DNA of 64,000 nucleotides from a virus (taxonomy: Duplodnaviria; Caudoviricetes), in the IMG/VR virus record IMGVR_UViG_3300033463_000023, positions 32,001 through 96,000 of that record, one strand, 5' to 3'. Each line of letters begins with the position of its first letter. Position 1 is the first letter of the stretch. Below are positions 1 through 64,000 of this stretch, one piece after another. Under the pieces are notes generated by a model. That model was given only the letters and a program-made list of their open reading frames with translations, was not told where the DNA came from and searched no databases. A program made the position numbers and the translations under genes.

Positions 1-15
1 AACCTGAAGGCCCCG

Positions 16-615
16 GTGCTCAACGAGGCGCGCAACCACATGCTCTGCTGCGTGCAGCTGTTCCTGCAGCTGCCGGAGGAGACGATACGCCCGCCGAAGG
101 ACTCGCGGGCGCTGCTGCGCCAGGCGCTGGCCGCCTCGAGGGACGAGGAGTTCACGCGGTGGATCGACGGCTACCTGAGGGACAGGCGCCACCTCGGCAT
201 ACCCATCGCCAAGCGCGAGCTGGCGTACTCGCTGCTCGACTACTGCGGCACCGTCATCGGCAGGAAGACCCTCACCGCCGCGCTGAAGCGCATCCGCGAG
301 AACCTGCCGGACTACATGCGCTCCAGCGTCTACGTGTGCAACCCGAGGAGGGTGCTGCTGACCCAGACCGACGAGGACAGGGGCTTCCGCCGCTGCGCCG
401 CCTGGGCCCACCAGGAGAACCCCGACGGCACGCTGAAGACGGACGCCGACGGCAACCGCCTGCCGCGCGTGCTCGTCAAGAAGGCGCCCTACCAGGACGT
501 GTTCTACTTCTACCGTAAGGGCACCATACCCCGCCACAAGTACAGCGAGGCCCACGTCGGCGACCCGGACTACGTCCAGCCCGCCCCGGAGAGGGACCCC
601 GAGGCGGACGGATAG
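16..615 (+). CDS. C-terminal part of a larger protein running off the window (possibly replication/primase-helicase related)
   Basis: Frame is open from the window start, with GC3-rich codon usage like neighbouring genes; function not recognisable. Confidence 0.45.
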   Translation: MLNEARNHMLCCVQLFLQLPEETIRPPKDSRALLRQALAASRDEEFTRWIDGYLRDRRHLGIPIAKRELAYSLLDYCGTVIGRKTLTAALKRIRENLPDYMRSSVYVCNPRRVLLTQTDEDRGFRRCAAWAHQENPDGTLKTDADGNRLPRVLVKKAPYQDVFYFYRKGTIPRHKYSEAHVGDPDYVQPAPERDPEADG

Positions 616-741
616 GAACAGACCGCGCGGGGCGCCGCGCATCTTTAATTATCTTTATTTTAGTCATAGGTATTATTAATGGTTTTTTCCCGGCCTCACG
701 CGAGTGCCGCCGGGTTTTGAAAAAAGAGAAAGGGAACGTCA

Positions 742-1152
742 ATGAAAAGGATACAGAAGGTTCAGGTCATCGTCAGGTCGTGCCTCACCGGCGTGGCCGT
801 GTGGGTCTACCGCGGCGCCTCCGAGGAAGCGGCGCGGATCGCCTACTGGCGCGCCTGCCAGAAGGAGCTGGAGCGCGTCAGGCAGTGGCCGGAGACCGTG
901 GAGCGGCGCAGGGCCGCCATCATGCGGGTGCTCGCCGAGGTCACGGAGGGGCTGCCCGTCACCGCGGAGATGCCGCCGGGGAAGCGGCGGTTCGCGAAAT
1001 GCCTGCTGGCGCAGGCGGAGAGGAAGCTGCCCGCCGGGGGCGAGTTCTACGACCACATCATGGAGACGCGCCGGCGGCGCGAGGAGGACCGCCGGATCCG
1101 CCAGGCGATGCGCGAGCGGGAAAAGGAGCGGAATACCGATTATGATAAATAG
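742..1152 (+). CDS. hypothetical protein
   Basis: ATG after an A-rich leader; co-oriented with the operon. Confidence 0.7.
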   Translation: MKRIQKVQVIVRSCLTGVAVWVYRGASEEAARIAYWRACQKELERVRQWPETVERRRAAIMRVLAEVTEGLPVTAEMPPGKRRFAKCLLAQAERKLPAGGEFYDHIMETRRRREEDRRIRQAMREREKERNTDYDK

Positions 1153-1163
1153 GAGACAGTGAC

Positions 1164-1394
1164 ATGGCAAAGAGGAACGACCACGTGACGGCCGACGGCG
1201 TGATAGCGCAGGCCGTGGGATACGAGAACTTCAGGGTGACGCTGGCCAACGGCATGGAGATACTCGCCAGGGTGAGCGGGCAGATGCGCCTGCACCGCAT
1301 CAGGCTCCTGGCGGGCGACAGGGTCAGGGTCGAGATGTCGCCGTACGACCTGACCAGGGGGATGATAACATACAGGTACAAGACGGGGAGGTGA
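1164..1394 (+). CDS. infA: translation initiation factor IF-1 homologue
   Basis: 76 aa; FRVTLANG..ILA..SGQMR...IRLLAGDRVRVEMSPYDLTRG.ITYRYK closely matches the IF-1 consensus. Confidence 0.92.
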   Translation: MAKRNDHVTADGVIAQAVGYENFRVTLANGMEILARVSGQMRLHRIRLLAGDRVRVEMSPYDLTRGMITYRYKTGR

Positions 1395-1398
1395 GGAT

Positions 1399-2712
1399 AT
1401 GACCGACAACGAGACCATACTGTTCTGGCGGTTCCTCGACGACAAGGGGATGAGGAAGAACTACGAGTTCTTCTACGCCAACCACCGCTTCGACGGGCGG
1501 GACGTCGGCGCGTTTCTCGCGCAGGTGCCCGCCGAGGACGCCATCCTGACGGCCTTCGACCTGGCCGCCGCGCCGAACAGCATCTTCGGCCCGAAGTACT
1601 GGCTGACGCTCAACGAGAAGTGGTTCCGCCGGCTGGAGGAGTACCGCGCCGACGGGAAAATGATCGAGGCGGCGACCGTCATCTGCGGCCACTGCGGGCG
1701 CGTGCTGCCCCGCTCGGCGTTCGCCTACACCACGAAGGGGCAGCTGCACAAGCACTGCCGCGAGTGCGAGAGCGGCGCCTGGGACCGCCAGCGCAGGGAG
1801 CAGGAGGAGAAGGCCAGGGAGAAGGAGCGGCAGGAGATGGAGGTGAAGGCGCTCGAGGCGGAGATCGCCGAGAGGAAGGCCAGGCTCGACAGCCTGTCCG
1901 CGGCCGCCGGCGACACGGCGGGGACCGTCCCCGCCGCGGAGCCCGCAGGCACGGACGAAAAGCCCGCCGACGACGCCGCCTCCAGGAGCATCCCGAAGCT
2001 CGGCGAGCACGACGCCACGCTGCACTACAGGCCCGAGACGCGGAAGATCGTCTTCAACGCCGTCCTCTCCGCCTACGTCCATACCGCCGGGCTGACGAAG
2101 TGCTACCTCTCCACCGACCGCGACGGCCGCCAGTTCCTCGTCTTCAACGGCGCCGAGGGCGCGAACGTCACGTGGGTCTCCACGAGGACCTCCCGCCTGG
2201 CGCAGGTCTGCTCCACCGCCCACGTCCGCCAGATCGCCGAGCGCTTCCGCCTGGCCGCCGGGGACATCTACTATCTCCACATAACGAGGAACCTCTCGAA
2301 GACCCCGGACGTCATCAACGTAGAGGTCAAGCAGGTGCACACCCGCGAGGAGTTCGCCGCCATCGCCGCCCGCCGCGAGGAGGAGAAGGCGAAGGGGCGC
2401 CCCGTCCCCGGCGGGGACGTGCCGGAGTACGAGGATCCCGCGGACGCGGCGCCGCTCATCGACTTCAGCGGGGAGGCGGAGCCCGAGGAGCAGCAGCCGG
2501 AGCCGAAGCCGGACGTGCGGATCGTCACGAACGCCGCGCCGGGCCAGTCGCTGATGATACCCCTCTCCGGCAGGAAGCCCGCCGACCTCCTGCAGCAGCT
2601 CGTAGACCGCAACCACCTCACGGAGCGCGACATCGCGAAGTTCCTCTACGACAGGGGATGGAAGCTCCAGCAGCCCGTGGTGGTGAAGACCCACAAGAAA
2701 TTCAAGGCATAG
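1399..2712 (+). CDS. hypothetical protein with CxxC..CxxC zinc finger and coiled coil
   Basis: CGHCG...HCREC followed by an E/K/R-rich helix; tight operon spacing. Confidence 0.75.
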   Translation: MTDNETILFWRFLDDKGMRKNYEFFYANHRFDGRDVGAFLAQVPAEDAILTAFDLAAAPNSIFGPKYWLTLNEKWFRRLEEYRADGKMIEAATVICGHCGRVLPRSAFAYTTKGQLHKHCRECESGAWDRQRREQEEKAREKERQEMEVKALEAEIAERKARLDSLSAAAGDTAGTVPAAEPAGTDEKPADDAASRSIPKLGEHDATLHYRPETRKIVFNAVLSAYVHTAGLTKCYLSTDRDGRQFLVFNGAEGANVTWVSTRTSRLAQVCSTAHVRQIAERFRLAAGDIYYLHITRNLSKTPDVINVEVKQVHTREEFAAIAARREEEKAKGRPVPGGDVPEYEDPADAAPLIDFSGEAEPEEQQPEPKPDVRIVTNAAPGQSLMIPLSGRKPADLLQQLVDRNHLTERDIAKFLYDRGWKLQQPVVVKTHKKFKA

Positions 2713-2715
2713 GAC

Positions 2716-3450
2716 ATGGAAGAGAACAAGGACATACAGCGGCAGCCAGCCGCCGAGACAGCAGACGAGGCGATCCGCGGGACGCTACGCCCGCAGGACG
2801 ACGTGCCGCAGGAGGTCATAGAGCGCTATATGATACGCGACTACCAGAGGATGTACAACACCTGGTGGGAGTACCGCGAGCTGGCGGGCCTGACCGCCAA
2901 CCAGATCGACGGGCGTGCCCGCCAGCTCATCAGGAAGAGAAGGAAGGACGACTACGTCGTCGCCGACCTGCAGCTGAAGCTGGACGGGAAGAGCCGGAAG
3001 ATCACGGAGATGTACGACTGGCTGAAGCAGAGGGACGCGCTGGTCGGCAGCCTGCGGGAGCACTGCGAGAAGCAGCGCGCCTGCATCGCCGCCTGCGAGA
3101 AGACCATCAGGGCGCAGCGCATGCAGATACAGTCGCTGCTCGGCCACATCGGCGGCGGCGGGGAGGGCTACGAGGCGCTCGCCGGCTGCGACTCCTCGTG
3201 GGACACGGAGCGGTGGAAGGAGGCGATGGTGAACGCCAACGCCGTGCAGGTACAGCTCGGCGAGCTGAACGACGACATCATGCAGCAGCCGCTCGACGAG
3301 GGCGTGAGGCAGGCGATCCTCGCCGCCGTCCAGGTCGTCCGCCGCCATGCCCGCCGGGCCTACAACCGCACCGTCCGCATCGCCTCGCCGCTCCTGCGCA
3401 GGGAGTTCGCCGCGGAGGCCCTGCCGGAGGACGGAGACGGAGAAGAATAA
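2716..3450 (+). CDS. hypothetical coiled-coil protein
   Basis: Operon spacing and codon usage. Confidence 0.75.
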   Translation: MEENKDIQRQPAAETADEAIRGTLRPQDDVPQEVIERYMIRDYQRMYNTWWEYRELAGLTANQIDGRARQLIRKRRKDDYVVADLQLKLDGKSRKITEMYDWLKQRDALVGSLREHCEKQRACIAACEKTIRAQRMQIQSLLGHIGGGGEGYEALAGCDSSWDTERWKEAMVNANAVQVQLGELNDDIMQQPLDEGVRQAILAAVQVVRRHARRAYNRTVRIASPLLRREFAAEALPEDGDGEE

Positions 3451-3471
3451 CAACAACAACGAAGGAAGGAT

Positions 3472-4053
3472 ATGGTATTAGGAAGCCACAACTCATGGAG
3501 CTACCTGCCGCCCCGGCGGTGGTGGATGCGACCGATAGCCTTCATGGCGAAATGCCAGAGGGCTGACATACGCACGCAGTACGAGAAGTACGGCGTAAGA
3601 TGCTTCGACCTCCGCGTGAGGTTCGACAAGTACGGCCTGGGCATCGTGGCCCACGGCATCGTGGAGTACTGCTTCACCGCCCCGAAGGTCTACGAGGACC
3701 TGGCATGGCTCGACGGCAAGGGCGACGTCTATGTGAGGGTCATCCACGAGGTGAGGACGGCGAAGCAGTACAAGAACCGGCATCTCGACACGTTCCGTTG
3801 CTTCTGCCAAGACATCGAGGACACATACAAAGGCATCCGCTTCTGGTGCGGCCGTAATCTCTTATGCTGGGGCTACGACTATCACTTCAAGGGCCTGGAG
3901 CCTACCTGCGGGGAGAAATATGCCTCGGTCTGCCCGCCGAGGAAGGTCGACGACTGGTGGCCGTGGCTCTTCGCCTGGAGGAAGAACCGCGACATCCTCG
4001 CCGCCGGCACGAAGAAGGACATCCTGCTGATAGATTTCGTGGACATCAAATAA
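3472..4053 (+). CDS. PI-PLC X-domain-like phosphodiesterase
   Basis: LGSHNS, Q...GVRCFDLRVR and VAHG motifs typical of PI-PLC X-box catalytic His regions. Confidence 0.7.
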   Translation: MVLGSHNSWSYLPPRRWWMRPIAFMAKCQRADIRTQYEKYGVRCFDLRVRFDKYGLGIVAHGIVEYCFTAPKVYEDLAWLDGKGDVYVRVIHEVRTAKQYKNRHLDTFRCFCQDIEDTYKGIRFWCGRNLLCWGYDYHFKGLEPTCGEKYASVCPPRKVDDWWPWLFAWRKNRDILAAGTKKDILLIDFVDIK

Positions 4054-4062
4054 CATACGACT

Positions 4063-4257
4063 ATGGCGACAAGCAACATCTGCAGGGGCGAGCAGTGCCC
4101 CGTGAAGCAGCAGTGCCTCAGGCACAGGCAGTGGGTCAGGACGGTGCAGGGCGGCGAGACCCGCCCGAAGTGCATCGCGAAGTGCCCCGACGGCAAGTGG
4201 TTCACGCGCGACGACAGCCGCGTCCAGCGAGTAACGGCACGCAGGCATGGATCCTAA
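4063..4257 (+). CDS. small Cys-rich hypothetical protein
   Basis: CxGxxCPxKxxCxR motif; operon spacing. Confidence 0.6.
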   Translation: MATSNICRGEQCPVKQQCLRHRQWVRTVQGGETRPKCIAKCPDGKWFTRDDSRVQRVTARRHGS

Positions 4258-5263
4258 GAAGACGTTCCCCGCGCCGCCCGCCTCGTGGAGCGGGCTCTCC
4301 TGGCGGCAGCTCTGCTGCTGCTGGCAGGCGAAGATGCGCTACGGCGGCAACGCCGACGTGGCCAGGGCGGCTGCGCTTCTGGCGCTGCTGGGGCTGGAGG
4401 TCAGGGACCTGGAGCCGGGATCCGGGAGCCGGGAGACTGGCGAGGCCGTCTACACGCTGGCCGACGCCGGCGGCGGCCTCTGGACGGTCACGCCGCGCGA
4501 GCTGTCGCAGGCGGCGAAGGCCGCCCTGCCGTGGTTCGACTTCCCCTACGGCGACCCCGGCGACGAGGCCGTGAGGGACGAGAAGGGGAAGGTGGTGAAG
4601 GAGGCCCGCGACCCCGTTCGCGGGTACGTCAACCCCCACTGGAAGGGCGACGCGATGATGCTCCCGGAGGAGACGGTGAGGGTCGGGCGGCGGAGGTTCG
4701 CCCTGCCGCAGGTCGCCTGTAACAACCTCACGTGGCAGCAGTACAGGAGCCTTCAGGCCATATCCCCGCAGCTCTTCCAGGAGGGGCTGACGGAGGAGCA
4801 GGCGCTTGACCTGCAGGCGCAGTTCCTCTCCCACTCGCTCGTGCCCCGTTCGCTGGCCCTGCTCGACACCAGCGGCAGCTCCGTCCGCCTCCGCCCGCAC
4901 TGGGCGTACACCTACGATGCCGCCCGCGCCGATGGGCTGGCGGGGTTCTGGAAGAGGCAGCTCCGCCGCGACGCGGCCGTGCTCTACCACATCTGCCTGC
5001 AGTGCTACCAGACCGCCCTCACCTACTATGCCGCCGTCTATCCCCTGCTCTTCTCCGACGAGGGTAAGAAGGACACGATGCGCGACGCGCTGCAGGGCGA
5101 GGTGGGCACCATCAACGCCGTGATGAAGTACGCGGGCTACGCCGAGCAGCAGCAGGTCTACGACTCCAACCTCCCGTTCATCCTCGACATCCTGAACACG
5201 ATGGCGAAGGATGCCAAGCAGATAGAGGCGCTGAACGCGAAGATCAGGAATGGGAAGAGATGA
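4247..5263 (+). CDS. hypothetical phage protein (possibly tail-assembly chaperone-like)
   Basis: 338 aa ORF; the SWxxLSWxQL start resembles conserved Bacteroidetes prophage proteins; function speculative. Confidence 0.6.
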   Translation: MDPKKTFPAPPASWSGLSWRQLCCCWQAKMRYGGNADVARAAALLALLGLEVRDLEPGSGSRETGEAVYTLADAGGGLWTVTPRELSQAAKAALPWFDFPYGDPGDEAVRDEKGKVVKEARDPVRGYVNPHWKGDAMMLPEETVRVGRRRFALPQVACNNLTWQQYRSLQAISPQLFQEGLTEEQALDLQAQFLSHSLVPRSLALLDTSGSSVRLRPHWAYTYDAARADGLAGFWKRQLRRDAAVLYHICLQCYQTALTYYAAVYPLLFSDEGKKDTMRDALQGEVGTINAVMKYAGYAEQQQVYDSNLPFILDILNTMAKDAKQIEALNAKIRNGKR

Positions 5264-5270
5264 CGATTCA

Positions 5271-5354
5271 GGTGCGGAAGGCCTGCAGGCGGCGCAGCAG
5301 GCAGGCGGCATCAGGCCGCTTAGGCGAGCGAGGGTTCGAGTCCCTGCCGTACCA
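5271..5354 (+). ncRNA. degenerate tRNA-like element
   Basis: Acceptor stem GGTGCGG/CCGTACC+A, T-arm AGGG-TTCGAGT-CCCT and variable-arm-like CGC-TTAG-GCG; no clean D or anticodon arm. Confidence 0.4.
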
Positions 5355-5687
5355 CTATGCGCGGCGGCGCAGAAATAGCGCAGTCCCCCGGGGCTGCATG
5401 TGAGAGTGACATTATTGAACAACGTTAATTCTACAAACGCCTCGGTCAAGGAGAGGCGGGCGGGTGCAAATCCCGTTTAGGAAGCAACGGTACTGTATCG
5501 CAAACGGGCAATAAACGTCTTGCGGTTTCAGGCGTTCCGGAATAATGCTACGCTATTGACTTATCCTCAAAGGTCACACCGGCGGTGTTCAACGACGAGT
5601 GGACCGGTACTTTGGTAGCCGGAAAGACGGCACCCCTGCGGCCTCACATCCGCAGGTTTTGAAGAGACGACGGTAAAGGAACGAGAT

Positions 5688-5899
5688 ATGACAGAGAAGG
5701 AACGAAACGACAAGGCGTGCCAGGCCTGCGAGGCATTCACGGCACTGACGTTCAGGGAGGCGGTGGCCGGCGGCATCGACACCGGCATCGCCCGCGAGAT
5801 GGCGAAGGTCGTCGGCACGGCACGACGGTCGACTACGAGGCGTGCGCCGTGGACGGCACGAAGATTATGGACGTGTTCGAGACAGGGAAGGAGGGCTGA
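5688..5899 (+). pseudogene. small hypothetical gene frameshifted by a 5-bp duplication
   Basis: GGCAC is duplicated at 5814-5823; removing one copy joins MTEKERND..KVVGT to TVDYEACA..GKEG* (68 aa). Confidence 0.55.
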
Positions 5900-5901
5900 C
5901 C

Positions 5902-6288
5902 ATGGGCGGCAAGGTATCAGGCATCAGCCCGGATTTCCTGGAGTCCCTGACGGGGACCCGTCCGTGCGAGGGCTGCCCGCTCCAGGAGGGCACCGACCTG
6001 GCGGCGAGAGCCGCCGCCGCCGAGCGCGCAGGCATCGGAAGGGCGGTGTGGAAGGACGGCCAGATCACGGAAGCCCAGATCCTGCCGCTACGGCATGACA
6101 GGGTGACGGCCCTCACATACATCCTGGAGAAGGGCCCGCGGGGGCTTTCTATCAAACAGATGTGCCTCTCCCGGGACCTCGACGAGCACAAGGTGAAGGT
6201 CTACCTGCGCAGCCGTCCCGACGAAGGCGCACCGTGGGGCGCCGGCGGCGGATGGGAGCTGAAGTATACGGTGGAGGTGCCATACTAA
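5902..6288 (+). CDS. hypothetical protein
   Basis: ATG 3 nt after the upstream stop, within ORF 5842..6288. Confidence 0.6.
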   Translation: MGGKVSGISPDFLESLTGTRPCEGCPLQEGTDLAARAAAAERAGIGRAVWKDGQITEAQILPLRHDRVTALTYILEKGPRGLSIKQMCLSRDLDEHKVKVYLRSRPDEGAPWGAGGGWELKYTVEVPY

Positions 6289-6477
6289 GCAGGGGCGTCA
6301 AACAGAAAAGGAAACGATAATGGATAAAGACGGAAACAGCGCGATGCTCAGGCAGCTGGAAGGGGCGAGGGATGCATTCCTCGCCTCGCACCCGGACAGG
6401 CTAAGGGGCTATTACGGTCTGTTAAGGAAATACAGAAAGGGAAAGGACGAGAATGAACGAACTTAAAATGTTGTGAT

Positions 6478-6672
6478 ATGGATTATAGATATACAAGAAT
6501 TTGGAGAGTAGAGCATAAACTTGTTGTCGCTAACACAATAGAAGAAGCAATAGAAGTTTACAAAACTTGGGCTGATTCTGTGGATAATGGAATACCAACT
6601 GATATTACTACCATAAAAGCTGTTGGTGATAACCAAATTCCAGAGAACTTCGATGCTTTAATTAAATATTAA
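6478..6672 (+). CDS. hypothetical protein (AT-rich island)
   Basis: Densely packed ORF in the AT-rich block. Confidence 0.65.
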   Translation: MDYRYTRIWRVEHKLVVANTIEEAIEVYKTWADSVDNGIPTDITTIKAVGDNQIPENFDALIKY

Positions 6673-6679
6673 TATAATT

Positions 6680-7354
6680 ATGGATTACAAAGAAAAGTGT
6701 GAAAAGGCTTTAAAAATTGCTCGTAAATTATATAACGAGGCAAAAGCCAATGAATATACATTAGATATGGAAGATTATGAGTCTATCTTCCCCGAACTCA
6801 AAGAGAATGAGGATGAGAGTTGGTTTAAAGAAATAGAACTCATGTGTTTAAATTTCAGTAATGATACTGATTATAGAGAAAAATTTTTCACTTGGCTCAA
6901 AAATATCAAAGACAGAGTACAACCAAAGCAAGAGTGGAGTGAAGAGGATGAAAGAATATTTAGCAATATAAATCTTTATATAAGAAAGGCTGGTAATTAT
7001 CCGCATTTTGATAAAGAAAATATAAAAGAAGCAATAAAATGGCTCAAATCCTTTAAAGACAGAGTTCTGCCACAGCAAAAGCAGGAGTGGAGCGATGAGG
7101 ATAATATTATGGTAGAAAATATCAGAAATAGTTTTGGACTTCATTGCGGTCAAATGACAGAGGCTCTTAAAGAACAGTATGATAAATTTTTTAATAAGGT
7201 CAAATCCCTCCGTCCTAAGTCCAATTGGAAGCCGAGTGATGAGCAGATGAGAATACTTGATTTAGCAATTAGATGTGGAATCAACAGAGGTACTACGGAA
7301 GAAACCACCTTAGTCTCGCTATTCAATGATTTAAAGAAATTAAGAGAGGGGTAA
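6680..7354 (+). CDS. hypothetical protein with internal KDRVxPxQEWSxED repeats
   Basis: Two WLKxxKDRVxP..QEWS.ED units plus WKPSDEQM. Confidence 0.75.
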   Translation: MDYKEKCEKALKIARKLYNEAKANEYTLDMEDYESIFPELKENEDESWFKEIELMCLNFSNDTDYREKFFTWLKNIKDRVQPKQEWSEEDERIFSNINLYIRKAGNYPHFDKENIKEAIKWLKSFKDRVLPQQKQEWSDEDNIMVENIRNSFGLHCGQMTEALKEQYDKFFNKVKSLRPKSNWKPSDEQMRILDLAIRCGINRGTTEETTLVSLFNDLKKLREG

Positions 7355-7356
7355 TC

Positions 7357-7560
7357 ATGGCATTTAAAATTGGTGACATAGTCATGAGAATGGACGGTGA
7401 CAAAAGGCCACATAAGATTGTGGACATAACAGTCCATAACCCTCTTAATCATAATGAGCACACTTTCTTTATGTACCATTATGAGGATGGAGGAAGCGAT
7501 GTAAGCGATTGGAGTTATTTGAAATTGTATGATGGTAAATATAAAAGAATAAAATTATGA
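7357..7560 (+). CDS. hypothetical protein
   Basis: MxFKIGDIV start; operon spacing. Confidence 0.65.
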   Translation: MAFKIGDIVMRMDGDKRPHKIVDITVHNPLNHNEHTFFMYHYEDGGSDVSDWSYLKLYDGKYKRIKL

Positions 7561-7790
7561 GAGTAAACGAAGCACCAGAGAAGATTTATCTGTCGCCAAT
7601 TACTCTTGAAGAAGTAAAAAAAAATGTCATAACAAGACCTACTGATTCAAGAGATATTGAGTACACCCGTACTGATGCCTTTATTGAGAAGGCTTGCGAG
7701 TGGTTAGAACCAGTACTGAAAAATTATGCGGGATATTATGTAGGTGAAGACATCTTAGAAGATTTCAAAGACTATATGAAAGGAGAGTAA
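7557..7790 (+). CDS. hypothetical phage protein (APEKIYL...EYTRTDAFIEKAC type)
   Basis: ATGA overlap with the upstream gene. Confidence 0.7.
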   Translation: MRVNEAPEKIYLSPITLEEVKKNVITRPTDSRDIEYTRTDAFIEKACEWLEPVLKNYAGYYVGEDILEDFKDYMKGE

Positions 7791-7909
7791 GATATGAAAT
7801 GTCCAAACTGTGGTGGTGAACTTAAAGAAACAGAGGGCGTTGCTTATGGTGGCAAACACTCATATTACTGTATAGTATGTGGTTATAAAAAATGGTTATA
7901 TAAACAAGA

Positions 7910-8215
7910 TTGATTATGGAACAGTATATAAAGAAATCCGCTATAATAGCGGAGATAGAGAGATTAAAAAACACAAGTCTTGAATATGGCTATAATACTA
8001 TGCAAAAGGTATTAGCAGATTCTGGTAAAGATATATCTCTTGGACAATTGCAATATTTCCTCGACACACTTGAAGTGAAAGAGGTGGACTTTGAGAAAAA
8101 GAAAATAGAATGGATAGAACAATTATGCAAATACTTTAAAGCAAATTATTTGTATGTTAGTGGGCATGAAAGTTTTATATCCGATTTCCGTAGATATGCA
8201 AAGAATTTAAAATAA
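7910..8215 (+). CDS. hypothetical protein
   Basis: ORF in the AT-rich block; start probably 7916. Confidence 0.65.
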   Translation: MIMEQYIKKSAIIAEIERLKNTSLEYGYNTMQKVLADSGKDISLGQLQYFLDTLEVKEVDFEKKKIEWIEQLCKYFKANYLYVSGHESFISDFRRYAKNLK

Positions 8216-8236
8216 AGCACAGAAAGAAGAATAGTT

Positions 8237-8428
8237 ATGGCACAATTTATTAGGTTATATACTCAAGGCAGACGTGGTGAGATAATGGTCAATGTTGACG
8301 AAATCAGCTCTTGTCACATAGAAGGCGGTTTTAGCTACACAGTCTATATACTTATCCTTAAAAACGGAACAAAGTACAATTTAAATGCGGAATCGTATAA
8401 CAAAGTTACTAACTTAATAGGAGAATAG
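8237..8428 (+). CDS. hypothetical protein
   Basis: ORF in the AT-rich block. Confidence 0.6.
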   Translation: MAQFIRLYTQGRRGEIMVNVDEISSCHIEGGFSYTVYILILKNGTKYNLNAESYNKVTNLIGE

Positions 8429-8429
8429 T

Positions 8430-8942
8430 ATGAAAGACAAGGTAGAATTGATTCGCAAAGAGATTGAAAGGCGAATAAACAAACTTAATAAGCCGTTTTA
8501 TACGCCAGATACTCCTTGCGGTATTGCATTACAGACATATAAAGAAATGCTTTCTTTTATCGACTCCTTGCCCGAAGAGCGACCAGTGCCTATATCTCCT
8601 GCTGATGTCGGGTTTGAAGCGCTTGGTAAAGCATGGGATGAAAAAGCTAGGAGAGAGCTGGAGGATGAAGAATTGAAAAAAGAGATAAAAGTCTTCTTAG
8701 ATAAGACAGGTGCTCCTTTCTATTGGGCTGGGGACGAAGAACAGCTTGAATGGCTTGAGATTATTGCAAAGCATTTTGCTAACTGGAAAAAGCGGCTGAT
8801 GGCGAAGGAGGCTATTAACGGGGAGGTGTTTGATAGCTACGACAAAGATATATGCCAACACCATTTGGAATTGTTAGTTGATATTCCTAAGCAATACAAA
8901 GATGGCGACAAGGTTAAACTGATAATCATTAAGGAGGAATAG
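8430..8942 (+). CDS. hypothetical protein
   Basis: ORF in the AT-rich block ending KDGDKVKLIIIKEE. Confidence 0.7.
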   Translation: MKDKVELIRKEIERRINKLNKPFYTPDTPCGIALQTYKEMLSFIDSLPEERPVPISPADVGFEALGKAWDEKARRELEDEELKKEIKVFLDKTGAPFYWAGDEEQLEWLEIIAKHFANWKKRLMAKEAINGEVFDSYDKDICQHHLELLVDIPKQYKDGDKVKLIIIKEE

Positions 8943-9101
8943 CTATGGCAGCACAGTTTTTTGAAAGGGTCTTAGAGAGGTTCGGCTGGGTAGACTATGT
9001 CTTTCTGGCTTTAATTGCATTCCTTATTGTCTACGGCCTGTATTGGGACAAGGACTATTATTAGGAAGTATTGGGAAGTATTTTGGAAGTAATTGGGAAC
9101 T

Positions 9102-9908
9102 ATGACATTTGAAGAAGTAAAACAAGCGGCACAAGTATTTAACCGCATTAACAGCATTCGCAGCTACGTGACGAAGGAACGCTTCGCAATGGTTGCACAA
9201 ACCCGATTCGGCATTGACGATGAGGACGTGATTGACGTGATGTATGGTATGTTGCACATGACACCGCGAATGGTGTACTACATCGCCAACTTCGGAGAGC
9301 AGGACATGCACGAGCCGAAGCGCATCAAGCATCTGCCAAAGGCTATCGAGATAGCGGAATCTGCCTACTCGATGAAGCCGAGCGACTGGGACGCTGACCA
9401 CGTTCCGCACATCGAGCACAACATCTACAGGCGTGAGGACAAGCGTCGATACTTCTACACCGACAACGACAAACAGCAGACGCTCGATGTCAGCATGTCG
9501 TCACGCGAGGACTTGCTGATCCTGTCGGAACTGCTGCGGCGTGAGGTCAAGATTAACGGCGTGGCTGAACACCTCGGCTATCTGGAAGGCGAACACAACC
9601 GCAACGGGCGTGAGAAGTTCCACTACTTCGAGGGCGACATCTACATGCTCTACGGCGACCCGACCGACCGCGTGTTCTATGACTGGACTCGCGCAAAGGA
9701 TTCTGGCGTTTATGTCGCCACGGAGAAAGGCTGGCGAAAGTTGCTCTACACTCCCACCCGTGGCTATGTCGAGCGCAGTGGTGAGTTGAGCTTCGTCGAT
9801 GACAAGCACTTCTATTCGGACTACATGCTCGAAGCATCGGGCAAAGGATTCCTCTACGTCGGCAACATCCACAACGATATGTCTGTACTATACGAGAGTG
9901 AGCAATAA
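9102..9908 (+). CDS. hypothetical protein
   Basis: ATG at 9102 within ORF 9093..9908. Confidence 0.75.
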   Translation: MTFEEVKQAAQVFNRINSIRSYVTKERFAMVAQTRFGIDDEDVIDVMYGMLHMTPRMVYYIANFGEQDMHEPKRIKHLPKAIEIAESAYSMKPSDWDADHVPHIEHNIYRREDKRRYFYTDNDKQQTLDVSMSSREDLLILSELLRREVKINGVAEHLGYLEGEHNRNGREKFHYFEGDIYMLYGDPTDRVFYDWTRAKDSGVYVATEKGWRKLLYTPTRGYVERSGELSFVDDKHFYSDYMLEASGKGFLYVGNIHNDMSVLYESEQ

Positions 9909-9943
9909 GCGAAACAGATATCGTTTTAACAATAAACTTATAA

Positions 9944-10249
9944 GTGAAGATTATGGAAGCATGGAAAATCAGAAGAGCGAGGAAGAAACTCACTAAGTGG
10001 AATGACTACATTGTCAGCGAGTCGTCGTATGTGTTTGGTGCTCCATACAAACAGATGGGCGGTCGGACGTTCAAAGCCGAGTGTGCAGAGTCGGCTATCC
10101 GTCGTGCTCTGAGACATTGGGAGCGTCAATATCATCGCTTTCACGACAGAGGTGCGTCCGACTTGTGCAACCTATCGCCTACCACTCGACGATTTGGACG
10201 ATTCGAGGCTGTCAACGTTCAAAAGAACTTCGCTTATTATTTCAGATAA
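9944..10249 (+). CDS. hypothetical protein
   Basis: ORF in the operon; start probably 9953. Confidence 0.55.
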   Translation: MKIMEAWKIRRARKKLTKWNDYIVSESSYVFGAPYKQMGGRTFKAECAESAIRRALRHWERQYHRFHDRGASDLCNLSPTTRRFGRFEAVNVQKNFAYYFR

Positions 10250-10260
10250 ACAAAGGCGAT

Positions 10261-11025
10261 ATGGAAAACAAAGAAGAAAAGAAGATTGACAGATGCAAAT
10301 ATGCGCATCATCATTTCAACGGCGACATTTCTTGCATAGAGGCAGGAATGGCAGACGACAAGGCTGTGACGACCAACGAAGCCAAGTGTGAGACCTGCGA
10401 GAAGTACAAGTCGCGCTACATCGAATTTCCGCTGACGATTGACAAAATCGACGTGGAGCCGATAAAGACGGACAGCTTGAATGCCAAGACTGGCGACTTT
10501 GTGGCCGTGCGTCCATGTGGCGAGGAATACGGTGGCAAGACTTATCTCGGTATTTTCATCGGCGACCTGCCGATACAAAGTCTGGTGTCTTTCTACGAAA
10601 AGACAAGGACGCTGCGTGTCTCGACGATGGGCAATCCTGCAATGCTTGTGCCACAGTTGAACAAGATTATCTACGGATGCGGTTCATGGTGGCACAAGAT
10701 CAAGAGCGAGAAAGACCTGCGCGAGATAACCGACGGCGATATCAACGACACGTGGTATGTGAAGATGGCACACCAGATGATGCAGCAGCGCAGGAAGTCG
10801 AGCATTGAACTGAAAGAGGGCGACCGATTCCAGCAGGCATGGAAAGGATGCAAGGAGCCGATGTGGTTCAAGGTGCTCAATATCGACCGTCCGAACAACA
10901 GCCTGCGCGTGGAGTGTCACAGTATTAGCGGAGACATGCACGAAGAGGAATGGGACGAACTCGACGTTACAGAGTCGGCCTTTGATGTTGGCGAATATAA
11001 AATGATAGAAGATATGGAGGACTGA
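10261..11025 (+). CDS. hypothetical protein
   Basis: ATG at 10261 within ORF 10081..11025. Confidence 0.75.
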   Translation: MENKEEKKIDRCKYAHHHFNGDISCIEAGMADDKAVTTNEAKCETCEKYKSRYIEFPLTIDKIDVEPIKTDSLNAKTGDFVAVRPCGEEYGGKTYLGIFIGDLPIQSLVSFYEKTRTLRVSTMGNPAMLVPQLNKIIYGCGSWWHKIKSEKDLREITDGDINDTWYVKMAHQMMQQRRKSSIELKEGDRFQQAWKGCKEPMWFKVLNIDRPNNSLRVECHSISGDMHEEEWDELDVTESAFDVGEYKMIEDMED

Positions 11026-11029
11026 CACG

Positions 11030-11380
11030 ATGATGACCCATGACGAAATCTCACGCTTCTTCAGCGAGGAAGACGTAAATAGGGCGTTCCAGTTTCCCGA
11101 TTGGCATGCGGGAACGGAAATAGTGTGCTACTGCCGCTCTACCGACAGCCGCGATACCATTGAGCAGATAGCCCAGCGAGGCGGGTGGAAGATTGTGAAG
11201 TACGTCCACATCGACGAACTGCCGATAGCCCAGCTCTACAAGCCAGGGCAGGCGGTGTTCGCCAAGCGCGAGGCGTTGGAGTGGAAGAAAGATCCAACGA
11301 TGCCGAGTTACGAAGAATGGCGCAATCAGATGCTTGGCGGCCTGCGCCCGTCGGACTGGGATAGATTCATAGTAAGATAA
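11030..11380 (+). CDS. hypothetical protein
   Basis: Operon spacing. Confidence 0.7.
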   Translation: MMTHDEISRFFSEEDVNRAFQFPDWHAGTEIVCYCRSTDSRDTIEQIAQRGGWKIVKYVHIDELPIAQLYKPGQAVFAKREALEWKKDPTMPSYEEWRNQMLGGLRPSDWDRFIVR

Positions 11381-11397
11381 TTAAAAGGAATACGATT

Positions 11398-12030
11398 ATG
11401 AAAGAAGCAAAAGAAATGATGATCAAGTTGCCGATGGTTACGGCAACATCGTATGAAGAACTGAACAAGGCGAGAACCTACCCTCAGTCGGGGCGGTACA
11501 TCGTGAAGATGGACAACGGCGATATCATGGTGGCCGACGTGACGCTACGACCCGTCGAGCAGGGTGAGGCACGTACAATCGACGAGGGCACACAATCGAC
11601 CTGCACCTGCTTTGTCGGTCAGCCCGTAGTGCTCGACCCCGACGAGTGGACATTGGCTATCGACCTGGAGAATGCGAGGCTGGCATACGAGGCAGACCGC
11701 AAGCGGATGGAGGAACAGATGCGGGAAGCCAACGAACGCCACGAGGCTGAGATGGCGGAGCAGAAAGAGAAATGTGAAGCTGTCTGCCGCGAGACAGAGG
11801 AAAACTGCAAGAAGCTGATTGAAGAGAAGGAGAAGGAACTGTCGGCTCACGCAGAGGAAAACGACCGCACACTGGCCATGCGCCGCATGGAACTGGAGCA
11901 GGAGTACGAGAAGAAGATAATGAAACTCGAACTCGACACACCTAAACGCTTTGCACAGGGCGAGTGGGTCAGCGGCAAAACACTGACGGAAATCATCAGG
12001 ACGCTGACAGCAGGAAAGAAGGAGGACTGA
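11398..12030 (+). CDS. hypothetical coiled-coil protein
   Basis: E/K-rich C-terminal half. Confidence 0.75.
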   Translation: MKEAKEMMIKLPMVTATSYEELNKARTYPQSGRYIVKMDNGDIMVADVTLRPVEQGEARTIDEGTQSTCTCFVGQPVVLDPDEWTLAIDLENARLAYEADRKRMEEQMREANERHEAEMAEQKEKCEAVCRETEENCKKLIEEKEKELSAHAEENDRTLAMRRMELEQEYEKKIMKLELDTPKRFAQGEWVSGKTLTEIIRTLTAGKKED

Positions 12031-12059
12031 ACACGAATTATCACGAATTGACACGAATT

Positions 12060-12617
12060 ATGGAAGACGAAGTAGCAAAATGTGTAGCAGAAGGCATTGC
12101 AGATAGAATGCTGGATGCTCTCGAAAAGAAGGTAAAAAGACAAATTGGCGATGCCAGTGAAGACGAGATACCTGCAGGACTTGGCAAGTTATATTTTTGT
12201 CTCGTTGAAGACTTGAAGGATAATCCCGATGCACAGCCAATCCCGCTCGGCGAGGCTGTGAGCATCAAGCCTGGAATGCTGACCTGCAAGGATGATGACG
12301 ATGCAAGGCTGGGTTATAGCGCAAAGGGTTTCAGCACCACGTTCACGGGAACGATGGAAGAGCCAAGTGACGAATTGATGGCGCTGCTGAAAAAGCCGTT
12401 GAAGTGTGATGTGAAGTTACAGCGTCAACTGGGACGTATGCCACGCAAGATGAAGAAGGCGCACCGCTCGGACTATCCACGTAACACCAAGTGGAAGCGG
12501 AAGGTGGCCAACTATCTGCGCCGCATGACAATCTATCTTCGCAATGGAGAGTTGGTTGTCACCGAAGAGCAGCTCAATCGTCTGTCGGCAACGATATGCG
12601 GTTCAAAGGTGCAGTAA
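12060..12617 (+). CDS. hypothetical protein
   Basis: ATG at 12060 directly after the cacgaatt repeats. Confidence 0.7.
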   Translation: MEDEVAKCVAEGIADRMLDALEKKVKRQIGDASEDEIPAGLGKLYFCLVEDLKDNPDAQPIPLGEAVSIKPGMLTCKDDDDARLGYSAKGFSTTFTGTMEEPSDELMALLKKPLKCDVKLQRQLGRMPRKMKKAHRSDYPRNTKWKRKVANYLRRMTIYLRNGELVVTEEQLNRLSATICGSKVQ

Positions 12618-12679
12618 TTCGTGCAATCCGTGCCATCCGTGGTCAAGAAAAAATAATTAGTGATTAAAAACATGGCGAT

Positions 12680-13444
12680 ATGAAAGAAGTAACATTGTAT
12701 GGCGGCACGATTGACAGCTGCCTGAAGGATTTAAGGGAAATGGCCGCTTCCGACGAGAGCGGCGAGGTGTTGAAGGCTGTGTTCAACGACAAGTATCTGC
12801 TTTCGACCGATACCGACGATGACGCCTATCTGCGCATCACGGGCATGACGAAGGCCGAACACGACGAGTACGTGAGGAAGTGGCAGGAGGACTACGAGGC
12901 CAAGCGGAAGGCGCACGAGGCACGCATCCCCGAGCTGACGGAACACTACCGCAAGGTGGCTCGCGGCGTGATCATCGAGAGCGAACTGGAGTATTGGGAC
13001 GAGATAGTGCCTATCCGTCTCGGCGACCTCTACCGTGGCATGGAGCTTGACCAGGTGCTCGACTGTGCCAGGGTGATGCGCGACGAGACGCTGAGCCGCA
13101 TAGAGCGACTGCGCAAGGCTTACAAGATTTTCAACGATGCAGGTCACAGCGGCATGTCGGCAGGGCTGACGATGGCGATGCTGCGCCGCTTCTGTCCCGA
13201 CGGCAACGAGCTGGCCGATGCCTGCAACGAGTTCCGCTACGAACCCGACCACAAGACGAAGCTGTACGTCAGCCGCGACGGTGACGGCAAGCTGCTCCTG
13301 CACTTTGCCTATCCGCATTGGGGCGACAACCACGATTTCCGCAGCCCGAACCAAGTGGAGCTGAACCCGCTGCTGTTTCCCGAAGTGAAGCCCGGCAGCA
13401 GGGTGGAGTACATCGCAGGCGAAGTGTTTGACACAATCAGATAA
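12680..13444 (+). CDS. hypothetical phage protein (GHSGMS motif)
   Basis: 254 aa ORF with RLGDLYRGMEL and GHSGMS motifs. Confidence 0.75.
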   Translation: MKEVTLYGGTIDSCLKDLREMAASDESGEVLKAVFNDKYLLSTDTDDDAYLRITGMTKAEHDEYVRKWQEDYEAKRKAHEARIPELTEHYRKVARGVIIESELEYWDEIVPIRLGDLYRGMELDQVLDCARVMRDETLSRIERLRKAYKIFNDAGHSGMSAGLTMAMLRRFCPDGNELADACNEFRYEPDHKTKLYVSRDGDGKLLLHFAYPHWGDNHDFRSPNQVELNPLLFPEVKPGSRVEYIAGEVFDTIR

Positions 13445-13498
13445 GGAGGACTGACCACGAATTAAACGAATTATTCACTTAACAAACATTTTGGCGAT

Positions 13499-14905
13499 AT
13501 GAAAGAAAGAGTCATTGAAATCAGTCCTGACGAGAGGGTGTACGCCATCGTCGTCAGGTACCAGGACCGGGACGGTGCCGAGCAGGAGCAGGCGATAGAG
13601 GTAGCCGGCATCAGGCCCATCGACCTCGGCAGCCTGAAGTTCCGCGTCGGCCTCGTGTCCGACCTCCACTTCGACATTGAGGACGCGCACAACTCCGAGT
13701 ACGCGTCGGACCTCGTCAACGCCGTCGGCTACTTCCGGGAGCGCGGCGTGGACTTCATCCTGTGCCCGGGCGACCTCTGCGAGTACAGCGACGGCGACCT
13801 GAAGGCGTTCAACGAGGTGTACAACGCCCACGCGTGGGCGAAGACGGACTGCCAGCTGCGCTTCTTCGCCGCCGTCGGCAACCACGACTACCTGCGCCTG
13901 TTCAAGAAGGGCCAGGACCTGGAGGCCCTGTCCCAGCAGTTCCGGCCGTTCACCGGCGAGGACGCCTTCGCCAAGTACGGCTATGCGGAGAAGACCGACT
14001 ACCTGCAGTTCTTCGAGTATGACGGGGCCTGGGACAGGCAGTACGTCAGGAAGGAGAACCGTACGGTGAAGAGCAAGCTGTCGTACTGGTTCCGCCACAA
14101 GGGCATGATCTTCGTCACCCTCGCCGTCGACTACGGCGACGACACCGGCGAGGTATGGGACGAGCTGGCGCGGGGCTACCACCTTCTCGACCACGGCAAC
14201 AGGTACGTCAAGCAGATGGTGGAGTACGTGCAGGACACGAACTACGCCCGCGAGGACGGCTCCCTGGACTTCCAGTTCTACAACCCGAACGCCCTGGTGT
14301 GGCTGAAGGACATCCTCGAGAACACCAGGGGCACGAGGAAGGTGCTGAACATGCACCACTTCCTCCCCCACAAGGCCGGCGACTCCGACGGCGCCTGCTC
14401 GCGCCTCAGGGTCTGGCCGTACTCGGAATCCAAGGCCGTCCGGCAGAGGTACTACTACGGCAGCAACACCCCGTGCGGCCTGACCTTCTGGTACCTCGAC
14501 AAGCTGACCAACGAGTTCGCCGACGACCTGATCGTCGTCCACGGCCACTCGCACCGCGTGTGGAACGACGTGACTTCGTTCTGCAACAAGGACTACGTCG
14601 TCCGCAAGCCCACTGGCGGCGAGGTGACTCCTTTGGTGGACAACCTCGACTCGCTGAAGGGCACGCAGTACGACTACCGCCTGTACCAGCGGGAGTCTGA
14701 CACCCCCTGCGGCGGCTCCGCGTGGACCATCGGCCTGCCGTCGCTGTCCAAGCCCGTCGACATGGACGGGAGGGTGCTCTACGGCGCCTCCGAGGGCGGC
14801 GTGATGAACGTCTACGAGAACGGCATAGAGATAGAGTGCGTCCGCTTCAAGGAGGAGGGCTCCGCCGCGTATGCCAACGAGACCGTCAAGACCGTGGTGC
14901 TATGA
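13499..14905 (+). CDS. calcineurin-like metallophosphoesterase
   Basis: SDLH, GD, GNHD, HH and GHSH motifs in canonical order. Confidence 0.88.
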   Translation: MKERVIEISPDERVYAIVVRYQDRDGAEQEQAIEVAGIRPIDLGSLKFRVGLVSDLHFDIEDAHNSEYASDLVNAVGYFRERGVDFILCPGDLCEYSDGDLKAFNEVYNAHAWAKTDCQLRFFAAVGNHDYLRLFKKGQDLEALSQQFRPFTGEDAFAKYGYAEKTDYLQFFEYDGAWDRQYVRKENRTVKSKLSYWFRHKGMIFVTLAVDYGDDTGEVWDELARGYHLLDHGNRYVKQMVEYVQDTNYAREDGSLDFQFYNPNALVWLKDILENTRGTRKVLNMHHFLPHKAGDSDGACSRLRVWPYSESKAVRQRYYYGSNTPCGLTFWYLDKLTNEFADDLIVVHGHSHRVWNDVTSFCNKDYVVRKPTGGEVTPLVDNLDSLKGTQYDYRLYQRESDTPCGGSAWTIGLPSLSKPVDMDGRVLYGASEGGVMNVYENGIEIECVRFKEEGSAAYANETVKTVVL

Positions 14906-15204
14906 GGCAGGGACGGACGAAGACCTGCGGGACCCCGTCGTTCCAGGAGTTCTGGGACGCCTACGGCCTGAAGCGCGACCGCATCGCCGCCGAGCGGGCG
15001 TGGAACCGCCTGTCGGCAGGGGACAGGCGTGCCGCCGTCGCCGGCATCGCCGCCTACCGCGGGGACTGCCTGCGACGCGGCGTCTCGATGATGTACGGCC
15101 AGGGCTACCTGAGCCACCGCCGCTGGGAGGACGAGCCGGAGGCGCCGGCCGCCGCCCCGGCGCGCCAGGCCCCCGGCGACCTCGACGGCATGGAGATATG
15201 GTAA
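14902..15204 (+). CDS. small protein resembling a phage replication-initiator C-terminal domain
   Basis: FQEFWDAY..K....AERAWNRL...YL..RRWEDE pattern; ATGA overlap. Confidence 0.55.
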   Translation: MRQGRTKTCGTPSFQEFWDAYGLKRDRIAAERAWNRLSAGDRRAAVAGIAAYRGDCLRRGVSMMYGQGYLSHRRWEDEPEAPAAAPARQAPGDLDGMEIW

Positions 15205-15224
15205 CACGAAAAAGAAACTACAGT

Positions 15225-15635
15225 ATGAAGGCAAGAGTTAAGAACCTGCAGCCGTGGATGGACTACTTCATGATGCTGCAGCGGTACGAGAGGGACGGCT
15301 TCCTGCAGACGGAGGCCGAGAAGCACGAGGCCTACCTCACCAGGGCGGCGCTCTGCACGCTGGCGGAGGGCGGGAAGGAAGCCGCGGCGCCGGCCGACAT
15401 GGACTACGTGGCCATGCTGTCGCGTGGCACGCCGAGGGTGCTGCGCTGCATACGCACCTACGCCGCGTGGCTCAGCCGCGAGGGGAGGGACTACCTGTCC
15501 CGTCCCTTCGCCCTGCACGTGGTGCACGAGGACGGCCCGCACGACCTGCTATACACGATCGTCCTCACCGGCCGCCGGCGGTGGTGGATGCCCTGGACGT
15601 GGCACGACAGCATGGAGGTGATCGTCTATGACTGA
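15225..15635 (+). CDS. hypothetical protein
   Basis: ATG after an A-rich leader within ORF 14871..15635. Confidence 0.7.
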   Translation: MKARVKNLQPWMDYFMMLQRYERDGFLQTEAEKHEAYLTRAALCTLAEGGKEAAAPADMDYVAMLSRGTPRVLRCIRTYAAWLSREGRDYLSRPFALHVVHEDGPHDLLYTIVLTGRRRWWMPWTWHDSMEVIVYD

Positions 15636-15987
15636 GCGCAACGCCAACATCGTCCCGGAGCCCGGGGAGGGGCCGTTCTTCCGCGTGGCCCGCAACATGG
15701 ACCGAGCGCCGCTGCGCGACCACCTGTGGTGGGGCTACGAGGAGAAGTCCGACTTCCGCCTGGCCCTCCGCGGCCTGCTCGACCGCTGGCGCTGCCGCGT
15801 CGGCGAGTGCGTCGGCGAGCGCCACGGCCTCCGCCTCCTGCGCTTCCACGACACCCCCGGCGGCAGGCCAGACGAGGCGTGGCTGCCGGAGTTCCTCCTG
15901 GAGCCGGCCCCCAGGCCCGACTACTTTGACGTCCCGGCGCCGGACCCCGCCCGGCGGGAGCTCGAGGAGGCCTTCGGCTTCGACTGA
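15628..15987 (+). CDS. hypothetical protein
   Basis: Overlaps the upstream stop; last gene of the plus-strand block. Confidence 0.7.
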   Translation: MTERNANIVPEPGEGPFFRVARNMDRAPLRDHLWWGYEEKSDFRLALRGLLDRWRCRVGECVGERHGLRLLRFHDTPGGRPDEAWLPEFLLEPAPRPDYFDVPAPDPARRELEEAFGFD

Positions 15988-16014
15988 GGCCTCCCGCGCC
16001 GGCTTCCGCAAAGG

Positions 16015-16046
16015 GGGGGCCGCTATCCTCACGGACGGCGGCCCCC
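16015..16046. terminator. GC-rich hairpin between convergent operons
   Basis: GGGGGCCGCTATC-CTCACG-GACGGCGGCCCCC imperfect inverted repeat. Confidence 0.55.
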
Positions 16047-16116
16047 AAGACCAAATAACCTTGAATAACTAAAAACTAAATATGCAATAAGCCTAACATG
16101 AAAAGCATTAATCCTT

Positions 16117-16671
16117 CTATTCCTCCTCCGGCCCGGGCAGCCCGTGCCCCTTCCTGCCGAGATCCTCGACGGCCTCGCCGATCTCGCCGCTCTTCACCTT
16201 TATGAGCCGCCCGATGAACCTCACCGTCGCCCGCCAGGCGTCGGCGGTGCTGACCTCGATGCCCATGTGCACGTACATCACGTGGCCGACTATCGACGCT
16301 ATCTCGCAGCCGCAGCCTATGCCCAGGCCGATGGCCGCCGTCCAGACGTGCGTGCAGACGCCCGTGGGCTCGGTGATGGCCAGCCCTATCAGCGCCCCCA
16401 CGACGAGGTACGTCATGTAGTCCACGAACTTGTTCGCCGTCCGCCTCACGGCGCGGCTCTTGTGCCACTTGAACTTGTCCTTCAGCGTCTCGTTGCCGAT
16501 CTCCCCGGCGTGCTCGTAGTGCTTCCTGGCGGAGCGGTATCCCCACCAGAGGTCGGCCAGTATCAGCGCCAGCGAGCAGATGATCATGTACCTGAGGTCG
16601 AAGACCACCGCCAGCAGCTCGCCGCCGATGCTTCCCCACAGCACCCCCTTGGGGCCGATTGAGCTATCCAT
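16117..16671 (-). CDS. phage holin (holin family 4-like)
   Basis: Transmembrane segments with LILADLWWG...SRAVRRTANKFVDY...EIASI pattern. Confidence 0.75.
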   Translation of the reverse strand: MDSSIGPKGVLWGSIGGELLAVVFDLRYMIICSLALILADLWWGYRSARKHYEHAGEIGNETLKDKFKWHKSRAVRRTANKFVDYMTYLVVGALIGLAITEPTGVCTHVWTAAIGLGIGCGCEIASIVGHVMYVHMGIEVSTADAWRATVRFIGRLIKVKSGEIGEAVEDLGRKGHGLPGPEEE

Positions 16672-17221
16672 TCCGCAGTAACAGTTTTGTCATTATGCCT
16701 ATGAGGAGGGTGGCGTAGCAGAGCACCTCCGCCACGAGCACGCCCTTTCCCCAGAATATCCTCGGTATGTCGCCCTCGGCGACGTCCCACATGAAGAACG
16801 CCATGAACGCCGCCGGCCACGCCAGCAGCAGCCACGGCGAGAGCACCGCCACGCACGCCTGGGAGAACACCCCGGCGGCGACGATCAGCGCGCGGTGGCC
16901 GTTTGTCATGTCGCGGAACACCAGCGGCATGAGCGTTATCAGCAGCATGCACGTGGCGAAGGCGTGGGGCACGGCCTCCAGGCGGTCCGGCACCGCCTCG
17001 AACAGCGCCGGCGTCATCGTGTACACGCACACCCACATCCACAGCGTCCAGAGGTACCGCTGCCTCCTTGGCAGGCGGTAGGCCATCGCCGAGACGCTGC
17101 GGGGCAGCTCGCCGCGCCGGCACAGGTTGTGCCCGATCATCAGCACCACGGCGAACGCCGATATCATCGCAAGCATCGTCATATCCTTCAGTCCCTTAAT
17201 TGTTCGTTGTTCATTGTTCAT
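16664..17221 (-). CDS. multi-pass membrane protein
   Basis: Several hydrophobic helices; overlaps the holin start; true start may be near 17182. Confidence 0.65.
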   Translation of the reverse strand: MNNEQRTIKGLKDMTMLAMISAFAVVLMIGHNLCRRGELPRSVSAMAYRLPRRQRYLWTLWMWVCVYTMTPALFEAVPDRLEAVPHAFATCMLLITLMPLVFRDMTNGHRALIVAAGVFSQACVAVLSPWLLLAWPAAFMAFFMWDVAEGDIPRIFWGKGVLVAEVLCYATLLIGIMTKLLLRNG

Positions 17222-17233
17222 TCTCCACTCTCC

Positions 17234-18346
17234 TCATCCCTCCAGCGCCAGCGTCACGGTGAACTCCACGCTGGCGTACTGCTGCTTCGACAGGTCGTAG
17301 ACGGTCTGGCTCTTCTTCGCCGGCGCGACGGTGACGGGCACGTAGTCCGCCGCGTCCATGCCCGGGCCCTGCCAGAGCATCCACCAGCGGCGCGCCATGA
17401 GGAACTCGTGCGTCCACCAGTCCGCCCACTCGCGCGTCTGGTACCCGCTGGACATCTGCCAGGAGCGCCTGCCGCCGGAGGCCACGGCCGTCAGCGACCG
17501 CGACGGGGTGAACGACGGGCGCTCCACGCGGCCGTACTGCTTCGTCTCCACCTCCACCGCCATCGCCTCCTTCGCCTGGCCGCTGCACGTCTCCACGGCG
17601 CCGCGGCGGTTCACGAAGAGGAAGTCCGCGTAGGGCTGGCTGTCGCGCAGCACTATCGGGGCGTGCGCCGACGGGCCGTCCTCCGCGGGCGTCGCGTCCG
17701 CGGGGAAGAACACGCTCCGCGTGCCCTGCGGGTTCACGTCCACCCACGACGTCCTGCTCGTGCTGCCCACGCGCTCCGGCGTGGAGACGGGCTTCGTCGA
17801 GGCGTCGCCGTTGCGGGGGTTCGAGCCCTCCCAGTACGACACGTCGGCGTCGCTCCTGTCCTCTATAAGGCTCCTCTCCCACTCCGTCAGCCCGCCGAGG
17901 CAGCACCGGCCGCCCTCTATCTCCGGGCTGTCCGTGCGCTCGAACACGCCGTCGGCGGCGATGTACTCCGTGTGCACGAAGAGCGAGTAGCTGCGGTAGC
18001 CGCGCTGCTCCTCGCCGGAGCTCGACGCGCCGGCGGCGGCGACCTCGCGGGAGAACCCGTAGTCCGCCCACATCGCCCTGAGGGCGGAGCTGATGTTGAA
18101 GTCGATGCTCCCCTGCCCGCCCGTGTCGGCGTGGAAGTCGCCCACCTTCGTCCTGTTCACGCTGCCGCCGCCGACCTCCTCCAGGTAGACGACGTCCACG
18201 CGGACGATGTTGAACGGCGACGTGGGCTTCCCGCCCGCGTCCGTGGGCCACTCGAGCCCGGACACCGTGATCACGACGGGCGAGTCGGCGAAGTACGTCT
18301 TCCCGCCTCCGAACATCCCTGATACCGTTACCGTGTTTTCAGCCAT
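17234..18346 (-). CDS. putative tail/structural protein
   Basis: 370 aa, beta-rich; FLFVNRRGAVET motif; in the late operon. Confidence 0.65.
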   Translation of the reverse strand: MAENTVTVSGMFGGGKTYFADSPVVITVSGLEWPTDAGGKPTSPFNIVRVDVVYLEEVGGGSVNRTKVGDFHADTGGQGSIDFNISSALRAMWADYGFSREVAAAGASSSGEEQRGYRSYSLFVHTEYIAADGVFERTDSPEIEGGRCCLGGLTEWERSLIEDRSDADVSYWEGSNPRNGDASTKPVSTPERVGSTSRTSWVDVNPQGTRSVFFPADATPAEDGPSAHAPIVLRDSQPYADFLFVNRRGAVETCSGQAKEAMAVEVETKQYGRVERPSFTPSRSLTAVASGGRRSWQMSSGYQTREWADWWTHEFLMARRWWMLWQGPGMDAADYVPVTVAPAKKSQTVYDLSKQQYASVEFTVTLALEG

Positions 18347-18390
18347 ACCCTCTGTCCGTTATTCATTGTCCATTGTTCATTCTTCATTCC

Positions 18391-21297
18391 CTATATGTAC
18401 ATCACCTCCATCGTCACGCTGCCCAGGCCCGTCCTGTTCGAGACGGTGTACTGCATCTTCCTGACGAACCCCGTCACGTCCCCCACCCTCACGCGCTTCG
18501 TCGTGTCCAGCGCCAGCAGCTGGGCGAGCGTCATCCGCGCCTCGATCCTGGCGATGCGGGCGTTGCGTACCCAGTACGAGTACTCCTTGTAGAACTGGTC
18601 GGCCAGTCCCCGCTGCCGCAGGTCCGCCTTCGAGATCTCCAGGTAGCGGCGGTTGTCGGCACCCTCCGGCCTCGCCGGGTCGTAGTACGGGTTCGGCTTC
18701 TCCGCGCGGAGCTTCAGCGAGAAGCGCCCCTCGGCGCTCTGCTCGTCCTCCTGCCCGTCGGCGGTGTAGTCCCAGAGGTTGCCGTACGAGTCGCAGGTGT
18801 CGGGGTGCGCCGTGACGGTGCTCCCCGGCTGTATCTCCCACGTGCTGTTGCCCTCCCCGTCGTCCGGGTCCGGGCCGTACTTCACCCCCGCGTCGCTGCC
18901 GCTGCCGCGCATGATGCCGAGCGTCAGCCCCCAGTCGTGCGTCTCCACGGGCGGCACGCCGTCGTCGTTGGGCTCGTAGTTGTCCTGCAGGTACAGGCGG
19001 TACCCCTCGTTGACGCAGCCCTCGACCTTCAGGCCGGTGATCCTGCCTATCATGTACACGTACTCGTTGAGCACCGGCGCCACCCTGTCCTCGAAGTTCG
19101 CCTCGAGGGTGGACGTGAGGCCCTCGGCGGAGACCTCCATGTCCGAGGTGATGGCGAACTCGCCCGGCTTCACGGTGCCCTCGGCCATCATCTTCGAGTA
19201 CACGAAGCTCCCGTCGTCGTCCCTGGCGTAGAGCTTCCCGTCCACGTCGTAGAGCGCCGTCGGGTCGTTGAAGTCCGTGTCGCCGGCGGAGGTGTCGGCC
19301 CTGCGGGGCCGCATCTTCTCGTCGACGAAGAGGGCGAAGCGCTGCGCGGCGTCGCCCTCGCGCTCGGCCTCCATGTTCAGGTCGTTCATGATCGCCGGCG
19401 TGAAGCCCGCGCTGACCTCCTCGACGGTGCCCTCCTCGCCGGTGCAGTCGCCGTCCTCGGCGTCCATGAACCCCGCGTACTCGAAGAGCGAGGGGTGCAG
19501 GTCGCGGTAGCGCTTGGCGTCCTTGTCGACCTTCACGCCGTAGGCGTTGCCCGTCACGGGGGTGACGTAGCACGTCTTGTTGAACGCCGACACCTTGTTG
19601 ATGACGCTGCCGTAGTCGGCGTCGAGGTCCCACTGCGAGTAGTCGTGGGTGTCGCTGTTGTCCGGCCACAGCGTCCTCTGGTGTATCAGCTTGTCGTTGA
19701 ATCCCTTGTAGTAGAAGTGCGTGTCCTCCGTGCCGGCGCCGTAGGTCATGCGGAAGCCCCGCACGGGGTTCTCCGTCTTCGTGCAGGAGAAGACGTCGCA
19801 GGCTATGTCCTGCACGCCGCCGTCGCGGAAGATGTTGCGCAGCAGCACGATGCGCACGCGCTTGTAGTCGTCGGAGAACAGGAACCGTATGCCGAAGCCG
19901 GCCTCCAGGGCCCTGACGACCTCCGATATCTCCGTGTCGGGGAAGCACTCGCTGGTGGCGTAGGCGTCGTGGAGCCAGCAGTTCTGGTCCTCGTACTGCT
20001 CCTTCGCCGCGTCGCCGACGGACAGCGCCTCCGCCGCCTCGACCTTCAGGCCGGTGATCCGCGGGATGTCCCCCTCCTCCACGTCCCTGACGTCGTATAC
20101 GAGGTCGGTGAGCGTGTAGTCCGTCACCTTGAACTTGCACTCCTCGGGCTTGATAAGGCTCTTCGGCGCCGTCCACGCGCCGGTCCCGGCGTCGCGGGGC
20201 CCGAGCTGCTCGGGCACGAGGCGGCGGAAGCTCCAGAACCTGTATACGCCGAACTCCGGCCCGAAGCCCGGCCCGGGCTCGCCCGTGCGGATGCGCTTGG
20301 GCACCCTGTAGGCGCACTTCGTGTTGACCATGAACAGCCGGCGCAGGTCCTCCACGCCCATCATCTGGTTCTCGTCGACGTGGATATCGAGGTGCTTCAT
20401 CAGGCACCTGAGCCAGTATATCACGAAGAAGTTCGGCGCGGAGTTCACGCGGTCGGCGGGCATCACCTCGTAGCCGCGCTGCGCCTCCGGCTCGGAGCCG
20501 TAGTCGACGGTGACGTTCCCCGCGGTGTCCGTCTTCTCGTAGCCGTAGCGCTGGTAGCAGAGGGCGACGTTGCAGAACGGGTGCACCGGCGTGCCGTTCT
20601 CGTCCTCCGTGTACGGGCTGTCGGTGTTCAGGTCGTTGACGTGCTTTTCGTAGCCGTCGCCGGCGTCGAACTCCCCCCTGGGGAACACCATGCGCGGGTA
20701 CTTCTGCACGGCGGCGGCCTCGCCCTCGGCCTCGAAGACCACGGGGTCGCCCTCCGGGCCCGTGCCGCCCTGCCGCACGTCCTTGGGGTGTATCTCCTCC
20801 TTCATGAAGCGCCTCGTGAACGAGAACACCGGCGTGGCCTTCAGCTTCAGTCCCACGCGCGTCCACCGCTCCCGCCACAGCGCCACGCCGAAGCGCACGT
20901 CGCCCATCAGCGGCACCTGGCTCGCCTTCGCCCCCTCGACCATCTCGTCGAAGGTCTTCTGCCCGGACTCGAACGTCACGTCGACGTTGCCGTCGTCGCC
21001 GACGTCCGCCTCGTCGCCGAGGGTGAGGTAGCCCAGGTACAGCGGCAGGTCGTCGGCCCACAGGCGGGCGCGGCGGCGGTGCAGCTGCTCGTGCAGCCGC
21101 GAGCCGTGGACGTCTCCGGCGGTGCCGAGGACGGCGGCGTTGGCCCGGACGTTCAGCGCGAACGAGTGCGTCCACACGTCGCCCCTGGCGAAGACGTCGC
21201 TGGTGACGGTGACGGTGACGCTCGCGTCGTCCGGCAGCGCGGCGAAGCGGCTGCCGGTACCCTCCAGGTCGAATATCTCAAGTGCGAGGTGCTCCAT
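18391..21297 (-). CDS. large putative tail tip/hub protein
   Basis: ATG at 21297 (MEHLALEIF) just downstream of the promoter motif; about 968 aa, beta-rich. Confidence 0.65.
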   Translation of the reverse strand: MEHLALEIFDLEGTGSRFAALPDDASVTVTVTSDVFARGDVWTHSFALNVRANAAVLGTAGDVHGSRLHEQLHRRRARLWADDLPLYLGYLTLGDEADVGDDGNVDVTFESGQKTFDEMVEGAKASQVPLMGDVRFGVALWRERWTRVGLKLKATPVFSFTRRFMKEEIHPKDVRQGGTGPEGDPVVFEAEGEAAAVQKYPRMVFPRGEFDAGDGYEKHVNDLNTDSPYTEDENGTPVHPFCNVALCYQRYGYEKTDTAGNVTVDYGSEPEAQRGYEVMPADRVNSAPNFFVIYWLRCLMKHLDIHVDENQMMGVEDLRRLFMVNTKCAYRVPKRIRTGEPGPGFGPEFGVYRFWSFRRLVPEQLGPRDAGTGAWTAPKSLIKPEECKFKVTDYTLTDLVYDVRDVEEGDIPRITGLKVEAAEALSVGDAAKEQYEDQNCWLHDAYATSECFPDTEISEVVRALEAGFGIRFLFSDDYKRVRIVLLRNIFRDGGVQDIACDVFSCTKTENPVRGFRMTYGAGTEDTHFYYKGFNDKLIHQRTLWPDNSDTHDYSQWDLDADYGSVINKVSAFNKTCYVTPVTGNAYGVKVDKDAKRYRDLHPSLFEYAGFMDAEDGDCTGEEGTVEEVSAGFTPAIMNDLNMEAEREGDAAQRFALFVDEKMRPRRADTSAGDTDFNDPTALYDVDGKLYARDDDGSFVYSKMMAEGTVKPGEFAITSDMEVSAEGLTSTLEANFEDRVAPVLNEYVYMIGRITGLKVEGCVNEGYRLYLQDNYEPNDDGVPPVETHDWGLTLGIMRGSGSDAGVKYGPDPDDGEGNSTWEIQPGSTVTAHPDTCDSYGNLWDYTADGQEDEQSAEGRFSLKLRAEKPNPYYDPARPEGADNRRYLEISKADLRQRGLADQFYKEYSYWVRNARIARIEARMTLAQLLALDTTKRVRVGDVTGFVRKMQYTVSNRTGLGSVTMEVMYI

Positions 21298-21316
21298 GTC
21301 CCTATGTTCTCTGTGG

Positions 21317-21409
21317 GCAAGATACGGCGCGCGGGCCGCGGGGTCAAGGGCAGCGCCCTTGACGCGCGCCCGCTGCCCTTGACTCCGCCGCCCGCCGGCG
21401 GTATATTCC
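21317..21409. promoter_or_regulatory. divergent pair of putative late promoters (TGCCCTTGA-N19-TAnnTT)
   Basis: Minus copy 21352-21317 and plus copy 21374-21409, both with a 19-nt spacer. Confidence 0.7.
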
Positions 21410-21425
21410 GCAAAAAGGACAGTAC

Positions 21426-22787
21426 ATGCCACGCACCTCGCCAGTACACTACCTGCAGCCGTCGGCCGTCAGCATCGTGCCGAACTGCAACCGCTCGGCC
21501 GACGACGTCGCCGTCGCCGTCGCGCGCGGGACGAAGATAAAGGTGTGGTCGCCCGGCGCCGGCATCGACATGGCCGGGGACACCTACCAGGAGTGGGAGC
21601 TCCGCGGCCGCAACCGCCGGCTGGCCGACGGCACGAGGCCGTACACGATCTACGCCCGCATCGGGAAGCCCCGCGGGGGCGGCGGGTCGTCGTTCACGTC
21701 GCCGGGCACGGTCCGGGATCCCGGCTACATCGTCTTCGCCCCGAAGAACGGCAGCGAGGGCGAGGGGTGGCGCGACAAGTACCCGTACGTCGCCCCGGCG
21801 GGGCTCGTCACGCCCGACGGCGCCGCGGACCCCGGCGACTACTGGTACGTCCGCATGGGCTACGTCACCCTCCCCGAGGAGGGGGCGGGCGGGGAGCGGC
21901 TCCGCACCGTCGTCTTCGACACGGGGATCCTGGGCACCGACCGCTTCAACACCGAGTGGGCACAGAACCCCGACCGCCTCAGGATCCCGTCGCGCGTGGA
22001 GAAGGTGGACCGCGGCGAGTGGGCCGCCACGAGGCCCGCCGTGCCGCAGCCCGCCGTGACGTACAACGGCCCGTCCGGCACGTACGCGCCCGACGGCACG
22101 CTCTCCGACGCGGCCCTCGCGGAGGAGGTCGCCGTGGGGAACCTCACCGAGCGCGACGCGGCGGCGGCCAGGGTCCTCAGGACGTGGGGCGGCGCGTACG
22201 TCCGCGGCGCGGAGATCCACGAGCCCTACCACCTCGAGGCGATGACGCGCGCGGGATGGGTGGCCCAGCGCCTCTCCGAGGCATGGGCGGGGTACACGGA
22301 CCTGGAGCTCTACGAGACGCTCCTGCAGTGGAACTTCACCCTCGAGACCAGCCGCGCCTGGAAGGGCGGCATCCTCTGGGAGTGCCTCGCCGACTGCACG
22401 CAGCAGGAGCCCGCCGTCGGCTGCACGGACTGGACGCCCGTCACCGCCGCCGCCGCGGACTACAGGATGGCGTTCTGCGACGCCACGGGGTACCCCTACA
22501 CCGAGGTCATCCCCTGCCGCCCGGGCTACGTCAGCCTGTTCGTCTCGCCGAGGGTCACCTTCGGCGACGAGGACATCACGCAGCAGGCCGACTCCTGGCA
22601 GTGGCACAAGTACGTCAACGCCTCCGAGGACACGGCGTGGTCGGCGACGCACACCTCGCGCGAGGTGATGATCACGGACGCGGACTTCCCCACGGCGTGG
22701 GGGCGCCAGACGGAGGTGGTGTTCGAGTGCGTGGCGACGTACGGCGCGCTCGACGTGGAGATAGCCAAGAAGGTAGGATTCAGATAA
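21426..22787 (+). CDS. putative tail-associated protein
   Basis: First gene of the plus-strand tail operon; PYTIYARI and WECLADCTQQEP motifs. Confidence 0.65.
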   Translation: MPRTSPVHYLQPSAVSIVPNCNRSADDVAVAVARGTKIKVWSPGAGIDMAGDTYQEWELRGRNRRLADGTRPYTIYARIGKPRGGGGSSFTSPGTVRDPGYIVFAPKNGSEGEGWRDKYPYVAPAGLVTPDGAADPGDYWYVRMGYVTLPEEGAGGERLRTVVFDTGILGTDRFNTEWAQNPDRLRIPSRVEKVDRGEWAATRPAVPQPAVTYNGPSGTYAPDGTLSDAALAEEVAVGNLTERDAAAARVLRTWGGAYVRGAEIHEPYHLEAMTRAGWVAQRLSEAWAGYTDLELYETLLQWNFTLETSRAWKGGILWECLADCTQQEPAVGCTDWTPVTAAAADYRMAFCDATGYPYTEVIPCRPGYVSLFVSPRVTFGDEDITQQADSWQWHKYVNASEDTAWSATHTSREVMITDADFPTAWGRQTEVVFECVATYGALDVEIAKKVGFR

Positions 22788-22794
22788 ACGGACG

Positions 22795-24102
22795 ATGAAG
22801 AGGATCAACACATCACAGATGAGCGTCAGCTCGGACATTGCCCCCCTCGACGAGGTGTTCCTCATCGAGAGCGTCGGCGGCAGGCTCATGGAGCAGTGGT
22901 ACTACGTCACCGAGGACGTGTGGTACCCCGACCGCAAGATGTCGAGCGTGCCGCTGCAGCTCCGCCCGTCGCTCCAGCTCACGAACCCCGACACGCGGCA
23001 GCGCTACGTCGTAGACATGTCCGCCGCCACGACGACGGTGCGGTGGTACTACAGGGAGGGCAGCGGCGCCGAGACGCTGGTCACGAACACCGTGGAGAGC
23101 CTGTCGGCGGACTACACCGTCAAGGCCAACGGCGACCTCGTGGTGAGGAAGAACGTCGCCTACAGCAGCCCCGTCACGCTGCGCTGCCAGGTCGCCTACG
23201 CCGAGCCGCGCACCGGCGGCGCGGAGAGCACGGGGAAGAGCGTCGTGCTCCGCACGAACCAGGACGCCAAGACGATGTACTCCGTGCACCTGACGGCCAT
23301 GGACGGCGCGTCGTTCTCGCCGCTGGCCGGCGACGGCCACCTGAAGCGGTTCATGGCGGCGGCGTTCCTCGGCGACGTCGACGTGACGGACGAGGTGTAC
23401 ATGTTCCACTGGTTCCTGGACGACGGCACCGGGGAGCAGGCCGCCGACGGCATGCCCGGCTTCGAGGGCTACTCCGACGAGGCCGGCGAGAGCCGCCGCC
23501 GCTACCTGACGCTCGACATGGACTACATACAGTCGGCGCAGCTGACCCTCCGCGTGAGGGCCCGCAGCACCGACGCGGACCTGAAGCCGTGCAGCGACGG
23601 CGCCGCGCTGGCGTGGCGCGTGCCGAAGCTCATCAGCGGCACCTACTCCCCCGAAGGCAACACCGTGCGCCAGGACGCCTCGGGCATGATGACGTTCCGC
23701 CAGAGCATACGCACCAGCGGCGGCGAGATCCCCGAGGACATCCTCAGGAAGTACGTCGCCGTGGAGTGGACGATGCGCGACGGCAGCGGCCGCGAGACCG
23801 CCGTCGGCACGGGCCCGGAGGTCCGCATCCCGGCGCAGGCGCTGCGCAACGAGCCCGCGGCGCCGTCGGTGGTGACGGAGGACCTGCAGGTGGTCCACGC
23901 CACGGGCGGCGAGACGAGGATGGTCACCGTCGCCGTCTCCGGCGAGACGCGCGCCGTCGTCCACACCGTCACGACGGAGGACAGCGGCATGAAGGCCTCC
24001 AGCGTCAGGGCGGACGTGTACCTCAGGAACGAGTGCTGCCTCGTCACGCAGGGCGGCGCGCAGGTGACGCAGGGCGGGAAGGACGTGATAACGATGGCAT
24101 GA
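22795..24102 (+). CDS. putative tail/baseplate Ig-like protein
   Basis: Beta-rich, QWY...WYPDR motif; operon spacing. Confidence 0.65.
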   Translation: MKRINTSQMSVSSDIAPLDEVFLIESVGGRLMEQWYYVTEDVWYPDRKMSSVPLQLRPSLQLTNPDTRQRYVVDMSAATTTVRWYYREGSGAETLVTNTVESLSADYTVKANGDLVVRKNVAYSSPVTLRCQVAYAEPRTGGAESTGKSVVLRTNQDAKTMYSVHLTAMDGASFSPLAGDGHLKRFMAAAFLGDVDVTDEVYMFHWFLDDGTGEQAADGMPGFEGYSDEAGESRRRYLTLDMDYIQSAQLTLRVRARSTDADLKPCSDGAALAWRVPKLISGTYSPEGNTVRQDASGMMTFRQSIRTSGGEIPEDILRKYVAVEWTMRDGSGRETAVGTGPEVRIPAQALRNEPAAPSVVTEDLQVVHATGGETRMVTVAVSGETRAVVHTVTTEDSGMKASSVRADVYLRNECCLVTQGGAQVTQGGKDVITMA

Positions 24103-24133
24103 CACAACATAACAAAAGGAAAGGGAAAGCGAT

Positions 24134-24424
24134 ATGGAAGGGAACGCAGTATACCTCGTGACGGAGGAGGTGGCCAGGAGGGCCGGCGTCCAGGACACGG
24201 CCTACGTGACCGCCGACGGGCGGTACGTCATCGACCTCGCCGACTTCAAGCGGCTGAGGATGACGGCGGAGGAGTACATCACCGGCGTCGCCGGCGTGGA
24301 GAGGATCACGGCCGAGGAGTCCAGGGTCCTCGTCATGGAGAACGGCTACCGCCGCGCCGCCGACACGGCGGCGGAGGACGGAGCCGGCAGTACGGAGACG
24401 GACACTAACCAGGGGGAGGAGTAG
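24134..24424 (+). CDS. hypothetical protein
   Basis: Operon spacing. Confidence 0.65.
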   Translation: MEGNAVYLVTEEVARRAGVQDTAYVTADGRYVIDLADFKRLRMTAEEYITGVAGVERITAEESRVLVMENGYRRAADTAAEDGAGSTETDTNQGEE

Positions 24425-24427
24425 CGC

Positions 24428-25633
24428 ATGGGAACGATATCAAGCCAGTTCTGCATCACGAGCATCGTGGACGGCATGACCATCCACGGGTCGCTCTGGA
24501 GCGACAAGTCCCTCACGCAGTACATGGACGCCGAGGGCGCGGCCGTCCCGAAGTGGGACACGAACACCGGCCCCACGATATGGCTCACGGTGCTGAAGGG
24601 CATCCAGGAGGTGTCGCCGATAGACTACACGTGGTACTACAACGGCCAGGAGATCACCGACGACCCGGCCTGGGCGGCGATGTTCGTCAGGCGCGAGCAG
24701 GCCGGCGAGCACGGCGTCGTCGTGCCGACGCTGAAGATCATCAGGGACCTCGCCACGCCGGGCAACCGCGACCTCGACGTGATCACCCTCAAGGGGCGCA
24801 TCGAGTCCAACGGCACGCCCGTGGAGTTCTCCGCGAGCATCGAGGTGAGGATCTGCGCCCTGTCGGGCTCCGGCTACGGCGCGGTGTTCCACTTCCCCGA
24901 CGGCGGCGCCATCAACGACGCCGGCGAGCACATCCGCATCGTCGCCGGCCTGGTGAAGGACATCAGCGAGCTCACCGCCGACTTCCCCGGCCAGGCCGGG
25001 CAGTACACCGTGGAGTGGTACGTCAACTACGACGAGCAGGTGACGCAGTCCTCGCAGCAGGCCGCCGCCTCCTACTACGGCAAGTCGAAGGCCTCCCCGG
25101 GCGACGCCTCGTGGAAGCCGTGCCTGTGGCTCTACGAGGGCGACGTGACGGACAAGACCGTCGTGCGCTGCGTCTTCAAGGACCTCGAGGGAAACGTCCT
25201 CTACTGGGACACGGTGGAGGTCGACGACGAGCAGGACCCCGACCAGCTCTACATCATGTACGACACGGACACCGTCGACGACGGCAGCCCGGTGTCGCTG
25301 CACAGGGGCCAGACGGTGAACCTGAAGTTCTGGGTGGCCACCGGCGACGACCACAAGAACCTCGTCAAGAACGGCCGCTACACGACGTACAAGGCCATGC
25401 TCCTGAAGGCCGACGGCAGCGCCCTGACGCAGGGCACCGGCGGCTGGGTGACGCTGCGCGAGGAGGGCGACACCATCGTCGTCAAGGCCGGCGTCGCCAC
25501 CGGGTCGGTGACGATGAAGCGGCAGACCGTCACCGTCGAGGACGCGGCGCTCTCCGGCGGCACGTGCACCGTCGGCTACGAGGCCGTGACGGGCTGCGGC
25601 GGCACGATAACGGGGCTCATAAAGGCAGAGTAG
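24428..25633 (+). CDS. putative tail/baseplate Ig-like protein
   Basis: Beta-rich; YTWYYNG, TLKIIRDLA motifs. Confidence 0.65.
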   Translation: MGTISSQFCITSIVDGMTIHGSLWSDKSLTQYMDAEGAAVPKWDTNTGPTIWLTVLKGIQEVSPIDYTWYYNGQEITDDPAWAAMFVRREQAGEHGVVVPTLKIIRDLATPGNRDLDVITLKGRIESNGTPVEFSASIEVRICALSGSGYGAVFHFPDGGAINDAGEHIRIVAGLVKDISELTADFPGQAGQYTVEWYVNYDEQVTQSSQQAAASYYGKSKASPGDASWKPCLWLYEGDVTDKTVVRCVFKDLEGNVLYWDTVEVDDEQDPDQLYIMYDTDTVDDGSPVSLHRGQTVNLKFWVATGDDHKNLVKNGRYTTYKAMLLKADGSALTQGTGGWVTLREEGDTIVVKAGVATGSVTMKRQTVTVEDAALSGGTCTVGYEAVTGCGGTITGLIKAE

Positions 25634-25636
25634 CGC

Positions 25637-28600
25637 ATGGAGAAGGTGATAACGAACAAGTTCTGCGTGACGTCCGTCTACGACGGCGAGGACGGCAGGG
25701 ACGCCGCCGCGCTGGAGATATCCCCCAACCCGATCGTCTTCAACGGCGACAGCAACGGCGCCGTCAGCCGCGGCGGCACCGCGACGCCCGTCACCGTGCA
25801 GATGCGCGTCGGCGGCGGCAGCCCCGTGCAGCTCCGCGACATCGTGGCGGTGACCACGCCGCCGGGCGTGGAGTTCAGGACGTACTCCTCCGGCAGCTCG
25901 CAGGGCGGCGCGGCCCCGTCAAACCTCGGCACGCTCCGCTACCGCGTCGGGCTGATCAGCGACCCCCACTACAACGCCGAGGGCGACGACACGGAGTTCG
26001 CCGGCGACATCGAGAACGCCATGGACTACTTCGACTCGCTCGCGTCGATGGCCTTCTCGTGCTGCTGCGGCGACGTCTGCGACACGATGAACGAGGACCT
26101 CGTGATGTTCACGAGGCTCTGGGCGAACAAGGCGAAGTGCCTGAACGGCGCCGGCTGGCCGTCCGGCGGGAAGACGGGCTTCCAGCTGATCAGGCCGCAG
26201 GGCGGAATCATGCCGAAGCCGAGCATGAGGCTGATGACGTGCCTCGGGAACCACGACGTGAGGCAGGTGTTCGGCCAGACGTCGAACGGCTACAACGACC
26301 CCAGGACGGGAAACAAGTGGAACGGCGTGGCGCGCCTGAAGTACCTTCCGGACAGCACGCAGCCGACGTGGGTGACCACGTGGGAGGACGAGGGGCAGCG
26401 GCCGGGGCTCACCGCCTCGGACCAGTGGACCAACGAGTACAACAACCCGACGAACCGCGACTACTCCGTGGAGAACCTCAAGGAGTACATCGGCGAGGGC
26501 AACGCCGGCGAAAGCGACATCTACTTCCTCGGGTACGACGATATATGGAACCCGGGCGCGGGATGGGGCATCTACAACAGCGTGACCGCCGCGTCGGGAG
26601 GCTGGAGCATAAGGAGCATGCGCTCGAAGATGAACTTCTACCACGTGAAGGGCAGCGACCTGTTCGTGTTCATATCCGCGGACTACGGCACGGACCCGAA
26701 CGTCGACCAGTGCTGGAGGTTCGACCACGCGATAAACCTGCTCGACATGAACGACGCCTACGCGCAGCAGGTGGAGAGCTACGTCATCCAGCAGGAGAAC
26801 GCGCTCGGCGACCCGAACAAGTACAGCCGCGCCGCCGAGTACGGCTTCAACTACCAGATATACGACTGCCGCGCGCTCCTGTTCCTGAAGAAGGTGCTGG
26901 AGGACAACTACGCGTCGAAGCGGATATTCGTCTTCTCGCACCACTACTTCCCGCACAAGGCGGGCAACGGCAAGAGCAACGCGCACGTGGACGGCGGTAC
27001 GGGGTACTACTGCTCGAAGGACCACGTCCGCCCGTTCCAGTCGCCCATGGACTACGGCTCGCAGTGCGGCAGCTACGACCTCTGCGGCGTGCAGTTCCAC
27101 TTCCTGAACGTCCTGAACAGGCTCTACCCGAAGGCCGTGTGGTTCACCGGCCACTCCCACTTCATCTGGCAGGACAAGGACAGCGACCCGTTCATGAACT
27201 TCTGCGACGGCGACTTCGACTACAAGAAGCCGACGGCTAACGACAGCGCCACGAACTACAACGGCTCCTCCGGCGTGCCGGCGTTCTACACCAGGACGTC
27301 CGACGACCGGGTGGCGAAGACCGCGTGGAACGTGCACCTGCCGAGCCTTTCGAGACCGAAGACGCTCTCCACGGGCCAGGAGATGAGGAAGGGGAACTGG
27401 AGCCAGGGCGCGGTCATGGAGGTGTACGACGACTACGTGAAGATCATAGGCCTGTCGTTCAAGGACGACGGCAGCGGCGGCGGCTACTACGGCCACACGG
27501 ACGGCAGCGGGAAGTTCGTCCCCGAGCCGAGGGAGATAACGAACCTGATCGTCAGGAAGAGCGACGGCAAGGGCTGGGTGGACGGCTACGAGCAGGAGTC
27601 GGCGTCGTCCTACACGGACACGCCGCTCGTCATCAGCGGCGACACGGCCGCCGGCACCATCACCGCCGAGGGCGCGAGGGACGCCGTCGAGGGGCTGCTG
27701 ACGGTCACGCTGCGGGACGTCAGCGGCAACGAGGCCAGCGGCTCCGCCACCGTCACCGTCCATGCCGACACGGGCGGCCAGGCAGGACCGCCGGGCGCCG
27801 AGTACAAGGTGCTCAGCGAGAAGACCTTCTACTGCCGGACGGCATCGTCGTCCGCGCCCGCGCAGCCGACGACGAAGTCGCCGGGCAGCGGGTTCGTCGA
27901 CGGCTCCGGCAACAGCTGGTCCGTGACGCCGCCGATACCGTACGTGTCGGAGCCCTTCGTCTGGAAGTGCACCTTCACCACCTTCCAGCTGACGGCGGTG
28001 GACTTCAGGTGGGGCGACGTGGAGCCCTTCGAGACCTACCAGCCGCAGACGCGCATCCTCACCTACGTGGAGTGGGAAGCGTTCTTCGCCCCCGGCGCGG
28101 ACAACAGGATATACAGGGGAGACCCCGGCGAGCCGTACAAGGACCTGTACCTCGACACGCACCAGGAGGCGTTCTACGAGTGCATCAAGTCAGGCAACGC
28201 GACGCCGTACATCGCCCCCGGCGGCACCGGCAGCTGGGAGGAGTACTGGAAGGCCGGCACGTACTTCGCCTCCGTCGGCGTGGGCCTGCTGGCCGTCGTC
28301 AAGGCGCACGTGAAGGAGCTCGTCGTGGGCATGCTCCAGACGGAGATGAGCCAGGACGGCATCTGCATCTCCATCTCCGGCGGCCTCATGCGCGCCACCT
28401 ACGCCGCGTCGAACCAGTACGCGGAGTTCGGCGTCAGGGAGACGGCCGACGGCACGAAGATCCTCTGCCTGAACTTCTACAAGGACGGCGACCTGCTGCT
28501 GGCGCTCGGACCCGACGACATCTACAGCCACATGACGGTGAGGGAGTCGGCGTACGAGGCGGTGTCAGCGAAGCGGAGCGCCTCGAGCAACACCGGCGGC

Positions 28601-28954
28601 ACGAAGCTCAACCCGGCAACGACGGGCGACACGATATACCGGTTCACCGAGGGCATCCAGTCCGTCGGCGGCGTGAAGAAGTACGCCGTGTCGCAGTCCA
28701 CGAAGCCCTCCGTCTTCGACGCGAAGTACCTGGCGCAGCAGTACTCCGACGCCACCCTCCGGGGCTCCTCGTCGACGCTCCAGAACAGGAAGGCGCAGGA
28801 CGGCTGGTACCTCTACGAGGCGTCCGGCGGCACCGCCAGGGAGATGCACGTCGTGGACGGCGTGGTGACGGAGCGGAACTACATCAAGTACAACACCAGG
28901 ACGTACGTGATCAACGAATGGGGCCCGGAGATGGACTACGACAGGGAGGCATGA
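25637..28954 (+). CDS. tail-associated protein with embedded metallophosphoesterase domain
   Basis: SDPH, GD, GNHD, SHH and GHSH motifs between structural beta-rich N- and C-terminal regions. Confidence 0.8.
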   Translation: MEKVITNKFCVTSVYDGEDGRDAAALEISPNPIVFNGDSNGAVSRGGTATPVTVQMRVGGGSPVQLRDIVAVTTPPGVEFRTYSSGSSQGGAAPSNLGTLRYRVGLISDPHYNAEGDDTEFAGDIENAMDYFDSLASMAFSCCCGDVCDTMNEDLVMFTRLWANKAKCLNGAGWPSGGKTGFQLIRPQGGIMPKPSMRLMTCLGNHDVRQVFGQTSNGYNDPRTGNKWNGVARLKYLPDSTQPTWVTTWEDEGQRPGLTASDQWTNEYNNPTNRDYSVENLKEYIGEGNAGESDIYFLGYDDIWNPGAGWGIYNSVTAASGGWSIRSMRSKMNFYHVKGSDLFVFISADYGTDPNVDQCWRFDHAINLLDMNDAYAQQVESYVIQQENALGDPNKYSRAAEYGFNYQIYDCRALLFLKKVLEDNYASKRIFVFSHHYFPHKAGNGKSNAHVDGGTGYYCSKDHVRPFQSPMDYGSQCGSYDLCGVQFHFLNVLNRLYPKAVWFTGHSHFIWQDKDSDPFMNFCDGDFDYKKPTANDSATNYNGSSGVPAFYTRTSDDRVAKTAWNVHLPSLSRPKTLSTGQEMRKGNWSQGAVMEVYDDYVKIIGLSFKDDGSGGGYYGHTDGSGKFVPEPREITNLIVRKSDGKGWVDGYEQESASSYTDTPLVISGDTAAGTITAEGARDAVEGLLTVTLRDVSGNEASGSATVTVHADTGGQAGPPGAEYKVLSEKTFYCRTASSSAPAQPTTKSPGSGFVDGSGNSWSVTPPIPYVSEPFVWKCTFTTFQLTAVDFRWGDVEPFETYQPQTRILTYVEWEAFFAPGADNRIYRGDPGEPYKDLYLDTHQEAFYECIKSGNATPYIAPGGTGSWEEYWKAGTYFASVGVGLLAVVKAHVKELVVGMLQTEMSQDGICISISGGLMRATYAASNQYAEFGVRETADGTKILCLNFYKDGDLLLALGPDDIYSHMTVRESAYEAVSAKRSASSNTGGTKLNPATTGDTIYRFTEGIQSVGGVKKYAVSQSTKPSVFDAKYLAQQYSDATLRGSSSTLQNRKAQDGWYLYEASGGTAREMHVVDGVVTERNYIKYNTRTYVINEWGPEMDYDREA

Positions 28955-28988
28955 CACATCTTTTAATTAACATAGAAACAGCACGATT

Positions 28989-29216
28989 ATGGAAGAGACA
29001 ACGAAACTGAGCAGGCTGACCGTCGACATGGGAGGCCGCATGTACGAGCTCGACGGGGGCGGCGGCGGATCGCAGCCGGGACCTAACACCGTCGGGACGG
29101 AGGAACTGAAGGACGGCGCCGTGGAGATGCAGGACCTCCACGACGACGTGAGGGGCACGATGCTCACCGGCGACGACCGCGTGTCGCAGGGTGACCTTGA
29201 CAGGTTCGAGGTATGA
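28989..29216 (+). CDS. small protein with PGPNTVGTEELKDGAVEMQDL motif
   Basis: Paralogous to the C-terminus of 43696..43944. Confidence 0.7.
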   Translation: MEETTKLSRLTVDMGGRMYELDGGGGGSQPGPNTVGTEELKDGAVEMQDLHDDVRGTMLTGDDRVSQGDLDRFEV

Positions 29217-29231
29217 CGCTATATTGAGGAC

Positions 29232-29522
29232 ATGGACATGCAGACGACAGTGACAAGACCCGCGCCGAAGGCCCCGGCCCCCCGCGGGAGGAAGAAGACC
29301 CACGCCAGGCCCGCCGTGCCCCCCGTGGCAAGGCAGGCGGAGAGAGTGACCGCGCAGATGTACGAGTCCCTGAAGGCCCCCGGCGCCCCGAAGGCGTCGC
29401 CCATGGGGTACATCATGGGGGCGTCGATGGTGCTGAAGCTGCTCATAGACCAGGCCGTGCAGCAGGGCGAGGACCGCGCCGCGCTGAAGGCGCAGGCGAT
29501 GGCGTTCATCGAGTCGATGTGA
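29232..29522 (+). CDS. hypothetical protein
   Basis: Operon spacing. Confidence 0.6.
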   Translation: MDMQTTVTRPAPKAPAPRGRKKTHARPAVPPVARQAERVTAQMYESLKAPGAPKASPMGYIMGASMVLKLLIDQAVQQGEDRAALKAQAMAFIESM

Positions 29523-29585
29523 CACATTCATAGTTTTCGGGGGTGAGAGTCCCCCATAAGTTTCACTAACACAATTTCTAAAGTT

Positions 29586-30575
29586 ATGACTAAAGAGAAG
29601 TACATGGCGCTTGCCGACTTCCAGAGCCTCTGGACGAACTCGATCAAGCCGTACATCGTGGCCGGCTTCATCGCGATGCTGGCAAGTGACGCAGCCAACG
29701 CCAAGAACCTCGTGCTGGCCGACGGCACGAACATCGCACAGTCGACGTTCATCGCCGCCACCGAGAAGGGCGCCAACAGCGGCGTGGCAACCCTCGACGC
29801 GACGGGCAAGGTGCCCAGCTCGCAGCTGCCCAGCTTCGTCGACGACGTGCTGGAGGGCTACCTGAACGCCACCGACGGCAAGTTCTACGAGGAGGACACC
29901 TACCAGACGGAGATCCCCGCAGAGGGAGGCAAGATCTATATCGACCTCTCCAACGGCAAGACCTACCGCTGGGGCGGCTCCACCTACGCAGAGATCTCAG
30001 CAGGCCTGGCACTGGGCGAGACCCAGGGAACCGCCTACGAGGGCTCCAAGGGTAAGGCCAACGCCGACGACATCGCCCTCCTGAAGACCGACAAGGCCAA
30101 CAAGAGCGAGATGGCCATCGAGGCCGTCAGCGGCGACTCCACCAAGAAGACCATCACGCTGAAGGACGGCCTGTCCCAGGACGTGATCGTCGCCCACCAG
30201 GACATCAGCGGCAAGCAGGACGAGATCGACGCATCGGGCATCCTGAAGGGTGACGGCTCGGGCGGCGTGACGGCTGCCGTCGCCGGCACCGACTACCAGG
30301 CACCGCTGGTGGCAGGCACGGACTACCAGACCCCGCTCGTTGCAGGCACCGACTACGTGGTGCCCGTCTCCGGCAAGGGCCTGTCCACCGAGGACTACAC
30401 CACGGCCGAGAAGACCAAGCTCTCCGGCATCGCCGCCGCCGCGCAGGTCAACGTCATCGAGACCGTGAAGGTCAACGGCACCGCCCTGACCCCCGACGCC
30501 AACAAGGCCGTCGACGTGACGTTCGAGATCCCCGAGCGCGTCAGCTCGGCAGACCTGGCCACCTTCGTGGTATAG
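29586..30575 (+). CDS. tail/head fibre-like protein
   Basis: GVATLDATGKVPSSQLPSFVDDVLE and GKGLSTEDYTTAEKTKLSGI fibre motifs; 3x VAGTDY repeat. Confidence 0.75.
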   Translation: MTKEKYMALADFQSLWTNSIKPYIVAGFIAMLASDAANAKNLVLADGTNIAQSTFIAATEKGANSGVATLDATGKVPSSQLPSFVDDVLEGYLNATDGKFYEEDTYQTEIPAEGGKIYIDLSNGKTYRWGGSTYAEISAGLALGETQGTAYEGSKGKANADDIALLKTDKANKSEMAIEAVSGDSTKKTITLKDGLSQDVIVAHQDISGKQDEIDASGILKGDGSGGVTAAVAGTDYQAPLVAGTDYQTPLVAGTDYVVPVSGKGLSTEDYTTAEKTKLSGIAAAAQVNVIETVKVNGTALTPDANKAVDVTFEIPERVSSADLATFVV

Positions 30576-30665
30576 GCGCACGACAACCGCGGGAGGGGAT
30601 GTCTTTTGACAGGAGACGCTACCCGTCCCCTCCCGTCTTTCCCTAACTCATAACGGAAGAAGACT

Positions 30666-31808
30666 ATGACGAAAGCAAGATACATGGCGCTGGCGGACTT
30701 CCAGTCCCTCTGGGACGGCGCCATCAAGCCGTGGATACGGAGCCTCGGCCTGGACGTGACGGACATCGCGTCCCTCGCCGCGGACTACGTGTTCAGCCCC
30801 GGCGAGACGGTGGCCCTCAACGGGTCGCTGTACCGCTGCACGAGCGCGACGCAGGCCACGCCGCTGACGCTGGCCACCCAGGGCGGCAGCCTCGTGTACG
30901 TGGAGCTGAACGGCCAGCGCGCCTACGCCGTCACCGGCACGACGCTCAACGCGGGGTGGCAGAAGGTGACGGACGTCGACGACAAGTTCTGGGCCGAGCA
31001 GCGCCTGGCCACGAAGGCCGCCAGGGCGACGACGCTCTCCGGCTACGGCATCGGCGACGCCTACACGAAGGCGCAGGTCGACGCCCTGACGAGGCACACC
31101 CGCCTGACCGACTTCGACCTGGCCACGCTGAGGAAGGCCGTCGCGGACCAGAACCTCGAGAAGTACGGGCTGAAGGTCGGCGACCAGAAGACCATCAACG
31201 GCAACGTCTACATCATCGCGGGCCTGAACCCGATGAAGGGCAGCACCCTGCAGACGTACCCGTGCACGGCGGACCACGTCGGCCTGATCGTCGTCCCCGA
31301 CGCCGCCGCCCTGGCGTGGAACGCCAGCGGCAACACCTACACGGGCGCGGGCGGCAGGGGCGCAGGCTACGCGAACAGCGACCTGCACTACTATCTGAAG
31401 AACACGGTACTCCCGCTGGTGAAGGCCGACCTCGGCGAGGACAGGATCCTCTCCCACGGGAAGCTGCTGACCAACGCCGTGAACCAGAGCGGCTACAACC
31501 GCCTCGGCGGGAACACGGGCTGCGCCTCCGGGCACGCCTGGGAGTTCAGCTACATCGCCGCCCTCTCGGAGGCGCAGGTCTGCGGCGGGACGGTATGGAG
31601 CTCCTCCGGCTACGACACCGGCGAGGCGTCCCAGCAGCTGGAGGTCTTCAGGAAATACAAGTACACGGAGCTCTTCGGCGTCAGCGGCGTCTGGCTCAGG
31701 GACGTCGTCTCGGCCACCGAGGCCGCCTTCCTCTGCGAGTACGGCCAGCCGTCCATGCGCGCGGCGACGTACCAGTACAAGGCCGCCGCGCTCGTCCTGT
31801 TCCACTGA
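30666..31808 (+). CDS. tail fibre/receptor-binding protein
   Basis: TTLSGYGIGDAYTKAQVD fibre motif; C-terminal WLRDVVS region resembling lectin-fold tips. Confidence 0.7.
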   Translation: MTKARYMALADFQSLWDGAIKPWIRSLGLDVTDIASLAADYVFSPGETVALNGSLYRCTSATQATPLTLATQGGSLVYVELNGQRAYAVTGTTLNAGWQKVTDVDDKFWAEQRLATKAARATTLSGYGIGDAYTKAQVDALTRHTRLTDFDLATLRKAVADQNLEKYGLKVGDQKTINGNVYIIAGLNPMKGSTLQTYPCTADHVGLIVVPDAAALAWNASGNTYTGAGGRGAGYANSDLHYYLKNTVLPLVKADLGEDRILSHGKLLTNAVNQSGYNRLGGNTGCASGHAWEFSYIAALSEAQVCGGTVWSSSGYDTGEASQQLEVFRKYKYTELFGVSGVWLRDVVSATEAAFLCEYGQPSMRAATYQYKAAALVLFH

Positions 31809-31823
31809 TAAAACGACAGAGAT

Positions 31824-32501
31824 ATGGAAGCAATACAGATCATAAGAGACACCGCGCCGTTCCCCGAGACGGAGCGCGTCAGCGAGGCGCAGGTGAACTT
31901 CTACTTCGACCGGTCGGAGCGCCCCTACGGCGACGGCACGCAGTACATGGCCGTCGTGGCGGAGGTTGAGCTCCCCGCCGAGGAAGGCAGGGAGGACGAC
32001 GTCAACGAGGTGAAGGCCCTCGCGCTGCCCGCCGTGAAGGAATACCGCATCGGCCAGATCGGCGAGTACGACAGGAGCAGCAACGTGAACTCCTTCAGCC
32101 TCGGAGCCGTCAGCATGTGGCTCACCGTCGACGAGAGACAGCGGCTGGCCACGCAGATCAGCGCCAACGAGGCCATAGGCAGGGAGAGCATGAGCAAGTG
32201 GTTCGGAGGACATGAGTTCTCCTTCCCCGTCGCGGCATGGAGGCAGATGCTCGTGGCCCTGGAGGTATACGCCGGCGACGCGCTGAACGTCACCGAGAGC
32301 CACAAGGCCGCCGTGAACGCCTTGGAAGATACGGACGAGGTCCTCGCCTACGACTTCACGGCCGGCTATCCCGAGAAGCTGGCGTTCCCCTACCCCGGCC
32401 CGGAGCCTGAGACCGAAGAGGAACCCGGGGAGCAGGAGGAGGAGCCCGTAGAGGAGCCCGCCGTGGAACCGGGTAACGAACCTAAAGGAGAAGAGTCATG
32501 A
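31824..32501 (+). CDS. DUF4376-like tail fibre assembly protein
   Basis: I.EYD.S.NVNSF...MWL...R...LEVYA...NVT..HKAAV...YDF..GYPEKL pattern directly after the fibre gene. Confidence 0.75.
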   Translation: MEAIQIIRDTAPFPETERVSEAQVNFYFDRSERPYGDGTQYMAVVAEVELPAEEGREDDVNEVKALALPAVKEYRIGQIGEYDRSSNVNSFSLGAVSMWLTVDERQRLATQISANEAIGRESMSKWFGGHEFSFPVAAWRQMLVALEVYAGDALNVTESHKAAVNALEDTDEVLAYDFTAGYPEKLAFPYPGPEPETEEEPGEQEEEPVEEPAVEPGNEPKGEES

Positions 32502-32770
32502 AGAAGAAGCTCATAACAGTCCTTACCGTCGCAGGCGCCCTGTTCAGGGCGAACAAGGGAGCGATGAGTGAGTTCACCATCCTCCTGCTCGTGACGCTCA
32601 TTTCCGGACTCCTGTCCGGCAGCGCCCTCTGCGGCGCATGTACGGGAACCGTCGCGAACGCGGGGCTCGGGAAGGTGCTCGACCTCCTCCGCCTCTCGTT
32701 CTCGTCCACGCCCCGCCCGGCAGTCCTCGGCATCGCCGTGGGCACGCTGCTGGCGCTGGCGATACTTTAG
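32498..32770 (+). CDS. small membrane protein
   Basis: Hydrophobic; ATGA overlap. Confidence 0.55.
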   Translation: MKKKLITVLTVAGALFRANKGAMSEFTILLLVTLISGLLSGSALCGACTGTVANAGLGKVLDLLRLSFSSTPRPAVLGIAVGTLLALAIL

Positions 32771-32813
32771 CCAACACAAAAAACGATTATTAACAACTTA
32801 ACTTTTTCAGATT

Positions 32814-33230
32814 ATGAACACAATTTCTTTTCTAAACGCAATGAAGGAGGTATTCTCCACTCTCGGTGCGAAAACTTCTGACAGCAACTATGGTGTTGCA
32901 CTTCTTGACAAGACCTCAGGCGAGCCCAAGGGCCTGATGGGAATGTCCGACCTCGCCTCAGTTCTGGGCGGTGCTATAACAAGATTTGTAGATGCAAATA
33001 CCATACTTTCAAACATTACAGATGATGCTAATGTTTGTTGGGGACGCGGAGTAGATACGCCATCTGATGCTCCCTTTTATGCCGCTGGTGTATGTATGGT
33101 GAAAAAAACACAATATGGGTGCATTCAAGTGGCATTTAAATCTGCAGGTGAATTTGACGGGTTTTATATTAATCAACGTTGGATGACTACCTGGTCTGGC
33201 TGGAAAAAGAGTATTGTGACCAATGTATAA
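32814..33230 (+). CDS. shufflon expression gene: 50-aa constant region fused to cassette 1 (adhesin/fibre tip)
   Basis: Only array gene with a proper AT-rich leader and ATG; site TTCTGGGCG at 32962-32970 after SDLASV; cassette ends WSGWK. Confidence 0.88.
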   Translation: MNTISFLNAMKEVFSTLGAKTSDSNYGVALLDKTSGEPKGLMGMSDLASVLGGAITRFVDANTILSNITDDANVCWGRGVDTPSDAPFYAAGVCMVKKTQYGCIQVAFKSAGEFDGFYINQRWMTTWSGWKKSIVTNV

Positions 33231-33236
33231 AATGTT

Positions 33237-33497
33237 CTGGGCGGCGTGAGATACAATGGAGTTTCACTTTCAGATTTTAATAACGCAAAACAACAAGGAG
33301 CTTATAAGATTGACACAGGAACCGCCAACTTTCCCACAGGTGCGTACCAATACGGATGTTTAGTAGTTTTTAATGCAAATCCTTTCTTGGTACAAATTTA
33401 TTTTCCTGATACGAATAGATTTGTTTTCGTTAGGACACTTTATAATGGCATTGAATTCAGAACTTGGAAAATGATATCAATGGAGGAACTTACATAA
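33237..33497 (+). other. silent cassette 2 (knob-like)
   Basis: Site 33235-33243; LGGVRYNG...DFNNAKQQGAY...TWK. Confidence 0.85.
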
Positions 33498-33574
33498 AGA
33501 GGAGGGAACTACCCCTCCTCTTATTATGCAAACGTAATATGTTTCCATTCTCCCCATACACCATTTTCGACATT

Positions 33575-33928
33575 CTGGGCGTGCCTTATAATACAACAGA
33601 CTCCGATACCTGGCTTGATACAGGTAAAGCTATACGTATTGCAACAAATTGCGGCAGACTCTGCGCTATGGTAATAACAAGATACTCTTGCTATGTGATG
33701 TTAGTAAGCGTATATGCAGGAACTATTAATACAGGTCAGTCTTTGAAGGCAAAACTCTCTGGAAGCGATCTTGGTTTTTATTATGTAACAAATGGCAGCA
33801 AATGTGATCTGTATATTACATCTTCTACGTCTACTGACTGCGTAGTAGTTCCTTTCTGGAACACACCACAAGGCACATTTGAGTTAACACCAGTTAACGC
33901 TTTGCCGTCAGGTGCTGTAGCATTCTAA
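33575..33928 (+). other. silent cassette 3 (non-knob class)
   Basis: Site 33573-33581; LGVPYNTT...LPSGAVAF*. Confidence 0.85.
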
Positions 33929-33932
33929 AGAA

Positions 33933-33956
33933 AAAGGGAGGCTAATACCTCCCTTT
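33933..33956. terminator. bidirectional hairpin between convergent cassettes (example of about 14 in the array)
   Basis: AAAGGGAGG-CTAATA-CCTCCCTTT; near-identical copies at 34241-34265 and 39118-39140. Confidence 0.75.
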
Positions 33957-33957
33957 A

Positions 33958-34236
33958 TTATGTTTGTGTACTAATCCATACGACATTCGCTCTATTTGTG
34001 TCTGACTTTGTAATTGTAATAGATGATGTTGTACATGTTACACCTGTAACACCTGATGCTTCTATTATTTGGGTTACATTTGTTGATCTTGAAAGAGAGT
34101 AAATACCAGGTTGGGAGGTCGAAGAACCTCCAACAGACACAATCAAGAATCCTGAAGCAGTTGATCTCTCTATTGTGATTTCTGAACTTCCAGCAGGAAT
34201 TTCATGCCTTTGATAAGAAAAACCACATACGCCCAG
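33958..34236 (-). other. silent cassette 4 (non-knob class)
   Basis: Variant site TACTGGGCG at 34230-34238; LGVCGFSYQRHEIPAG...WISTQT*. Confidence 0.8.
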
Positions 34237-34266
34237 TAGTAAAGGGAGGCTAATAACCTCCCTTTG

Positions 34267-34557
34267 TTATAATTCCTTCCATGATGACCACGAAACACTG
34301 CCTGGATTTCCCAAACCGTACCTTCCATAAGGAGTGCTGCTTGATCTGTCAATGACAATCTGATACCTATCGTAAGTAGTGTGTATATAAACAAGCAAAA
34401 AACGAGTTGAGGTTGATATTGAAGAAGGAAGATTGGCAGGAGCAGACGATGGTGCGCACATACTCCAATACAATCCTGTTCCTGTTCCTGCTTCAAAATT
34501 TAAATCAGTTAGATTACCAAAATCGCTGCTCTTAATTTTGGTAAAGAATGCGCCCAG
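34267..34557 (-). other. silent cassette 5 (knob-like)
   Basis: Site 34551-34559; LGAFFTKI...WSSWKEL*. Confidence 0.85.
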
Positions 34558-34824
34558 AAGGCTTGCGAGGTCACTTGCTGTGGAGCAATTAAAGCTGTTA
34601 CAGTTACCCCAATCAGACCAGCTTGTACCACTAAAGGTTCTTTGGATAGACCGAGCTAAGGTCGGCTGATAGACGGTCTGCACATATCTACCTCCTGATA
34701 CACCAACTACATCAATTGTCCCCGTATGTCCTCCGGGGAGCAAGTCTGATGAGCAAGTGTATCTTCCTGGTGTCTTCAAATCATCAATCGAATTTCCGCT
34801 GTATGTGGTTACTGCTCCGCCCAG
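34558..34824 (-). other. silent cassette 6: stop-less extender cassette
   Basis: Site 34818-34826; LGGAVTTY...WSDW..CSTASDLASL reads in frame into site 5. Confidence 0.85.
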
Positions 34825-34844
34825 AACCAACTTTTATAGCGGTT

Positions 34845-35099
34845 CTGGGCGTACCAACCAAGTTTGCAAAAGGCGCACTACAAGTATCTGCAGACAATAT
34901 TAACGAAGACGGGGCATGGTTTGTGTATGGCACCAGTGGGTTGAACACGCCTACAAACTACGGAATCCTCGTGTGTCGGAAGTCCGCGACCGCAAATTAT
35001 GGATATACCGGGGTACAGGTATTTTATCCTACGACAGGACAACTTTCTCACAGGATACAGACGTCAGGTAGCGAATGGGGCAGTTGGCAAAACGGGTAA
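34845..35099 (+). other. silent cassette 7 (knob-like)
   Basis: Site 34843-34851; LGVPTKFA...WGSWQNG*. Confidence 0.85.
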
Positions 35100-35136
35100 G
35101 ATAATAAAGGGTGGTACTTAATCCGTCCTCTGTTGC

Positions 35137-35397
35137 CTAAACAGCGATGCCTTCAAATTTTGTCCAACTCCCCCATGAAGATTGTGTCCTAACCCTACAA
35201 TGAATGTACTGTACGACACCACAATGGAACACCACCTGGAGTCTGTTATAATAAGAGGTGCCAAGTTGTAGCGTGACAATTAATGCGTATGCGTCTGGAC
35301 CGCCATGAGCATTGCCCGTAGTTAATGTCATGGTGTTGCCTTCAAGATCATCCAGGGAGGTGTTTTCTTCCATGCTAACGGGTCTCAGGCCGCCCAG
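35137..35397 (-). other. silent cassette 8 (knob-like)
   Basis: Site 35391-35399; LGGLRPVS...WGSWTKF. Confidence 0.85.
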
Positions 35398-35417
35398 AAC
35401 CGCTATAAAAGTTGGTT

Positions 35418-35717
35418 CTGGGCGCACAAGCCACCAAGCCAGTCAATATCGATACGATTAGAGAGGGTGTTTCCTTCTTGGTTATCTCCCGGCCGTTTTT
35501 GAGTGGGTATGAAGGAACTTTTCCTTCTGACATGCAGGCTGGAGGCTATGCGTCTTCTGTGTTCTTGATCAGCGCTGTTTTTATTCAAAACTCCAACGAT
35601 AAAATTGGCGTACAACTGTTGTATAACTGGAATGACGATACTCCAACAGTGCTGAAAAGCTGGTATAGGATATGGGGGTACAATAGTAGGACGTGGAAAT
35701 CATGGAATAGCATTTAA
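35418..35717 (+). other. silent cassette 9 (knob-like)
   Basis: Site 35416-35424; LGAQATKP...WKSWNSI*. Confidence 0.85.
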
Positions 35718-35742
35718 GGAGGCGGGCTCTGACCCGCCCCTC

Positions 35743-36102
35743 TTAACTGTATGGCGTCACGCTTAATTGAGTTGCGCCACTTGGCAACGACGCAGGGCTA
35801 AAGGCTTTTGCACCAATAGCAATTAACGACACGCTCATGCCCGTTACAGACTTTATGTATACCGATTTTCCGTCCATGTATATTTCAATATAACGGTTTA
35901 CGCCAGATTCAACTACGCCATTTTTCCCCTTGGCTGATACCGTTCCGCCATTCCCGTATATCGTAAAGTCTATCGTGCCGCGGCTGTCTTTATAGTCTGA
36001 GCCGATTATCCTGATACATTCGTACAGGTCACATGTTCCAAGATAGTATACCGCATTGTTGCTTAGTCCGTATGCGTTATAAACCCTGCTATTTACGCCC
36101 AG
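35743..36102 (-). other. silent cassette 10 (non-knob class)
   Basis: Site 36096-36104; LGVNSRVY...LPSGATQLSVTPYS*. Confidence 0.85.
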
Positions 36103-36122
36103 AATGATATAGTGAAGACATT

Positions 36123-36401
36123 CTGGGCGGTATTGACGATATATACAAAGGGTCTTTTGCTGTAAACGACACGGTTTCCATAGCACTAAGAGAAGGCTGT
36201 GGGGTATTCTGTTATCGGTTTAAAGGACAGAGCTCCGGCATAATCGCTGTTAGAGGCACGGATATCAAATATTTCACATATACCGATTATGAGGAAGCTC
36301 CTTTAGGGGCAAGACTGAGAGCTGGATCAGATGGTAGCACATTGACCATCACATGTACTCAAGCATGGAATAATCCGTTCCATCTAAAGAGACTGATTTG
36401 A
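36123..36401 (+). other. silent cassette 11 (non-knob class; absent from the ORF track)
   Basis: Site 36121-36129; hand translation LGGIDDIYKGSF...FHLKRLI*. Confidence 0.85.
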
Positions 36402-36405
36402 ATTT

Positions 36406-36689
36406 CTGGGCGATACAGGTCCGGCGATAACGACAGGATCGTGTAACGATATAGTCAAAGCTGGAGTCTACAGACTTCAACCAACTGTTAGCGACACCCC
36501 TTTCGCTTATACTACGTTGTTCGTATTAACGCGCTTGGGTGGTGCTGTCCATCAAATCGGCCTTGATGCTGACAATAGTTATGTGGCATACAGGGTCGGT
36601 GAAAATAATGTGTGGAAAAACTGGTCACGCTGCGACAACTTCGGCTGAGCACGCTTGCCGAGATGAAGGCGGCACTGGCTAATGTATAG
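36406..36689 (+). other. silent cassette 12 (knob-like; 1-nt deletion in the C-terminal tail)
   Basis: Site 36404-36412; LGDTGPAITTGSCNDIVKAGVY...WKNWSRCDNFG* (stop 36648); STLAEMKAALANV* continues in another frame. Confidence 0.8.
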
Positions 36690-36719
36690 TGAGGTGGGAG
36701 CAACAAACTCCCACCCATA

Positions 36720-37004
36720 TTACTCTATCGGAATATAGTAAACGGTAACCGTCGTTCCTGAATCAGCATTATTGATAGTCCATGTTCCCTGATTGTTTGT
36801 CGAAGGCGTCAAGTCTCCCACAATCTTTTCGTTTACATGGAATGTTACATTGCCAGAGCCGAGTCCTGTTGTTATGACAAAATAAACGCCACACTTCTTG
36901 AAGTCACTTTGAAACGCCACAATAAATCCGTGTGCGGTACTGTTTTTGAAAGCGGTGGCACCTATTCCTTTATTTATAACCTTCAGTCTATTATCTACGC
37001 CCAG
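36720..37004 (-). other. silent cassette 13 (non-knob class)
   Basis: Variant site AACTGGGCG at 36998-37006; LGVDNRLK...VYYIPIE*. Confidence 0.8.
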
Positions 37005-37013
37005 TTGTGATTT

Positions 37014-37259
37014 CTGGGCGTATCAAGAATAACTCCGTCAGATTTAAACACTGAGAGTTTCTTCGGAGTATTTAAAACCGACGGACAAACACAGAACAAT
37101 CCCGCTGATGGATCTGCAATGGTGGGCGTACAATTTAGGGGAGAGCCTCTTAGTACCGTCCAAATGCTTTTCCGTAGTGCCTATGGTGAAATATACTATA
37201 GGTCTGGTGTCCCTAACGGCCAATGGTATAAGTTTGTAGGAACGCCTGTTCAGGTATAA
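37014..37259 (+). other. silent cassette 14 (knob-like; absent from the ORF track)
   Basis: Site 37012-37020; LGVSRITPSDLN...QWYKFVGTPVQV*. Confidence 0.85.
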
Positions 37260-37292
37260 TACAATCGGGAGGCGACAGGTCTCCCGATTGTT

Positions 37293-37607
37293 CTACGCAT
37301 TAGCCAGTGCTGTCTTCAATTCAGCAAGTGTGCTGCAACCGAAGTTATCTACCCGTACCCAAACTGACCAGGTTCCGTCGTGTTTTGTTCGATGGTATAT
37401 TTGACCATTTCCTCTGTAATAAGCAGTTTGTGAAACCTCATCAGATGACGATTCGTCACTGGAATTTAATGATTTGACGGTTAAAATACAAAGAGATGGT
37501 TCTGGTATGTTTTGTGAATAACCTGATAATGTATAAGTTCCCGCTATCGTTAATGTATTAGCATCTAAAACTGATGTAGATACATTTCTTACGCCATCTG
37601 CGCCCAG
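37293..37607 (-). other. silent cassette 15 (knob-like with helical tail)
   Basis: Site 37601-37609; LGADGVRN...WSVWVRVDNFGCSTLAELKTALANA*. Confidence 0.85.
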
Positions 37608-37629
37608 AAGTTCAGTTGTGTGTAATCTT

Positions 37630-37875
37630 CTGGGCGGCGTGCCGTCAATGCACACTGCGGATTCTTCTATTGATGCGAACACCTTAGCTGTGCCCGGGTT
37701 TTATCAATCCACTGTTTTTACTAATACACCTATTGCCGTTGGCATTTTGCTTATGCCGTACTATGCAAACGGTTGGTGGAGGTTCCAGTTGTTTATAGAC
37801 CGCTCCGAAGGCCACATGTGGTTTAGGTGTGGCACTTCCAGTTCTTTTGATGCGACCTGGAAACAGATAGTATAA
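37630..37875 (+). other. silent cassette 16 (knob-like)
   Basis: Site 37628-37636; LGGVPSMH...DANTL..PGFY...TWKQIV*. Confidence 0.85.
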
Positions 37876-37901
37876 TATGGATAGGCAAAAACCTATCCAT
37901 A

Positions 37902-38156
37902 TTATACCGTCTTCCATGTTGCCGTTTCTCTGTGTCTCCAATATATTCCAGTGCTTTCCAGATCAAGAACGATGGTGATTATGCCGTTAGTAAGGAATTT
38001 GATTCTTCTTATGTAAACAGAGTTGCTGTCGGAGATGGTTTCAGGCAAACCTTCACACCTTACTGCATATTGGAAAACATAATCACCTAACGGCAAGTCG
38101 TCGAGTGCAAAACTTTTGTCGTTTGCCGTGATTTGTTTTACATAAGCTACGCCCAG
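37902..38156 (-). other. silent cassette 17 (knob-like)
   Basis: Variant site TCCTGGGCG at 38150-38158; LGVAYVKQ...TWKTV*. Confidence 0.8.
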
Positions 38157-38290
38157 GACAACACATGTAATATATGAAAGAGTAAAATGGTCAACATCTG
38201 TAAGCGCGTGGATAGCGTACCAACCACAAACGTAAGAAGGAAAATGTGGCGGAATTAGGCTAAAGAGGAGGGAGCGACTCCCTCCTCTTG

Positions 38291-38563
38291 TCATACCTCA
38301 CCCCACGATCCCCATTCTGTTTCAGACCACCTGGAACGTTTCCACAGCTTTGAGTTCCCTTTTGAGAGACATATCTGGAACCTGACATATTCCGATCGAG
38401 CGACAGAAAGCAGAAGAACCTCATTATTGTTGTCTGGGAAATTTAATGATGCTGGTGTTGCGTCCCTTGCAATAACGTCATGTACACTAAGGCCGTCGTT
38501 TATATTGTTGAGATTCGTGTCCACCTCATATTGAATGCCTTTTATTGCAAGCAATGCGCCCAG
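38291..38563 (-). other. silent cassette 18 (knob-like)
   Basis: Site 38557-38565; LGALLAIK...WGSWGEV*. Confidence 0.85.
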
Positions 38564-38585
38564 AAGATTACACACAACTGAATTT

Positions 38586-38843
38586 CTGGGCGTTATTCGT
38601 TATACAACCTTAATTCCGGCTGGAAGTGATTGCAACGACTTCAAACAGAGTGGCTTATATAATACAGCGGCAAACCTTCAAAATGCGGCATATGCTGGAG
38701 GTCATATTCTTTTCGTTATGAGAGCAGGAGAATATGTCGCACAAATAGCCTTTGATCCAACTGAAGGTAAAGCAAAGCTGAGAACTATAATAGATCGGGC
38801 CGGTTCCACGTATACATGGGTAAACTGGCAAATTATTGTATAA
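38586..38843 (+). other. silent cassette 19 (knob-like)
   Basis: Site 38584-38592; LGVIRYTT...WVNWQIIV*. Confidence 0.85.
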
Positions 38844-38875
38844 ATACAAGCGGGAGCTGCATGGCTCCCGCCTCT

Positions 38876-39118
38876 CTGGGCGGCATAAGGTTGTCCGATA
38901 GTGCAATTGCGAATTACGCAGACATGACAATGTCTGGCTTATATGTGAGAAATCCAAATACACCTCTCTCCGGCTCAGACATTAATATTGGGTGGGATGG
39001 TACATACCTTTTTATTGCCCATCTCAAATTTGGTACTATGGGCTGCTTAGATATTGCTACAGTATACAACCATACCAAATATTGGATTGGTTTTAGCAAC
39101 GACTGGAGAGAATTATAA
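38876..39118 (+). other. silent cassette 20 (knob-like)
   Basis: Variant site CTCTGGGCG at 38874-38882; LGGIRLSD...NDWREL*. Confidence 0.8.
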
Positions 39119-39138
39119 AAGGGAGGGTTTACCTCCCT

Positions 39139-39396
39139 TTAGATATTGGTCATTGTACATTTCTTCCAGGCAGACCAAGAAGCACTGCTGCCTCCTTTGT
39201 ATCTATGTCCAATTATATTCTCAGCGTTGCACGAGAAGAAGACTTGACAGGACATGGAAGATCTTATCATTACGAATACGATGCCAGGGCAGCTAAACGG
39301 ACTGTTAGAACTGTCTATTCTATAAGTTCCGGAGCCGACGGTGTTAAGAGTTTCTGCCGTCAGATCCGCAGAGCCTACATAAGCACCAACGCCCAG
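39139..39396 (-). other. silent cassette 21 (knob-like)
   Basis: Site 39390-39398; LGVGAYVG...WSAWKK. Confidence 0.85.
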
Positions 39397-39418
39397 AAGT
39401 TCAGTTGTGTGTAATCTT

Positions 39419-39673
39419 CTGGGCGCGGTTGTCATAATTGGCACGTTTTCAGATGCAAGCGAATTGGAGAGTCACCCAGTATGTGCGGGACGGGCGTCTG
39501 GATCTGCTACAGGAGTCCCGGAGCAGAATAGTTTTTATCTAAGCATAAAGATAAATGGAGATTACATTTTTCAGATTGGTGTAGGCAAAGAGTCCAACTT
39601 TATATATGTGAGGACAAAGTTCTACGGAGGATGGAGGAACTGGTGGAAAGCTGCGACAACCAAAATTGAATGA
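39419..39673 (+). other. silent cassette 22 (knob-like)
   Basis: Site 39417-39425; LGAVVIIG...WRNWWK. Confidence 0.85.
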
Positions 39674-39733
39674 TAGCATTATAACCATTCATTGCACAAT
39701 GAAAGAGACGGGTTGTTACCCCGTCTCTATTTG

Positions 39734-40084
39734 TTAAAGCAATGTATATGATACGTTGCCGTACCTTTGGATTTCAGACACCATAAGAGCGCCAAACGAG
39801 TTGCCTCCAACGGCAGTACACGTTACCTTCACATCTCCGTCGCTGTTGTCTGACGATGGTGTAAATTCTATATTGATATAATCCGTTTTCACAACAACCT
39901 GTCCATTGAGCAGCGAATCCCTGTGTGCAAGGTTGATAATTGCGCATGCTTGCAAATTAAAGAAATTCCTTGTCACGCAAAGAACGGCGTTTCCCTGCAT
40001 GGGAAGATTTACATTAAATTCGATAACCACAGGATTGCTGGTACCGGAGCTTTTAAAGGCGTATACCACATATTGTGCGCCCAG
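39734..40084 (-). other. silent cassette 23 (non-knob class)
   Basis: Site 40078-40086; LGAQYVVYAF...SYTLL*. Confidence 0.85.
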
Positions 40085-40112
40085 AAAAGAGGTGGGTTAA
40101 TCCCACCTCCTA

Positions 40113-40379
40113 TTATGTTAAAGCAAGGTATTTCCACGATATCCAATTAGAATTGTTTCTTATCCTAAAATAGACTCTTGTCAAATCGGACATTATCCAT
40201 ATTTGCAAGGTGTTGTAATTTGCATTACCTGCGCCAGTAGCAAACGTCAGCAATATTCCCCATTGAGTAGGTAGATTGTGGCTTGAATAACTTGAATCAT
40301 TGACAGAGTAAGCACATGTTGTGAGTACTGTGTTGGCATCTATGTTAGCGATATGACCTTTTGGTAGCACACCGCCCAG
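40113..40379 (-). other. silent cassette 24 (knob-like)
   Basis: Site 40373-40381; LGGVLPKG..DANT...WISWKY. Confidence 0.85.
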
Positions 40380-40399
40380 AATGTCATCGTGTTACCATT

Positions 40400-40639
40400 C
40401 TGGGCGCATTGGTAGAAAAACATATCATGATAGAAGATCCAGACAGTATAAACAACACAGGCATATATCCAGCAACGTTTACATATAAAACAGGAACAGC
40501 CAGGGGAATGCTTGTTGTGTTCGCAGATAGTACAGTTAGTAGTTTTCCGGCCCAACTCTTTATCGGCTATAACGAGTGTATGGTGAGAAGGGCATCTAAC
40601 ACACAAGCATCATCTTGGTTAGATTGGAAAGAACTTTAA
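40400..40639 (+). other. silent cassette 25 (knob-like)
   Basis: Site 40398-40406; LGALVEKH...WLDWKEL*. Confidence 0.85.
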
Positions 40640-40683
40640 TAGGTGGGAGAAAACTCCCACCCATAATTATGAAATAGTCAGCT

Positions 40684-40941
40684 CTGGGCGTAGCAGACTT
40701 CCAAAATTTTTCAGGCAAAGACCTTCCGGATTATGATGCTAACGCACTGGTAACTGGTATTTATTCTACAGCTGCAAACAGAGATTCCAATATTCCAGTT
40801 AACGTTAACGGACTTCTCCTCTGCTTTAAGAGGTCAGCGGTGTATTTTCAGGTTTACATGATAATGGGTAGCTCCATTTTTTACAGGAATTATTTTAACG
40901 AATGGAACGCATGGAAAAAACTGGAGGGAACACCGGTTTGA
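40684..40941 (+). other. silent cassette 26 (knob-like; absent from the ORF track)
   Basis: Variant site CTCTGGGCG at 40682-40690; LGVADFQN..DANAL.TGIY...WNAWKKLEGTPV*. Confidence 0.8.
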
Positions 40942-40971
40942 CAAATAGAGGTGGGCGCATACCCACCTCGT

Positions 40972-41211
40972 TTACTGATCCACCGTTCCTTCAATCTTTC
41001 TCCACGACTGCCATCCTGCTGTCGTTCTGCTACGGGTTAGCACAAATTCCCTATTATAGGGGGCGTAAAACAAAAAGAAATCGAACTTTAAGAGCATACC
41101 GTTAGTGTTGGAGTCAGAAGGCAATCCTTGCAGGCTTGACCCAAAATACAACCCGTCCGCAATTTCTGTTGGGTTTACGTTTGTTATTTCTCCTTTGTTC
41201 ATTACGCCCAG
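40972..41211 (-). other. silent cassette 27 (knob-like)
   Basis: Site 41205-41213; LGVMNKGE...WQSWRKI. Confidence 0.85.
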
Positions 41212-41231
41212 AATGTCATCGTGTTACCATT

Positions 41232-41441
41232 CTGGGCGTTACATTTAGCACCATTCCTTCTACTTCAGATCCATTTCAAGGGTGGCAAAAGATGTGTATT
41301 CAGTTTAAAAACGCTAACGCCGTTACTCAGTTTGCCATTAAACTAACACGCACATCAGGTTTTTCCGTTGCTGTCAGATCAACAGATGACAATTCAGCAG
41401 CCGATATTAACAGCAAAACATGGGAAAACATTAAAAACTAA
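41232..41441 (+). other. silent cassette 28 (short)
   Basis: Site 41230-41238; LGVTFSTI...TWENIKN*. Confidence 0.8.
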
Positions 41442-41467
41442 GGAGGTGGGTTTGTAGCCCACCTTAA

Positions 41468-41719
41468 TTATGTGTTGTCTGTAGCCAAATATGTCCAAGG
41501 ACCTGCCGAGGCTCTCAATGCAAACTTTTTCCCGGATGAAGCGTTGTATGCCATTTGTAAACAATACCCGTCCAGGTGGCTGTTAATCGTCAGGCATACG
41601 CCAAAGGTAAACGGGGCATTTGTGGTTTGGCTGGAAATAACACAGATACTATTTTGTTTGTTGTTGCCAAGTAAATTATCAAGATCGTACTGGCCCGTTA
41701 GTTTGGTTATACCGCCCAG
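41468..41719 (-). other. silent cassette 29 (knob-like; absent from the ORF track)
   Basis: Variant site TCCTGGGCG at 41713-41721; LGGITKLTGQYDLDNL...PWTYLATDNT*. Confidence 0.8.
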
Positions 41720-41722
41720 GAC

Positions 41723-42946
41723 TTACTTCGGTTTCCGCTTCCTGAAGATCTTCTTCGTGGCCTTCTCCGCGGCGTGGTCCCTGTCGAAGGTGTAGTGCGC
41801 CTCGGTGGTCCGCGTGCGGCTCTGGCCGAGGATGGACGTGATGTTCTGGATGGGCATGCCCATCAGCGAGAGGTTCGTGGCGCACGACTTGCGCGCGACG
41901 TGGAAGCTGACGGCCTTCCCGATGCCCGCCATCGCGGCGACCTCCTTGATGACCCTGTTGGCGGTGGAGTTGCACGGCACGCAGTGAGACAGCTCGCGGA
42001 CGTCCGGGTAGCGGCAGAGGATGTCCATGCCCCTGCCCCAGAACAGCGACCTGATCGGCACGGCGACCTGCCGCTTCGTCTTGTGCATCGTCTTGCGCAG
42101 CACGCCGTTCCTGACGGTCGCCTCCTCGAGCGTGGAGAGGTCGCTCCACCGCAGGCCCGTGTAGCAGCCGAGGAGGAACAGGTCGCGCACCCTCGCCTGC
42201 CGCCCGGCGAGCTCCAGGCGCTCCATCCTCGCGATCTCCGCCAGGGAGAGGAACGCCACCTTCGGCCTCATGTTCCCTATCGTGATGAAGCGGAACGGGT
42301 CGCCGGGCATGGCGTCGCGCTTGCGGGCCTCCTCGCAGAGGGCGTGGAGCGCCTTCAGCCGCCCGATGGCGGTGTTCTCGGCCAGCCCCTTGCCGTCGAT
42401 GAGGAAGGCCCTGTAGCGCTCGATCATGTCGTGCGAGAGCTCCTGCATCGTCGTGTGCGGGCGGAACTCCTCGAAGGACCTGGCCAGCGTGCGGTAGCTC
42501 TCCTTCGTCGACGCGCTGCGCCCCGCCGACGGGACGATGACCGCCTCGACCATCTCCGCGACGGTGGCGGACCTCGACACGCGGCTCAGGTAGGCCTCCT
42601 TCACGCGCCGCGGCGTCGGCGCCGCCCCGGCGGCCTCGAGCTCGTCCTCGTGCTCCATGAGGCGGCGGACGATGCGGGCGACCTTGCGGTTCAGGAGGTC
42701 GTAGTTCGGGTCCGTGGGCTGCACCTTCCCGTAGCGGAAGTCCTCCTGGCGGACCCTGACGTGGGTGTTCACCGTGGCCCGCTCCCCGGTGCCGGCCATG
42801 TAGATGCTGACGACGACGGCGCGCGTGCCGTCGGCCGCCACGTACCCGTTCCTGCTGAGGACGGGCCTGAAGGTGATGGTGGATATCATAGGCGTAGGTC
42901 GTTTGTTGTCGTTCATAATATGTACGGAAAACGGGCGGCGTTTCAT
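41723..42946 (-). CDS. tyrosine site-specific recombinase (probable shufflon invertase)
   Basis: TGLRWSD (R), FHVARKS (HxxR), LGQS..TTEAHY (Y); N-terminal arm-like and SAM-like regions; stop abuts site 29; true start may be 42916 or 42889. Confidence 0.92.
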   Translation of the reverse strand: MKRRPFSVHIMNDNKRPTPMISTITFRPVLSRNGYVAADGTRAVVVSIYMAGTGERATVNTHVRVRQEDFRYGKVQPTDPNYDLLNRKVARIVRRLMEHEDELEAAGAAPTPRRVKEAYLSRVSRSATVAEMVEAVIVPSAGRSASTKESYRTLARSFEEFRPHTTMQELSHDMIERYRAFLIDGKGLAENTAIGRLKALHALCEEARKRDAMPGDPFRFITIGNMRPKVAFLSLAEIARMERLELAGRQARVRDLFLLGCYTGLRWSDLSTLEEATVRNGVLRKTMHKTKRQVAVPIRSLFWGRGMDILCRYPDVRELSHCVPCNSTANRVIKEVAAMAGIGKAVSFHVARKSCATNLSLMGMPIQNITSILGQSRTRTTEAHYTFDRDHAAEKATKKIFRKRKPK

Positions 42947-43000
42947 GCCGCCGGCAGGTTAAAAAATCATAACGGCCGTGCCGCGGCCGTGGCGTCCCGT

Positions 43001-43021
43001 GGCACAGTCCCGGCACAGTCC
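43001..43021. repeat. tandem direct repeat GGCACAGTCC x2 upstream of the recombinase
   Basis: 43001-43010 and 43012-43021. Confidence 0.6.
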
Positions 43022-43117
43022 GCGGGGTCCGGCGTCCCCGGCCGGCATCAGGAGGACCCCCCGCGGGCCCCGTGCCGCCGCCGGCGCGGTATGCGAAAAA
43101 TTATGACACGGGGGGCG

Positions 43118-43699
43118 TCAGGCGAGCAGCTGGATGCCCATGAGGTCCTGGACGCGGAACTGGACGGACGTCTTCGACCCGTCGCGCTCCACGGTGCAGA
43201 GGTAGGTGTCGCGGGTGGCGGAGACGAACGCCCTCGCCCCGCCGCGGAACGTCAGCAGCAGGTGGCGCGGCGTGCGCTCCAGCGCGAGCAGCGCGGCCCA
43301 CGCGGCGGCGTCGCGGTCGTCGGCCTCGACGGTGACGGTGACGGTGTGCAGGCGGCCGGCCGTGCCGTCGCCCTCGTCGTCCTTCGCCCTGCCGGTGCCC
43401 CGGCGGATGGGGACGAGCGTGACGCCATCGGCGGGCGCCCTCATGCCGACGGTGATGGCGCCGGCGTAGACGGGGTTGGGAACGGTGCCGGGGCGGACGG
43501 TGGTGCCGCCGCCACCGGGTTCCTGGCTGCCGCTGCCGCCGCCGGATAGGTCGGGGACCTCCGGGACGAAGGGGGCCGACGGCACCGTCGGCGCCAGGCA
43601 GTTGGCGACGGACCCCGCCGAGGCGGCGGGGATGTTGCCGACGGGGATGGCGGTGACGGCCGTCAGGTCGTCGAGGAGGAACTCGAGGCAGCCGTTCAT
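43118..43699 (-). CDS. hypothetical (putative structural) protein
   Basis: ATGA-type overlap with the upstream gene; downstream of the late-type promoter. Confidence 0.65.
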   Translation of the reverse strand: MNGCLEFLLDDLTAVTAIPVGNIPAASAGSVANCLAPTVPSAPFVPEVPDLSGGGSGSQEPGGGGTTVRPGTVPNPVYAGAITVGMRAPADGVTLVPIRRGTGRAKDDEGDGTAGRLHTVTVTVEADDRDAAAWAALLALERTPRHLLLTFRGGARAFVSATRDTYLCTVERDGSKTSVQFRVQDLMGIQLLA

Positions 43700-43944
43700 G
43701 GGGTGAATCCGTTAAGCTCGTCCTCCGTCACGCGGTCGTCGCCCGTGACCATCGCGTCCCTCACGCTCCGGTTCAGGTCCTCCATCTCCACGCTGTCGTT
43801 GCGTATCTCCTCCGTGCCCACGCTGTCGGGGCCCGGCGCGCCGCCCTCGTGGCCCTCGGGCCAGACGACGGGTACCTCGCGGATGCCCCAGCCGAACTCG
43901 CGGAGGTCGATCCATATCTTCTCGAACTTGTCTTCCTGTCTCAT
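43696..43944 (-). CDS. small chimeric protein
   Basis: ATG at 43944; N-half like 43967..44242 and C-half like 28989..29216. Confidence 0.7.
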   Translation of the reverse strand: MRQEDKFEKIWIDLREFGWGIREVPVVWPEGHEGGAPGPDSVGTEEIRNDSVEMEDLNRSVRDAMVTGDDRVTEDELNGFTP

Positions 43945-43966
43945 GTCCGTCGGTATCGGTTGAAGG

Positions 43967-44242
43967 TTACACGTCGCCGCTGCCGTCGCCGGCATCGGCG
44001 TCGAAGCCGGGCTCCGGCTCCTCTTCCTCCTCCACGGCCACGGGCTCGTTGAACTCTCCGCTGCCGCCGCTGTTGGGGTCGTCCTCGTCGTCCTCGTCCA
44101 TGCCGCCGCCCTGGCCGGCCTCCGGGCCTTCCTCGCACTTGCAGTCGTGGCCCTCGGGCCAGATGACGTCCACGTCACGGATGCCCCAGCCGAACGGGCG
44201 GAGGTCGATCGTGATCTTCTCGAACTTCTTCTCCTGTTTCAT
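43967..44242 (-). CDS. small acidic protein
   Basis: KFEKITIDLRPFGWGIR..WPEGH followed by a D/E-rich tail. Confidence 0.7.
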   Translation of the reverse strand: MKQEKKFEKITIDLRPFGWGIRDVDVIWPEGHDCKCEEGPEAGQGGGMDEDDEDDPNSGGSGEFNEPVAVEEEEEPEPGFDADAGDGSGDV

Positions 44243-44271
44243 ATCCTTGCAGATTAGTGTTGCCTATGCCT

Positions 44272-44307
44272 GCAATATACGCCGCGCGGGCGCCGGAAGC
44301 AAGGGCA
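44272..44307 (-). promoter_or_regulatory. putative late promoter motif copy
   Basis: TGCCCTTGC-N19-TATATTGC. Confidence 0.65.
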
Positions 44308-44421
44308 GCGCGGGGCCAGCCTGCCGCTACCTCCCGTAGCCTCCCGTAACCTCCCGTAACTACAGAGGCGGGCACCGGGACTGTCCCGGCACCCGCGAAC
44401 CATCCACGGCGGTATGAACGG

Positions 44422-44700
44422 TCATTTCCCGAAGAGCCTGCGCGCCAGCCAGACGAGGCCGCCGTAGAGGAAGTTGCCCGCCACGTTGCTGGCAAAGTCC
44501 TCGGCGAAGGTCTGCTGGCGGCGGCGCAGGTCCTGAAGCTGGGCCGACTGCCGCCCGAGGGCCCTGAGGATCTCGTCCGCCGGGCGCTGCTCGGCGGCCA
44601 TCCGGACGAAGAGCTTCCTCTCCTCGTCGGTCATGCGGTCGTAGATCCCCTCCAGGAGCCTGCGGCGCATGAGGGCCTCGGCGGCTGCTGCGTAGTCCAT
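44422..44700 (-). CDS. hypothetical protein
   Basis: Last gene of the Cys-rich operon; followed by a hairpin at about 44368-44396. Confidence 0.65.
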   Translation of the reverse strand: MDYAAAAEALMRRRLLEGIYDRMTDEERKLFVRMAAEQRPADEILRALGRQSAQLQDLRRRQQTFAEDFASNVAGNFLYGGLVWLARRLFGK

Positions 44701-44733
44701 ACGGAAACTTGCCCTACTTTGCCCTACCTTGCC

Positions 44734-45237
44734 CTACCAGAGGAAGTACTTGCGGATGTCATACACCCCGTCCTGGTCCTTCAGGTTCTTCAGGGCCATC
44801 CTGTAGCAGGCGGTGATGATGTCCTTGTCCGAGGGCGAGAGCGTCTTGCCCAGCAGGGCGGCGATTTCCGTGCCGAAATCCGAATAGATTTTGTTCATCT
44901 CCGTCCAGAGGGCGTACTTGTTATAGTACGGTGCTTCCTCCAGCGGCAGGCCGAAGCCCTCCATGGTACTCTTCCATGCGTCGTGCTTCCACGGTGCCGC
45001 CGGGTTCATGCGTGCGATGATATTCTCTGCCTCCTTGTGCGTGAGGTACTGCTTCCACTTGATGGCCTCGAGCCGGTCGATCATCTCCTCTGCCACGTCG
45101 GGCTTGTTGGCGATCATCCACTCCATCATCTCGGTCATCACGCAGCCGAAGGCCTTCATGTTCTTCGGGTCACGGCTCTGGGCCATGTAGTCATAGAGAC
45201 CTGTGTAGCGGTCTTTCATTTCCTGTGGTGTTGTCAT
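44734..45237 (-). CDS. conserved-looking hypothetical phage protein
   Basis: YLT..EA..I...M.P...W; YN.YALW..MN..YSD; A...LKD.D pattern. Confidence 0.75.
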   Translation of the reverse strand: MTTPQEMKDRYTGLYDYMAQSRDPKNMKAFGCVMTEMMEWMIANKPDVAEEMIDRLEAIKWKQYLTHKEAENIIARMNPAAPWKHDAWKSTMEGFGLPLEEAPYYNKYALWTEMNKIYSDFGTEIAALLGKTLSPSDKDIITACYRMALKNLKDQDGVYDIRKYFLW

Positions 45238-45347
45238 AATCCTGTTGTCTTGTTAAGTGATACATTAAGCACGCCGCAAGCTGCTTAATTCTTACGTTTT
45301 CGTCGAAATAAGCAAAAACGGCGCGATTTCATTCCTTATTCTTACGC

Positions 45348-45530
45348 TCAGCACCCCGGGCAGCGGGCCGTCGGGATGCGGGGCGTGTACTGCACGGGGA
45401 CGCGGCGGGCGGGCGCCGGGGCCTTGCGCCGGGCCGTGGCGGGCCCTGCGGGCTGCTCACCCGGCTTCTTGCCCGTCTTCGGGTCCGTCTTCGCCGGGGT
45501 CTTCTTCGTTGTTGTCTTCGAGGATGCCAT
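45348..45530 (-). CDS. small basic protein ending RCPGC
   Basis: K/T/P-rich; overlaps the upstream gene. Confidence 0.4.
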   Translation of the reverse strand: MASSKTTTKKTPAKTDPKTGKKPGEQPAGPATARRKAPAPARRVPVQYTPRIPTARCPGC

Positions 45531-45828
45531 AGATCTTGTTGTAAAGTGTGTCGATAGCGTACATGAACAGTTCGAGCCAGACGGCCGCGTAGGCGCAGAG
45601 GATGGATATTGCGAGCAGCCGCGGCAGCACTGAGGGAAGGGCGGCCAGCTGGCCGTCGCCGCTCACGCCGTAGGCGAAAGTGCCCCAGAACGCGAGGCAC
45701 TTCGGGCAGTCCGCTATCGGCAGCCTGTGGCGGACGACACGCTCGACGGCCCGTATCAGCCCGAGGTGGTTCGCTGCCGTAGAGAAGACCACGACTGCCG
45801 CAATATCAATCCATTGACCGCTGACCAT
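45457..45828 (-). CDS. membrane protein with CPKC..FW motif
   Basis: Hydrophobic helices flanking CxxC. Confidence 0.65.
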   Translation of the reverse strand: MVSGQWIDIAAVVVFSTAANHLGLIRAVERVVRHRLPIADCPKCLAFWGTFAYGVSGDGQLAALPSVLPRLLAISILCAYAAVWLELFMYAIDTLYNKIYGILEDNNEEDPGEDGPEDGQEAG

Positions 45829-45834
45829 TGGTTA

Positions 45835-46293
45835 CTACGCGCCCGTGGCGACGGTGAAGGCGAACTCCACCTCGCAGACGTTCGTGGACGGACAGCCGCA
45901 GGAGGCCCCCACGGGCGTGGCGCTCACGCCGACGGCGGTGACCGTCGGGACGTCGGCCGACGGGCAGGGGATGCACTTGGTCACGATGACCTTCTCCGTC
46001 ACGAGGCAGCCGCTGGGGCAGCCGTTGCCGCAGCGGTACACCTGCTGGTAGGTGAGGTCGCAGATGCAGCGCACGTCGCAGCAGTACTCGCTGCCGAGGG
46101 CGCGGGGCACGCCGACGACCTGCACGTCGATGTTACTTGCCAGCGGCATGCCGTCGGCGTTGACGCACATCTGGCGGTTGCCGCACGTGTAGTGCGTGGC
46201 GTCCAGCATGTACGTCGTGGAGGCGTCGGTGCCTCCCGGGTACGGGGTGAGGCTGTTGAAGTAGGTCTTCCCGTTCTGTGAATTACAAGCCAT
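45835..46293 (-). CDS. Cys-rich hypothetical protein
   Basis: Many Cys residues (CCDVRCIC, CGNGCPSGC, CGCPSTNVC). Confidence 0.75.
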   Translation of the reverse strand: MACNSQNGKTYFNSLTPYPGGTDASTTYMLDATHYTCGNRQMCVNADGMPLASNIDVQVVGVPRALGSEYCCDVRCICDLTYQQVYRCGNGCPSGCLVTEKVIVTKCIPCPSADVPTVTAVGVSATPVGASCGCPSTNVCEVEFAFTVATGA

Positions 46294-46359
46294 AGTTTGA
46301 AACGTTTTGTGGGTTTATTTATACGAGGACCTATTCTCTGCACCGTCCTCCTCCTGTGC

Positions 46360-46680
46360 TCACTCCTGTTCCGCTCCCTCCCCGGCCTCGCCGTAGACAC
46401 GGGGGAAGAGGTCGCCCTCCACGGGCAGCGGGCTCGAGAACTCCGCCTCGGCGGACTGCAGCGCCGCGATGCGCCGCTCCAGCTCCTCGATGTGCTGCGA
46501 CTGGGCGTCGAGCCGCTGTATGACGCCGTTCATCACCTCGAACATCTGGAAGGACATCCGGGCGGCGCAGTAGGCGTGCTGCTGGTACCCGCACTTCGTG
46601 CAGTCCCTTGGGCACGGGCGCGCCTGCCGCTGCACGGCCTCCGCGGGCTGCTGGGCGTTGCTGTTCTGTTTCTGTTCCAT
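46360..46680 (-). CDS. Cys-cluster plus coiled-coil protein
   Basis: CPRDCTKC......C then heptad repeats. Confidence 0.7.
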   Translation of the reverse strand: MEQKQNSNAQQPAEAVQRQARPCPRDCTKCGYQQHAYCAARMSFQMFEVMNGVIQRLDAQSQHIEELERRIAALQSAEAEFSSPLPVEGDLFPRVYGEAGEGAEQE

Positions 46681-46707
46681 ATCTCTTGATTTATTCTGAA
46701 CTCCTGG

Positions 46708-46941
46708 TTACTTGAAGTACTCGATGACCCTGTTCTTTACGAACGGGTTCCTGTCCCAGCTGCCGATCGCATGCGCCAGACGCGCAGCATCAACGGCGCG
46801 ACCCTGGCGAGCATGAGCGCTGATAAAGCCAACGACAGCCAGGCGCAGGTCCTCAACCTCCTTTTCGTCTCTTGCATAGACGTTGAAGGTGACGGGGAAG
46901 CCCCTGAGGGGCCGCTGCTGTTTTGTTTCCTGTTCATTCAT
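46708..46941 (-). CDS. hypothetical protein
   Basis: Operon spacing. Confidence 0.7.
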   Translation of the reverse strand: MNEQETKQQRPLRGFPVTFNVYARDEKEVEDLRLAVVGFISAHARQGRAVDAARLAHAIGSWDRNPFVKNRVIEYFK

Positions 46942-46952
46942 ATTGCCGTGAA

Positions 46953-47321
46953 TCAGTTAATCTCCGGAAGTTCCGTGACCGGCGTCCCGGGCTCCGCCGT
47001 CGGGAACGTGAGCGGCGGCAGGCGGTTGCCCGTCATCTGGCGCACCATCTCGTAGCCCGTGGCTATCGTGTCCCTGTTCTCCCTGATCCAGGAGAAGAGG
47101 TCGCCCGCCGTGCGCTTCGTGGCGTCGACCCACGTCTGTGGGGCGGGGTCGTAGTCGGGCAGCGAGGGGATGTCCTCGGCGAAGAAGTCGTAGAGCTTCT
47201 TCGCCTCGTCGATGTCGCCCTTGGTGGCGAAGAGGCACTGCAGCTTCAGCGTGGCCTTCGAGGTGGGTTGTATTCCGCGTATCATCTCCAGTCGTTTCTT
47301 CCTGTTGGTAAACCATTTCAT
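46953..47321 (-). CDS. hypothetical protein
   Basis: Operon spacing. Confidence 0.7.
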   Translation of the reverse strand: MKWFTNRKKRLEMIRGIQPTSKATLKLQCLFATKGDIDEAKKLYDFFAEDIPSLPDYDPAPQTWVDATKRTAGDLFSWIRENRDTIATGYEMVRQMTGNRLPPLTFPTAEPGTPVTELPEIN

Positions 47322-47375
47322 ATATCGCCGTGAGTGGGTGATTTCTCCCCGCCGGTCCGGCGGGGAGAAACACGT

Positions 47376-47936
47376 TTAGCCGTTGCATCCGCATCCGGGA
47401 CAAGCACAGGGCTGGGGAGCCGAGTAGATCATCACGGGAGTGGGGTTCAGGCTCGACTTGCCGGTGATGGCATCGCTCAGCGTCTGCTGCATGATGTTCT
47501 GCACGGTGGTGTCGATGGCAGAGGTCTGGCTCTGGCTGGTGGTCTGCGAGCCGCTCTGCTGGCCGGAGATCGAGTCGGTGATGTTCTGCGACAGCGTGAT
47601 GTCGCCGGCGATGCGCTCGCTGCGCTCGGCGGCCACGGTGCCTGCAAGCGTCTGCACCAGGTCGCGCAGGCCGTCGTTCTTGGCGATGGCCAGCTCCTTG
47701 GCGCTCTGGGCGGCCTCCTTGGCCTCCCTGCCCTTGGCGGCTGCCTGCATGCCTCCGAAGATCCAGGCGGTGATGCCGGCTGCTACTGCGACCGAGCCGA
47801 CGGTCAGTCCGGCGATTGCCACGCCGCTGGGCTTCTTGGCCGACATGTAGTCGAGCTTCACCTGCTCATAGGGAGTCATCCCTTCCTTCTCGCCCATCGA
47901 GCGGAGGGCCATCAGGTCTTGCATTTCAAGTGCCAT
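47376..47936 (-). CDS. membrane-anchored coiled-coil protein with Cys-rich C-terminus
   Basis: Gly/Ala-rich TM helix, coiled coil, ends CACPGCGCNG. Confidence 0.75.
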   Translation of the reverse strand: MALEMQDLMALRSMGEKEGMTPYEQVKLDYMSAKKPSGVAIAGLTVGSVAVAAGITAWIFGGMQAAAKGREAKEAAQSAKELAIAKNDGLRDLVQTLAGTVAAERSERIAGDITLSQNITDSISGQQSGSQTTSQSQTSAIDTTVQNIMQQTLSDAITGKSSLNPTPVMIYSAPQPCACPGCGCNG

Positions 47937-48014
47937 AATCCTTAAAGTTTTTGTGTTGTGAATAATAGGGTGAACTGTAGCGGACTTGCGGGGACCGGTC
48001 CCCTTTGTCCGCTA

Positions 48015-48046
48015 CAAAGTTACGCCCGATATCCGCCGTCTCCAAA
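48015..48046 (-). promoter_or_regulatory. Bacteroidetes housekeeping-type promoter
   Basis: TTTG-N20-TAACTTTG on the minus strand upstream of 47936. Confidence 0.7.
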
Positions 48047-48067
48047 GATTACGGCAAAAAGGGCGGG

Positions 48068-48361
48068 TCACGGCGTGAACCTCCGCGAGAGCCGCTTGAC
48101 GACGCGCTTCGCGGTGGACTCGCTGACGCGGTACTTCTTCCGGAAGTGCTGCCAGATGCGCTCCTTGGGCACGCCGTCGCGCCTGAGCGACAGGTACTCC
48201 TCGTACATCGGGACGTGCCTGGCGTCGCCGACGGACAGGCCAAACTTTGACATGGTTTCCACTTGACATAGATTAAGTTTTAGCAGCATGTAGCCACTAA
48301 TGGTGCCTATGTCGTCAGGGTTTTCGGAATGATTGTTGTAATTTTGCATCCGATTTCGCAT
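48068..48361 (-). CDS. small HTH-like DNA-binding protein
   Basis: MYEEY..LR.DG.......F..KY.VSESTAKRVVKRL. Confidence 0.65.
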   Translation of the reverse strand: MRNRMQNYNNHSENPDDIGTISGYMLLKLNLCQVETMSKFGLSVGDARHVPMYEEYLSLRRDGVPKERIWQHFRKKYRVSESTAKRVVKRLSRRFTP

Positions 48362-48466
48362 ACTTTAATGATGATACATACTACAGGAGGGCTTAAGGGA
48401 GTCCCCTGCCGGCCGCGTAGTATGTATCGACCTGCGAAATCGGATGCAAGACGGCTGGCGGGGACT
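48344..48466 (-). promoter_or_regulatory. structured leader with overlapping alternative inverted repeats
   Basis: Perfect 17-bp IR 48344-48360/48433-48449, perfect 12-bp IR 48373-48384/48417-48428, imperfect IR 48400-48415/48452-48466. Confidence 0.65.
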
Positions 48467-48480
48467 TCTGTTTCTTTCCC

Positions 48481-49176
48481 TTAGACGGCGGCGTCCTCTG
48501 CCGCTGGTTCCGCGGCGGATTCCCTGGCCCTGCGGCCGCCCTTCCGCTTGGGCTCCGGCCTCTCCGTCTCTGTGGCCTCTGTCTCCTCCGCGGCCTCAGT
48601 CTCCTCCGTGGTCTCTGTGACTTTGGCGTACTTCTCCCAGAGGGCCTTCACCTTCTCCGGGTCCGTCGTGGCCTCGGCGGTGAACGGGTTGCCGTAGCGC
48701 ATGTTCACGGGGCCGGTGACGGCGAAGTCGGGCAGCAGGATCGCGGTGTCGGCCTGCTCGCGGTCCATGACCGTCAGGCGGCCGCCGAAGGCGCCGGTGC
48801 CCAGCCACTCCTCGACGGCGGGCGACAGCGCCACGCTGGTGACGAGGGTCAGGCGGCTGACGGCGTCGAGCCGTCCCTGCCCGTCCATGCGGGCCCACGT
48901 CTTCCGCATCCACCGCCCGATGACGTCGCATGCGAGGTCCGGCAGCGACGGGGCGGCGATGAGCAGCTCCGTCTCCGAGTAGCGCGTGAGGATGGCGGGC
49001 AGCAGCTCCGCCAGCGACAGGTCGCCGTAGCCCGCGAAGGCCATGGTGCCGCCGCCGGCGATGGCCCTGCGCAGCCCCATCAGCTGGCGGGGAGCGCAGC
49101 AAGGTTCGATTATCTTCATGACTGTCATTTTTTTCGGTTGTCGTTTGTCAATCAGGAATCGGGGCCCGGGCTGCAT
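48481..49176 (-). CDS. hypothetical protein
   Basis: Follows the tail tube gene; true start probably 49119-49128. Confidence 0.65.
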   Translation of the reverse strand: MQPGPRFLIDKRQPKKMTVMKIIEPCCAPRQLMGLRRAIAGGGTMAFAGYGDLSLAELLPAILTRYSETELLIAAPSLPDLACDVIGRWMRKTWARMDGQGRLDAVSRLTLVTSVALSPAVEEWLGTGAFGGRLTVMDREQADTAILLPDFAVTGPVNMRYGNPFTAEATTDPEKVKALWEKYAKVTETTEETEAAEETEATETERPEPKRKGGRRARESAAEPAAEDAAV

Positions 49177-49216
49177 GGCCCGAGCCCCGACGGTATGAGA
49201 GAGTGCGCGCGGGCGC

Positions 49217-49771
49217 CTATGCGGCGTCCTCCTGCTCGATGGTGCCCACCCACTTCGTGACGGGATAGAGCATGTACGGGCAGTTCACGGTGAAGGTGCT
49301 GCCGTGGTCGTCGGTGCGGGCGGCGCCCGAGTCGAACGTCACCTGGATCTCGGCCTCGCCGTTCTCGTTGCCGATGACGATGTACTCGGACTTGCCCTCG
49401 ACCTTCTTGCCCGTGGGCACGAAGTAGAGGTTCTTGTCGGAGTTGTGCAGGATGCGGCTGGTGAAGGCCATGATGTCCTCGCCCATCTCCACGCGGCCGG
49501 TGACGGAGCCCGACCAGCCCTTGCCGGTGCCGTTGTCCTCCGAGGTGACCTGGCCGGTCTGCGCCTTGAAGTCGATGCGGTAGCCCTTCAGGGCCGTGGC
49601 CTGGCTTCCTGCCGGGGTGATGGTGTACTGGTTCTGTGTGTCGTCGGCGGCCATGGAGGCGATGTGGTCCTCGTCGAAGGGGACTACGAACAGGAAGTTC
49701 GATACGCCGGCGGGGTTCTCGACGCAGCTGGCGCTGGAGAGAACGCTCTTGGGGATACATGAAAGTGGCAT
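49217..49771 (-). CDS. putative major tail tube protein
   Basis: 184 aa beta-rich; C.ENPAGVS start; DSG...TDDHG.TF.V pattern; follows the capsid gene. Confidence 0.6.
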   Translation of the reverse strand: MPLSCIPKSVLSSASCVENPAGVSNFLFVVPFDEDHIASMAADDTQNQYTITPAGSQATALKGYRIDFKAQTGQVTSEDNGTGKGWSGSVTGRVEMGEDIMAFTSRILHNSDKNLYFVPTGKKVEGKSEYIVIGNENGEAEIQVTFDSGAARTDDHGSTFTVNCPYMLYPVTKWVGTIEQEDAA

Positions 49772-49886
49772 AATGATACTAATTTTGTGTTTGTGTTGTG
49801 GATTGACTGATGACTGTTGCCGGAGGCCAGAGGGCGGGGCTTTCGCCTTTGGAGCTACTCGCCCCGGCTCACCTCCGGTAGGGAGA

Positions 49887-51173
49887 CTACTCGGCCTCGA
49901 ACTGGGCCACGAGGTTCTTCACGCCGCCGCCGAACTCGTAGTTGAGCGGGTTGTCGGTGAAGGTCTTCACGCCGTCGCTCCAGCCTGCGAGCTTGAAGCC
50001 GCTTTTAGGCGTGGCGGTCACGGTGATGGTGTCGCCGTCGGCGTAGAGGTCCTTCTGGCCAGAGGTGATGGCCACGGTGCCCTCTGTCTCGTCGGCGCTG
50101 GTCACGGTGAAGATGTCGGCGATGTACTGGCCGGGCGTCCAGTCATACGTGTTGACGGCGTCGTTGCAGGCGAAGTACATCGGGTCGTAGTCGCGGATGC
50201 GGGTCGTGGCGGCCGAGTTGATCTGGTAGCCGATGATCGACAGGTCGTCGTTGGTCTGGCCGATGCGGATGTTGGCCTTTCCCTCGCGCGTGTCGCAGAT
50301 GAACTCCAGGATGTCCTCGCGGCAGACGGCGATGAGCTGTCCGCCGGTACCCATGGCGGCCGAGGTCTTCAGCGTCAGGTTGGGCATCTCGGCAAACTTC
50401 CAGCTGGCCTCCAGCACGGTCGGGGAGATCTGCGGGAAGGTGAGCATGTAGCCCTTCACGGCCAGGCGGCAGAACTCGTCGGAGGCGAGGATGGTGAGCT
50501 TGTTCTCCGGCTTCTTCATGTGGGGATGGAGGGCGCCGTAGAACTTCACGAGCAGCTCGTAGACCTCGACGGGTGTCAGGGGGACGGTGTTGCCGCCCAC
50601 CTGCTTGGTCAGGCCGCCGGTCATGATCAGGTTGCGGTTGGCGACCGAGATGGTGCCGTCGGTACGCTTCTGGGCGATGAGCGTGTAGAATCCGTCGAAC
50701 AGCGAGAGGCCGAGCTTCACCTGGTTGGCGGGTACGTCAGGCAGGTTGCGGTTGGCCTTGTTGCCGAAGAAGATGTTGAAGCGGACGTCCTCGGCGGCAC
50801 GGCCGGCGATCTCCTCCATGTTCTTGCGCGACATCACGGCCTCGTCGGCGGCGTTGACCACGTTGAAGGGGCCCTTCTCGCGGTAGCGCTCGATGCTGTC
50901 CTCGGCCTTGATGTAGTACGGCTCGACCTTCGCGGGGTTGTCCACGATCTTGGCGAGCTGGGAGTTCTTCACGTTGCCCACGCGGTACGGGCGTGCCACG
51001 AGGCCCTTGCGGTTGAAAATCTGACAGACGTCGATGTTCTCCACGTCGGTCGTCACCATGATCCCGAGGTTGCCGAACATGGCATCGTCGAGCAGGTAGG
51101 CCTTGGCCACCAGCTCCTCATGGATCTGTTCCTTGACATGCTGGATGTCACTGATGTTAAGTGCGTAAGACAT
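49887..51173 (-). CDS. major capsid protein with C-terminal Ig-like domain
   Basis: Directly downstream of the prohead protease; strongly biased codons; C-term GDTITVTATPKSGFKLAGWSDG. Confidence 0.75.
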   Translation of the reverse strand: MSYALNISDIQHVKEQIHEELVAKAYLLDDAMFGNLGIMVTTDVENIDVCQIFNRKGLVARPYRVGNVKNSQLAKIVDNPAKVEPYYIKAEDSIERYREKGPFNVVNAADEAVMSRKNMEEIAGRAAEDVRFNIFFGNKANRNLPDVPANQVKLGLSLFDGFYTLIAQKRTDGTISVANRNLIMTGGLTKQVGGNTVPLTPVEVYELLVKFYGALHPHMKKPENKLTILASDEFCRLAVKGYMLTFPQISPTVLEASWKFAEMPNLTLKTSAAMGTGGQLIAVCREDILEFICDTREGKANIRIGQTNDDLSIIGYQINSAATTRIRDYDPMYFACNDAVNTYDWTPGQYIADIFTVTSADETEGTVAITSGQKDLYADGDTITVTATPKSGFKLAGWSDGVKTFTDNPLNYEFGGGVKNLVAQFEAE

Positions 51174-51224
51174 AATCTTTGTGTTGTGTTAATGGATGAA
51201 TACTATTGTTGTTTGTGTTGGTGG

Positions 51225-53207
51225 TCACTTGCCTGCGGCCTGGCGCTCCCTGGCGACCTCGCGGACGTGCTCGTAGGTCATGTTCTCGCGGGTGATGCGC
51301 TTCTCGCGGACCTTCGGGGCGTCGCCCGTGCCGTTGCCGGCGGGGATGCCGGCGGCTGCGTCGACCATGGGCGTCTCCGTGCCGGAGAGCTCCCTGACCT
51401 CGGCCTTCAGGTCGGCGACCTGCTTCTGCAGCTTCCCGATCTCGGCGTCCTTGGCGGCGATGTCGGCGTCGCGCTGCGCGATGGTGGCGACGTGCTCGGC
51501 GATGGTCTTGTCCCTGGCCTCGACGTCGGCCTTCAGGTTGCCGACGGTTGCCTGCTCCTCGGCGAGCGAGAACTTGATCTCCTCGATCTCCCTGTCGCGG
51601 TCGGCAATCATCTGCTCTGCGCCGTGCAGCGTCTCCTGGATCCTGCCGATCTCGGCCTGGGCTTCCTCTATAGACTTGTCGGAAGGCTGTGCAGCGGCGG
51701 CTTGCTCACCGGCGCCTTCGCCGGCTCCCTCGCCCTCGCCTTCGCCAGAGCCTTCTCCTTCTCCAGAGCCCTCGCCTTCGCCCTCGCCTTCGCCAGAGCC
51801 TTCAGCGGCGCCCTCACCTTCGCCTTCCTGAGCGCCTTCCTGTGCGCCCTCTCCGGCACCTTCCTGGGAACCTTCTCCGGCGCCTTCCTGTGCGCCCTCG
51901 CCTGCTCCCTCGCCGGCAGCCTGAGCCTCGGCCTCCTGGCCTTCAGCCTGCGCCCCGGCGTCCTGTCCTTCGGCCTGGGCTGCTGCAGCCTCCTGGGCCT
52001 TCTTCTCTTCTTCTGTCATATCCTCTTTGTTTTTAGGGGTTGCTACTTCTTCCATGTAGGGGCCGAGGAATCCCTGTCTCTCGGCACTGACATGGCCGTC
52101 GTCGACGACCGTCAGGTTCCCTTTCTCGTTGTTGACGGCTGCCTTCTGCTGTGCGTTCAGCCTGGCAAGTTCCTCGGGCTCCTTGCCCTCGGGCTCGTCA
52201 TCGGGCTTCTCCTCGGGCTCCGGGGCCGTCATGAAGCGGGCGGCGGTCATCGTCTCGTCGGCCAGCTGGAACACGCACTCGATGGCGCGGTTGAAGTCGC
52301 CGATCTCGTCGACCAGGGCGGGTATCACCTCCTCGGCATCGAACATCTTGCCCGAGAGCATGTCGTCGGTCACCAGCGGGCGGTTCTCGCGCACCGTCTG
52401 ATGGAACTCCTCGGTGTCCTTGTCCAGGTCAGCCTGCAGCTTCTCGTACTCGCCCTTGGCGGCCTCGCGCCACCAGGCGTTCTTCTCGGGGCAGTCCTTG
52501 CCGACGAGCTCCACGTAGCGGAAGCCGTCGCTGTCCACGGTGTCGTGGGCCACGGACCAGAACGCGACCATCGTGCCGATGCAGCCGTAGCCGTCCTTGG
52601 GGTTCATCACGATCACGCGGTCCGTGCGGCAGGTGAGCCCGACGCCGGACGAGGCGCACATCCCGTCGACGAACGACACCGTCGGCTTGCCCTTCTCGCG
52701 GCAGTCGGCGATCATCATGTCGTAGTCGTTGCGGCAGGAGGACTCGCCTCCCGGGGTGTTGACCACGAAGACGTGGCCTATGACCTGCGGTATGGTGTTG
52801 GCGTACATCACCTGGTCGCGCCAGTCCTTCGACCCGTAGGAGCAGCCGCCGCCGTCACGCGTGATGGGGCCGTCCACGACGACCACGTTGATGATCTGGT
52901 CGTCGTCCTGGAGCTCCTCGTCGTTCCAGTACAGGTGGCGCTCGATGCTCTCGATGTTCCCGACGTACGTCTTGTCGAAGCCTACGTGTATGTCGCTGTA
53001 GAGCAGTCTTTCGCTGAAGTCGGCGCCGACGGTCTGTCCGTCCTTCTGGCAGCCCTTCTTCGACAGGAAGAAGCCGTGCTTCTTCTCGATGTCGTTGTCC
53101 AGATGCAGCTCGATGGCATTCTTCAAGGCAGTGGCATACGTCTGAGCCATGCCTGGATGGAAGTCCCATTTCTTGTTATGCAAGATTGAAAGTAATCCTA
53201 TGTTCAT
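51225..53207 (-). CDS. S49-family prohead protease fused to a scaffold-like region
   Basis: NTPGG, DGMCASSG, GCIGT and F...VRENRP..GKMFDA...LVDEIG motifs, then a G/E/A low-complexity linker and coiled coil. Confidence 0.85.
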   Translation of the reverse strand: MNIGLLSILHNKKWDFHPGMAQTYATALKNAIELHLDNDIEKKHGFFLSKKGCQKDGQTVGADFSERLLYSDIHVGFDKTYVGNIESIERHLYWNDEELQDDDQIINVVVVDGPITRDGGGCSYGSKDWRDQVMYANTIPQVIGHVFVVNTPGGESSCRNDYDMMIADCREKGKPTVSFVDGMCASSGVGLTCRTDRVIVMNPKDGYGCIGTMVAFWSVAHDTVDSDGFRYVELVGKDCPEKNAWWREAAKGEYEKLQADLDKDTEEFHQTVRENRPLVTDDMLSGKMFDAEEVIPALVDEIGDFNRAIECVFQLADETMTAARFMTAPEPEEKPDDEPEGKEPEELARLNAQQKAAVNNEKGNLTVVDDGHVSAERQGFLGPYMEEVATPKNKEDMTEEEKKAQEAAAAQAEGQDAGAQAEGQEAEAQAAGEGAGEGAQEGAGEGSQEGAGEGAQEGAQEGEGEGAAEGSGEGEGEGEGSGEGEGSGEGEGEGAGEGAGEQAAAAQPSDKSIEEAQAEIGRIQETLHGAEQMIADRDREIEEIKFSLAEEQATVGNLKADVEARDKTIAEHVATIAQRDADIAAKDAEIGKLQKQVADLKAEVRELSGTETPMVDAAAGIPAGNGTGDAPKVREKRITRENMTYEHVREVARERQAAGK

Positions 53208-53248
53208 ATCCTTGTATCTTTTAGGGCTTTACGCCCGTTCTTCTTTCC

Positions 53249-53284
53249 GCAATTTACGGCATACGGGCGCCGGAGTCAAGGGCA
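53249..53284 (-). promoter_or_regulatory. putative late promoter motif copy
   Basis: TGCCCTTGA-N19-TAAATTGC. Confidence 0.7.
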
Positions 53285-53341
53285 GGGCATGTATTCTCTG
53301 TTCGTTGTCCACTGTCCGTTGTTCGTTGGGGCGCAGCCCGC

Positions 53342-54763
53342 TTACTTGTGCTCAGGCGTGCGGTGCGTGTGCGGGAAACCAGTAAATAGCTTCTTCGAGT
53401 TCTGCTCGCACATCTCCCTCCTGCGCCTGCACTCCGCCTGCTCGCGGTGCTCCGCGTCGCTCTTTGCCTGTGCCTCGCGCTCGCGCACGCTATTGTATAT
53501 AGGTGTGCCAACGGCCGCCTCGCCCAGCCTGTTGAGGTTATCCTCGATGAACTGGCAGGCCATGGCCATCGCCTGCTGCGCGTCGGTCATGGAGTCGCGC
53601 CTTGCCAGCTTCTCCTGCTTCGGTCCTATCTCCACGCGCCGGCTCTCCACGTAGAAGGCCAGCGCCGTGCGTAGCATGTCGAGCAGCTCGTCGCCCGTGC
53701 CGTCGGTCCAGCTCGATGGTACCAGATGCTCCTCGCCCTGGTCGGCCTTGATGTGCATGCCGTCATCATCCACCTCGTAGCGCCGCAGTTTCCCGCTGTC
53801 ACCGCTCTTCTCCTCCACCGTCACGTTCATGCCGCCCGTGCCGTCGGGAGCCCATTGGCGCGTCTGCCCGCCGGAGCGGTAGGTCACGCCCTCGTCGGTC
53901 CTGATCGTCGCCTCGCCGTCCTTGTCGATGGTGATGCGCTCCTGTATCTTCCTCGGGTCGGTGTTGGCGAAGGCCACGACGGCCTTCAGCAGCTTTGCGC
54001 CGATGCGGGTCTTCAGGTACGTGTTCTGGCAGAAGCGGATGTCACGCACCAGCTGCACGTAGGCCATCCTCTCCCCCTTGATATCCAAGTACTCGTTCAG
54101 TACCCTCGCCGTCTGGAACAGCAGGTCCTTGTGCAGATAGAAGGCGTCGGCATCGCTCCACTTGTCGGTGAAGAGCCGTGCGTCCTTTGCGTCGGCCTCG
54201 AGGAACAGCAGAATGTCGTCGATGGCGCGTCCGGCAGCCATATACGCATCCTTTCTCATTTCCTCCTTGTCCTTTTCTGTTGCGGGCTCATATCCGTCGG
54301 CACTGACTTTATTCATGCCGCCGCCTTCGTTGAACGAGACGGACAACAATCCCGCCTTGTGGGAGAGCATCTTGTACCACTCAATGCGCTGACAGATCCT
54401 GATGAGCCTGATGGTCTTCAGGTCGTCGGCCGGCACGTCCTTCTCGCCGGGCTCCGGGGTCACATACGTCTCGCGGTACTTGCCCTGCTGTATCTGCTCC
54501 AGTCTTTCGGTGACATCTGCATGTGCAAGCTCCGCGTCCTTCTTGGCCTTGCCCGTCGGGCGTACGGTCGTCGCCGTGATGTCGGTATAGGTCTCGCGCA
54601 GGCGGTCGTACTCGCCCAGCAGCCACTGGTACAGGCTCGTGCCCAGCAGCGGCTCCAGTGCCACGGCTTCCTCCTCCTCGATATACCCGAAGAGCTGCTG
54701 CGGCCGGTCCCACCGCGCCGTCGGCATCAGCGACTGTATCTCGTTCTGTGTGGTGATGAACAT
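53342..54763 (-). CDS. putative head-tail connector (DUF6712-like)
   Basis: E...L.PLLG..LY..L motif repeated as L...IG..L; lies between the tape measure and protease genes. Confidence 0.55.
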   Translation of the reverse strand: MFITTQNEIQSLMPTARWDRPQQLFGYIEEEEAVALEPLLGTSLYQWLLGEYDRLRETYTDITATTVRPTGKAKKDAELAHADVTERLEQIQQGKYRETYVTPEPGEKDVPADDLKTIRLIRICQRIEWYKMLSHKAGLLSVSFNEGGGMNKVSADGYEPATEKDKEEMRKDAYMAAGRAIDDILLFLEADAKDARLFTDKWSDADAFYLHKDLLFQTARVLNEYLDIKGERMAYVQLVRDIRFCQNTYLKTRIGAKLLKAVVAFANTDPRKIQERITIDKDGEATIRTDEGVTYRSGGQTRQWAPDGTGGMNVTVEEKSGDSGKLRRYEVDDDGMHIKADQGEEHLVPSSWTDGTGDELLDMLRTALAFYVESRRVEIGPKQEKLARRDSMTDAQQAMAMACQFIEDNLNRLGEAAVGTPIYNSVREREAQAKSDAEHREQAECRRRREMCEQNSKKLFTGFPHTHRTPEHK

Positions 54764-54782
54764 TGCCTTCCTGTTTTTATCC

Positions 54783-54818
54783 GAAAGATACGGCGCGCGG
54801 GCGCCGGAATCAAGGGCA
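54783..54818 (-). promoter_or_regulatory. putative late promoter motif copy
   Basis: TGCCCTTGA-N19-TATCTTTC. Confidence 0.7.
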
Positions 54819-54905
54819 GACGAGCCGAGCGCAGAGACGCGAACCTCGTTCGTAGTCTATGCCGAGGCGAGGACGGCACTCGGCGAAGCCAAGGGCGGCG
54901 GCTGC

Positions 54906-57900
54906 CTACAGGTACTTCTCCCCGTGCCTTGCTGCTTCTTTCTGCAGCTTGGCGATGACGTTCGGCAGGCCGTCGGGCCCGTAGAGGATGTTCTGCGCGA
55001 CGATCGGCTCGCTGAGCCGGGCCAGCAGCGCCTCCTGCACGGCGGTGTTGCGGTCGAGCGACCCCTGGATGGCCGTGAGGTCCGTGCCGCCGCCGATGCC
55101 GCCCGTCGTGCCCCAGGCATCCCCGAAGTCGTCGAGGTTGCCGTCGGCGAAGGCGCGCACTCCCCCGCCCCGTCGGCGCATGGCGGAGAGCCGCCCGCCG
55201 TTGTAGAGCGTCTGGATGCTCTGCCAGATCTCCGGCTCGTTCAGGCGGATGTCGCGGGTGGTGTGGGCGTCGATGATCGCCTCCTGCCCGGCCTCGCCGA
55301 CGAGGTGGAACTCCGGCCCGCTGGTGACGTGGGTCTTCGCTCCCTTGCCCATGTACCTTGCGCGGTAGGTCCTGCCGTCGGCGGCGTCGACGTTGTACTG
55401 CCTGCCAGGCGTGAGCGTAGAGGGGTCGGTGAACTCGTTGACGTTACCGCTGGCGTACGTCATCATGCCCGTTGACAGGCGGCCGGCCGAGACGGACGCG
55501 CCGGTGACCTGGGCGATCTGCGACTTCGACTTGGCGATCTTCGATACGGCAAAACCGAGCAGGCCTCCGAGCAGGGCCGTGATGGCGGCGAAGGCAGCGG
55601 GTCCTGCGATCGGGCCAAGCTGTGCAAACGTCTTCGACGCGACGGCGGGAGTGTCTGCTGCAACCTGTGCCGTGTTCTGGGCCATGGAAGTCGTCAGTGC
55701 CGATATGGCCGCCTGGCCCGCCGCCTGCACGGCGATCATCTCGAACTTCTGGGCTGTCGAGAGATTGTCGTTCGACATGGCCTGGTAGGCGATTCCGTAG
55801 AGGTTGGCGGCGGCGGTCATCTTGGCGAAGGCCGACTGCGCGCCGCCCGCGATCTTGTTGTCTGTCTGCTGCTCGCCCTGCTGCACCTTCTTCTGGTTGT
55901 TGAGGACCTGCGCCGTGGCGGCGTCCGACGCCTGCACCTGGGCGTTGTAGGCGTTCTGCATGCTCTCGATGCCGGCGGCCGTCATCTGCCACGGAGCCTT
56001 GTATGGCAGGCCTTCCGGTTGCTCCGCCACGGCGGGCTGTATCGGCGAAACGACTTGTCCGCTGCCGTCGAGCGCCATGCCGTTCTCGTCGCGCTTCAGC
56101 TTGCTGGCGTCGGAGAAGTCCGACTGGCCGCCAGCGATCCCGCCGAGCAGGTCGTACAGCGCCTGGGTGTTCAGCCCCAGCGCCGCCGTGTTGGCGTCTA
56201 TCGCCTCGTTCTGCAGCGCGGCGTTCATCCAGTCGGTGATCTGCTCGTCCATCTTGGCGTTGATGTCGTCCATCACCTTCTTCCACGCGTCGGCCTGGGC
56301 GTTCTGCTGCTCTATCTCCCGCTGGCGCTCCAGGGCCTGGCGGTCGTTGAGGTACTCGTAGTGGGCGGCTGCGTCCTCCGTGCCCTCGTTCTCGATGACG
56401 ATGTACGTCCCGGCGCCGGGGCCTCCCTTGCCGGTGAGCTCCATCTTCGCCAGCTCGTTGTAGTACTCCGCGTTGCCGGCGTTGCTGGCTTCCATCACGT
56501 CCTGCAGCGAGCCCGTCAGCAGGTCTGCCCATTCCCTCAGGCTCTGATAGAGGCGGTTCTGGGACTCCTCGGTGCGGGCGATGATCTCCTCGCGCTGCTT
56601 GGCCAGCTCGGTCAGCTCCTTAGCCTGCGAGATATTCAGTGATGTCGTCAGGTGCTGAGCGTCGAGCGATGCCTCCACAGATTTCGTCACGGCTTCCTCT
56701 GCCTGCCGCGCCTTCAGTCGTGCCTCTTCGGCCTTGCCTGCGTCCTTGGCGGCCTCGGCTTCCTTCTTCAGGCGCTCTGCCTTCCGTTTCTCCAACTCTG
56801 CCTCGCGCTCCAGGAAAGCAATACGCTTCCTGCCCTCCTGCTCCATCAGGTTGTAGTAGTGTTCCTGCATCGTGATCTTCAGCTTCATCTGCTGGATGGC
56901 GAGCTTGTCGGCCACGCGTTCCGATGCTGCACCGGCACCTATCAGGCTGTTGGCACGGCTCACCCTGCCCTCTTCCAGTCCCAGTGCGCTTATGGCCAGT
57001 TCGTAGCTGTCCTTCAGGCTGGCGCTCTGGCCGGGCATCACGTCCTGCCACATGATGTCAACCTGCTTCTTGATCTGCGACGCCTCCTTCTTGATGGCGT
57101 TCTGCACGTCGTCGTACACTTTGTGCAGCGCCTCCAGTATCGACTGCCGCTTCTGGTCGTCCACCATCAGCTCGTCGGCCCATTCTCCCAGGCCATTCTC
57201 GCGCATCCGCTTTGCCAGCTCATCGACGGTCAGCGCATAGGCGTTCTCCGCCTCTCCCAGCAGGAAGCGCATGCGCTTGGCCTCGGCCTTCACCAGCACA
57301 CCTGCGTCGGTCACGCCCTTCTTCTCCATGTCGGCAAAGAGGATGTCCATGTCCGTCAGGTTCTTGCGCAGGTTGTCCACGATGCCGTCATAGGGCCGTT
57401 CCTTGGCCACGATGTCGGCTATCTTGTTCAGATGCTTCACGGTGATCTCCTGCATCTTCGTCATGTCCTGCTGCATGCGGTAGTTGTTGCGCCCTATCTG
57501 TCCGGCGTTGGCCTTGGCCCACTCGGTGGTGAGCTTCTCGCGCTGCAGCTCGTCCAGCTCGAAGTTCTTGTGCAGTGTCTCCCACCACTCGTCGAACGCC
57601 TTGGTCTCCTCCTTCGATATCTCGCCGGTGAACGACCCGCGCAGCTTCGCCCGCCGCTCCAGGTGCTTCTGCTCCAGCAGCTCCGCCTGGCGGTTGTACA
57701 GCTCCTCGCTCATGTTCTCGTCGATGCGCGCCTTCTCCAGCGTCTCCTTGCGGCGCGAGTAGTAGCGGTCGAGCTCCGCCAGCGCATAGTCCGTCTCCGG
57801 CATCAGGTTCTTGCGCTTGCCCGTCTTGGCTTCCGCAGCCCAGTGCCCCTCGTTGGTGGAGAAGCGCTCGCTCTTCAGCTCCTGCTCGATCTTCTTGCGC

Positions 57901-60900
57901 TCCGCGTTGTACCAGTCGATGACGTCATTCATGTTCGGCTGCACCTTGCCGTCGTTGATGGCCTTCATCAGGGCGATGTCCTCGGCCAGCACCTTCCTGA
58001 TGTCGGTATCAGGGCGGATCGCGTTCTTGAAACGGTCCATCTGGTTGCGGCGGGCCACCAGCTCGTCAACGTTCCAGGAAGCGTAGTCGGTGCTGGCGGC
58101 CTCCGGCTCGGTGCCCCAGATGTTCGCGGACGATCCTGCGCTGCCGCCTTCGCCTATGCCGCCTGCCTCGCCCTTCTGCGCCTGCTTGGCGGCTTTGATG
58201 ATCTGCCTGCGCTGTTCCTCCGTGAATGCCCTGAAAAGGGTCTCAACGACATTCTCGACAGTGGCTTCGTTCCCGTTGGCTACATACTTGTCGGCTTTGT
58301 CAAGCTCTCCATTGAACTTGTTCAGGTTGGCGGTGATGATGTTCACCTGCTGTGCCAGGTCGCCGACATTCTCCATCGCCCTCTCCGCACCGCCGGCGAT
58401 TTGGTTAAGGACACGGTTGTAGGCATCGTCATTCATCTTGTTGGCGCTCGCTATGCTGGCACTACGGGCCCCTTTTGTGAACGATTCCGAATCCTGGCGT
58501 TTCTCCTCTATCTCTGCTTCGCGCTTCAGGGTCCTCTCCGTCCACTGGTCGAACGACCTGAACGACTGGCTGATGAAGTCTTCGAGCGTGTTGCTGACTT
58601 CGCTGTAGATGGTAGTCCCATATATGGTGCTTCCGGTAGCCACGGAACGGGTTCCAAAGTTCAGCGGCACCTCCTTGCCGTTACGGTCTCTCACGTTTCT
58701 GGCGCCGGCGACCTCTTCCCTTACGATCTTTCCGAACACCTTCTCCAGCTCCTTCCGCAGTTCGGCATAGCTGCCTCTTGTCACCTCGCCGCCTGTAAGT
58801 CCCTCGATGGCAGGCAGCGTGTACGACGCCTTGCCGTTCTCGTCGACGCTGTAGCGGATGCTGCCACGCACAGTGTTCCAGCGGCTGCGTATCTGGCGCT
58901 GCATGTCGGCCGGCAGCGACTTCAGCGAGGCCGTGCTTCTTGCGCCGGCCTCGTCGATGCCCTCGTTGTGCTTTTCGTCGATGCCCTCTATCTCCTTGTT
59001 CAGCCGCTTCTGCTCCAGCTCCTCCTTCAGCGCGTCCACGATCTGCAGGTGTGCCAGCGCGACCTGCTCGGCGGCAGTCTTCTCGTTGAGCATGTAGCCC
59101 AGGTAGGTGCTGTACTTCGAGTTGATCTCGCTGATAAGCCCGCTGCGGGTCTTGTTGGCCTTGTTCATCTCGTCGGAGGCAGACTTCAGTTCCTTCTCCT
59201 TCTGCTTCAGCTCCTCTTCCTTCTTGCCCAGCCTGTCGTGGGCCTCTGTGCTCTTGTCGGTAGAGCTCCTTAGGACGTCAACCTCCTTGCGCAGTTCGTC
59301 TGTCTCCTTTTTCAGCTTACGGTGCTTCTCGGCCGCCTCGTTGGCCTTGGGTATGGCTTTCTCGAGCGAGGATGTCAGCCTGCCCACCTCCCGCTCTGCT
59401 GCGGCTTCCTCGTTGTCGAGCCTGGCCAGCGAGAGCGCCATGGCGTCGATATTGGTGGCGGCGTCCCAGATGGCCTTGCCCAGCAGATACACAGCTGAAG
59501 CAATGGCAAACATCAGGTTCGCCTTCGACGCTGCATCCATCGCTCTCCATGCGGCGCGCCATTTCGCGGCCACGCCCGTTATCTGCACGCCGAGGGATTT
59601 CACGCCCGTAATGGCCAGGTTCAGAGGTTTGATGAGGTATGTCCAGATGGCTCCGCCGATGCCGAGTTTCCACGCGCCGAACGCGAACATGACGGAAAAC
59701 GCGCCGTCCTTCAGCCTGACAAACAGGTCCAGCACAACGCGCATGCCGTCGATAACGCCGCCGAGCCAGCGCTGCATGCTGTCATTCACAAACACCTCCT
59801 CCAGCTGGTTCTTGAAACGCTCCCATCTTGCGGCGGTGGTCTCGTTCATCTTGTCGTACTCCTGCTGGATGGCGATATTCCCCTCATACGCCCTGGAGGC
59901 GGTGCCGAGGTGTTCCTTCAGCGTCTCCACGTTCTGAGACAGGCCGGCAAAGACGATGCCGGCCCTGGCACCCTGCTGGTTCAGCTGCTTCATCACGTCC
60001 TTCATGCCGCCCATGTTCAGCATCTCCTCGATGCCCTCCTCGTCGAGGCCCGCATCCTTGATATGCTGGAACACCATGAGGATGGCCTCCATGCCACGGC
60101 CGGTGGCAAAGAGGTCGCGCAGGTCGTTCGGGGCCACCTTGATGGCCTTGGCAACCTCGAACGCATTGTTCTTTATCGCTGGGATCATTCGTGACAGGGC
60201 GGTAGCCGACATCTCGACTCTCATGCCCAACGCGTCGACCGTAGAACCCAGAGCGGCCACCTGGTCGATGGTGATGCCGCTCTGTGCTCCGACGGCTCCA
60301 ACACGCTTCACAAAATCAGTAATAGCGGGGGCGGTGGCGGCGCTGGTGGCACGCAGACGGTCGATGGTCGAGCCGACCTTCTCCATTGCCACGGCCGTGG
60401 CAGAGGATCCGTCGATGATTCCCTCGCGCATCTGCTTGTCAATCTTGGCGATCTCGCCGGTGGCAAGCGCCACCTTCAGCATCTCGGTGGCACCTTCCTT
60501 ACCCATTTCCGGCAGGGCCACCATCAGCTTGTTGGCGGCCTCCGTGAATCCCTCCACGTCCTCCTGCGTCTTCAATCCCAGCTGGCCTGCAGCCACGGAC
60601 AGGTCGAGAAGGCCGGTCAGCGCGGTACGGGTATCCATCTTCCTCAGGTTCTCGCTCAGCCGCCCCACCTCGTCAGCCGTGAAGCCGGTGGTCTTGCGCA
60701 CCTCGCCCATCTTGTCCGAGAGCTCCAGCAAGTCGGCGAAGGATGCCGTGACCTTCTGCAAGGCGGTGGCGGCGCTGACGTAAAGGGTGATGTATGTCTT
60801 CAGTCGGCCCATGGCTTTCTCAAACGAGCTGGCGGTTCCCTTGCTGGTGGCGCCGAGCCGCTTCATCTCAAAGTCGGCCTTCTTGACTTTTGCTGCCAGT

Positions 60901-63353
60901 TCGTCGAAGGCCTCCCTGTCCTTGCCTGTCTCTATGCGCATCGAGGCGAGTGCCGCCCTACCCTGCTCCACGGCCAGCTTCAACTCGTTGAACGACTTGC
61001 CCTTAGGCGTGTCGAGTATGGCCTTGATCTCGCCTGACAGGTGGCCTGTGCGCTGCAGCTCGAGATTGATGCTGTCGATTCCCTCCTGCATACGGCGCCA
61101 TGCCAGACCGCCCTTCACGGCCTGCTTCTGCAGGTCTTCGAGTGTCTTCTTGGCGAGGTTCAGCTGTTCAACCGTCCCCTTGAAGTTGCCGCTGCGGGCA
61201 CTGAGTGCCGTCTGCAGGGCCTGCTTCATGGTCATGGTCGGTGCCGTGGCTTTCTCTGCGGCAACGCCTGCCTGAACCAGGTATTCGTTAATCTTCTTGA
61301 TGGTGTCGGCTTCGGTCTCCTGCGGCAGCGAGTCGCGGTATTTCTTCAGCGCATCTGCATTCCTCTTGATGTCGTTGGCACTGGCATTGCCTATACCACC
61401 CCCAAAGAATGTAAGTGCCTTCTGTCCTTCGGCCTGCACCATCTGGTCTTGCAGTTGCCTCACTTTCTGCAGATTGGCCTCGTACTGGTGCAGACTCTTG
61501 CCTGCGTTCTTCGGGTCGTCAATCATGCGCTGCCAGTACTGCTCCTGTGTCTTCAGTGCGGAAGATGAAAGCGACGAGCCGTATCTGTTCAGCTGATCGT
61601 CCATCAGCTTAATGGCCTTCTTGCGCTCATCTTCTGCCTTCTTCAACGATTCGGCCTCCTTCCTCGCGCTTCGTTCGGCCTCCAGTCCGTATTTCTTAAT
61701 ATGGTCTTCGGCGTCGGCGATGGCCACTGACAGATCTTTGTACTTCTGGTCGCTGGCCGAAAGCGTCTGCTGGTATTTCTTGGCGTCTTCGATGGCCTTG
61801 CGGATATCACGCTCACTCATGGTCATCAGGTTGCCGCCCGTCAACTTCTGTGCCCCGGTCTTTGCCTGCTCGTTGGCGAGTCGCTGCTGCTCGGCAATGA
61901 CGGCCTCGAGGTTGGCCTTGGCATCGTTGTATGCCCGGCTGCCGCGCTCGGCACCGTCCATCTGTGCCTGCCAGAAACGCTTGGTCTCTTCCAGCGCGCC
62001 GTCAGACAGCTTGCCAAGGTCGCTCATGCGGCCGTTCATCATCTGCAGCTGGGCGGCGGCCTTCTGTGCGCTGCGCTCCGCCTCCAGCCCGAACTTCTGC
62101 ATGTGCTCCTCGGCACGGATGATGCTGTCCTGAAGCTGCTGGAACGACTTGTCGGTAGGCTTCATGGCTGCCAGCAGTTCCTTGGCAGCGGCGACGGACT
62201 GTTTCAGCTCTGACTCCGACAGCGTGCGAAGGTTCTTGCGGTTCAGACGGTTGGCACTGTCCTGCAACTGTTTGGTGTTGAGACGCTCCTGCTCGTCGGC
62301 GATCTTCTTCAGGTTGGCGACAGCCTCCTTGTATGCTCGGCTTCCACGGGTGGCGCCGTCGCGCTGTTCCTCCCAGAACTTCTTGGTCTCAGTGAGCGCA
62401 TCCTGCGACAGCCTATTGAGTTTGTCAATGCGGCCTTGCATCATCTTGTACTTGTCGTCGAGCAGCTTAGCGGCCTCGGCCTGACGCTGCGCGGCTCGTG
62501 CCGCTTCCAAACCATGCGTCTTCAGGTATGCCTCTGCCTCGGCTATCTTCTTGGTTAGATCCTGTGCCTCCTTGCTGCCAGAGCGGTAGGTGGCCAGCAG
62601 CTCCTTTCCGGCACTGATGGCCTTGCGGATATCATCTTCCGAGTAACGGCCGAGCGCTTTCGAGCCTAACAGTTTAGATGACCGTTCAAGCTCCTTTGTC
62701 TGGATGCTGTCAACGTAGCCCCTGATCTCCTTCAGCTGGGCGGCATACTGCTTGTACTCAGCGGTGCCTTTGGGGATCATGGCAAGGATTTTCTCAAGGC
62801 CTTCCTGCTCCTTTTTGAGCACGGCCTCCGAGACCTTGCCGCCCCTGCTGATGGTCTCAATGACCTTCTCCGTGTCACGGTCGAGGCGGTTGAGCTGCTT
62901 CTGTGATTCGGTTATAACCTTGTTCAGGTCGCGCTGTCTCTGCAGATCCTCCTCGTTCAGCTTGCCGTTCTCCCCCTTCTCGCGGATGGGACGCAGGCGG
63001 CTCTGCGCGGCGTTGATGGCACCCTTCAGCTCGGCACGGCTGCTCTTTTCGATCTCACCCATGCGGATGTTCTTCACAACGGATTCGAGTGCGGTGGCTC
63101 CCTTCATCAGCTCGTGGATGGCAGACTCGAAATTACGGGCTTCCTTGGCGGCGGACTTCAGGCGGTCTGCCACGTTGAACTCCACACCGTTGCCGTCCTT
63201 CAGCTTCTTGATGCCGTGGTCGAGCGCGTCCTGCATTTCATCGACAGTCTTCCTTGCCTCCCTCGCGCTTGCTCTCAGAGAGTCCAAGGCCACGTTCGCG
63301 CCTTTCGCGTCGGCACGGAACTGGATGGTTGCCAAAGCTATCTTGTTGCTCAT
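54906..63353 (-). CDS. tail tape measure protein
   Basis: 2815 aa, helical; VRKTTGFTADEV..L...L.KMDTRT..L..L...AGQLG TP901-type core; C-terminal LVGEAGQE. Confidence 0.92.
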   Translation of the reverse strand: MSNKIALATIQFRADAKGANVALDSLRASAREARKTVDEMQDALDHGIKKLKDGNGVEFNVADRLKSAAKEARNFESAIHELMKGATALESVVKNIRMGEIEKSSRAELKGAINAAQSRLRPIREKGENGKLNEEDLQRQRDLNKVITESQKQLNRLDRDTEKVIETISRGGKVSEAVLKKEQEGLEKILAMIPKGTAEYKQYAAQLKEIRGYVDSIQTKELERSSKLLGSKALGRYSEDDIRKAISAGKELLATYRSGSKEAQDLTKKIAEAEAYLKTHGLEAARAAQRQAEAAKLLDDKYKMMQGRIDKLNRLSQDALTETKKFWEEQRDGATRGSRAYKEAVANLKKIADEQERLNTKQLQDSANRLNRKNLRTLSESELKQSVAAAKELLAAMKPTDKSFQQLQDSIIRAEEHMQKFGLEAERSAQKAAAQLQMMNGRMSDLGKLSDGALEETKRFWQAQMDGAERGSRAYNDAKANLEAVIAEQQRLANEQAKTGAQKLTGGNLMTMSERDIRKAIEDAKKYQQTLSASDQKYKDLSVAIADAEDHIKKYGLEAERSARKEAESLKKAEDERKKAIKLMDDQLNRYGSSLSSSALKTQEQYWQRMIDDPKNAGKSLHQYEANLQKVRQLQDQMVQAEGQKALTFFGGGIGNASANDIKRNADALKKYRDSLPQETEADTIKKINEYLVQAGVAAEKATAPTMTMKQALQTALSARSGNFKGTVEQLNLAKKTLEDLQKQAVKGGLAWRRMQEGIDSINLELQRTGHLSGEIKAILDTPKGKSFNELKLAVEQGRAALASMRIETGKDREAFDELAAKVKKADFEMKRLGATSKGTASSFEKAMGRLKTYITLYVSAATALQKVTASFADLLELSDKMGEVRKTTGFTADEVGRLSENLRKMDTRTALTGLLDLSVAAGQLGLKTQEDVEGFTEAANKLMVALPEMGKEGATEMLKVALATGEIAKIDKQMREGIIDGSSATAVAMEKVGSTIDRLRATSAATAPAITDFVKRVGAVGAQSGITIDQVAALGSTVDALGMRVEMSATALSRMIPAIKNNAFEVAKAIKVAPNDLRDLFATGRGMEAILMVFQHIKDAGLDEEGIEEMLNMGGMKDVMKQLNQQGARAGIVFAGLSQNVETLKEHLGTASRAYEGNIAIQQEYDKMNETTAARWERFKNQLEEVFVNDSMQRWLGGVIDGMRVVLDLFVRLKDGAFSVMFAFGAWKLGIGGAIWTYLIKPLNLAITGVKSLGVQITGVAAKWRAAWRAMDAASKANLMFAIASAVYLLGKAIWDAATNIDAMALSLARLDNEEAAAEREVGRLTSSLEKAIPKANEAAEKHRKLKKETDELRKEVDVLRSSTDKSTEAHDRLGKKEEELKQKEKELKSASDEMNKANKTRSGLISEINSKYSTYLGYMLNEKTAAEQVALAHLQIVDALKEELEQKRLNKEIEGIDEKHNEGIDEAGARSTASLKSLPADMQRQIRSRWNTVRGSIRYSVDENGKASYTLPAIEGLTGGEVTRGSYAELRKELEKVFGKIVREEVAGARNVRDRNGKEVPLNFGTRSVATGSTIYGTTIYSEVSNTLEDFISQSFRSFDQWTERTLKREAEIEEKRQDSESFTKGARSASIASANKMNDDAYNRVLNQIAGGAERAMENVGDLAQQVNIITANLNKFNGELDKADKYVANGNEATVENVVETLFRAFTEEQRRQIIKAAKQAQKGEAGGIGEGGSAGSSANIWGTEPEAASTDYASWNVDELVARRNQMDRFKNAIRPDTDIRKVLAEDIALMKAINDGKVQPNMNDVIDWYNAERKKIEQELKSERFSTNEGHWAAEAKTGKRKNLMPETDYALAELDRYYSRRKETLEKARIDENMSEELYNRQAELLEQKHLERRAKLRGSFTGEISKEETKAFDEWWETLHKNFELDELQREKLTTEWAKANAGQIGRNNYRMQQDMTKMQEITVKHLNKIADIVAKERPYDGIVDNLRKNLTDMDILFADMEKKGVTDAGVLVKAEAKRMRFLLGEAENAYALTVDELAKRMRENGLGEWADELMVDDQKRQSILEALHKVYDDVQNAIKKEASQIKKQVDIMWQDVMPGQSASLKDSYELAISALGLEEGRVSRANSLIGAGAASERVADKLAIQQMKLKITMQEHYYNLMEQEGRKRIAFLEREAELEKRKAERLKKEAEAAKDAGKAEEARLKARQAEEAVTKSVEASLDAQHLTTSLNISQAKELTELAKQREEIIARTEESQNRLYQSLREWADLLTGSLQDVMEASNAGNAEYYNELAKMELTGKGGPGAGTYIVIENEGTEDAAAHYEYLNDRQALERQREIEQQNAQADAWKKVMDDINAKMDEQITDWMNAALQNEAIDANTAALGLNTQALYDLLGGIAGGQSDFSDASKLKRDENGMALDGSGQVVSPIQPAVAEQPEGLPYKAPWQMTAAGIESMQNAYNAQVQASDAATAQVLNNQKKVQQGEQQTDNKIAGGAQSAFAKMTAAANLYGIAYQAMSNDNLSTAQKFEMIAVQAAGQAAISALTTSMAQNTAQVAADTPAVASKTFAQLGPIAGPAAFAAITALLGGLLGFAVSKIAKSKSQIAQVTGASVSAGRLSTGMMTYASGNVNEFTDPSTLTPGRQYNVDAADGRTYRARYMGKGAKTHVTSGPEFHLVGEAGQEAIIDAHTTRDIRLNEPEIWQSIQTLYNGGRLSAMRRRGGGVRAFADGNLDDFGDAWGTTGGIGGGTDLTAIQGSLDRNTAVQEALLARLSEPIVAQNILYGPDGLPNVIAKLQKEAARHGEKYL

Positions 63354-63377
63354 AGTCGTATGTTGTTTGTGTTGTTT

Positions 63378-63902
63378 CTACCTGCGTGACATCATCAGGC
63401 GGTTGATCTCCTCGTAGTTCTCGCGGTTGGCGCCGGCGGCATAGACGAGGAATCCGAGGCCCATAAACGAGAAGTGGTCTACCAGCAGGCGCTCGAACCT
63501 CCGGGCCTGCTTTCGCATCTCGGCGGTACTGTGCGGCTTGGCCTTGCGCTTGCGACCACGGACAGGTATTGGCTTCCACGCCCGCTGCGTGATGGGGTCG
63601 ATAGGTGTATATGGATTATTCTTGCCGACAGCGAGTTCCACGAACTGGCCGTACTTCATGTAGGTCTCCTGGAACACCTCTGCGTCGCCACCGCTGTCGG
63701 CCCACGCCTTCCAGCCGATACTGCGCATGAGCTTGCCGGACCGTATGGCCGTGAGCCGGCGGATGTTCTTCTTTGCATCCTCCTTGCCGAACTTGATGAA
63801 GTTGCGGATGTACTGCATCACCCGCTCGTCGCGCCAGTCGAACTTGGTCGCGATTATCTCGTCCGCGAACGGGTCCCTCTCCCGCCATTTCTCGTTAGCC
63901 AT
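63378..63902 (-). CDS. hypothetical protein (possible tail completion/neck)
   Basis: Upstream of the tape measure gene; RSGKLMRSI and YGQFVELAVG motifs. Confidence 0.6.
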   Translation of the reverse strand: MANEKWRERDPFADEIIATKFDWRDERVMQYIRNFIKFGKEDAKKNIRRLTAIRSGKLMRSIGWKAWADSGGDAEVFQETYMKYGQFVELAVGKNNPYTPIDPITQRAWKPIPVRGRKRKAKPHSTAEMRKQARRFERLLVDHFSFMGLGFLVYAAGANRENYEEINRLMMSRR

Positions 63903-63918
63903 GATGCTCTTTTTACCC

Positions 63919-63954
63919 GCAATATAGCGTGCGCGGGTGCCGGAATCAAGGGCA
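63919..63954 (-). promoter_or_regulatory. putative late promoter motif copy
   Basis: TGCCCTTGA-N19-TATATTGC. Confidence 0.7.
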
Positions 63955-64000
63955 ACAAGCGGCCGTTCTTACTACCAACGGGCAGTAAGAAGACAATGGA

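Follow-up and report, generated by a model that had tools for sequence, protein, structure and literature searches.

DNA inversion systems that exchange the C-terminal part of an adhesin or tail fibre are known from plasmids and phages and act as host-range switches, but with only 3-7 alternatives. They include the shufflon of plasmid R64, with the tyrosine recombinase Rci, and the serine-invertase phage systems Min, Gin and Cin. Phage shufflons that use a tyrosine recombinase have also been described, namely Rin of Bifidobacterium, with 5 cassettes (PMC6109161), and the BV01-like shufflons, with 6 variants (PMC13596623). A preliminary description of a cattle-gut phage of 144 kb (Caudoviricetes; IMGVR_UViG_3300033463_000023), made from sequence alone, proposed a 29-cassette shufflon diversifying a small adhesin or tail-fibre tip but named only R64 and Min, Gin and Cin as precedents. 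The locus examined here is read as working like the Rin and BV01-like shufflons, with a different site and a different recombinase clade; it is about five times larger, contains a stop-less "extender" cassette, and shares cassettes with other phages.

Organization of the cassette array

The window analysed is a 64,000-nucleotide stretch of the phage record (positions 32,001 to 96,000), and all coordinates refer to it. The 7-mer CTGGGCG was found 29 times between 32964 and 41719, 15 times on the + strand and 14 times on the - strand, each copy agreeing in position and strand with the preliminary description, the observation of which therefore holds. One detail was slightly overstated, in that the exact 9-mer TTCTGGGCG, said to recur 29 times, occurs 23 times, against 0.74 expected in the whole window. 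The other six sites vary in the two T's, such that the invariant core is the 7-mer, with TT present in 25-26 of 29 sites.

Every site opens an uninterrupted L-G-x frame of 69-119 codons. One - strand cassette (34824 to 34558) has no stop and runs in frame through the next site, giving 185 aa. At least 12 cassettes have a stop 1-6 codons upstream and no start codon, and only the site at 32964 is preceded by a 50-codon, ATG-led N-terminus. Cassettes fill 90% of the 8.76 kb, and terminator-like hairpins are more frequent than in shuffled sequences (16 found against 8.1 ± 2.5). The array has ∼42% GC overall (36-49%) inside a 65% GC phage, as compared with 59-75% in the flanks, and GC3 is 0.40 in the cassettes but 0.85-0.97 in the flanking genes.

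The features of the locus are collected in Table 1, in which related loci carry L numbers (L012, L013 and L014 are three samples of one relative), sequencing runs are denoted X1 and X2 (two runs of the probable source sample) and X3 and X4 (contigs of related strains), and individual proteins carry P numbers. The roles assigned in the preliminary description to the genes upstream, a fibre and a chaperone, are only partly supported, because the fibre-like protein has PHROG tail hits but the 225-aa "chaperone" has no significant match.

Table 1. Features of the array and its surroundings (window coordinates; cassettes are named by site position and strand, p or m)
Position	Strand	Feature	Observations
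29586..30575	+	Fibre-like tail protein, 329 aa (context)	PHROG hits to minor tail proteins and phrog_38707; AGTDYQ.PL and GLSTEDYT repeats; ends ..SSADLATFVV
30666..31808	+	Second fibre-like protein, 380 aa (context)	Shares N-terminal MTK..YMALADFQSLW with the 29586 protein; no Pfam or PDB sequence match
31824..32501	+	Acidic protein of unknown role, 225 aa ("chaperone" of the preliminary description)	No Pfam, PHROG or NCBIfam hit; L011 counterpart has only a faint DUF4376 hit
32498..32770	+	Hydrophobic protein, 90 aa, conserved just upstream of the variable gene in relatives	Same 90/91-aa gene upstream in L011, L012, L021 and L037
32814..33230	+	Expressed variable gene, 138 aa (constant part plus c32964p)	Only cassette frame with an ATG-led N-terminus
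32814..32963	+	Constant region, 50 codons, ends ..SDLASV	Near-identical in about 30 metagenome proteins; GC3 0.56
32962..32970	+	Expression site TTCTGGGCG (V|L-G junction)	Junction CTYGCCTCAGTTCTGGGCG conserved in L011, L012 and L021
32964..33230	+	c32964p, 88 aa, knob type, currently expressed	P0110 is an 86% homologue (see text)
33237..33497	+	c33237p, 86 aa, knob type, silent	Expressed in L037 (see text); P0124 is 88% aa identical
33575..33928	+	c33575p, 117 aa, non-knob all-beta type	Alignment A5; model poor, pLDDT 55
33958..34236	-	c34230m, 92 aa, non-knob type	
34267..34557	-	c34551m, 96 aa, knob type; second slot behind the extender	
34558..34824	-	c34818m, extender, 89 aa, knob without a stop; ends ..STASDLASL and runs into the site of c34551m	P0119 carries the constant region, an ∼84% homologue of this unit, then a different second cassette
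34845..35099	+	c34845p, 84 aa, knob	C-terminus of P0118 is 49% alike and sits at an expression site
35137..35397	-	c35391m, 86 aa, knob	
35418..35717	+	c35418p, 99 aa, knob	
35743..36102	-	c36096m, 119 aa, non-knob	Atlas look-alikes are unnamed Bacteroidota and phage proteins
36123..36401	+	c36123p, 92 aa, non-knob	
36406..36648	+	c36406p, 80 aa, knob	
36720..37004	-	c36998m, 94 aa, non-knob	In X4 this cassette, not c41713m, abuts the recombinase gene
37014..37259	+	c37014p, 81 aa, knob	
37293..37607	-	c37601m, 104 aa, knob with a DNFGCSTLAELKTALANA tail	Same tail in L011, L012 and P0117 cassettes
37630..37875	+	c37630p, 81 aa, knob	C-terminus of P0114 is 56% alike and sits at an expression site
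37902..38156	-	c38150m, 84 aa, knob	Open frame upstream is only a terminator hairpin region
38291..38563	-	c38557m, 90 aa, knob	
38586..38843	+	c38586p, 85 aa, knob	
38876..39118	+	c38876p, 80 aa, knob	60% alike to 11137p of L011; 77.5% alike to the second slot of P0125
39139..39396	-	c39390m, 85 aa, knob	
39419..39673	+	c39419p, 84 aa, knob	
39734..40084	-	c40078m, 116 aa, non-knob	
40113..40379	-	c40373m, 88 aa, knob	Joined to the constant region in an X3 contig
40400..40639	+	c40400p, 79 aa, knob	
40684..40941	+	c40684p, 85 aa, knob	X3 joints fall at 40683
40972..41211	-	c41205m, 79 aa, knob	
41232..41441	+	c41232p, 69 aa, knob-like	
41468..41719	-	c41713m, 83 aa, knob-like; site abuts the recombinase stop	Same layout in L012, L021 and L022, with a site 3-4 bp after the recombinase stop
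34818..34851		Back-to-back site pair, spacer class A (34 bp)	Perfect inverted copy at 35391-35424
35391..35424		Back-to-back site pair, class A, inverted copy	Logan contigs of X1 and X2 end here
36096..36129		Back-to-back site pair, class B	
36998..37020		Back-to-back site pair with a short 9-bp spacer	
37601..37636		Back-to-back site pair, class C (36 bp)	
38557..38592		Back-to-back site pair, class C, inverted, one mismatch	
39390..39425		Back-to-back site pair, class C	36-bp Logan contig at about twice the flanking depth
40373..40406		Back-to-back site pair, class D	
41205..41238		Back-to-back site pair, class D, direct copy	
33933..33956		Bidirectional terminator-like hairpin between convergent cassettes	Others at 37869-37908, 38848-38873, 39704-39728, 40089-40109, 40948-40969 and 41443-41465
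41723..42946	-	Tyrosine recombinase, ORF 407 aa; probable start M20 at 42889, giving 388 aa	Arm-DNA-bind_5, Phage_int_SAM_5 and Phage_integrase domains

The adjacent tyrosine recombinase

The recombinase is the only PF00589 match in the 144-kb genome, and its stop codon lies 1 bp from the 9-bp footprint of the last site, as the preliminary description had stated. It abuts the last site here and in every relative examined, and homologues of 58-80% identity sit beside CTGGGCG arrays. Inspection of the sequence showed that the catalytic residues R266, K289, H349 and R352 and the C-terminal Tyr of ..EAHY are present, although the conserved His-II/Trp position is Gln in this clade. A 49%-identical chromosomal homologue lies between divergent paralogous genes with a 91-nt perfect inverted repeat, as invertases do.

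Predicted fold of the cassettes and the constant region

Twenty-three cassettes are pyocin-type knob domains, a fold of receptor-binding tail fibres. A profile built from 51 cassettes hit the R2/R1 pyocin fibre knobs 6CL6, 6CL5 and 6CT8 at E values of 1e-8 to 5e-7, and also the F2 pyocin fibre and a phi812 receptor-binding protein. The AF2 model of c32964p has a pLDDT of 86.8, and its best fold matches are the same R2/R1 pyocin fibre knobs (TMq 0.75-0.78), which supports the tail-fibre-tip reading.

Structure prediction of the fused product, one of the checks suggested at the outset, gave a homotrimer model of the 138-aa protein with an ipSAE of 0.85 against a best control of 0.00. In the calibration of the tool, the mark was reached by 20 of 30 proteins solved as pairs of one chain and by 1 of 23 solved as single chains; here, unlike in the calibration, a purpose-made alignment and three copies were used, and because solved pyocin fibre trimers exist, the pass may reflect likeness. 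Runs agreed in at least 77% of contacts, and the partner pLDDT was at least 65. The interface is mainly residues 1-53, and the 50-aa constant part is modelled as a trimerisation stalk.

Rearrangement at the sites in related genomes

The absence of alternative junctions from reads or relatives had been named in advance as an outcome that would count against a shufflon. Contigs of related strains (X3 and X4) were compared with the array, which revealed that synteny breaks at the sites: 16 of 22 joint ends lie within 4 bp of a site edge, although sites with that margin occupy only ∼6% of the array. The joints include 32962 to 40373 on opposite strands, in which the constant region is fused to a cassette that is silent and inverted here, and 36997 to 41713. 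All rearrangements observed were between genomes or strains and none was seen within one population; they show recombination at the sites but not that it is frequent, reversible or carried out by this enzyme. Three samples of one relative (L012, L013 and L014) were colinear, indicating that the dominant arrangement can be stable and that the switching rate may be low.

Comparison with other phages gave further evidence. The expression site of L037 carries a cassette 95.2% identical at the nucleotide level to the silent 33233-33522, with homology starting at the site, whereas the L037 backbone is only ∼75% identical. P0110 represents the cassette expressed here (86% aa) behind an unrelated upstream frame. 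About 30 metagenome proteins carry the same constant region with different C-termini, and P0119 and P0125 show extender cassettes at expression sites followed by different second cassettes. L021 and L012 have flanks that are 95-98% identical up to the outermost sites, with unrelated arrays between them.

Discussion

The interpretation offered in the preliminary description, inversion at the sites to install a new tip, is supported, with the corrections that tyrosine-recombinase phage shufflons were already described and that inversion within one population is still not shown. The anatomy is that of a shufflon, with a constant 5' part, start-less in-frame cassettes in both orientations behind one short site, and an adjacent tyrosine recombinase. 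The analysis itself establishes this anatomy, the knob fold, recombination breakpoints at the sites between genomes and the sharing of cassettes; that this recombinase catalyses the events, that they occur at high frequency within a population, the exact cleavage positions and the effect on host range are inferences. That the locus is a phage-encoded multiple site-specific inversion system is held with good, although not complete, confidence. Only 7-9 bp are conserved among all 29 sites, which is short for a tyrosine-recombinase target, and how specificity is achieved is not known. In addition, fifteen direct-repeat sites would allow deletions unless the enzyme is biased towards inversion, and no virion or receptor data tie the 138-aa protein to adsorption.

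An alternative that is considered unlikely, but the most plausible of those weighed, is that the array is a slowly changing archive, in which cassettes are exchanged between co-infecting phages or rearranged only on evolutionary time scales by rare site-specific or short-homology recombination, the expressed tip being effectively fixed within a population. The restriction of all observed rearrangements to comparisons between genomes and the colinearity of L012, L013 and L014 are consistent with this, and the Gln at the His-II position could mean low activity. However, maintenance of 28 intact, in-frame, stop-free silent cassettes with their own terminators argues for regular use of each, as do the exact conservation of the 7-bp core, the dedicated recombinase abutting the array in every relative and the invertase-like context of chromosomal homologues. 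Moreover, the closely related strains of X3 and X4, with cassettes 95-99% identical, already differ by many site-to-site joints.

It is very unlikely that the cassettes are independent small genes of a paralogous family that happen to share an N-terminal Leu-Gly motif, with the recombinase being just the phage integrase. Mechanical ORF calling does find GTG/TTG starts near some sites, and the recombinase has an integrase-type architecture with an arm-binding domain and is the only one in the genome, but the start-less cassettes with close upstream stops speak against this, as does the fact that the shared element is a DNA word invariant even at codon third positions rather than a protein motif. 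The same cassettes are also found fused to the constant region in other genomes, and the array lies between the constant gene and the recombinase in all relatives. An assembly artefact, in which strain variants were collapsed into one contig and the cassette count inflated, is also very unlikely. The 34-36 bp back-to-back site pairs are repeated and short-read graphs break there, with X1 and X2 Logan contigs ending exactly at them, so the order and orientation of some blocks in the deposited contig could not be verified. Nevertheless, all cassettes are distinct sequences without duplicates, the two runs of the probable source sample cover almost every block at similar depth (X2 all 30 depth bins, X1 24 of 30), overlapping contig ends are consistent with the given order, and relatives independently show 13-19 cassettes.

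In the favoured model, one promoter-proximal gene (32814) encodes the constant stalk, ending at the site TT-CTGGGCG (Val|Leu-Gly), and 28 further start-less cassettes lie downstream, each beginning with the 7-bp core in the same reading register and most followed by a terminator hairpin. The recombinase, which has the Bacteroidota integrase architecture, is inferred to recombine the expression site with any oppositely oriented site, thereby inverting the intervening DNA and fusing a new cassette to the stalk; cassettes on the + strand would become reachable after a prior inversion. The extender, ending in a copy of the constant-region junction plus a site, would open a second variable slot, giving roughly 28 + 28 possible proteins. 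Given that most cassettes are ∼85-aa pyocin-type knob domains, the product is read as a small trimeric tail-tip or receptor-binding protein whose specificity domain is swapped. Cassettes are also exchanged between phage backbones that share the site, so that, in this view, the array behaves as a shared, fast-turning-over library.

Organization of the cassette array

The window is bases 32001-96000 of a 144,188-bp IMG/VR virus record that is rated complete by CheckV. Within the array, the word CTGGGCG occurs 29 times, 15 on the + strand and 14 on the − strand, so that the observation made in the preliminary description, including the position of every site, was confirmed. The 9-mer TTCTGGGCG occurs 23 times in the same interval, compared with 0.74 occurrences expected in the whole window, and a position count over the 29 sites showed that only TT plus the 7-mer is conserved. 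One further exact copy of the 9-mer lies outside the array, inside a 428-aa gene with a Flg_new_2 domain. It is probably a chance match but is a potential off-target site.

All 29 sites are in the same register, each opening a frame that starts Leu-Gly and runs for 69-119 codons. One cassette has no stop codon and continues through the linker ..STASDLASL and the next site into the following cassette, giving 185 aa. Cassettes fill 90% of the 8.76 kb. At least 12 of them have a stop 1-6 codons upstream and no possible start, and only the first has an ATG-led 50-codon N terminus. An ATG-led extension of 46 codons upstream of site 38150 was considered as a second constant region, but this was rejected because it is a terminator hairpin region. 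Terminator-like hairpins are enriched (16 compared with 8.1 ± 2.5 in shuffles) and sit between convergent or tandem cassettes.

The array has 36-49% GC, compared with 59-75% in the flanks. GC3 is 0.40 in the cassettes, 0.56 in the constant region, and 0.85-0.97 in neighbouring genes, including that of the recombinase. The same contrast occurs in two related phages, L011 and L037, and implies either that cassettes keep arriving from low-GC phages or that their composition is held by selection. A second low-GC island (35-54% GC in a 65% GC genome) holds ORFs without Pfam matches, one of which has a weak Tad3-like (Thoeris inhibitor) hit below the cut-off.

Eighteen sites form nine back-to-back pairs with spacers of 9, 16, or 18 bp. 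The spacers fall into classes that recur as identical sequences within the array, in both orientations (class A twice, class C three times, and class D twice). One such 30-bp unit is 100% identical in two other phages whose cassettes differ (L018 and L031). The spacers are therefore probably functional and may form the non-conserved arm of both sites, although no explanation for their conservation and reuse was found. That the pairs of 34-36 bp are lox-like full sites recombining only within a spacer class was considered and rejected as the main mechanism, because the expression site and ten other sites are single and the observed joints connect single sites with paired ones.

Coordinates of features in the window and in related sequences
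Feature	Sequence	Position	Strand	Remarks
Second low-GC island	window	~6000-13000		
ORF with weak Tad3-like hit	window	12680-13444		within the second low-GC island
Tail protein	window	24428		phrog_3267
Fibre-like protein	window	29586-30575		PHROG minor-tail hits
Fibre-like protein	window	30666-31808		
Cassette array	window	32964-41719		29 sites
Silent cassette c33237p	window	33233-33522		region matched by L037
Non-knob cassette	window	33575	+	all-beta type
Non-knob cassette	window	34230	−	all-beta type
Stop-less extender cassette	window	34824->34558	−	
Nine site pairs	window	34818-41238		
Non-knob cassette	window	36096	−	all-beta type
Non-knob cassette	window	36123	+	all-beta type
Non-knob cassette	window	36998	−	all-beta type
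Non-knob cassette	window	40078	−	all-beta type
Recombinase ORF	window	41723-42946	−	stop 1 bp from the last site
Isolated copy of TTCTGGGCG	window	50668-50676		in a 428-aa gene
2815-aa open reading frame	window	54906-63353	−	not examined
30-bp unit shared by L018 and L031	L018	12327-12356		
30-bp unit shared by L018 and L031	L031	1479-1508		
Unrelated arrays between near-identical flanks	L012	11177-15193		
Unrelated arrays between near-identical flanks	L021	1603-5213		
Two-cassette form	L036	10001-10701		
Chromosomal homologue and paralogous genes	L015 (also L016)	8084-13701		

The recombinase

The recombinase ORF carries the Arm-DNA-bind_5, Phage_int_SAM_5, and Phage_integrase architecture (PF17293, PF13102, and PF00589) typical of Bacteroidota integrases. 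Homologues start at its Met20, giving a protein of 388 aa. Residues R266, K289, H349, and R352 and the C-terminal tyrosine of ..EAHY are present, completing the catalytic R-K-H-R-Y set. By contrast, the clade that sits beside CTGGGCG arrays has Gln in place of the conserved His/Trp (LGQ instead of LGH), whereas more distant homologues keep His. It is the only PF00589 match in the genome. Among GenBank phages, the best match is at 27% identity and all matches are Bacteroidota phages.

Predicted fold of the cassettes and of the product

Searches of Pfam, PHROG, and NCBIfam returned nothing for the 138-aa product or for single cassettes. However, an hmmsearch with a profile of 51 cassettes from this phage and two relatives (profile A2) matched the knob domains of the R2/R1 pyocin tail fibres 6CL6 (E 1e-8), 6CL5 (8.8e-8), and 6CT8 (5e-7), and also an F2-pyocin fibre and a phi812 receptor-binding protein. 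Structure prediction had been named in advance as a test of the fusions. The AF2 model of the expressed cassette has a pLDDT of 86.8, and the top three Foldseek matches are the same pyocin entries, with TMq of 0.75-0.78 and rmsd of 1.9-2.3 Å. This assignment applies to about 23 of the 29 cassettes. The other six belong to another all-beta type that could not be assigned. The AF2 model of this class was poor (pLDDT 55), so no fold search was run, and the Atlas gave only unnamed clusters.

The 138-aa product is modelled as a homotrimer with a score of 0.85 compared with a best control of 0.00, the interface lying mostly in constant residues 1-53. In the calibration of the method, the mark was reached by 20 of 30 homo-pairs and 1 of 23 monomers. 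Runs agree in at least 77% of contacts, and pLDDT is at least 65. The calibration used two copies and other alignments, and solved pyocin-fibre trimers exist, so that the pass may reflect likeness.

The gene lies within a tail gene block. Upstream are a tail protein and two consecutive fibre-like proteins that share their first ∼20 residues (MTK..YMALADFQSLW), as if they were alternative fibres docking to one adaptor. The first of these ends ..SSADLATFVV, which resembles the cassette linker SDLASV. PDB sequence searches gave nothing for these three upstream proteins. They are followed by a 225-aa protein with no match and a conserved 90-aa hydrophobic protein.

Related loci in other genomes

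The recombinase has about 100 unnamed homologues in metagenomes. Those at 58-80% identity all sit next to CTGGGCG arrays, with 19 cassettes in L011, 14 in L012, L013, and L014, and 13 in L021; L018, L022, and L023 are cut by contig ends. A JGI contig (L031) has 13 sites. In L011, two or three cassettes are chained in frame by S.L..LASALG linkers. Cassette repertoires are almost entirely different between phages, with at most 60% amino acid identity. L036, a 40% GC phage with the same constant stalk, has only two sites, with one expressed and one inverted cassette flanked by ∼18-bp inverted repeats, and no recombinase homologue lies within 10 kb. This is a minimal, two-cassette form of the system.

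In a Bacteroidota chromosome (L015), a 49%-identical recombinase lies between two divergent paralogous genes of 628 and 729 aa. Their 5′ parts carry a 91-nt perfect inverted repeat, and further inverted homologies lie at their far ends. This setting is invertase-like and is probably an invertible surface-protein switch.

Scans of IMG/VR, from which the record containing the window was excluded, found no relative with the recombinase protein, with the double-site pattern (two chance hits), or with the expression-junction pattern. A search for the exact 138-aa protein returned only the contig of the source sample.

Evidence for recombination at the sites

Comparison of cassette order in related phages, and a search for alternative junctions of the constant region, had been put forward beforehand as tests of switching. 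Contigs of two 2025 runs (X3 and X4) hold many of the cassettes of this phage at 95-99% identity but in another order. Of 22 joint ends, 16 lie within 4 bp of a site edge. These include 32962<->40373 on opposite strands, which is exactly the junction that an inversion between the expression site and cassette c40373m would make, and 36997->41713, where a different cassette abuts the recombinase gene. X3 contigs at 90% likeness or more do not cover the recombinase or fibre genes. This gap was not used as evidence, and the contrast between cassettes and backbone rests on L037. The latter phage carries at its expression site a cassette 95.2% identical in nucleotide sequence to the silent c33237p (corresponding protein, P0124). 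Homology begins at the site, while the L037 backbone is only about 75% identical.

About 30 metagenome proteins have the near-identical constant region fused to different tips. In addition, the metagenome protein P0110 is the cassette expressed here (86% amino acid identity) behind an unrelated upstream frame. P0119 has a homologue of the extender cassette at the expression site followed by a different second cassette, and P0125 has another extender followed by a 77.5% homologue of c38876p. L021 and L012 are 95-98% identical up to the outermost sites, where homology stops exactly, and are completely unrelated in between.

The preliminary description's interpretation, that inversion between the expression site and an opposite site installs a new tip, is supported by these comparisons. 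Coexistence of inversion isomers within one clonal population or virion preparation was not examined, as assembled (Logan) contigs rather than raw reads were used. Contigs of the probable source sample (bovine gut; X1 and X2) show no alternative joints and merely break at the repeated site pairs, but contigs drop minor variants, so this says nothing about switching. Recombination at the sites is thus documented between genomes, whereas movement by inversion is inferred.

Proposed mechanism

The locus is most likely a shufflon, a reading held with good confidence, in which the recombinase inverts DNA between the expression site and oppositely oriented sites and fuses a new knob to a constant trimeric stalk. 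The crossover must lie in or next to the 7-9 bp word, because the letters shared at the joints number 7-8. No explanation is offered for how so short a site gives specificity. Bacteroidota integrases of this architecture, such as IntDOT, tolerate heterology in the overlap region, a property not tested here. The AT-rich composition fits cassettes circulating among phages that include low-GC backbones (L036 at 40% and L012 at about 45%).

Comparison with described systems

The closest described layout is that of the Rin shufflon of Bifidobacterium and Eggerthella prophages (Mavrich et al. 2018, PMC6109161; PMC8778435). There, a constant 5′ part of a receptor-binding protein gene is followed by start-less variable 3′ cassettes in both orientations, each following a short asymmetric repeat, and a tyrosine recombinase with arm-binding, core-binding, and catalytic domains sits at the far end. 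Inversions were mapped to the repeats by comparing genomes and virions. The present locus has the adjacent tyrosine recombinase, the single constant part with start-less in-frame cassettes, and the breakpoints on the repeats with different cassettes at the expression site. However, Rin has 5 cassettes and an 11-bp rix site, TTCCCTAACCC, whereas here there are 29 cassettes and a 7-9 bp site, TTCTGGGCG, the recombinase is of the Bacteroidota type, and the product is a tiny protein with a 50-aa stalk. Extender cassettes, back-to-back site pairs with reused spacers, and cassettes shared between diverged phages are further differences. The system works like Rin but, with a different site and with orthology of the recombinases not tested, is not shown to be a member of its lineage.

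The BV01-like Phocaeicola vulgatus phage shufflon (PMC13596623, a 2026 preprint) also belongs to a Bacteroidales phage with a recombinase beside a multi-cassette region, which overlaps the distal end of a tail-fibre gene, and all configurations were seen in reads. It has three cassettes, six variants that differ by stop position, a 1.7-kb region, and a 10-bp motif, TGGGAGAACT, compared with 8.8 kb and 29 knob or beta-domain cassettes here. In the R64/IncI shufflon (Rci tyrosine recombinase, sfx sites, and PilV adhesin; Komano 1999, PMC9881135), multiple inversions at short asymmetric sites swap the C terminus of an adhesin, with segments that hold convergent cassette pairs and only a 7-bp core plus one arm conserved. 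That system has 7 sfx sites and 7 C termini, a different recombinase and site, and as its target the type IV pilus adhesin of a conjugative plasmid, not a phage protein with pyocin-knob cassettes.

The Gin/Cin/Min/Pin invertible segments of Mu, P1, and p15B and the FRphi Gin shufflon (PMC13418256) likewise swap phage tail-fibre C termini by DNA inversion to change receptor specificity. Those systems use serine invertases with enhancer/Fis dependence and have 2-6 alternatives, whereas the enzyme here is a tyrosine recombinase. Integrons provide a functional analogy only, in that promoterless cassettes sit behind a short recombination site beside a tyrosine recombinase and are shared horizontally among different backbones. 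There are no attC hairpins and no attI here, the cassettes being bounded by a 7-bp word, and the integron-integrase model TIGR02249 scores 34 bits against a cut-off of 265. The cassettes are gene 3′ ends fused in frame, not whole genes, and their movement is inferred to be by inversion, not excision and insertion.

Phage shufflons are already known. No report was found of this recombinase clade, this site, or an array of this size. The present system is about five times larger, is built of minimal stalk-plus-knob modules, has extender cassettes, and shows evidence of cassette sharing and wholesale array turnover.

Implications for phage host range

A more far-reaching possibility, somewhat less likely than not but not excluded by the data, is that the locus is an open cassette library shared between phages. 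In this view, a conserved 7-bp site and a conserved stalk let diverged phages (40-65% GC backbones, recombinases 58-80% identical) trade receptor-binding knob modules of about 85 aa by site-specific recombination, and stop-less extender cassettes let the phage stack modules combinatorially. Arrays would grow to 29 cassettes, be replaced wholesale between near-identical strains, and keep a foreign, AT-rich composition. This would be an integron-like economy of host-range modules.

The locus also offers a compact natural scaffold for studying how small binding modules are swapped, namely a 50-aa stalk modelled as trimerising plus an exchangeable 85-aa knob. The recombinase is inferred to act on a very short site, and its homologues sit in probably invertible loci of Bacteroidota chromosomes. 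The family is common in public gut metagenomes but has no cultured or annotated representative in the collections searched.

Host range is the main limit on what a phage can infect and on its use as a tool. The known inversion switches give a phage 2-7 receptor-binding alternatives, and diversity-generating retroelements give many more, but only as point variants of one fold. This locus would give one phage about 28 ready-made, unrelated binding modules, and about twice that number with the extender, which it appears to draw from a pool shared with other rumen and gut phages.

Follow-up and report, generated by a model that had tools for sequence, protein, structure and literature searches.

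Can one cassette without a stop codon turn a shufflon, in which a constant gene part is fused to alternative ends, into a system that joins such ends in series? The question is raised by a 64,000-nucleotide stretch of phage or prophage DNA (hereafter, the window), for which bovine gut metagenomes were the best-matching sequencing runs. The G+C content of the window is ~65%; that of an 8.8-kb stretch within it (32962–41721) is ~43%. The original prediction, made from sequence alone, was that cassette 6 of this stretch is the only one with no stop codon, and that the site at its far end, site 5, is a second variable position, giving constant part + knob 6 + any other cassette. We regard this "extender" reading, i.e., combinatorial switching of the tip via cassette 6 and site 5, as the probable one for this phage.

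The locus meets several criteria by which shufflons are recognized. A gene with a start codon (32814–33230, plus strand) encodes a constant part followed by the 9-mer TTCTGGGCG, read as V:LG (a colon marks the junction in all such strings). Between 32962 and 41721 there are 29 sites (NNCTGGGCG) with the core CTGGGCG, 15 on the plus strand and 14 on the minus strand; such repeats in both orientations, separating several DNA segments, are one criterion. Another is a constant 5′ gene part accompanied by in-frame, start-less 3′ cassettes. Cassettes were called by translating every NNCTGGGCG site within 32500–41800 in the junction frame, and all of them (29/29) were open in that frame, 28 for 70–120 codons and then a stop. 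Nothing was conserved around the 29 sites except (TT)CTGGGCG. Allowing at most one mismatch, we counted 52 matches to the 9-mer vs. 20.9 expected, a number reached in none of 100 shuffles. Exact copies of the 9-mer are clustered at 32962–41238; one more lies outside the array (50668–50676), in a part of the phage with 63% G+C.

The criterion of a dedicated tyrosine recombinase adjoining the array is also met, and the arrays of relatives are flanked by the same type of enzyme. Compared with NCBIfam, the recombinase matched no model at the cut-off and gave only weak Xer-like matches. Because a constant gene, 29 core sites opening start-less ORFs in one phase, and a tyrosine recombinase occur together, we interpret the region as a shufflon. 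It is most plausibly a large phage shufflon of 29 cassettes with a 7-bp crossover core, CTGGGCG, that swaps the C-terminal knob of a small fibre-tip protein. That the adjacent tyrosine enzyme carries out the inversions is an inference, and the trimeric state of the tip is supported by a model but not shown. The tip proteins had no match in Pfam; a search of PHROGs likewise yielded none, except for a weak match of the ORF comprising cassettes 6 and 5 to the unannotated phrog_18794 (E 0.006).

The base composition of these arrays is worth recording separately. Cassette arrays (window, L002, L003, L007, L010, L011, L012) have 38–43% G+C irrespective of the backbone, which has 33% in L011, ~39–41% in L010, 52–57% in L007, and 67% here. 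The recombinase gene of the present phage has 67% G+C. Horizontal sharing of one pool of cassettes by phages that infect very different hosts could account for A+T-rich arrays on such varied backbones, as could selection for A+T-rich cassettes.

Table 1. Positions of the features discussed in the text (window coordinates).
Feature	Position	Strand	Remarks
Constant N-terminal part of tip protein	32814..32961	+	Expression site; 49 aa; ends ...GLMGMSDLAS
Expression-site junction, TTCTGGGCG (V:LG)	32962..32970	+	
Hairpin, G+C-rich, just past cassette 5 stop	34241..34265	-	Read directly from the sequence: aaagggagg-ttatta-gcctcccttt
Cassette 5, terminal knob with stop	34267..34557	-	LGAFFTKIK...WSSWKEL, then stop
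Internal junction (site 5), exact TTCTGGGCG, same reading phase (L:LG)	34551..34559	-	
Linker helix ASDLASL, model residues 84-90	34558..34578	-	Mimics end of constant region
Cassette 6, stop-less extender knob	34561..34827	-	89 codons; VLGGAVTT...CSTASDLAS; sole stop-less one of 29
Head site of cassette 6, TTCTGGGCG	34818..34826	-	Back-to-back pair with head site of cassette 7 (34843-34851)
Tyrosine recombinase, presumed invertase	41723..42946	-	Far end of array; Pfam Phage_integrase 5.9e-13, Phage_int_SAM_5 5e-12, Arm-DNA-bind_5 6e-4 (weak)

The anatomy of the stop-less unit is shown directly by the DNA. The ORF first described (34267–34830, minus strand, 187 aa) is present. Read from 34826 on that strand, the frame runs for 186 codons, through site 5, to the cassette 5 stop at 34269–34267. 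After its knob (...GTSWSDWGN), cassette 6 encodes CNSFNCSTASDLAS, followed by an exact TTCTGGGCG in the junction phase. The original prediction fared well on these points: only 1 of the 29 cassettes is without a stop, and the claims that the linker mimics the end of the constant region (SDLASL:LG in cassette 6 vs. SDLASV:LG) and that the frame continues through site 5 held both for the DNA strings, which had been given correctly (gacctcgcaagccTTCTGGGCG at site 5, gacctcgcctcagTTCTGGGCG at the constant junction, 32962), and for the translation. The two Ser codons of SDLAS are TCC and TCA at the constant junction vs. AGT and AGC in the cassette 6 tail. Because these belong to different codon families, the likeness is kept at the peptide level and does not stem from a recent copy of the DNA. 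Site 5 itself matches everything that is conserved among the 29 sites and has the same 9-mer as 23 others. The hairpin found past cassette 5 has no counterpart between cassettes 6 and 5; a scan for consensus terminators left the cassette 5 hairpin, which has no T run, unflagged.

Other cassette ends bear on the linker. A "capped" linker, i.e., a helix and then a stop (...NFGCSTLAELKAALAAV, stop), occurs in the protein P0015, in one cassette of L011, and in cassette 15 of the window (37293–37346, minus strand), which ends in DNFGCSTLAELKTALANA and a stop. Cassette 12 (36630–36690, plus strand) stops after ...CDNFG, and one base later the frame reads STLAEMKAALANV and a stop; inferring from the sequence, this end may be a capped linker broken by a 1-nt frameshift. 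The left flank of cassette 20 (38874) was considered as a decayed extender linker and rejected, as it is the hairpin trailing cassette 19.

How might a stop-less cassette operate? In our proposal, a site would comprise a left context, the core CTGGGCG, and a cassette, with the core lying in the Leu-Gly codons that end a short helix (S-D/E-L-A-S-x-L-G) before every knob. Which residue precedes Leu-Gly would depend on the left context, the constant part contributing V and extenders L or A. Ordinary cassettes would consist of a knob and a stop, which ends translation; an extender would instead end in another left context. Cassette 6 would be a knob, a helix, and a core, its 3′ end acting as a second expression-type junction. 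Inversion between 32962 (plus) and 34826 (minus) would create constant part + knob 6 + knob 5, a protein of ~235 aa (vs. 228 aa for the relative P0002, described below), and later inversions at 34559–34551 would exchange knob 5 for other cassettes. Through inversion at this internal site, an extender could also be re-paired while it is silent; in the present state, inversion between 32962 and 34559 would yield constant part + knob 5, and knob 6 would then be paired with the present cassette 1. The two sites of an expressed extender would be direct repeats, and an enzyme that resolves direct repeats would delete the extender. Because of this arrangement, the array would be stable only if the enzyme favours inversion. 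Rci of R64 is an enzyme that favours inversion; a similar bias here is presumed by analogy only. Many direct site pairs do persist in the array, which is merely suggestive of inversion without deletion.

To learn how widespread such architectures are, we turn to relatives. A search with the 187-aa ORF returned three (P0001, P0002, and P0003), and one with only the constant part returned 47 proteins (42 no longer than 242 aa and 5 exceeding that length). These 47 homologues have the constant part in common and differ in their C-termini. Six (P0002, P0022, P0033, P0078, P0079, and P0080) have the extender form: constant part, stop-less knob, ...LAS(L/A):LG, and second cassette. The combination of constant part, knob 6, and a cassette other than 5 is found in P0002 (228 aa) as a complete gene: it shares the constant region, and its first knob, which has 77% identity to cassette 6 over 88 aa, is followed by ...EDLASL:LG and then by a second cassette with no significant likeness to cassette 5. 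Its junction sites were inferred from the protein alone. Among the six forms there are at least five types of extender knob besides that of cassette 6, and P0033 carries, as its second cassette, one with 77% identity to cassette 20 of the window.

Many more stop-less cassettes occur on other constant regions, where a library-wide HMMER search with the 187-aa ORF as the query found the same layout. Two-knob forms of this kind are P0065, P0070, P0051, and a 300-aa gene of L002; P0067 (416 aa) is a three-knob chain with two extenders in series, and P0069 also has extenders in series. Expressed two- and three-knob products in relatives are thus shown. Because a knob, the linker N(F/S)xC(S/N)T..(D/E)LASL:LG, and a next knob recur in many independent relatives, we conclude that the in-frame read-through of cassette 6 is not due to chance. 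Extenders are not universal, since none was present in any of the smaller shufflons (L007–L010, with 2–6 sites). Scans for related loci, made with the 53-aa constant part among viral contigs and with the recombinase among genome contigs, yielded no candidate that passed tblastn.

A referee might object that the read-through is an artefact or a relic, produced by chimeric assembly at the repeated 9-mer or by fusion of a decayed copy of the constant region to a cassette. Shufflon regions do misassemble, and L008 is a case in point: three copies of one cassette (EFLIRAKGLTS...), all with the same left flank, lie at 10149–11713. Heterogeneity of the shufflon has probably misled the assembly there, which calls for caution with metagenomic contigs of such loci. 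Against this explanation, the independent Logan assembly of run X2 agrees across the junction (although it comes from the same sample), the same architecture occurs in complete expressed genes from many unrelated samples, and the linker is conserved as a peptide with different Ser codon families. We therefore consider an artefact or relic to be virtually ruled out.

Two further observations were made among the relatives. In P0077, the same constant region is joined to a 240-aa domain that, judged by eye, shares homology with the C-terminal two thirds of the separate fibre gene upstream of the array (30666–31808, plus strand), the likeness being RLTDF.L.TL..AVADQNLEKYGL.VGDQKTING... Conceivably, large domains are traded between a fixed fibre gene and the shufflon. 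In addition, a TnpB-like gene (OrfB_IS605, Cas12f1-like_TNB) and a small ankyrin-repeat gene lie next to the shufflon recombinase of relatives (L005, 6303–7439; L003, 5930–6412).

Is the core at an extender's internal junction there for the peptide or for the DNA? Cassette ORFs from the window and from the non-redundant loci contain 35 internal Leu-Gly dipeptides. CTGGGCG encodes Leu-Gly at 6 of the 7 extender junctions vs. 0 of the 28 other Leu-Gly positions (Fisher p = 4e-6). The seventh junction, in a silent pair of L003 (5104, plus strand), reads CTGGGTG, with one mismatch to the core; this pair may be a fixed two-knob cassette. At extender junctions, then, it is the DNA of the core that is conserved, i.e., selection acts at the DNA level.

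These figures bear on a second alternative, namely that cassettes 6 and 5 are a fixed two-knob cassette in this phage, with the internal TTCTGGGCG kept solely for the linker peptide ...LLG and unused by the recombinase. Two points favour it: the X2 contig spanning the region has the order of the window (see below), and L003 offers a precedent in its two-knob cassette with the degenerate core. Several points oppose it. Conservation of the peptide does not require CTG-GGC-G, and the contrast of 6/7 with 0/28 is not what it would produce; site 5 shares its 9-mer with 23 other sites, around which nothing else is conserved; a knob like that of cassette 6 has a different partner in P0002; internal sites have been used in L011–L013 (below); and cassette 5 occurs without cassette 6. 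As to the last point, a homologue of cassette 5 sits directly on another constant region in P0001 (L001), and another is a lone silent cassette in L002 (P0003). A third instance comes from run X4, in which a copy of cassette 5 with 15 differences in 291 nt (95% identical) is joined at 34557 to a unit like cassette 15. The joint includes the last 86 nt of that unit, with its stop and hairpin, leaving cassette 5 a lone cassette there; as the DNA is that of a relative, mapped at 90% likeness, this joint must be weighed accordingly. Constant co-travel of cassettes 5 and 6, which would have refuted the extender reading, is contradicted by these instances. We judge the fixed-cassette explanation to be improbable, and retain the extender reading.

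What do contigs from the source sample reveal? For the two runs from that sample, X1 and X2, we had Logan contigs only; in these, rare variants are dropped, and the parts not covered are uninformative. They break at back-to-back site pairs, including the head pair of cassettes 6 and 7. The sole contig that spans site 5 (X2, 32500–34847) has the window order, so no rearrangement was seen at this site; this contig, from the source sample, is not an independent one. Run X3, from another study and a related population, was more revealing: its contigs join 32962 with 40373, 33581 with 35399, and 34845 with 40683. Because these joints connect sites on opposite strands, we infer that the array has been inverted in that population. 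The rearrangement includes a site with one mismatch, CTCTGGGCG, at 40682.

The most direct evidence that an extender's internal site is used comes from a sibling lineage. L011, L012, and L013 are three contigs from different rumen samples with 99.6% DNA identity over a shared 800 nt. The order in L011 is constant part–TTCTGGGCG–E1–CCCTGGGCG–Y, where E1 is an extender, and its product is P0051 (248 aa). The order in both L012 and L013 is constant part–TTCTGGGCG–Y; the product, P0052 (147 aa), does not differ from P0051 in either the constant part or Y. The E1 tail (...ctcgcgtcagCC; ...gcgtcagCC) is still present in L013, joined to cassette Z on the opposite strand with the breakpoint within CTGGGCG; cassette Z in L011 has an ordinary left flank. 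L012 has a second extender, E2 (...ESALASA:LG, core CTCTGGGCG), joined to cassette W, which in L011 also follows an ordinary left flank. These joints show that, in this lineage, the internal site of an extender is used. The L011 order is converted to that of L013 by two inversions, one of them through the internal site of E1. Derivation of L013 by deletion of E1 between direct repeats was rejected, since the E1 tail persists, inverted and joined to Z; for L012, such a deletion of E1 remains possible.

The joints also locate the crossover. At every one in L011–L013, the first two nucleotides of the 9-mer stay with the left flank, and everything after CTGGGCG travels with the cassette. Because of this partition, strand exchange must fall inside the 7-bp core, which is where it is expected in the overlap region of a tyrosine recombinase.

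A third alternative traces the different partners seen among relatives to exchanges between phages that accumulated during evolution, by homologous or illegitimate recombination at the conserved linker, without programmed inversion. In its favour, most of the evidence compares separate metagenomes rather than one clonal population, and the G+C content of the arrays (38–43% in backbones of 33–67%) points to horizontal exchange of cassettes. However, the change between L011 and L013 is reciprocal and conservative, its breakpoints lie inside a 7-bp identity with differing flanks (TT vs. CC), the remaining DNA of the two is 99.6% identical, and the signatures are those of every ordinary site. Seven base pairs are too short for homologous recombination. 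We consider this alternative highly improbable, and programmed inversion remains our preferred reading.

Rearrangement by inversion at the sites, a further criterion for a shufflon, is accordingly met for the family (L011–L013 and the X3 contigs) and was not observed for site 5 of this phage. The original claim that site 5 is a second variable position is thus supported, mainly by relatives; that the present phage switches in the same way, and that the adjacent tyrosine enzyme is the recombinase, are inferences.

Structural models were consulted with respect to the linker, the knobs, and the oligomeric state. The AlphaFold model of cassettes 6 and 5 (mean pLDDT 79, pTM 0.48) has two beta knobs linked by the helix ASDLASL (residues 84–90). 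The cassette 6 knob has a beta-knob fold, with block-mean pLDDT values of 84–92 over residues 11–70. Foldseek matched this model to 9m7x, 9euf, 6cl5, 6v8i, 6iab, and 6cl6 (E 5e-5 to 3e-3, probability 0.99–1.00); the top matches comprise receptor-binding proteins of phages as well as R1/R2 pyocin fibres, and the criterion for a beta knob is thereby satisfied. The model of P0002 (mean pLDDT 80.6) likewise places a helix before each knob: 44–50 (SDLASVL) before the first, 133–139 (EDLASLL) before the second. The idea that SDLASxLG is a repeated linker therefore held in the models.

Modelled as three copies, P0002 scored 0.82, compared with 0.00 for the best control, with at least 91% contact agreement between runs and partner pLDDT of at least 90; the copies touch along the constant part, the linker, and both knobs. 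Of proteins solved as one-chain pairs, 20 of 30 attained the mark for this score; of those solved as single chains, 1 of 23 did. The job used three copies vs. two in the calibration, as well as our own alignment, and a pass may reflect likeness to solved knob-fibre trimers. The model thus supports, without showing, a trimer, and we regard a homotrimeric P0002 tip as a possibility predicted by modelling. That an extra knob alters receptor binding or reach is also inferred; there are no functional data on the assembly of two-knob tips on the virion or on their binding.

If the extender reading is correct, what follows for the repertoire? The shufflons known to date make as many products as they have cassette ends. 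A stop-less cassette with its own junction would make the system combinatorial with the same recombinase and the same site, adding up to ~N products per extender in a system of N cassettes; the repertoire would approximate the single knobs plus the products of extender and single knobs. The original claim of a roughly doubled repertoire is arithmetic only, with no measurement behind it. An extender would also change the number of knobs on the fibre tip, whose length would vary by whole knob units. A bolder reading is that of a recursive grammar: any knob that keeps the helix and CTGGGCG would be a non-terminal unit, tips could be built from one knob, two, three, or more, without restriction on their order, and P0067 and P0069 would be products of this grammar rather than fixed genes. 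We offer this version tentatively, as the evidence at hand leaves us leaning slightly away from it. Were it true, a population would be a multiplicative library of tip lengths and specificities, in which upper knobs might bind a second receptor or act as spacers through the capsule.

Such a system is relevant to how gut and rumen phages keep pace with variable host surfaces. It also affects the prediction of host range from metagenomic contigs, each of which captures a single state out of many. For engineering, it would be a natural design for swappable, stackable binding modules at a phage tip. Such modules would have their origin in a crossover core that lies within the codons of a structural linker repeated before every knob.

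How does this locus compare with known systems? One of its closest counterparts, the Rin shufflon of Bifidobacterium and Eggerthella prophages, is phage-encoded and employs a tyrosine recombinase (PMC6109161, PMC8778435). Both have the recombinase beside an array of start-less C-terminal cassettes of a receptor-binding protein, a short asymmetric repeat before each, and a constant N-terminal part. The Rin site, however, is the 11-bp TTCCCTAACCC (rix, PMC6109161), as opposed to (TT)CTGGGCG, and the rix criterion is not met here. Rin has five variable ends, each making one full-length gene, compared with 29 cassettes here, and no stop-less or second-junction cassette is present in Rin as far as PMC6109161 and PMC8778435 describe it. 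The tail-fibre shufflon of BV01-like Phocaeicola phages is active in gut metagenomes, with a flanking recombinase and configurations seen in reads (PMC13596623). It derives six isoforms from three cassettes via different stop positions and has a 10-bp motif, TGGGAGAACT; no extender module was described for it (PMC13596623).

The R64/IncI shufflon (Rci, sfx, PilV) and Min of p15B resemble the present array in joining a single constant 5′ part to different 3′ ends by multiple overlapping inversions, and R64 resembles it further in its asymmetric sites and tyrosine recombinase. R64 has seven ORFs (from a cited title); p15B Min is reported to assemble one of six ORFs out of 240 isomers (Sandmeier et al. 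1991). Both differ from the proposed system in having one junction per product, a repertoire that grows linearly with the cassettes, and a fixed number of domains. The criterion for the R64 Rci/sfx family is not met, given the absence of an NCBIfam model at the cut-off and the domain set of Arm-DNA-bind_5 and SAM_5. The sfx repeat is unlike the core CTGGGCG. Nor is the criterion for Gin/Cin/Min serine invertases (26-bp dyad sites) met: Min uses a serine invertase, whereas the enzyme here is a tyrosine recombinase, and the sites share only an asymmetric 9-mer. The remark in the original prediction that its author knew of no such feature in classical shufflons is consistent with these comparisons: a stop-less cassette with a second junction is absent from a systematic survey of gene-altering inversions (PMC9881135), and we found no prior description of an extender cassette in the literature searched.

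The nearest concept to the extender lies elsewhere. Phase-variable Type I hsdS loci, such as ivr of Streptococcus pneumoniae, shuffle two slots for target-recognition domains by inversions inside one gene (for context, see PMC9881135). They are combinatorial, like the system proposed here, but each slot has its own repeat, there are always two domains, and the product is not a fibre; here, one type of site serves all slots, and domains number one, two, or three. On the side of the protein, the top fold matches of the model of cassettes 6 and 5 are tandem-knob fibres, namely R1/R2 pyocins (6cl5/6cl6) and staphylococcal phage receptor-binding proteins (5efv, 6v8i, 9euf), which we take to be trimeric with knobs in tandem along the axis. 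Their knobs are fixed in one gene, whereas here the number and identity of knobs would be set by DNA inversion, an inference in the case of this phage. Phage shufflons with a tyrosine recombinase are thus known; what is probably new, as far as the literature was searched, is the stop-less extender with a second junction.
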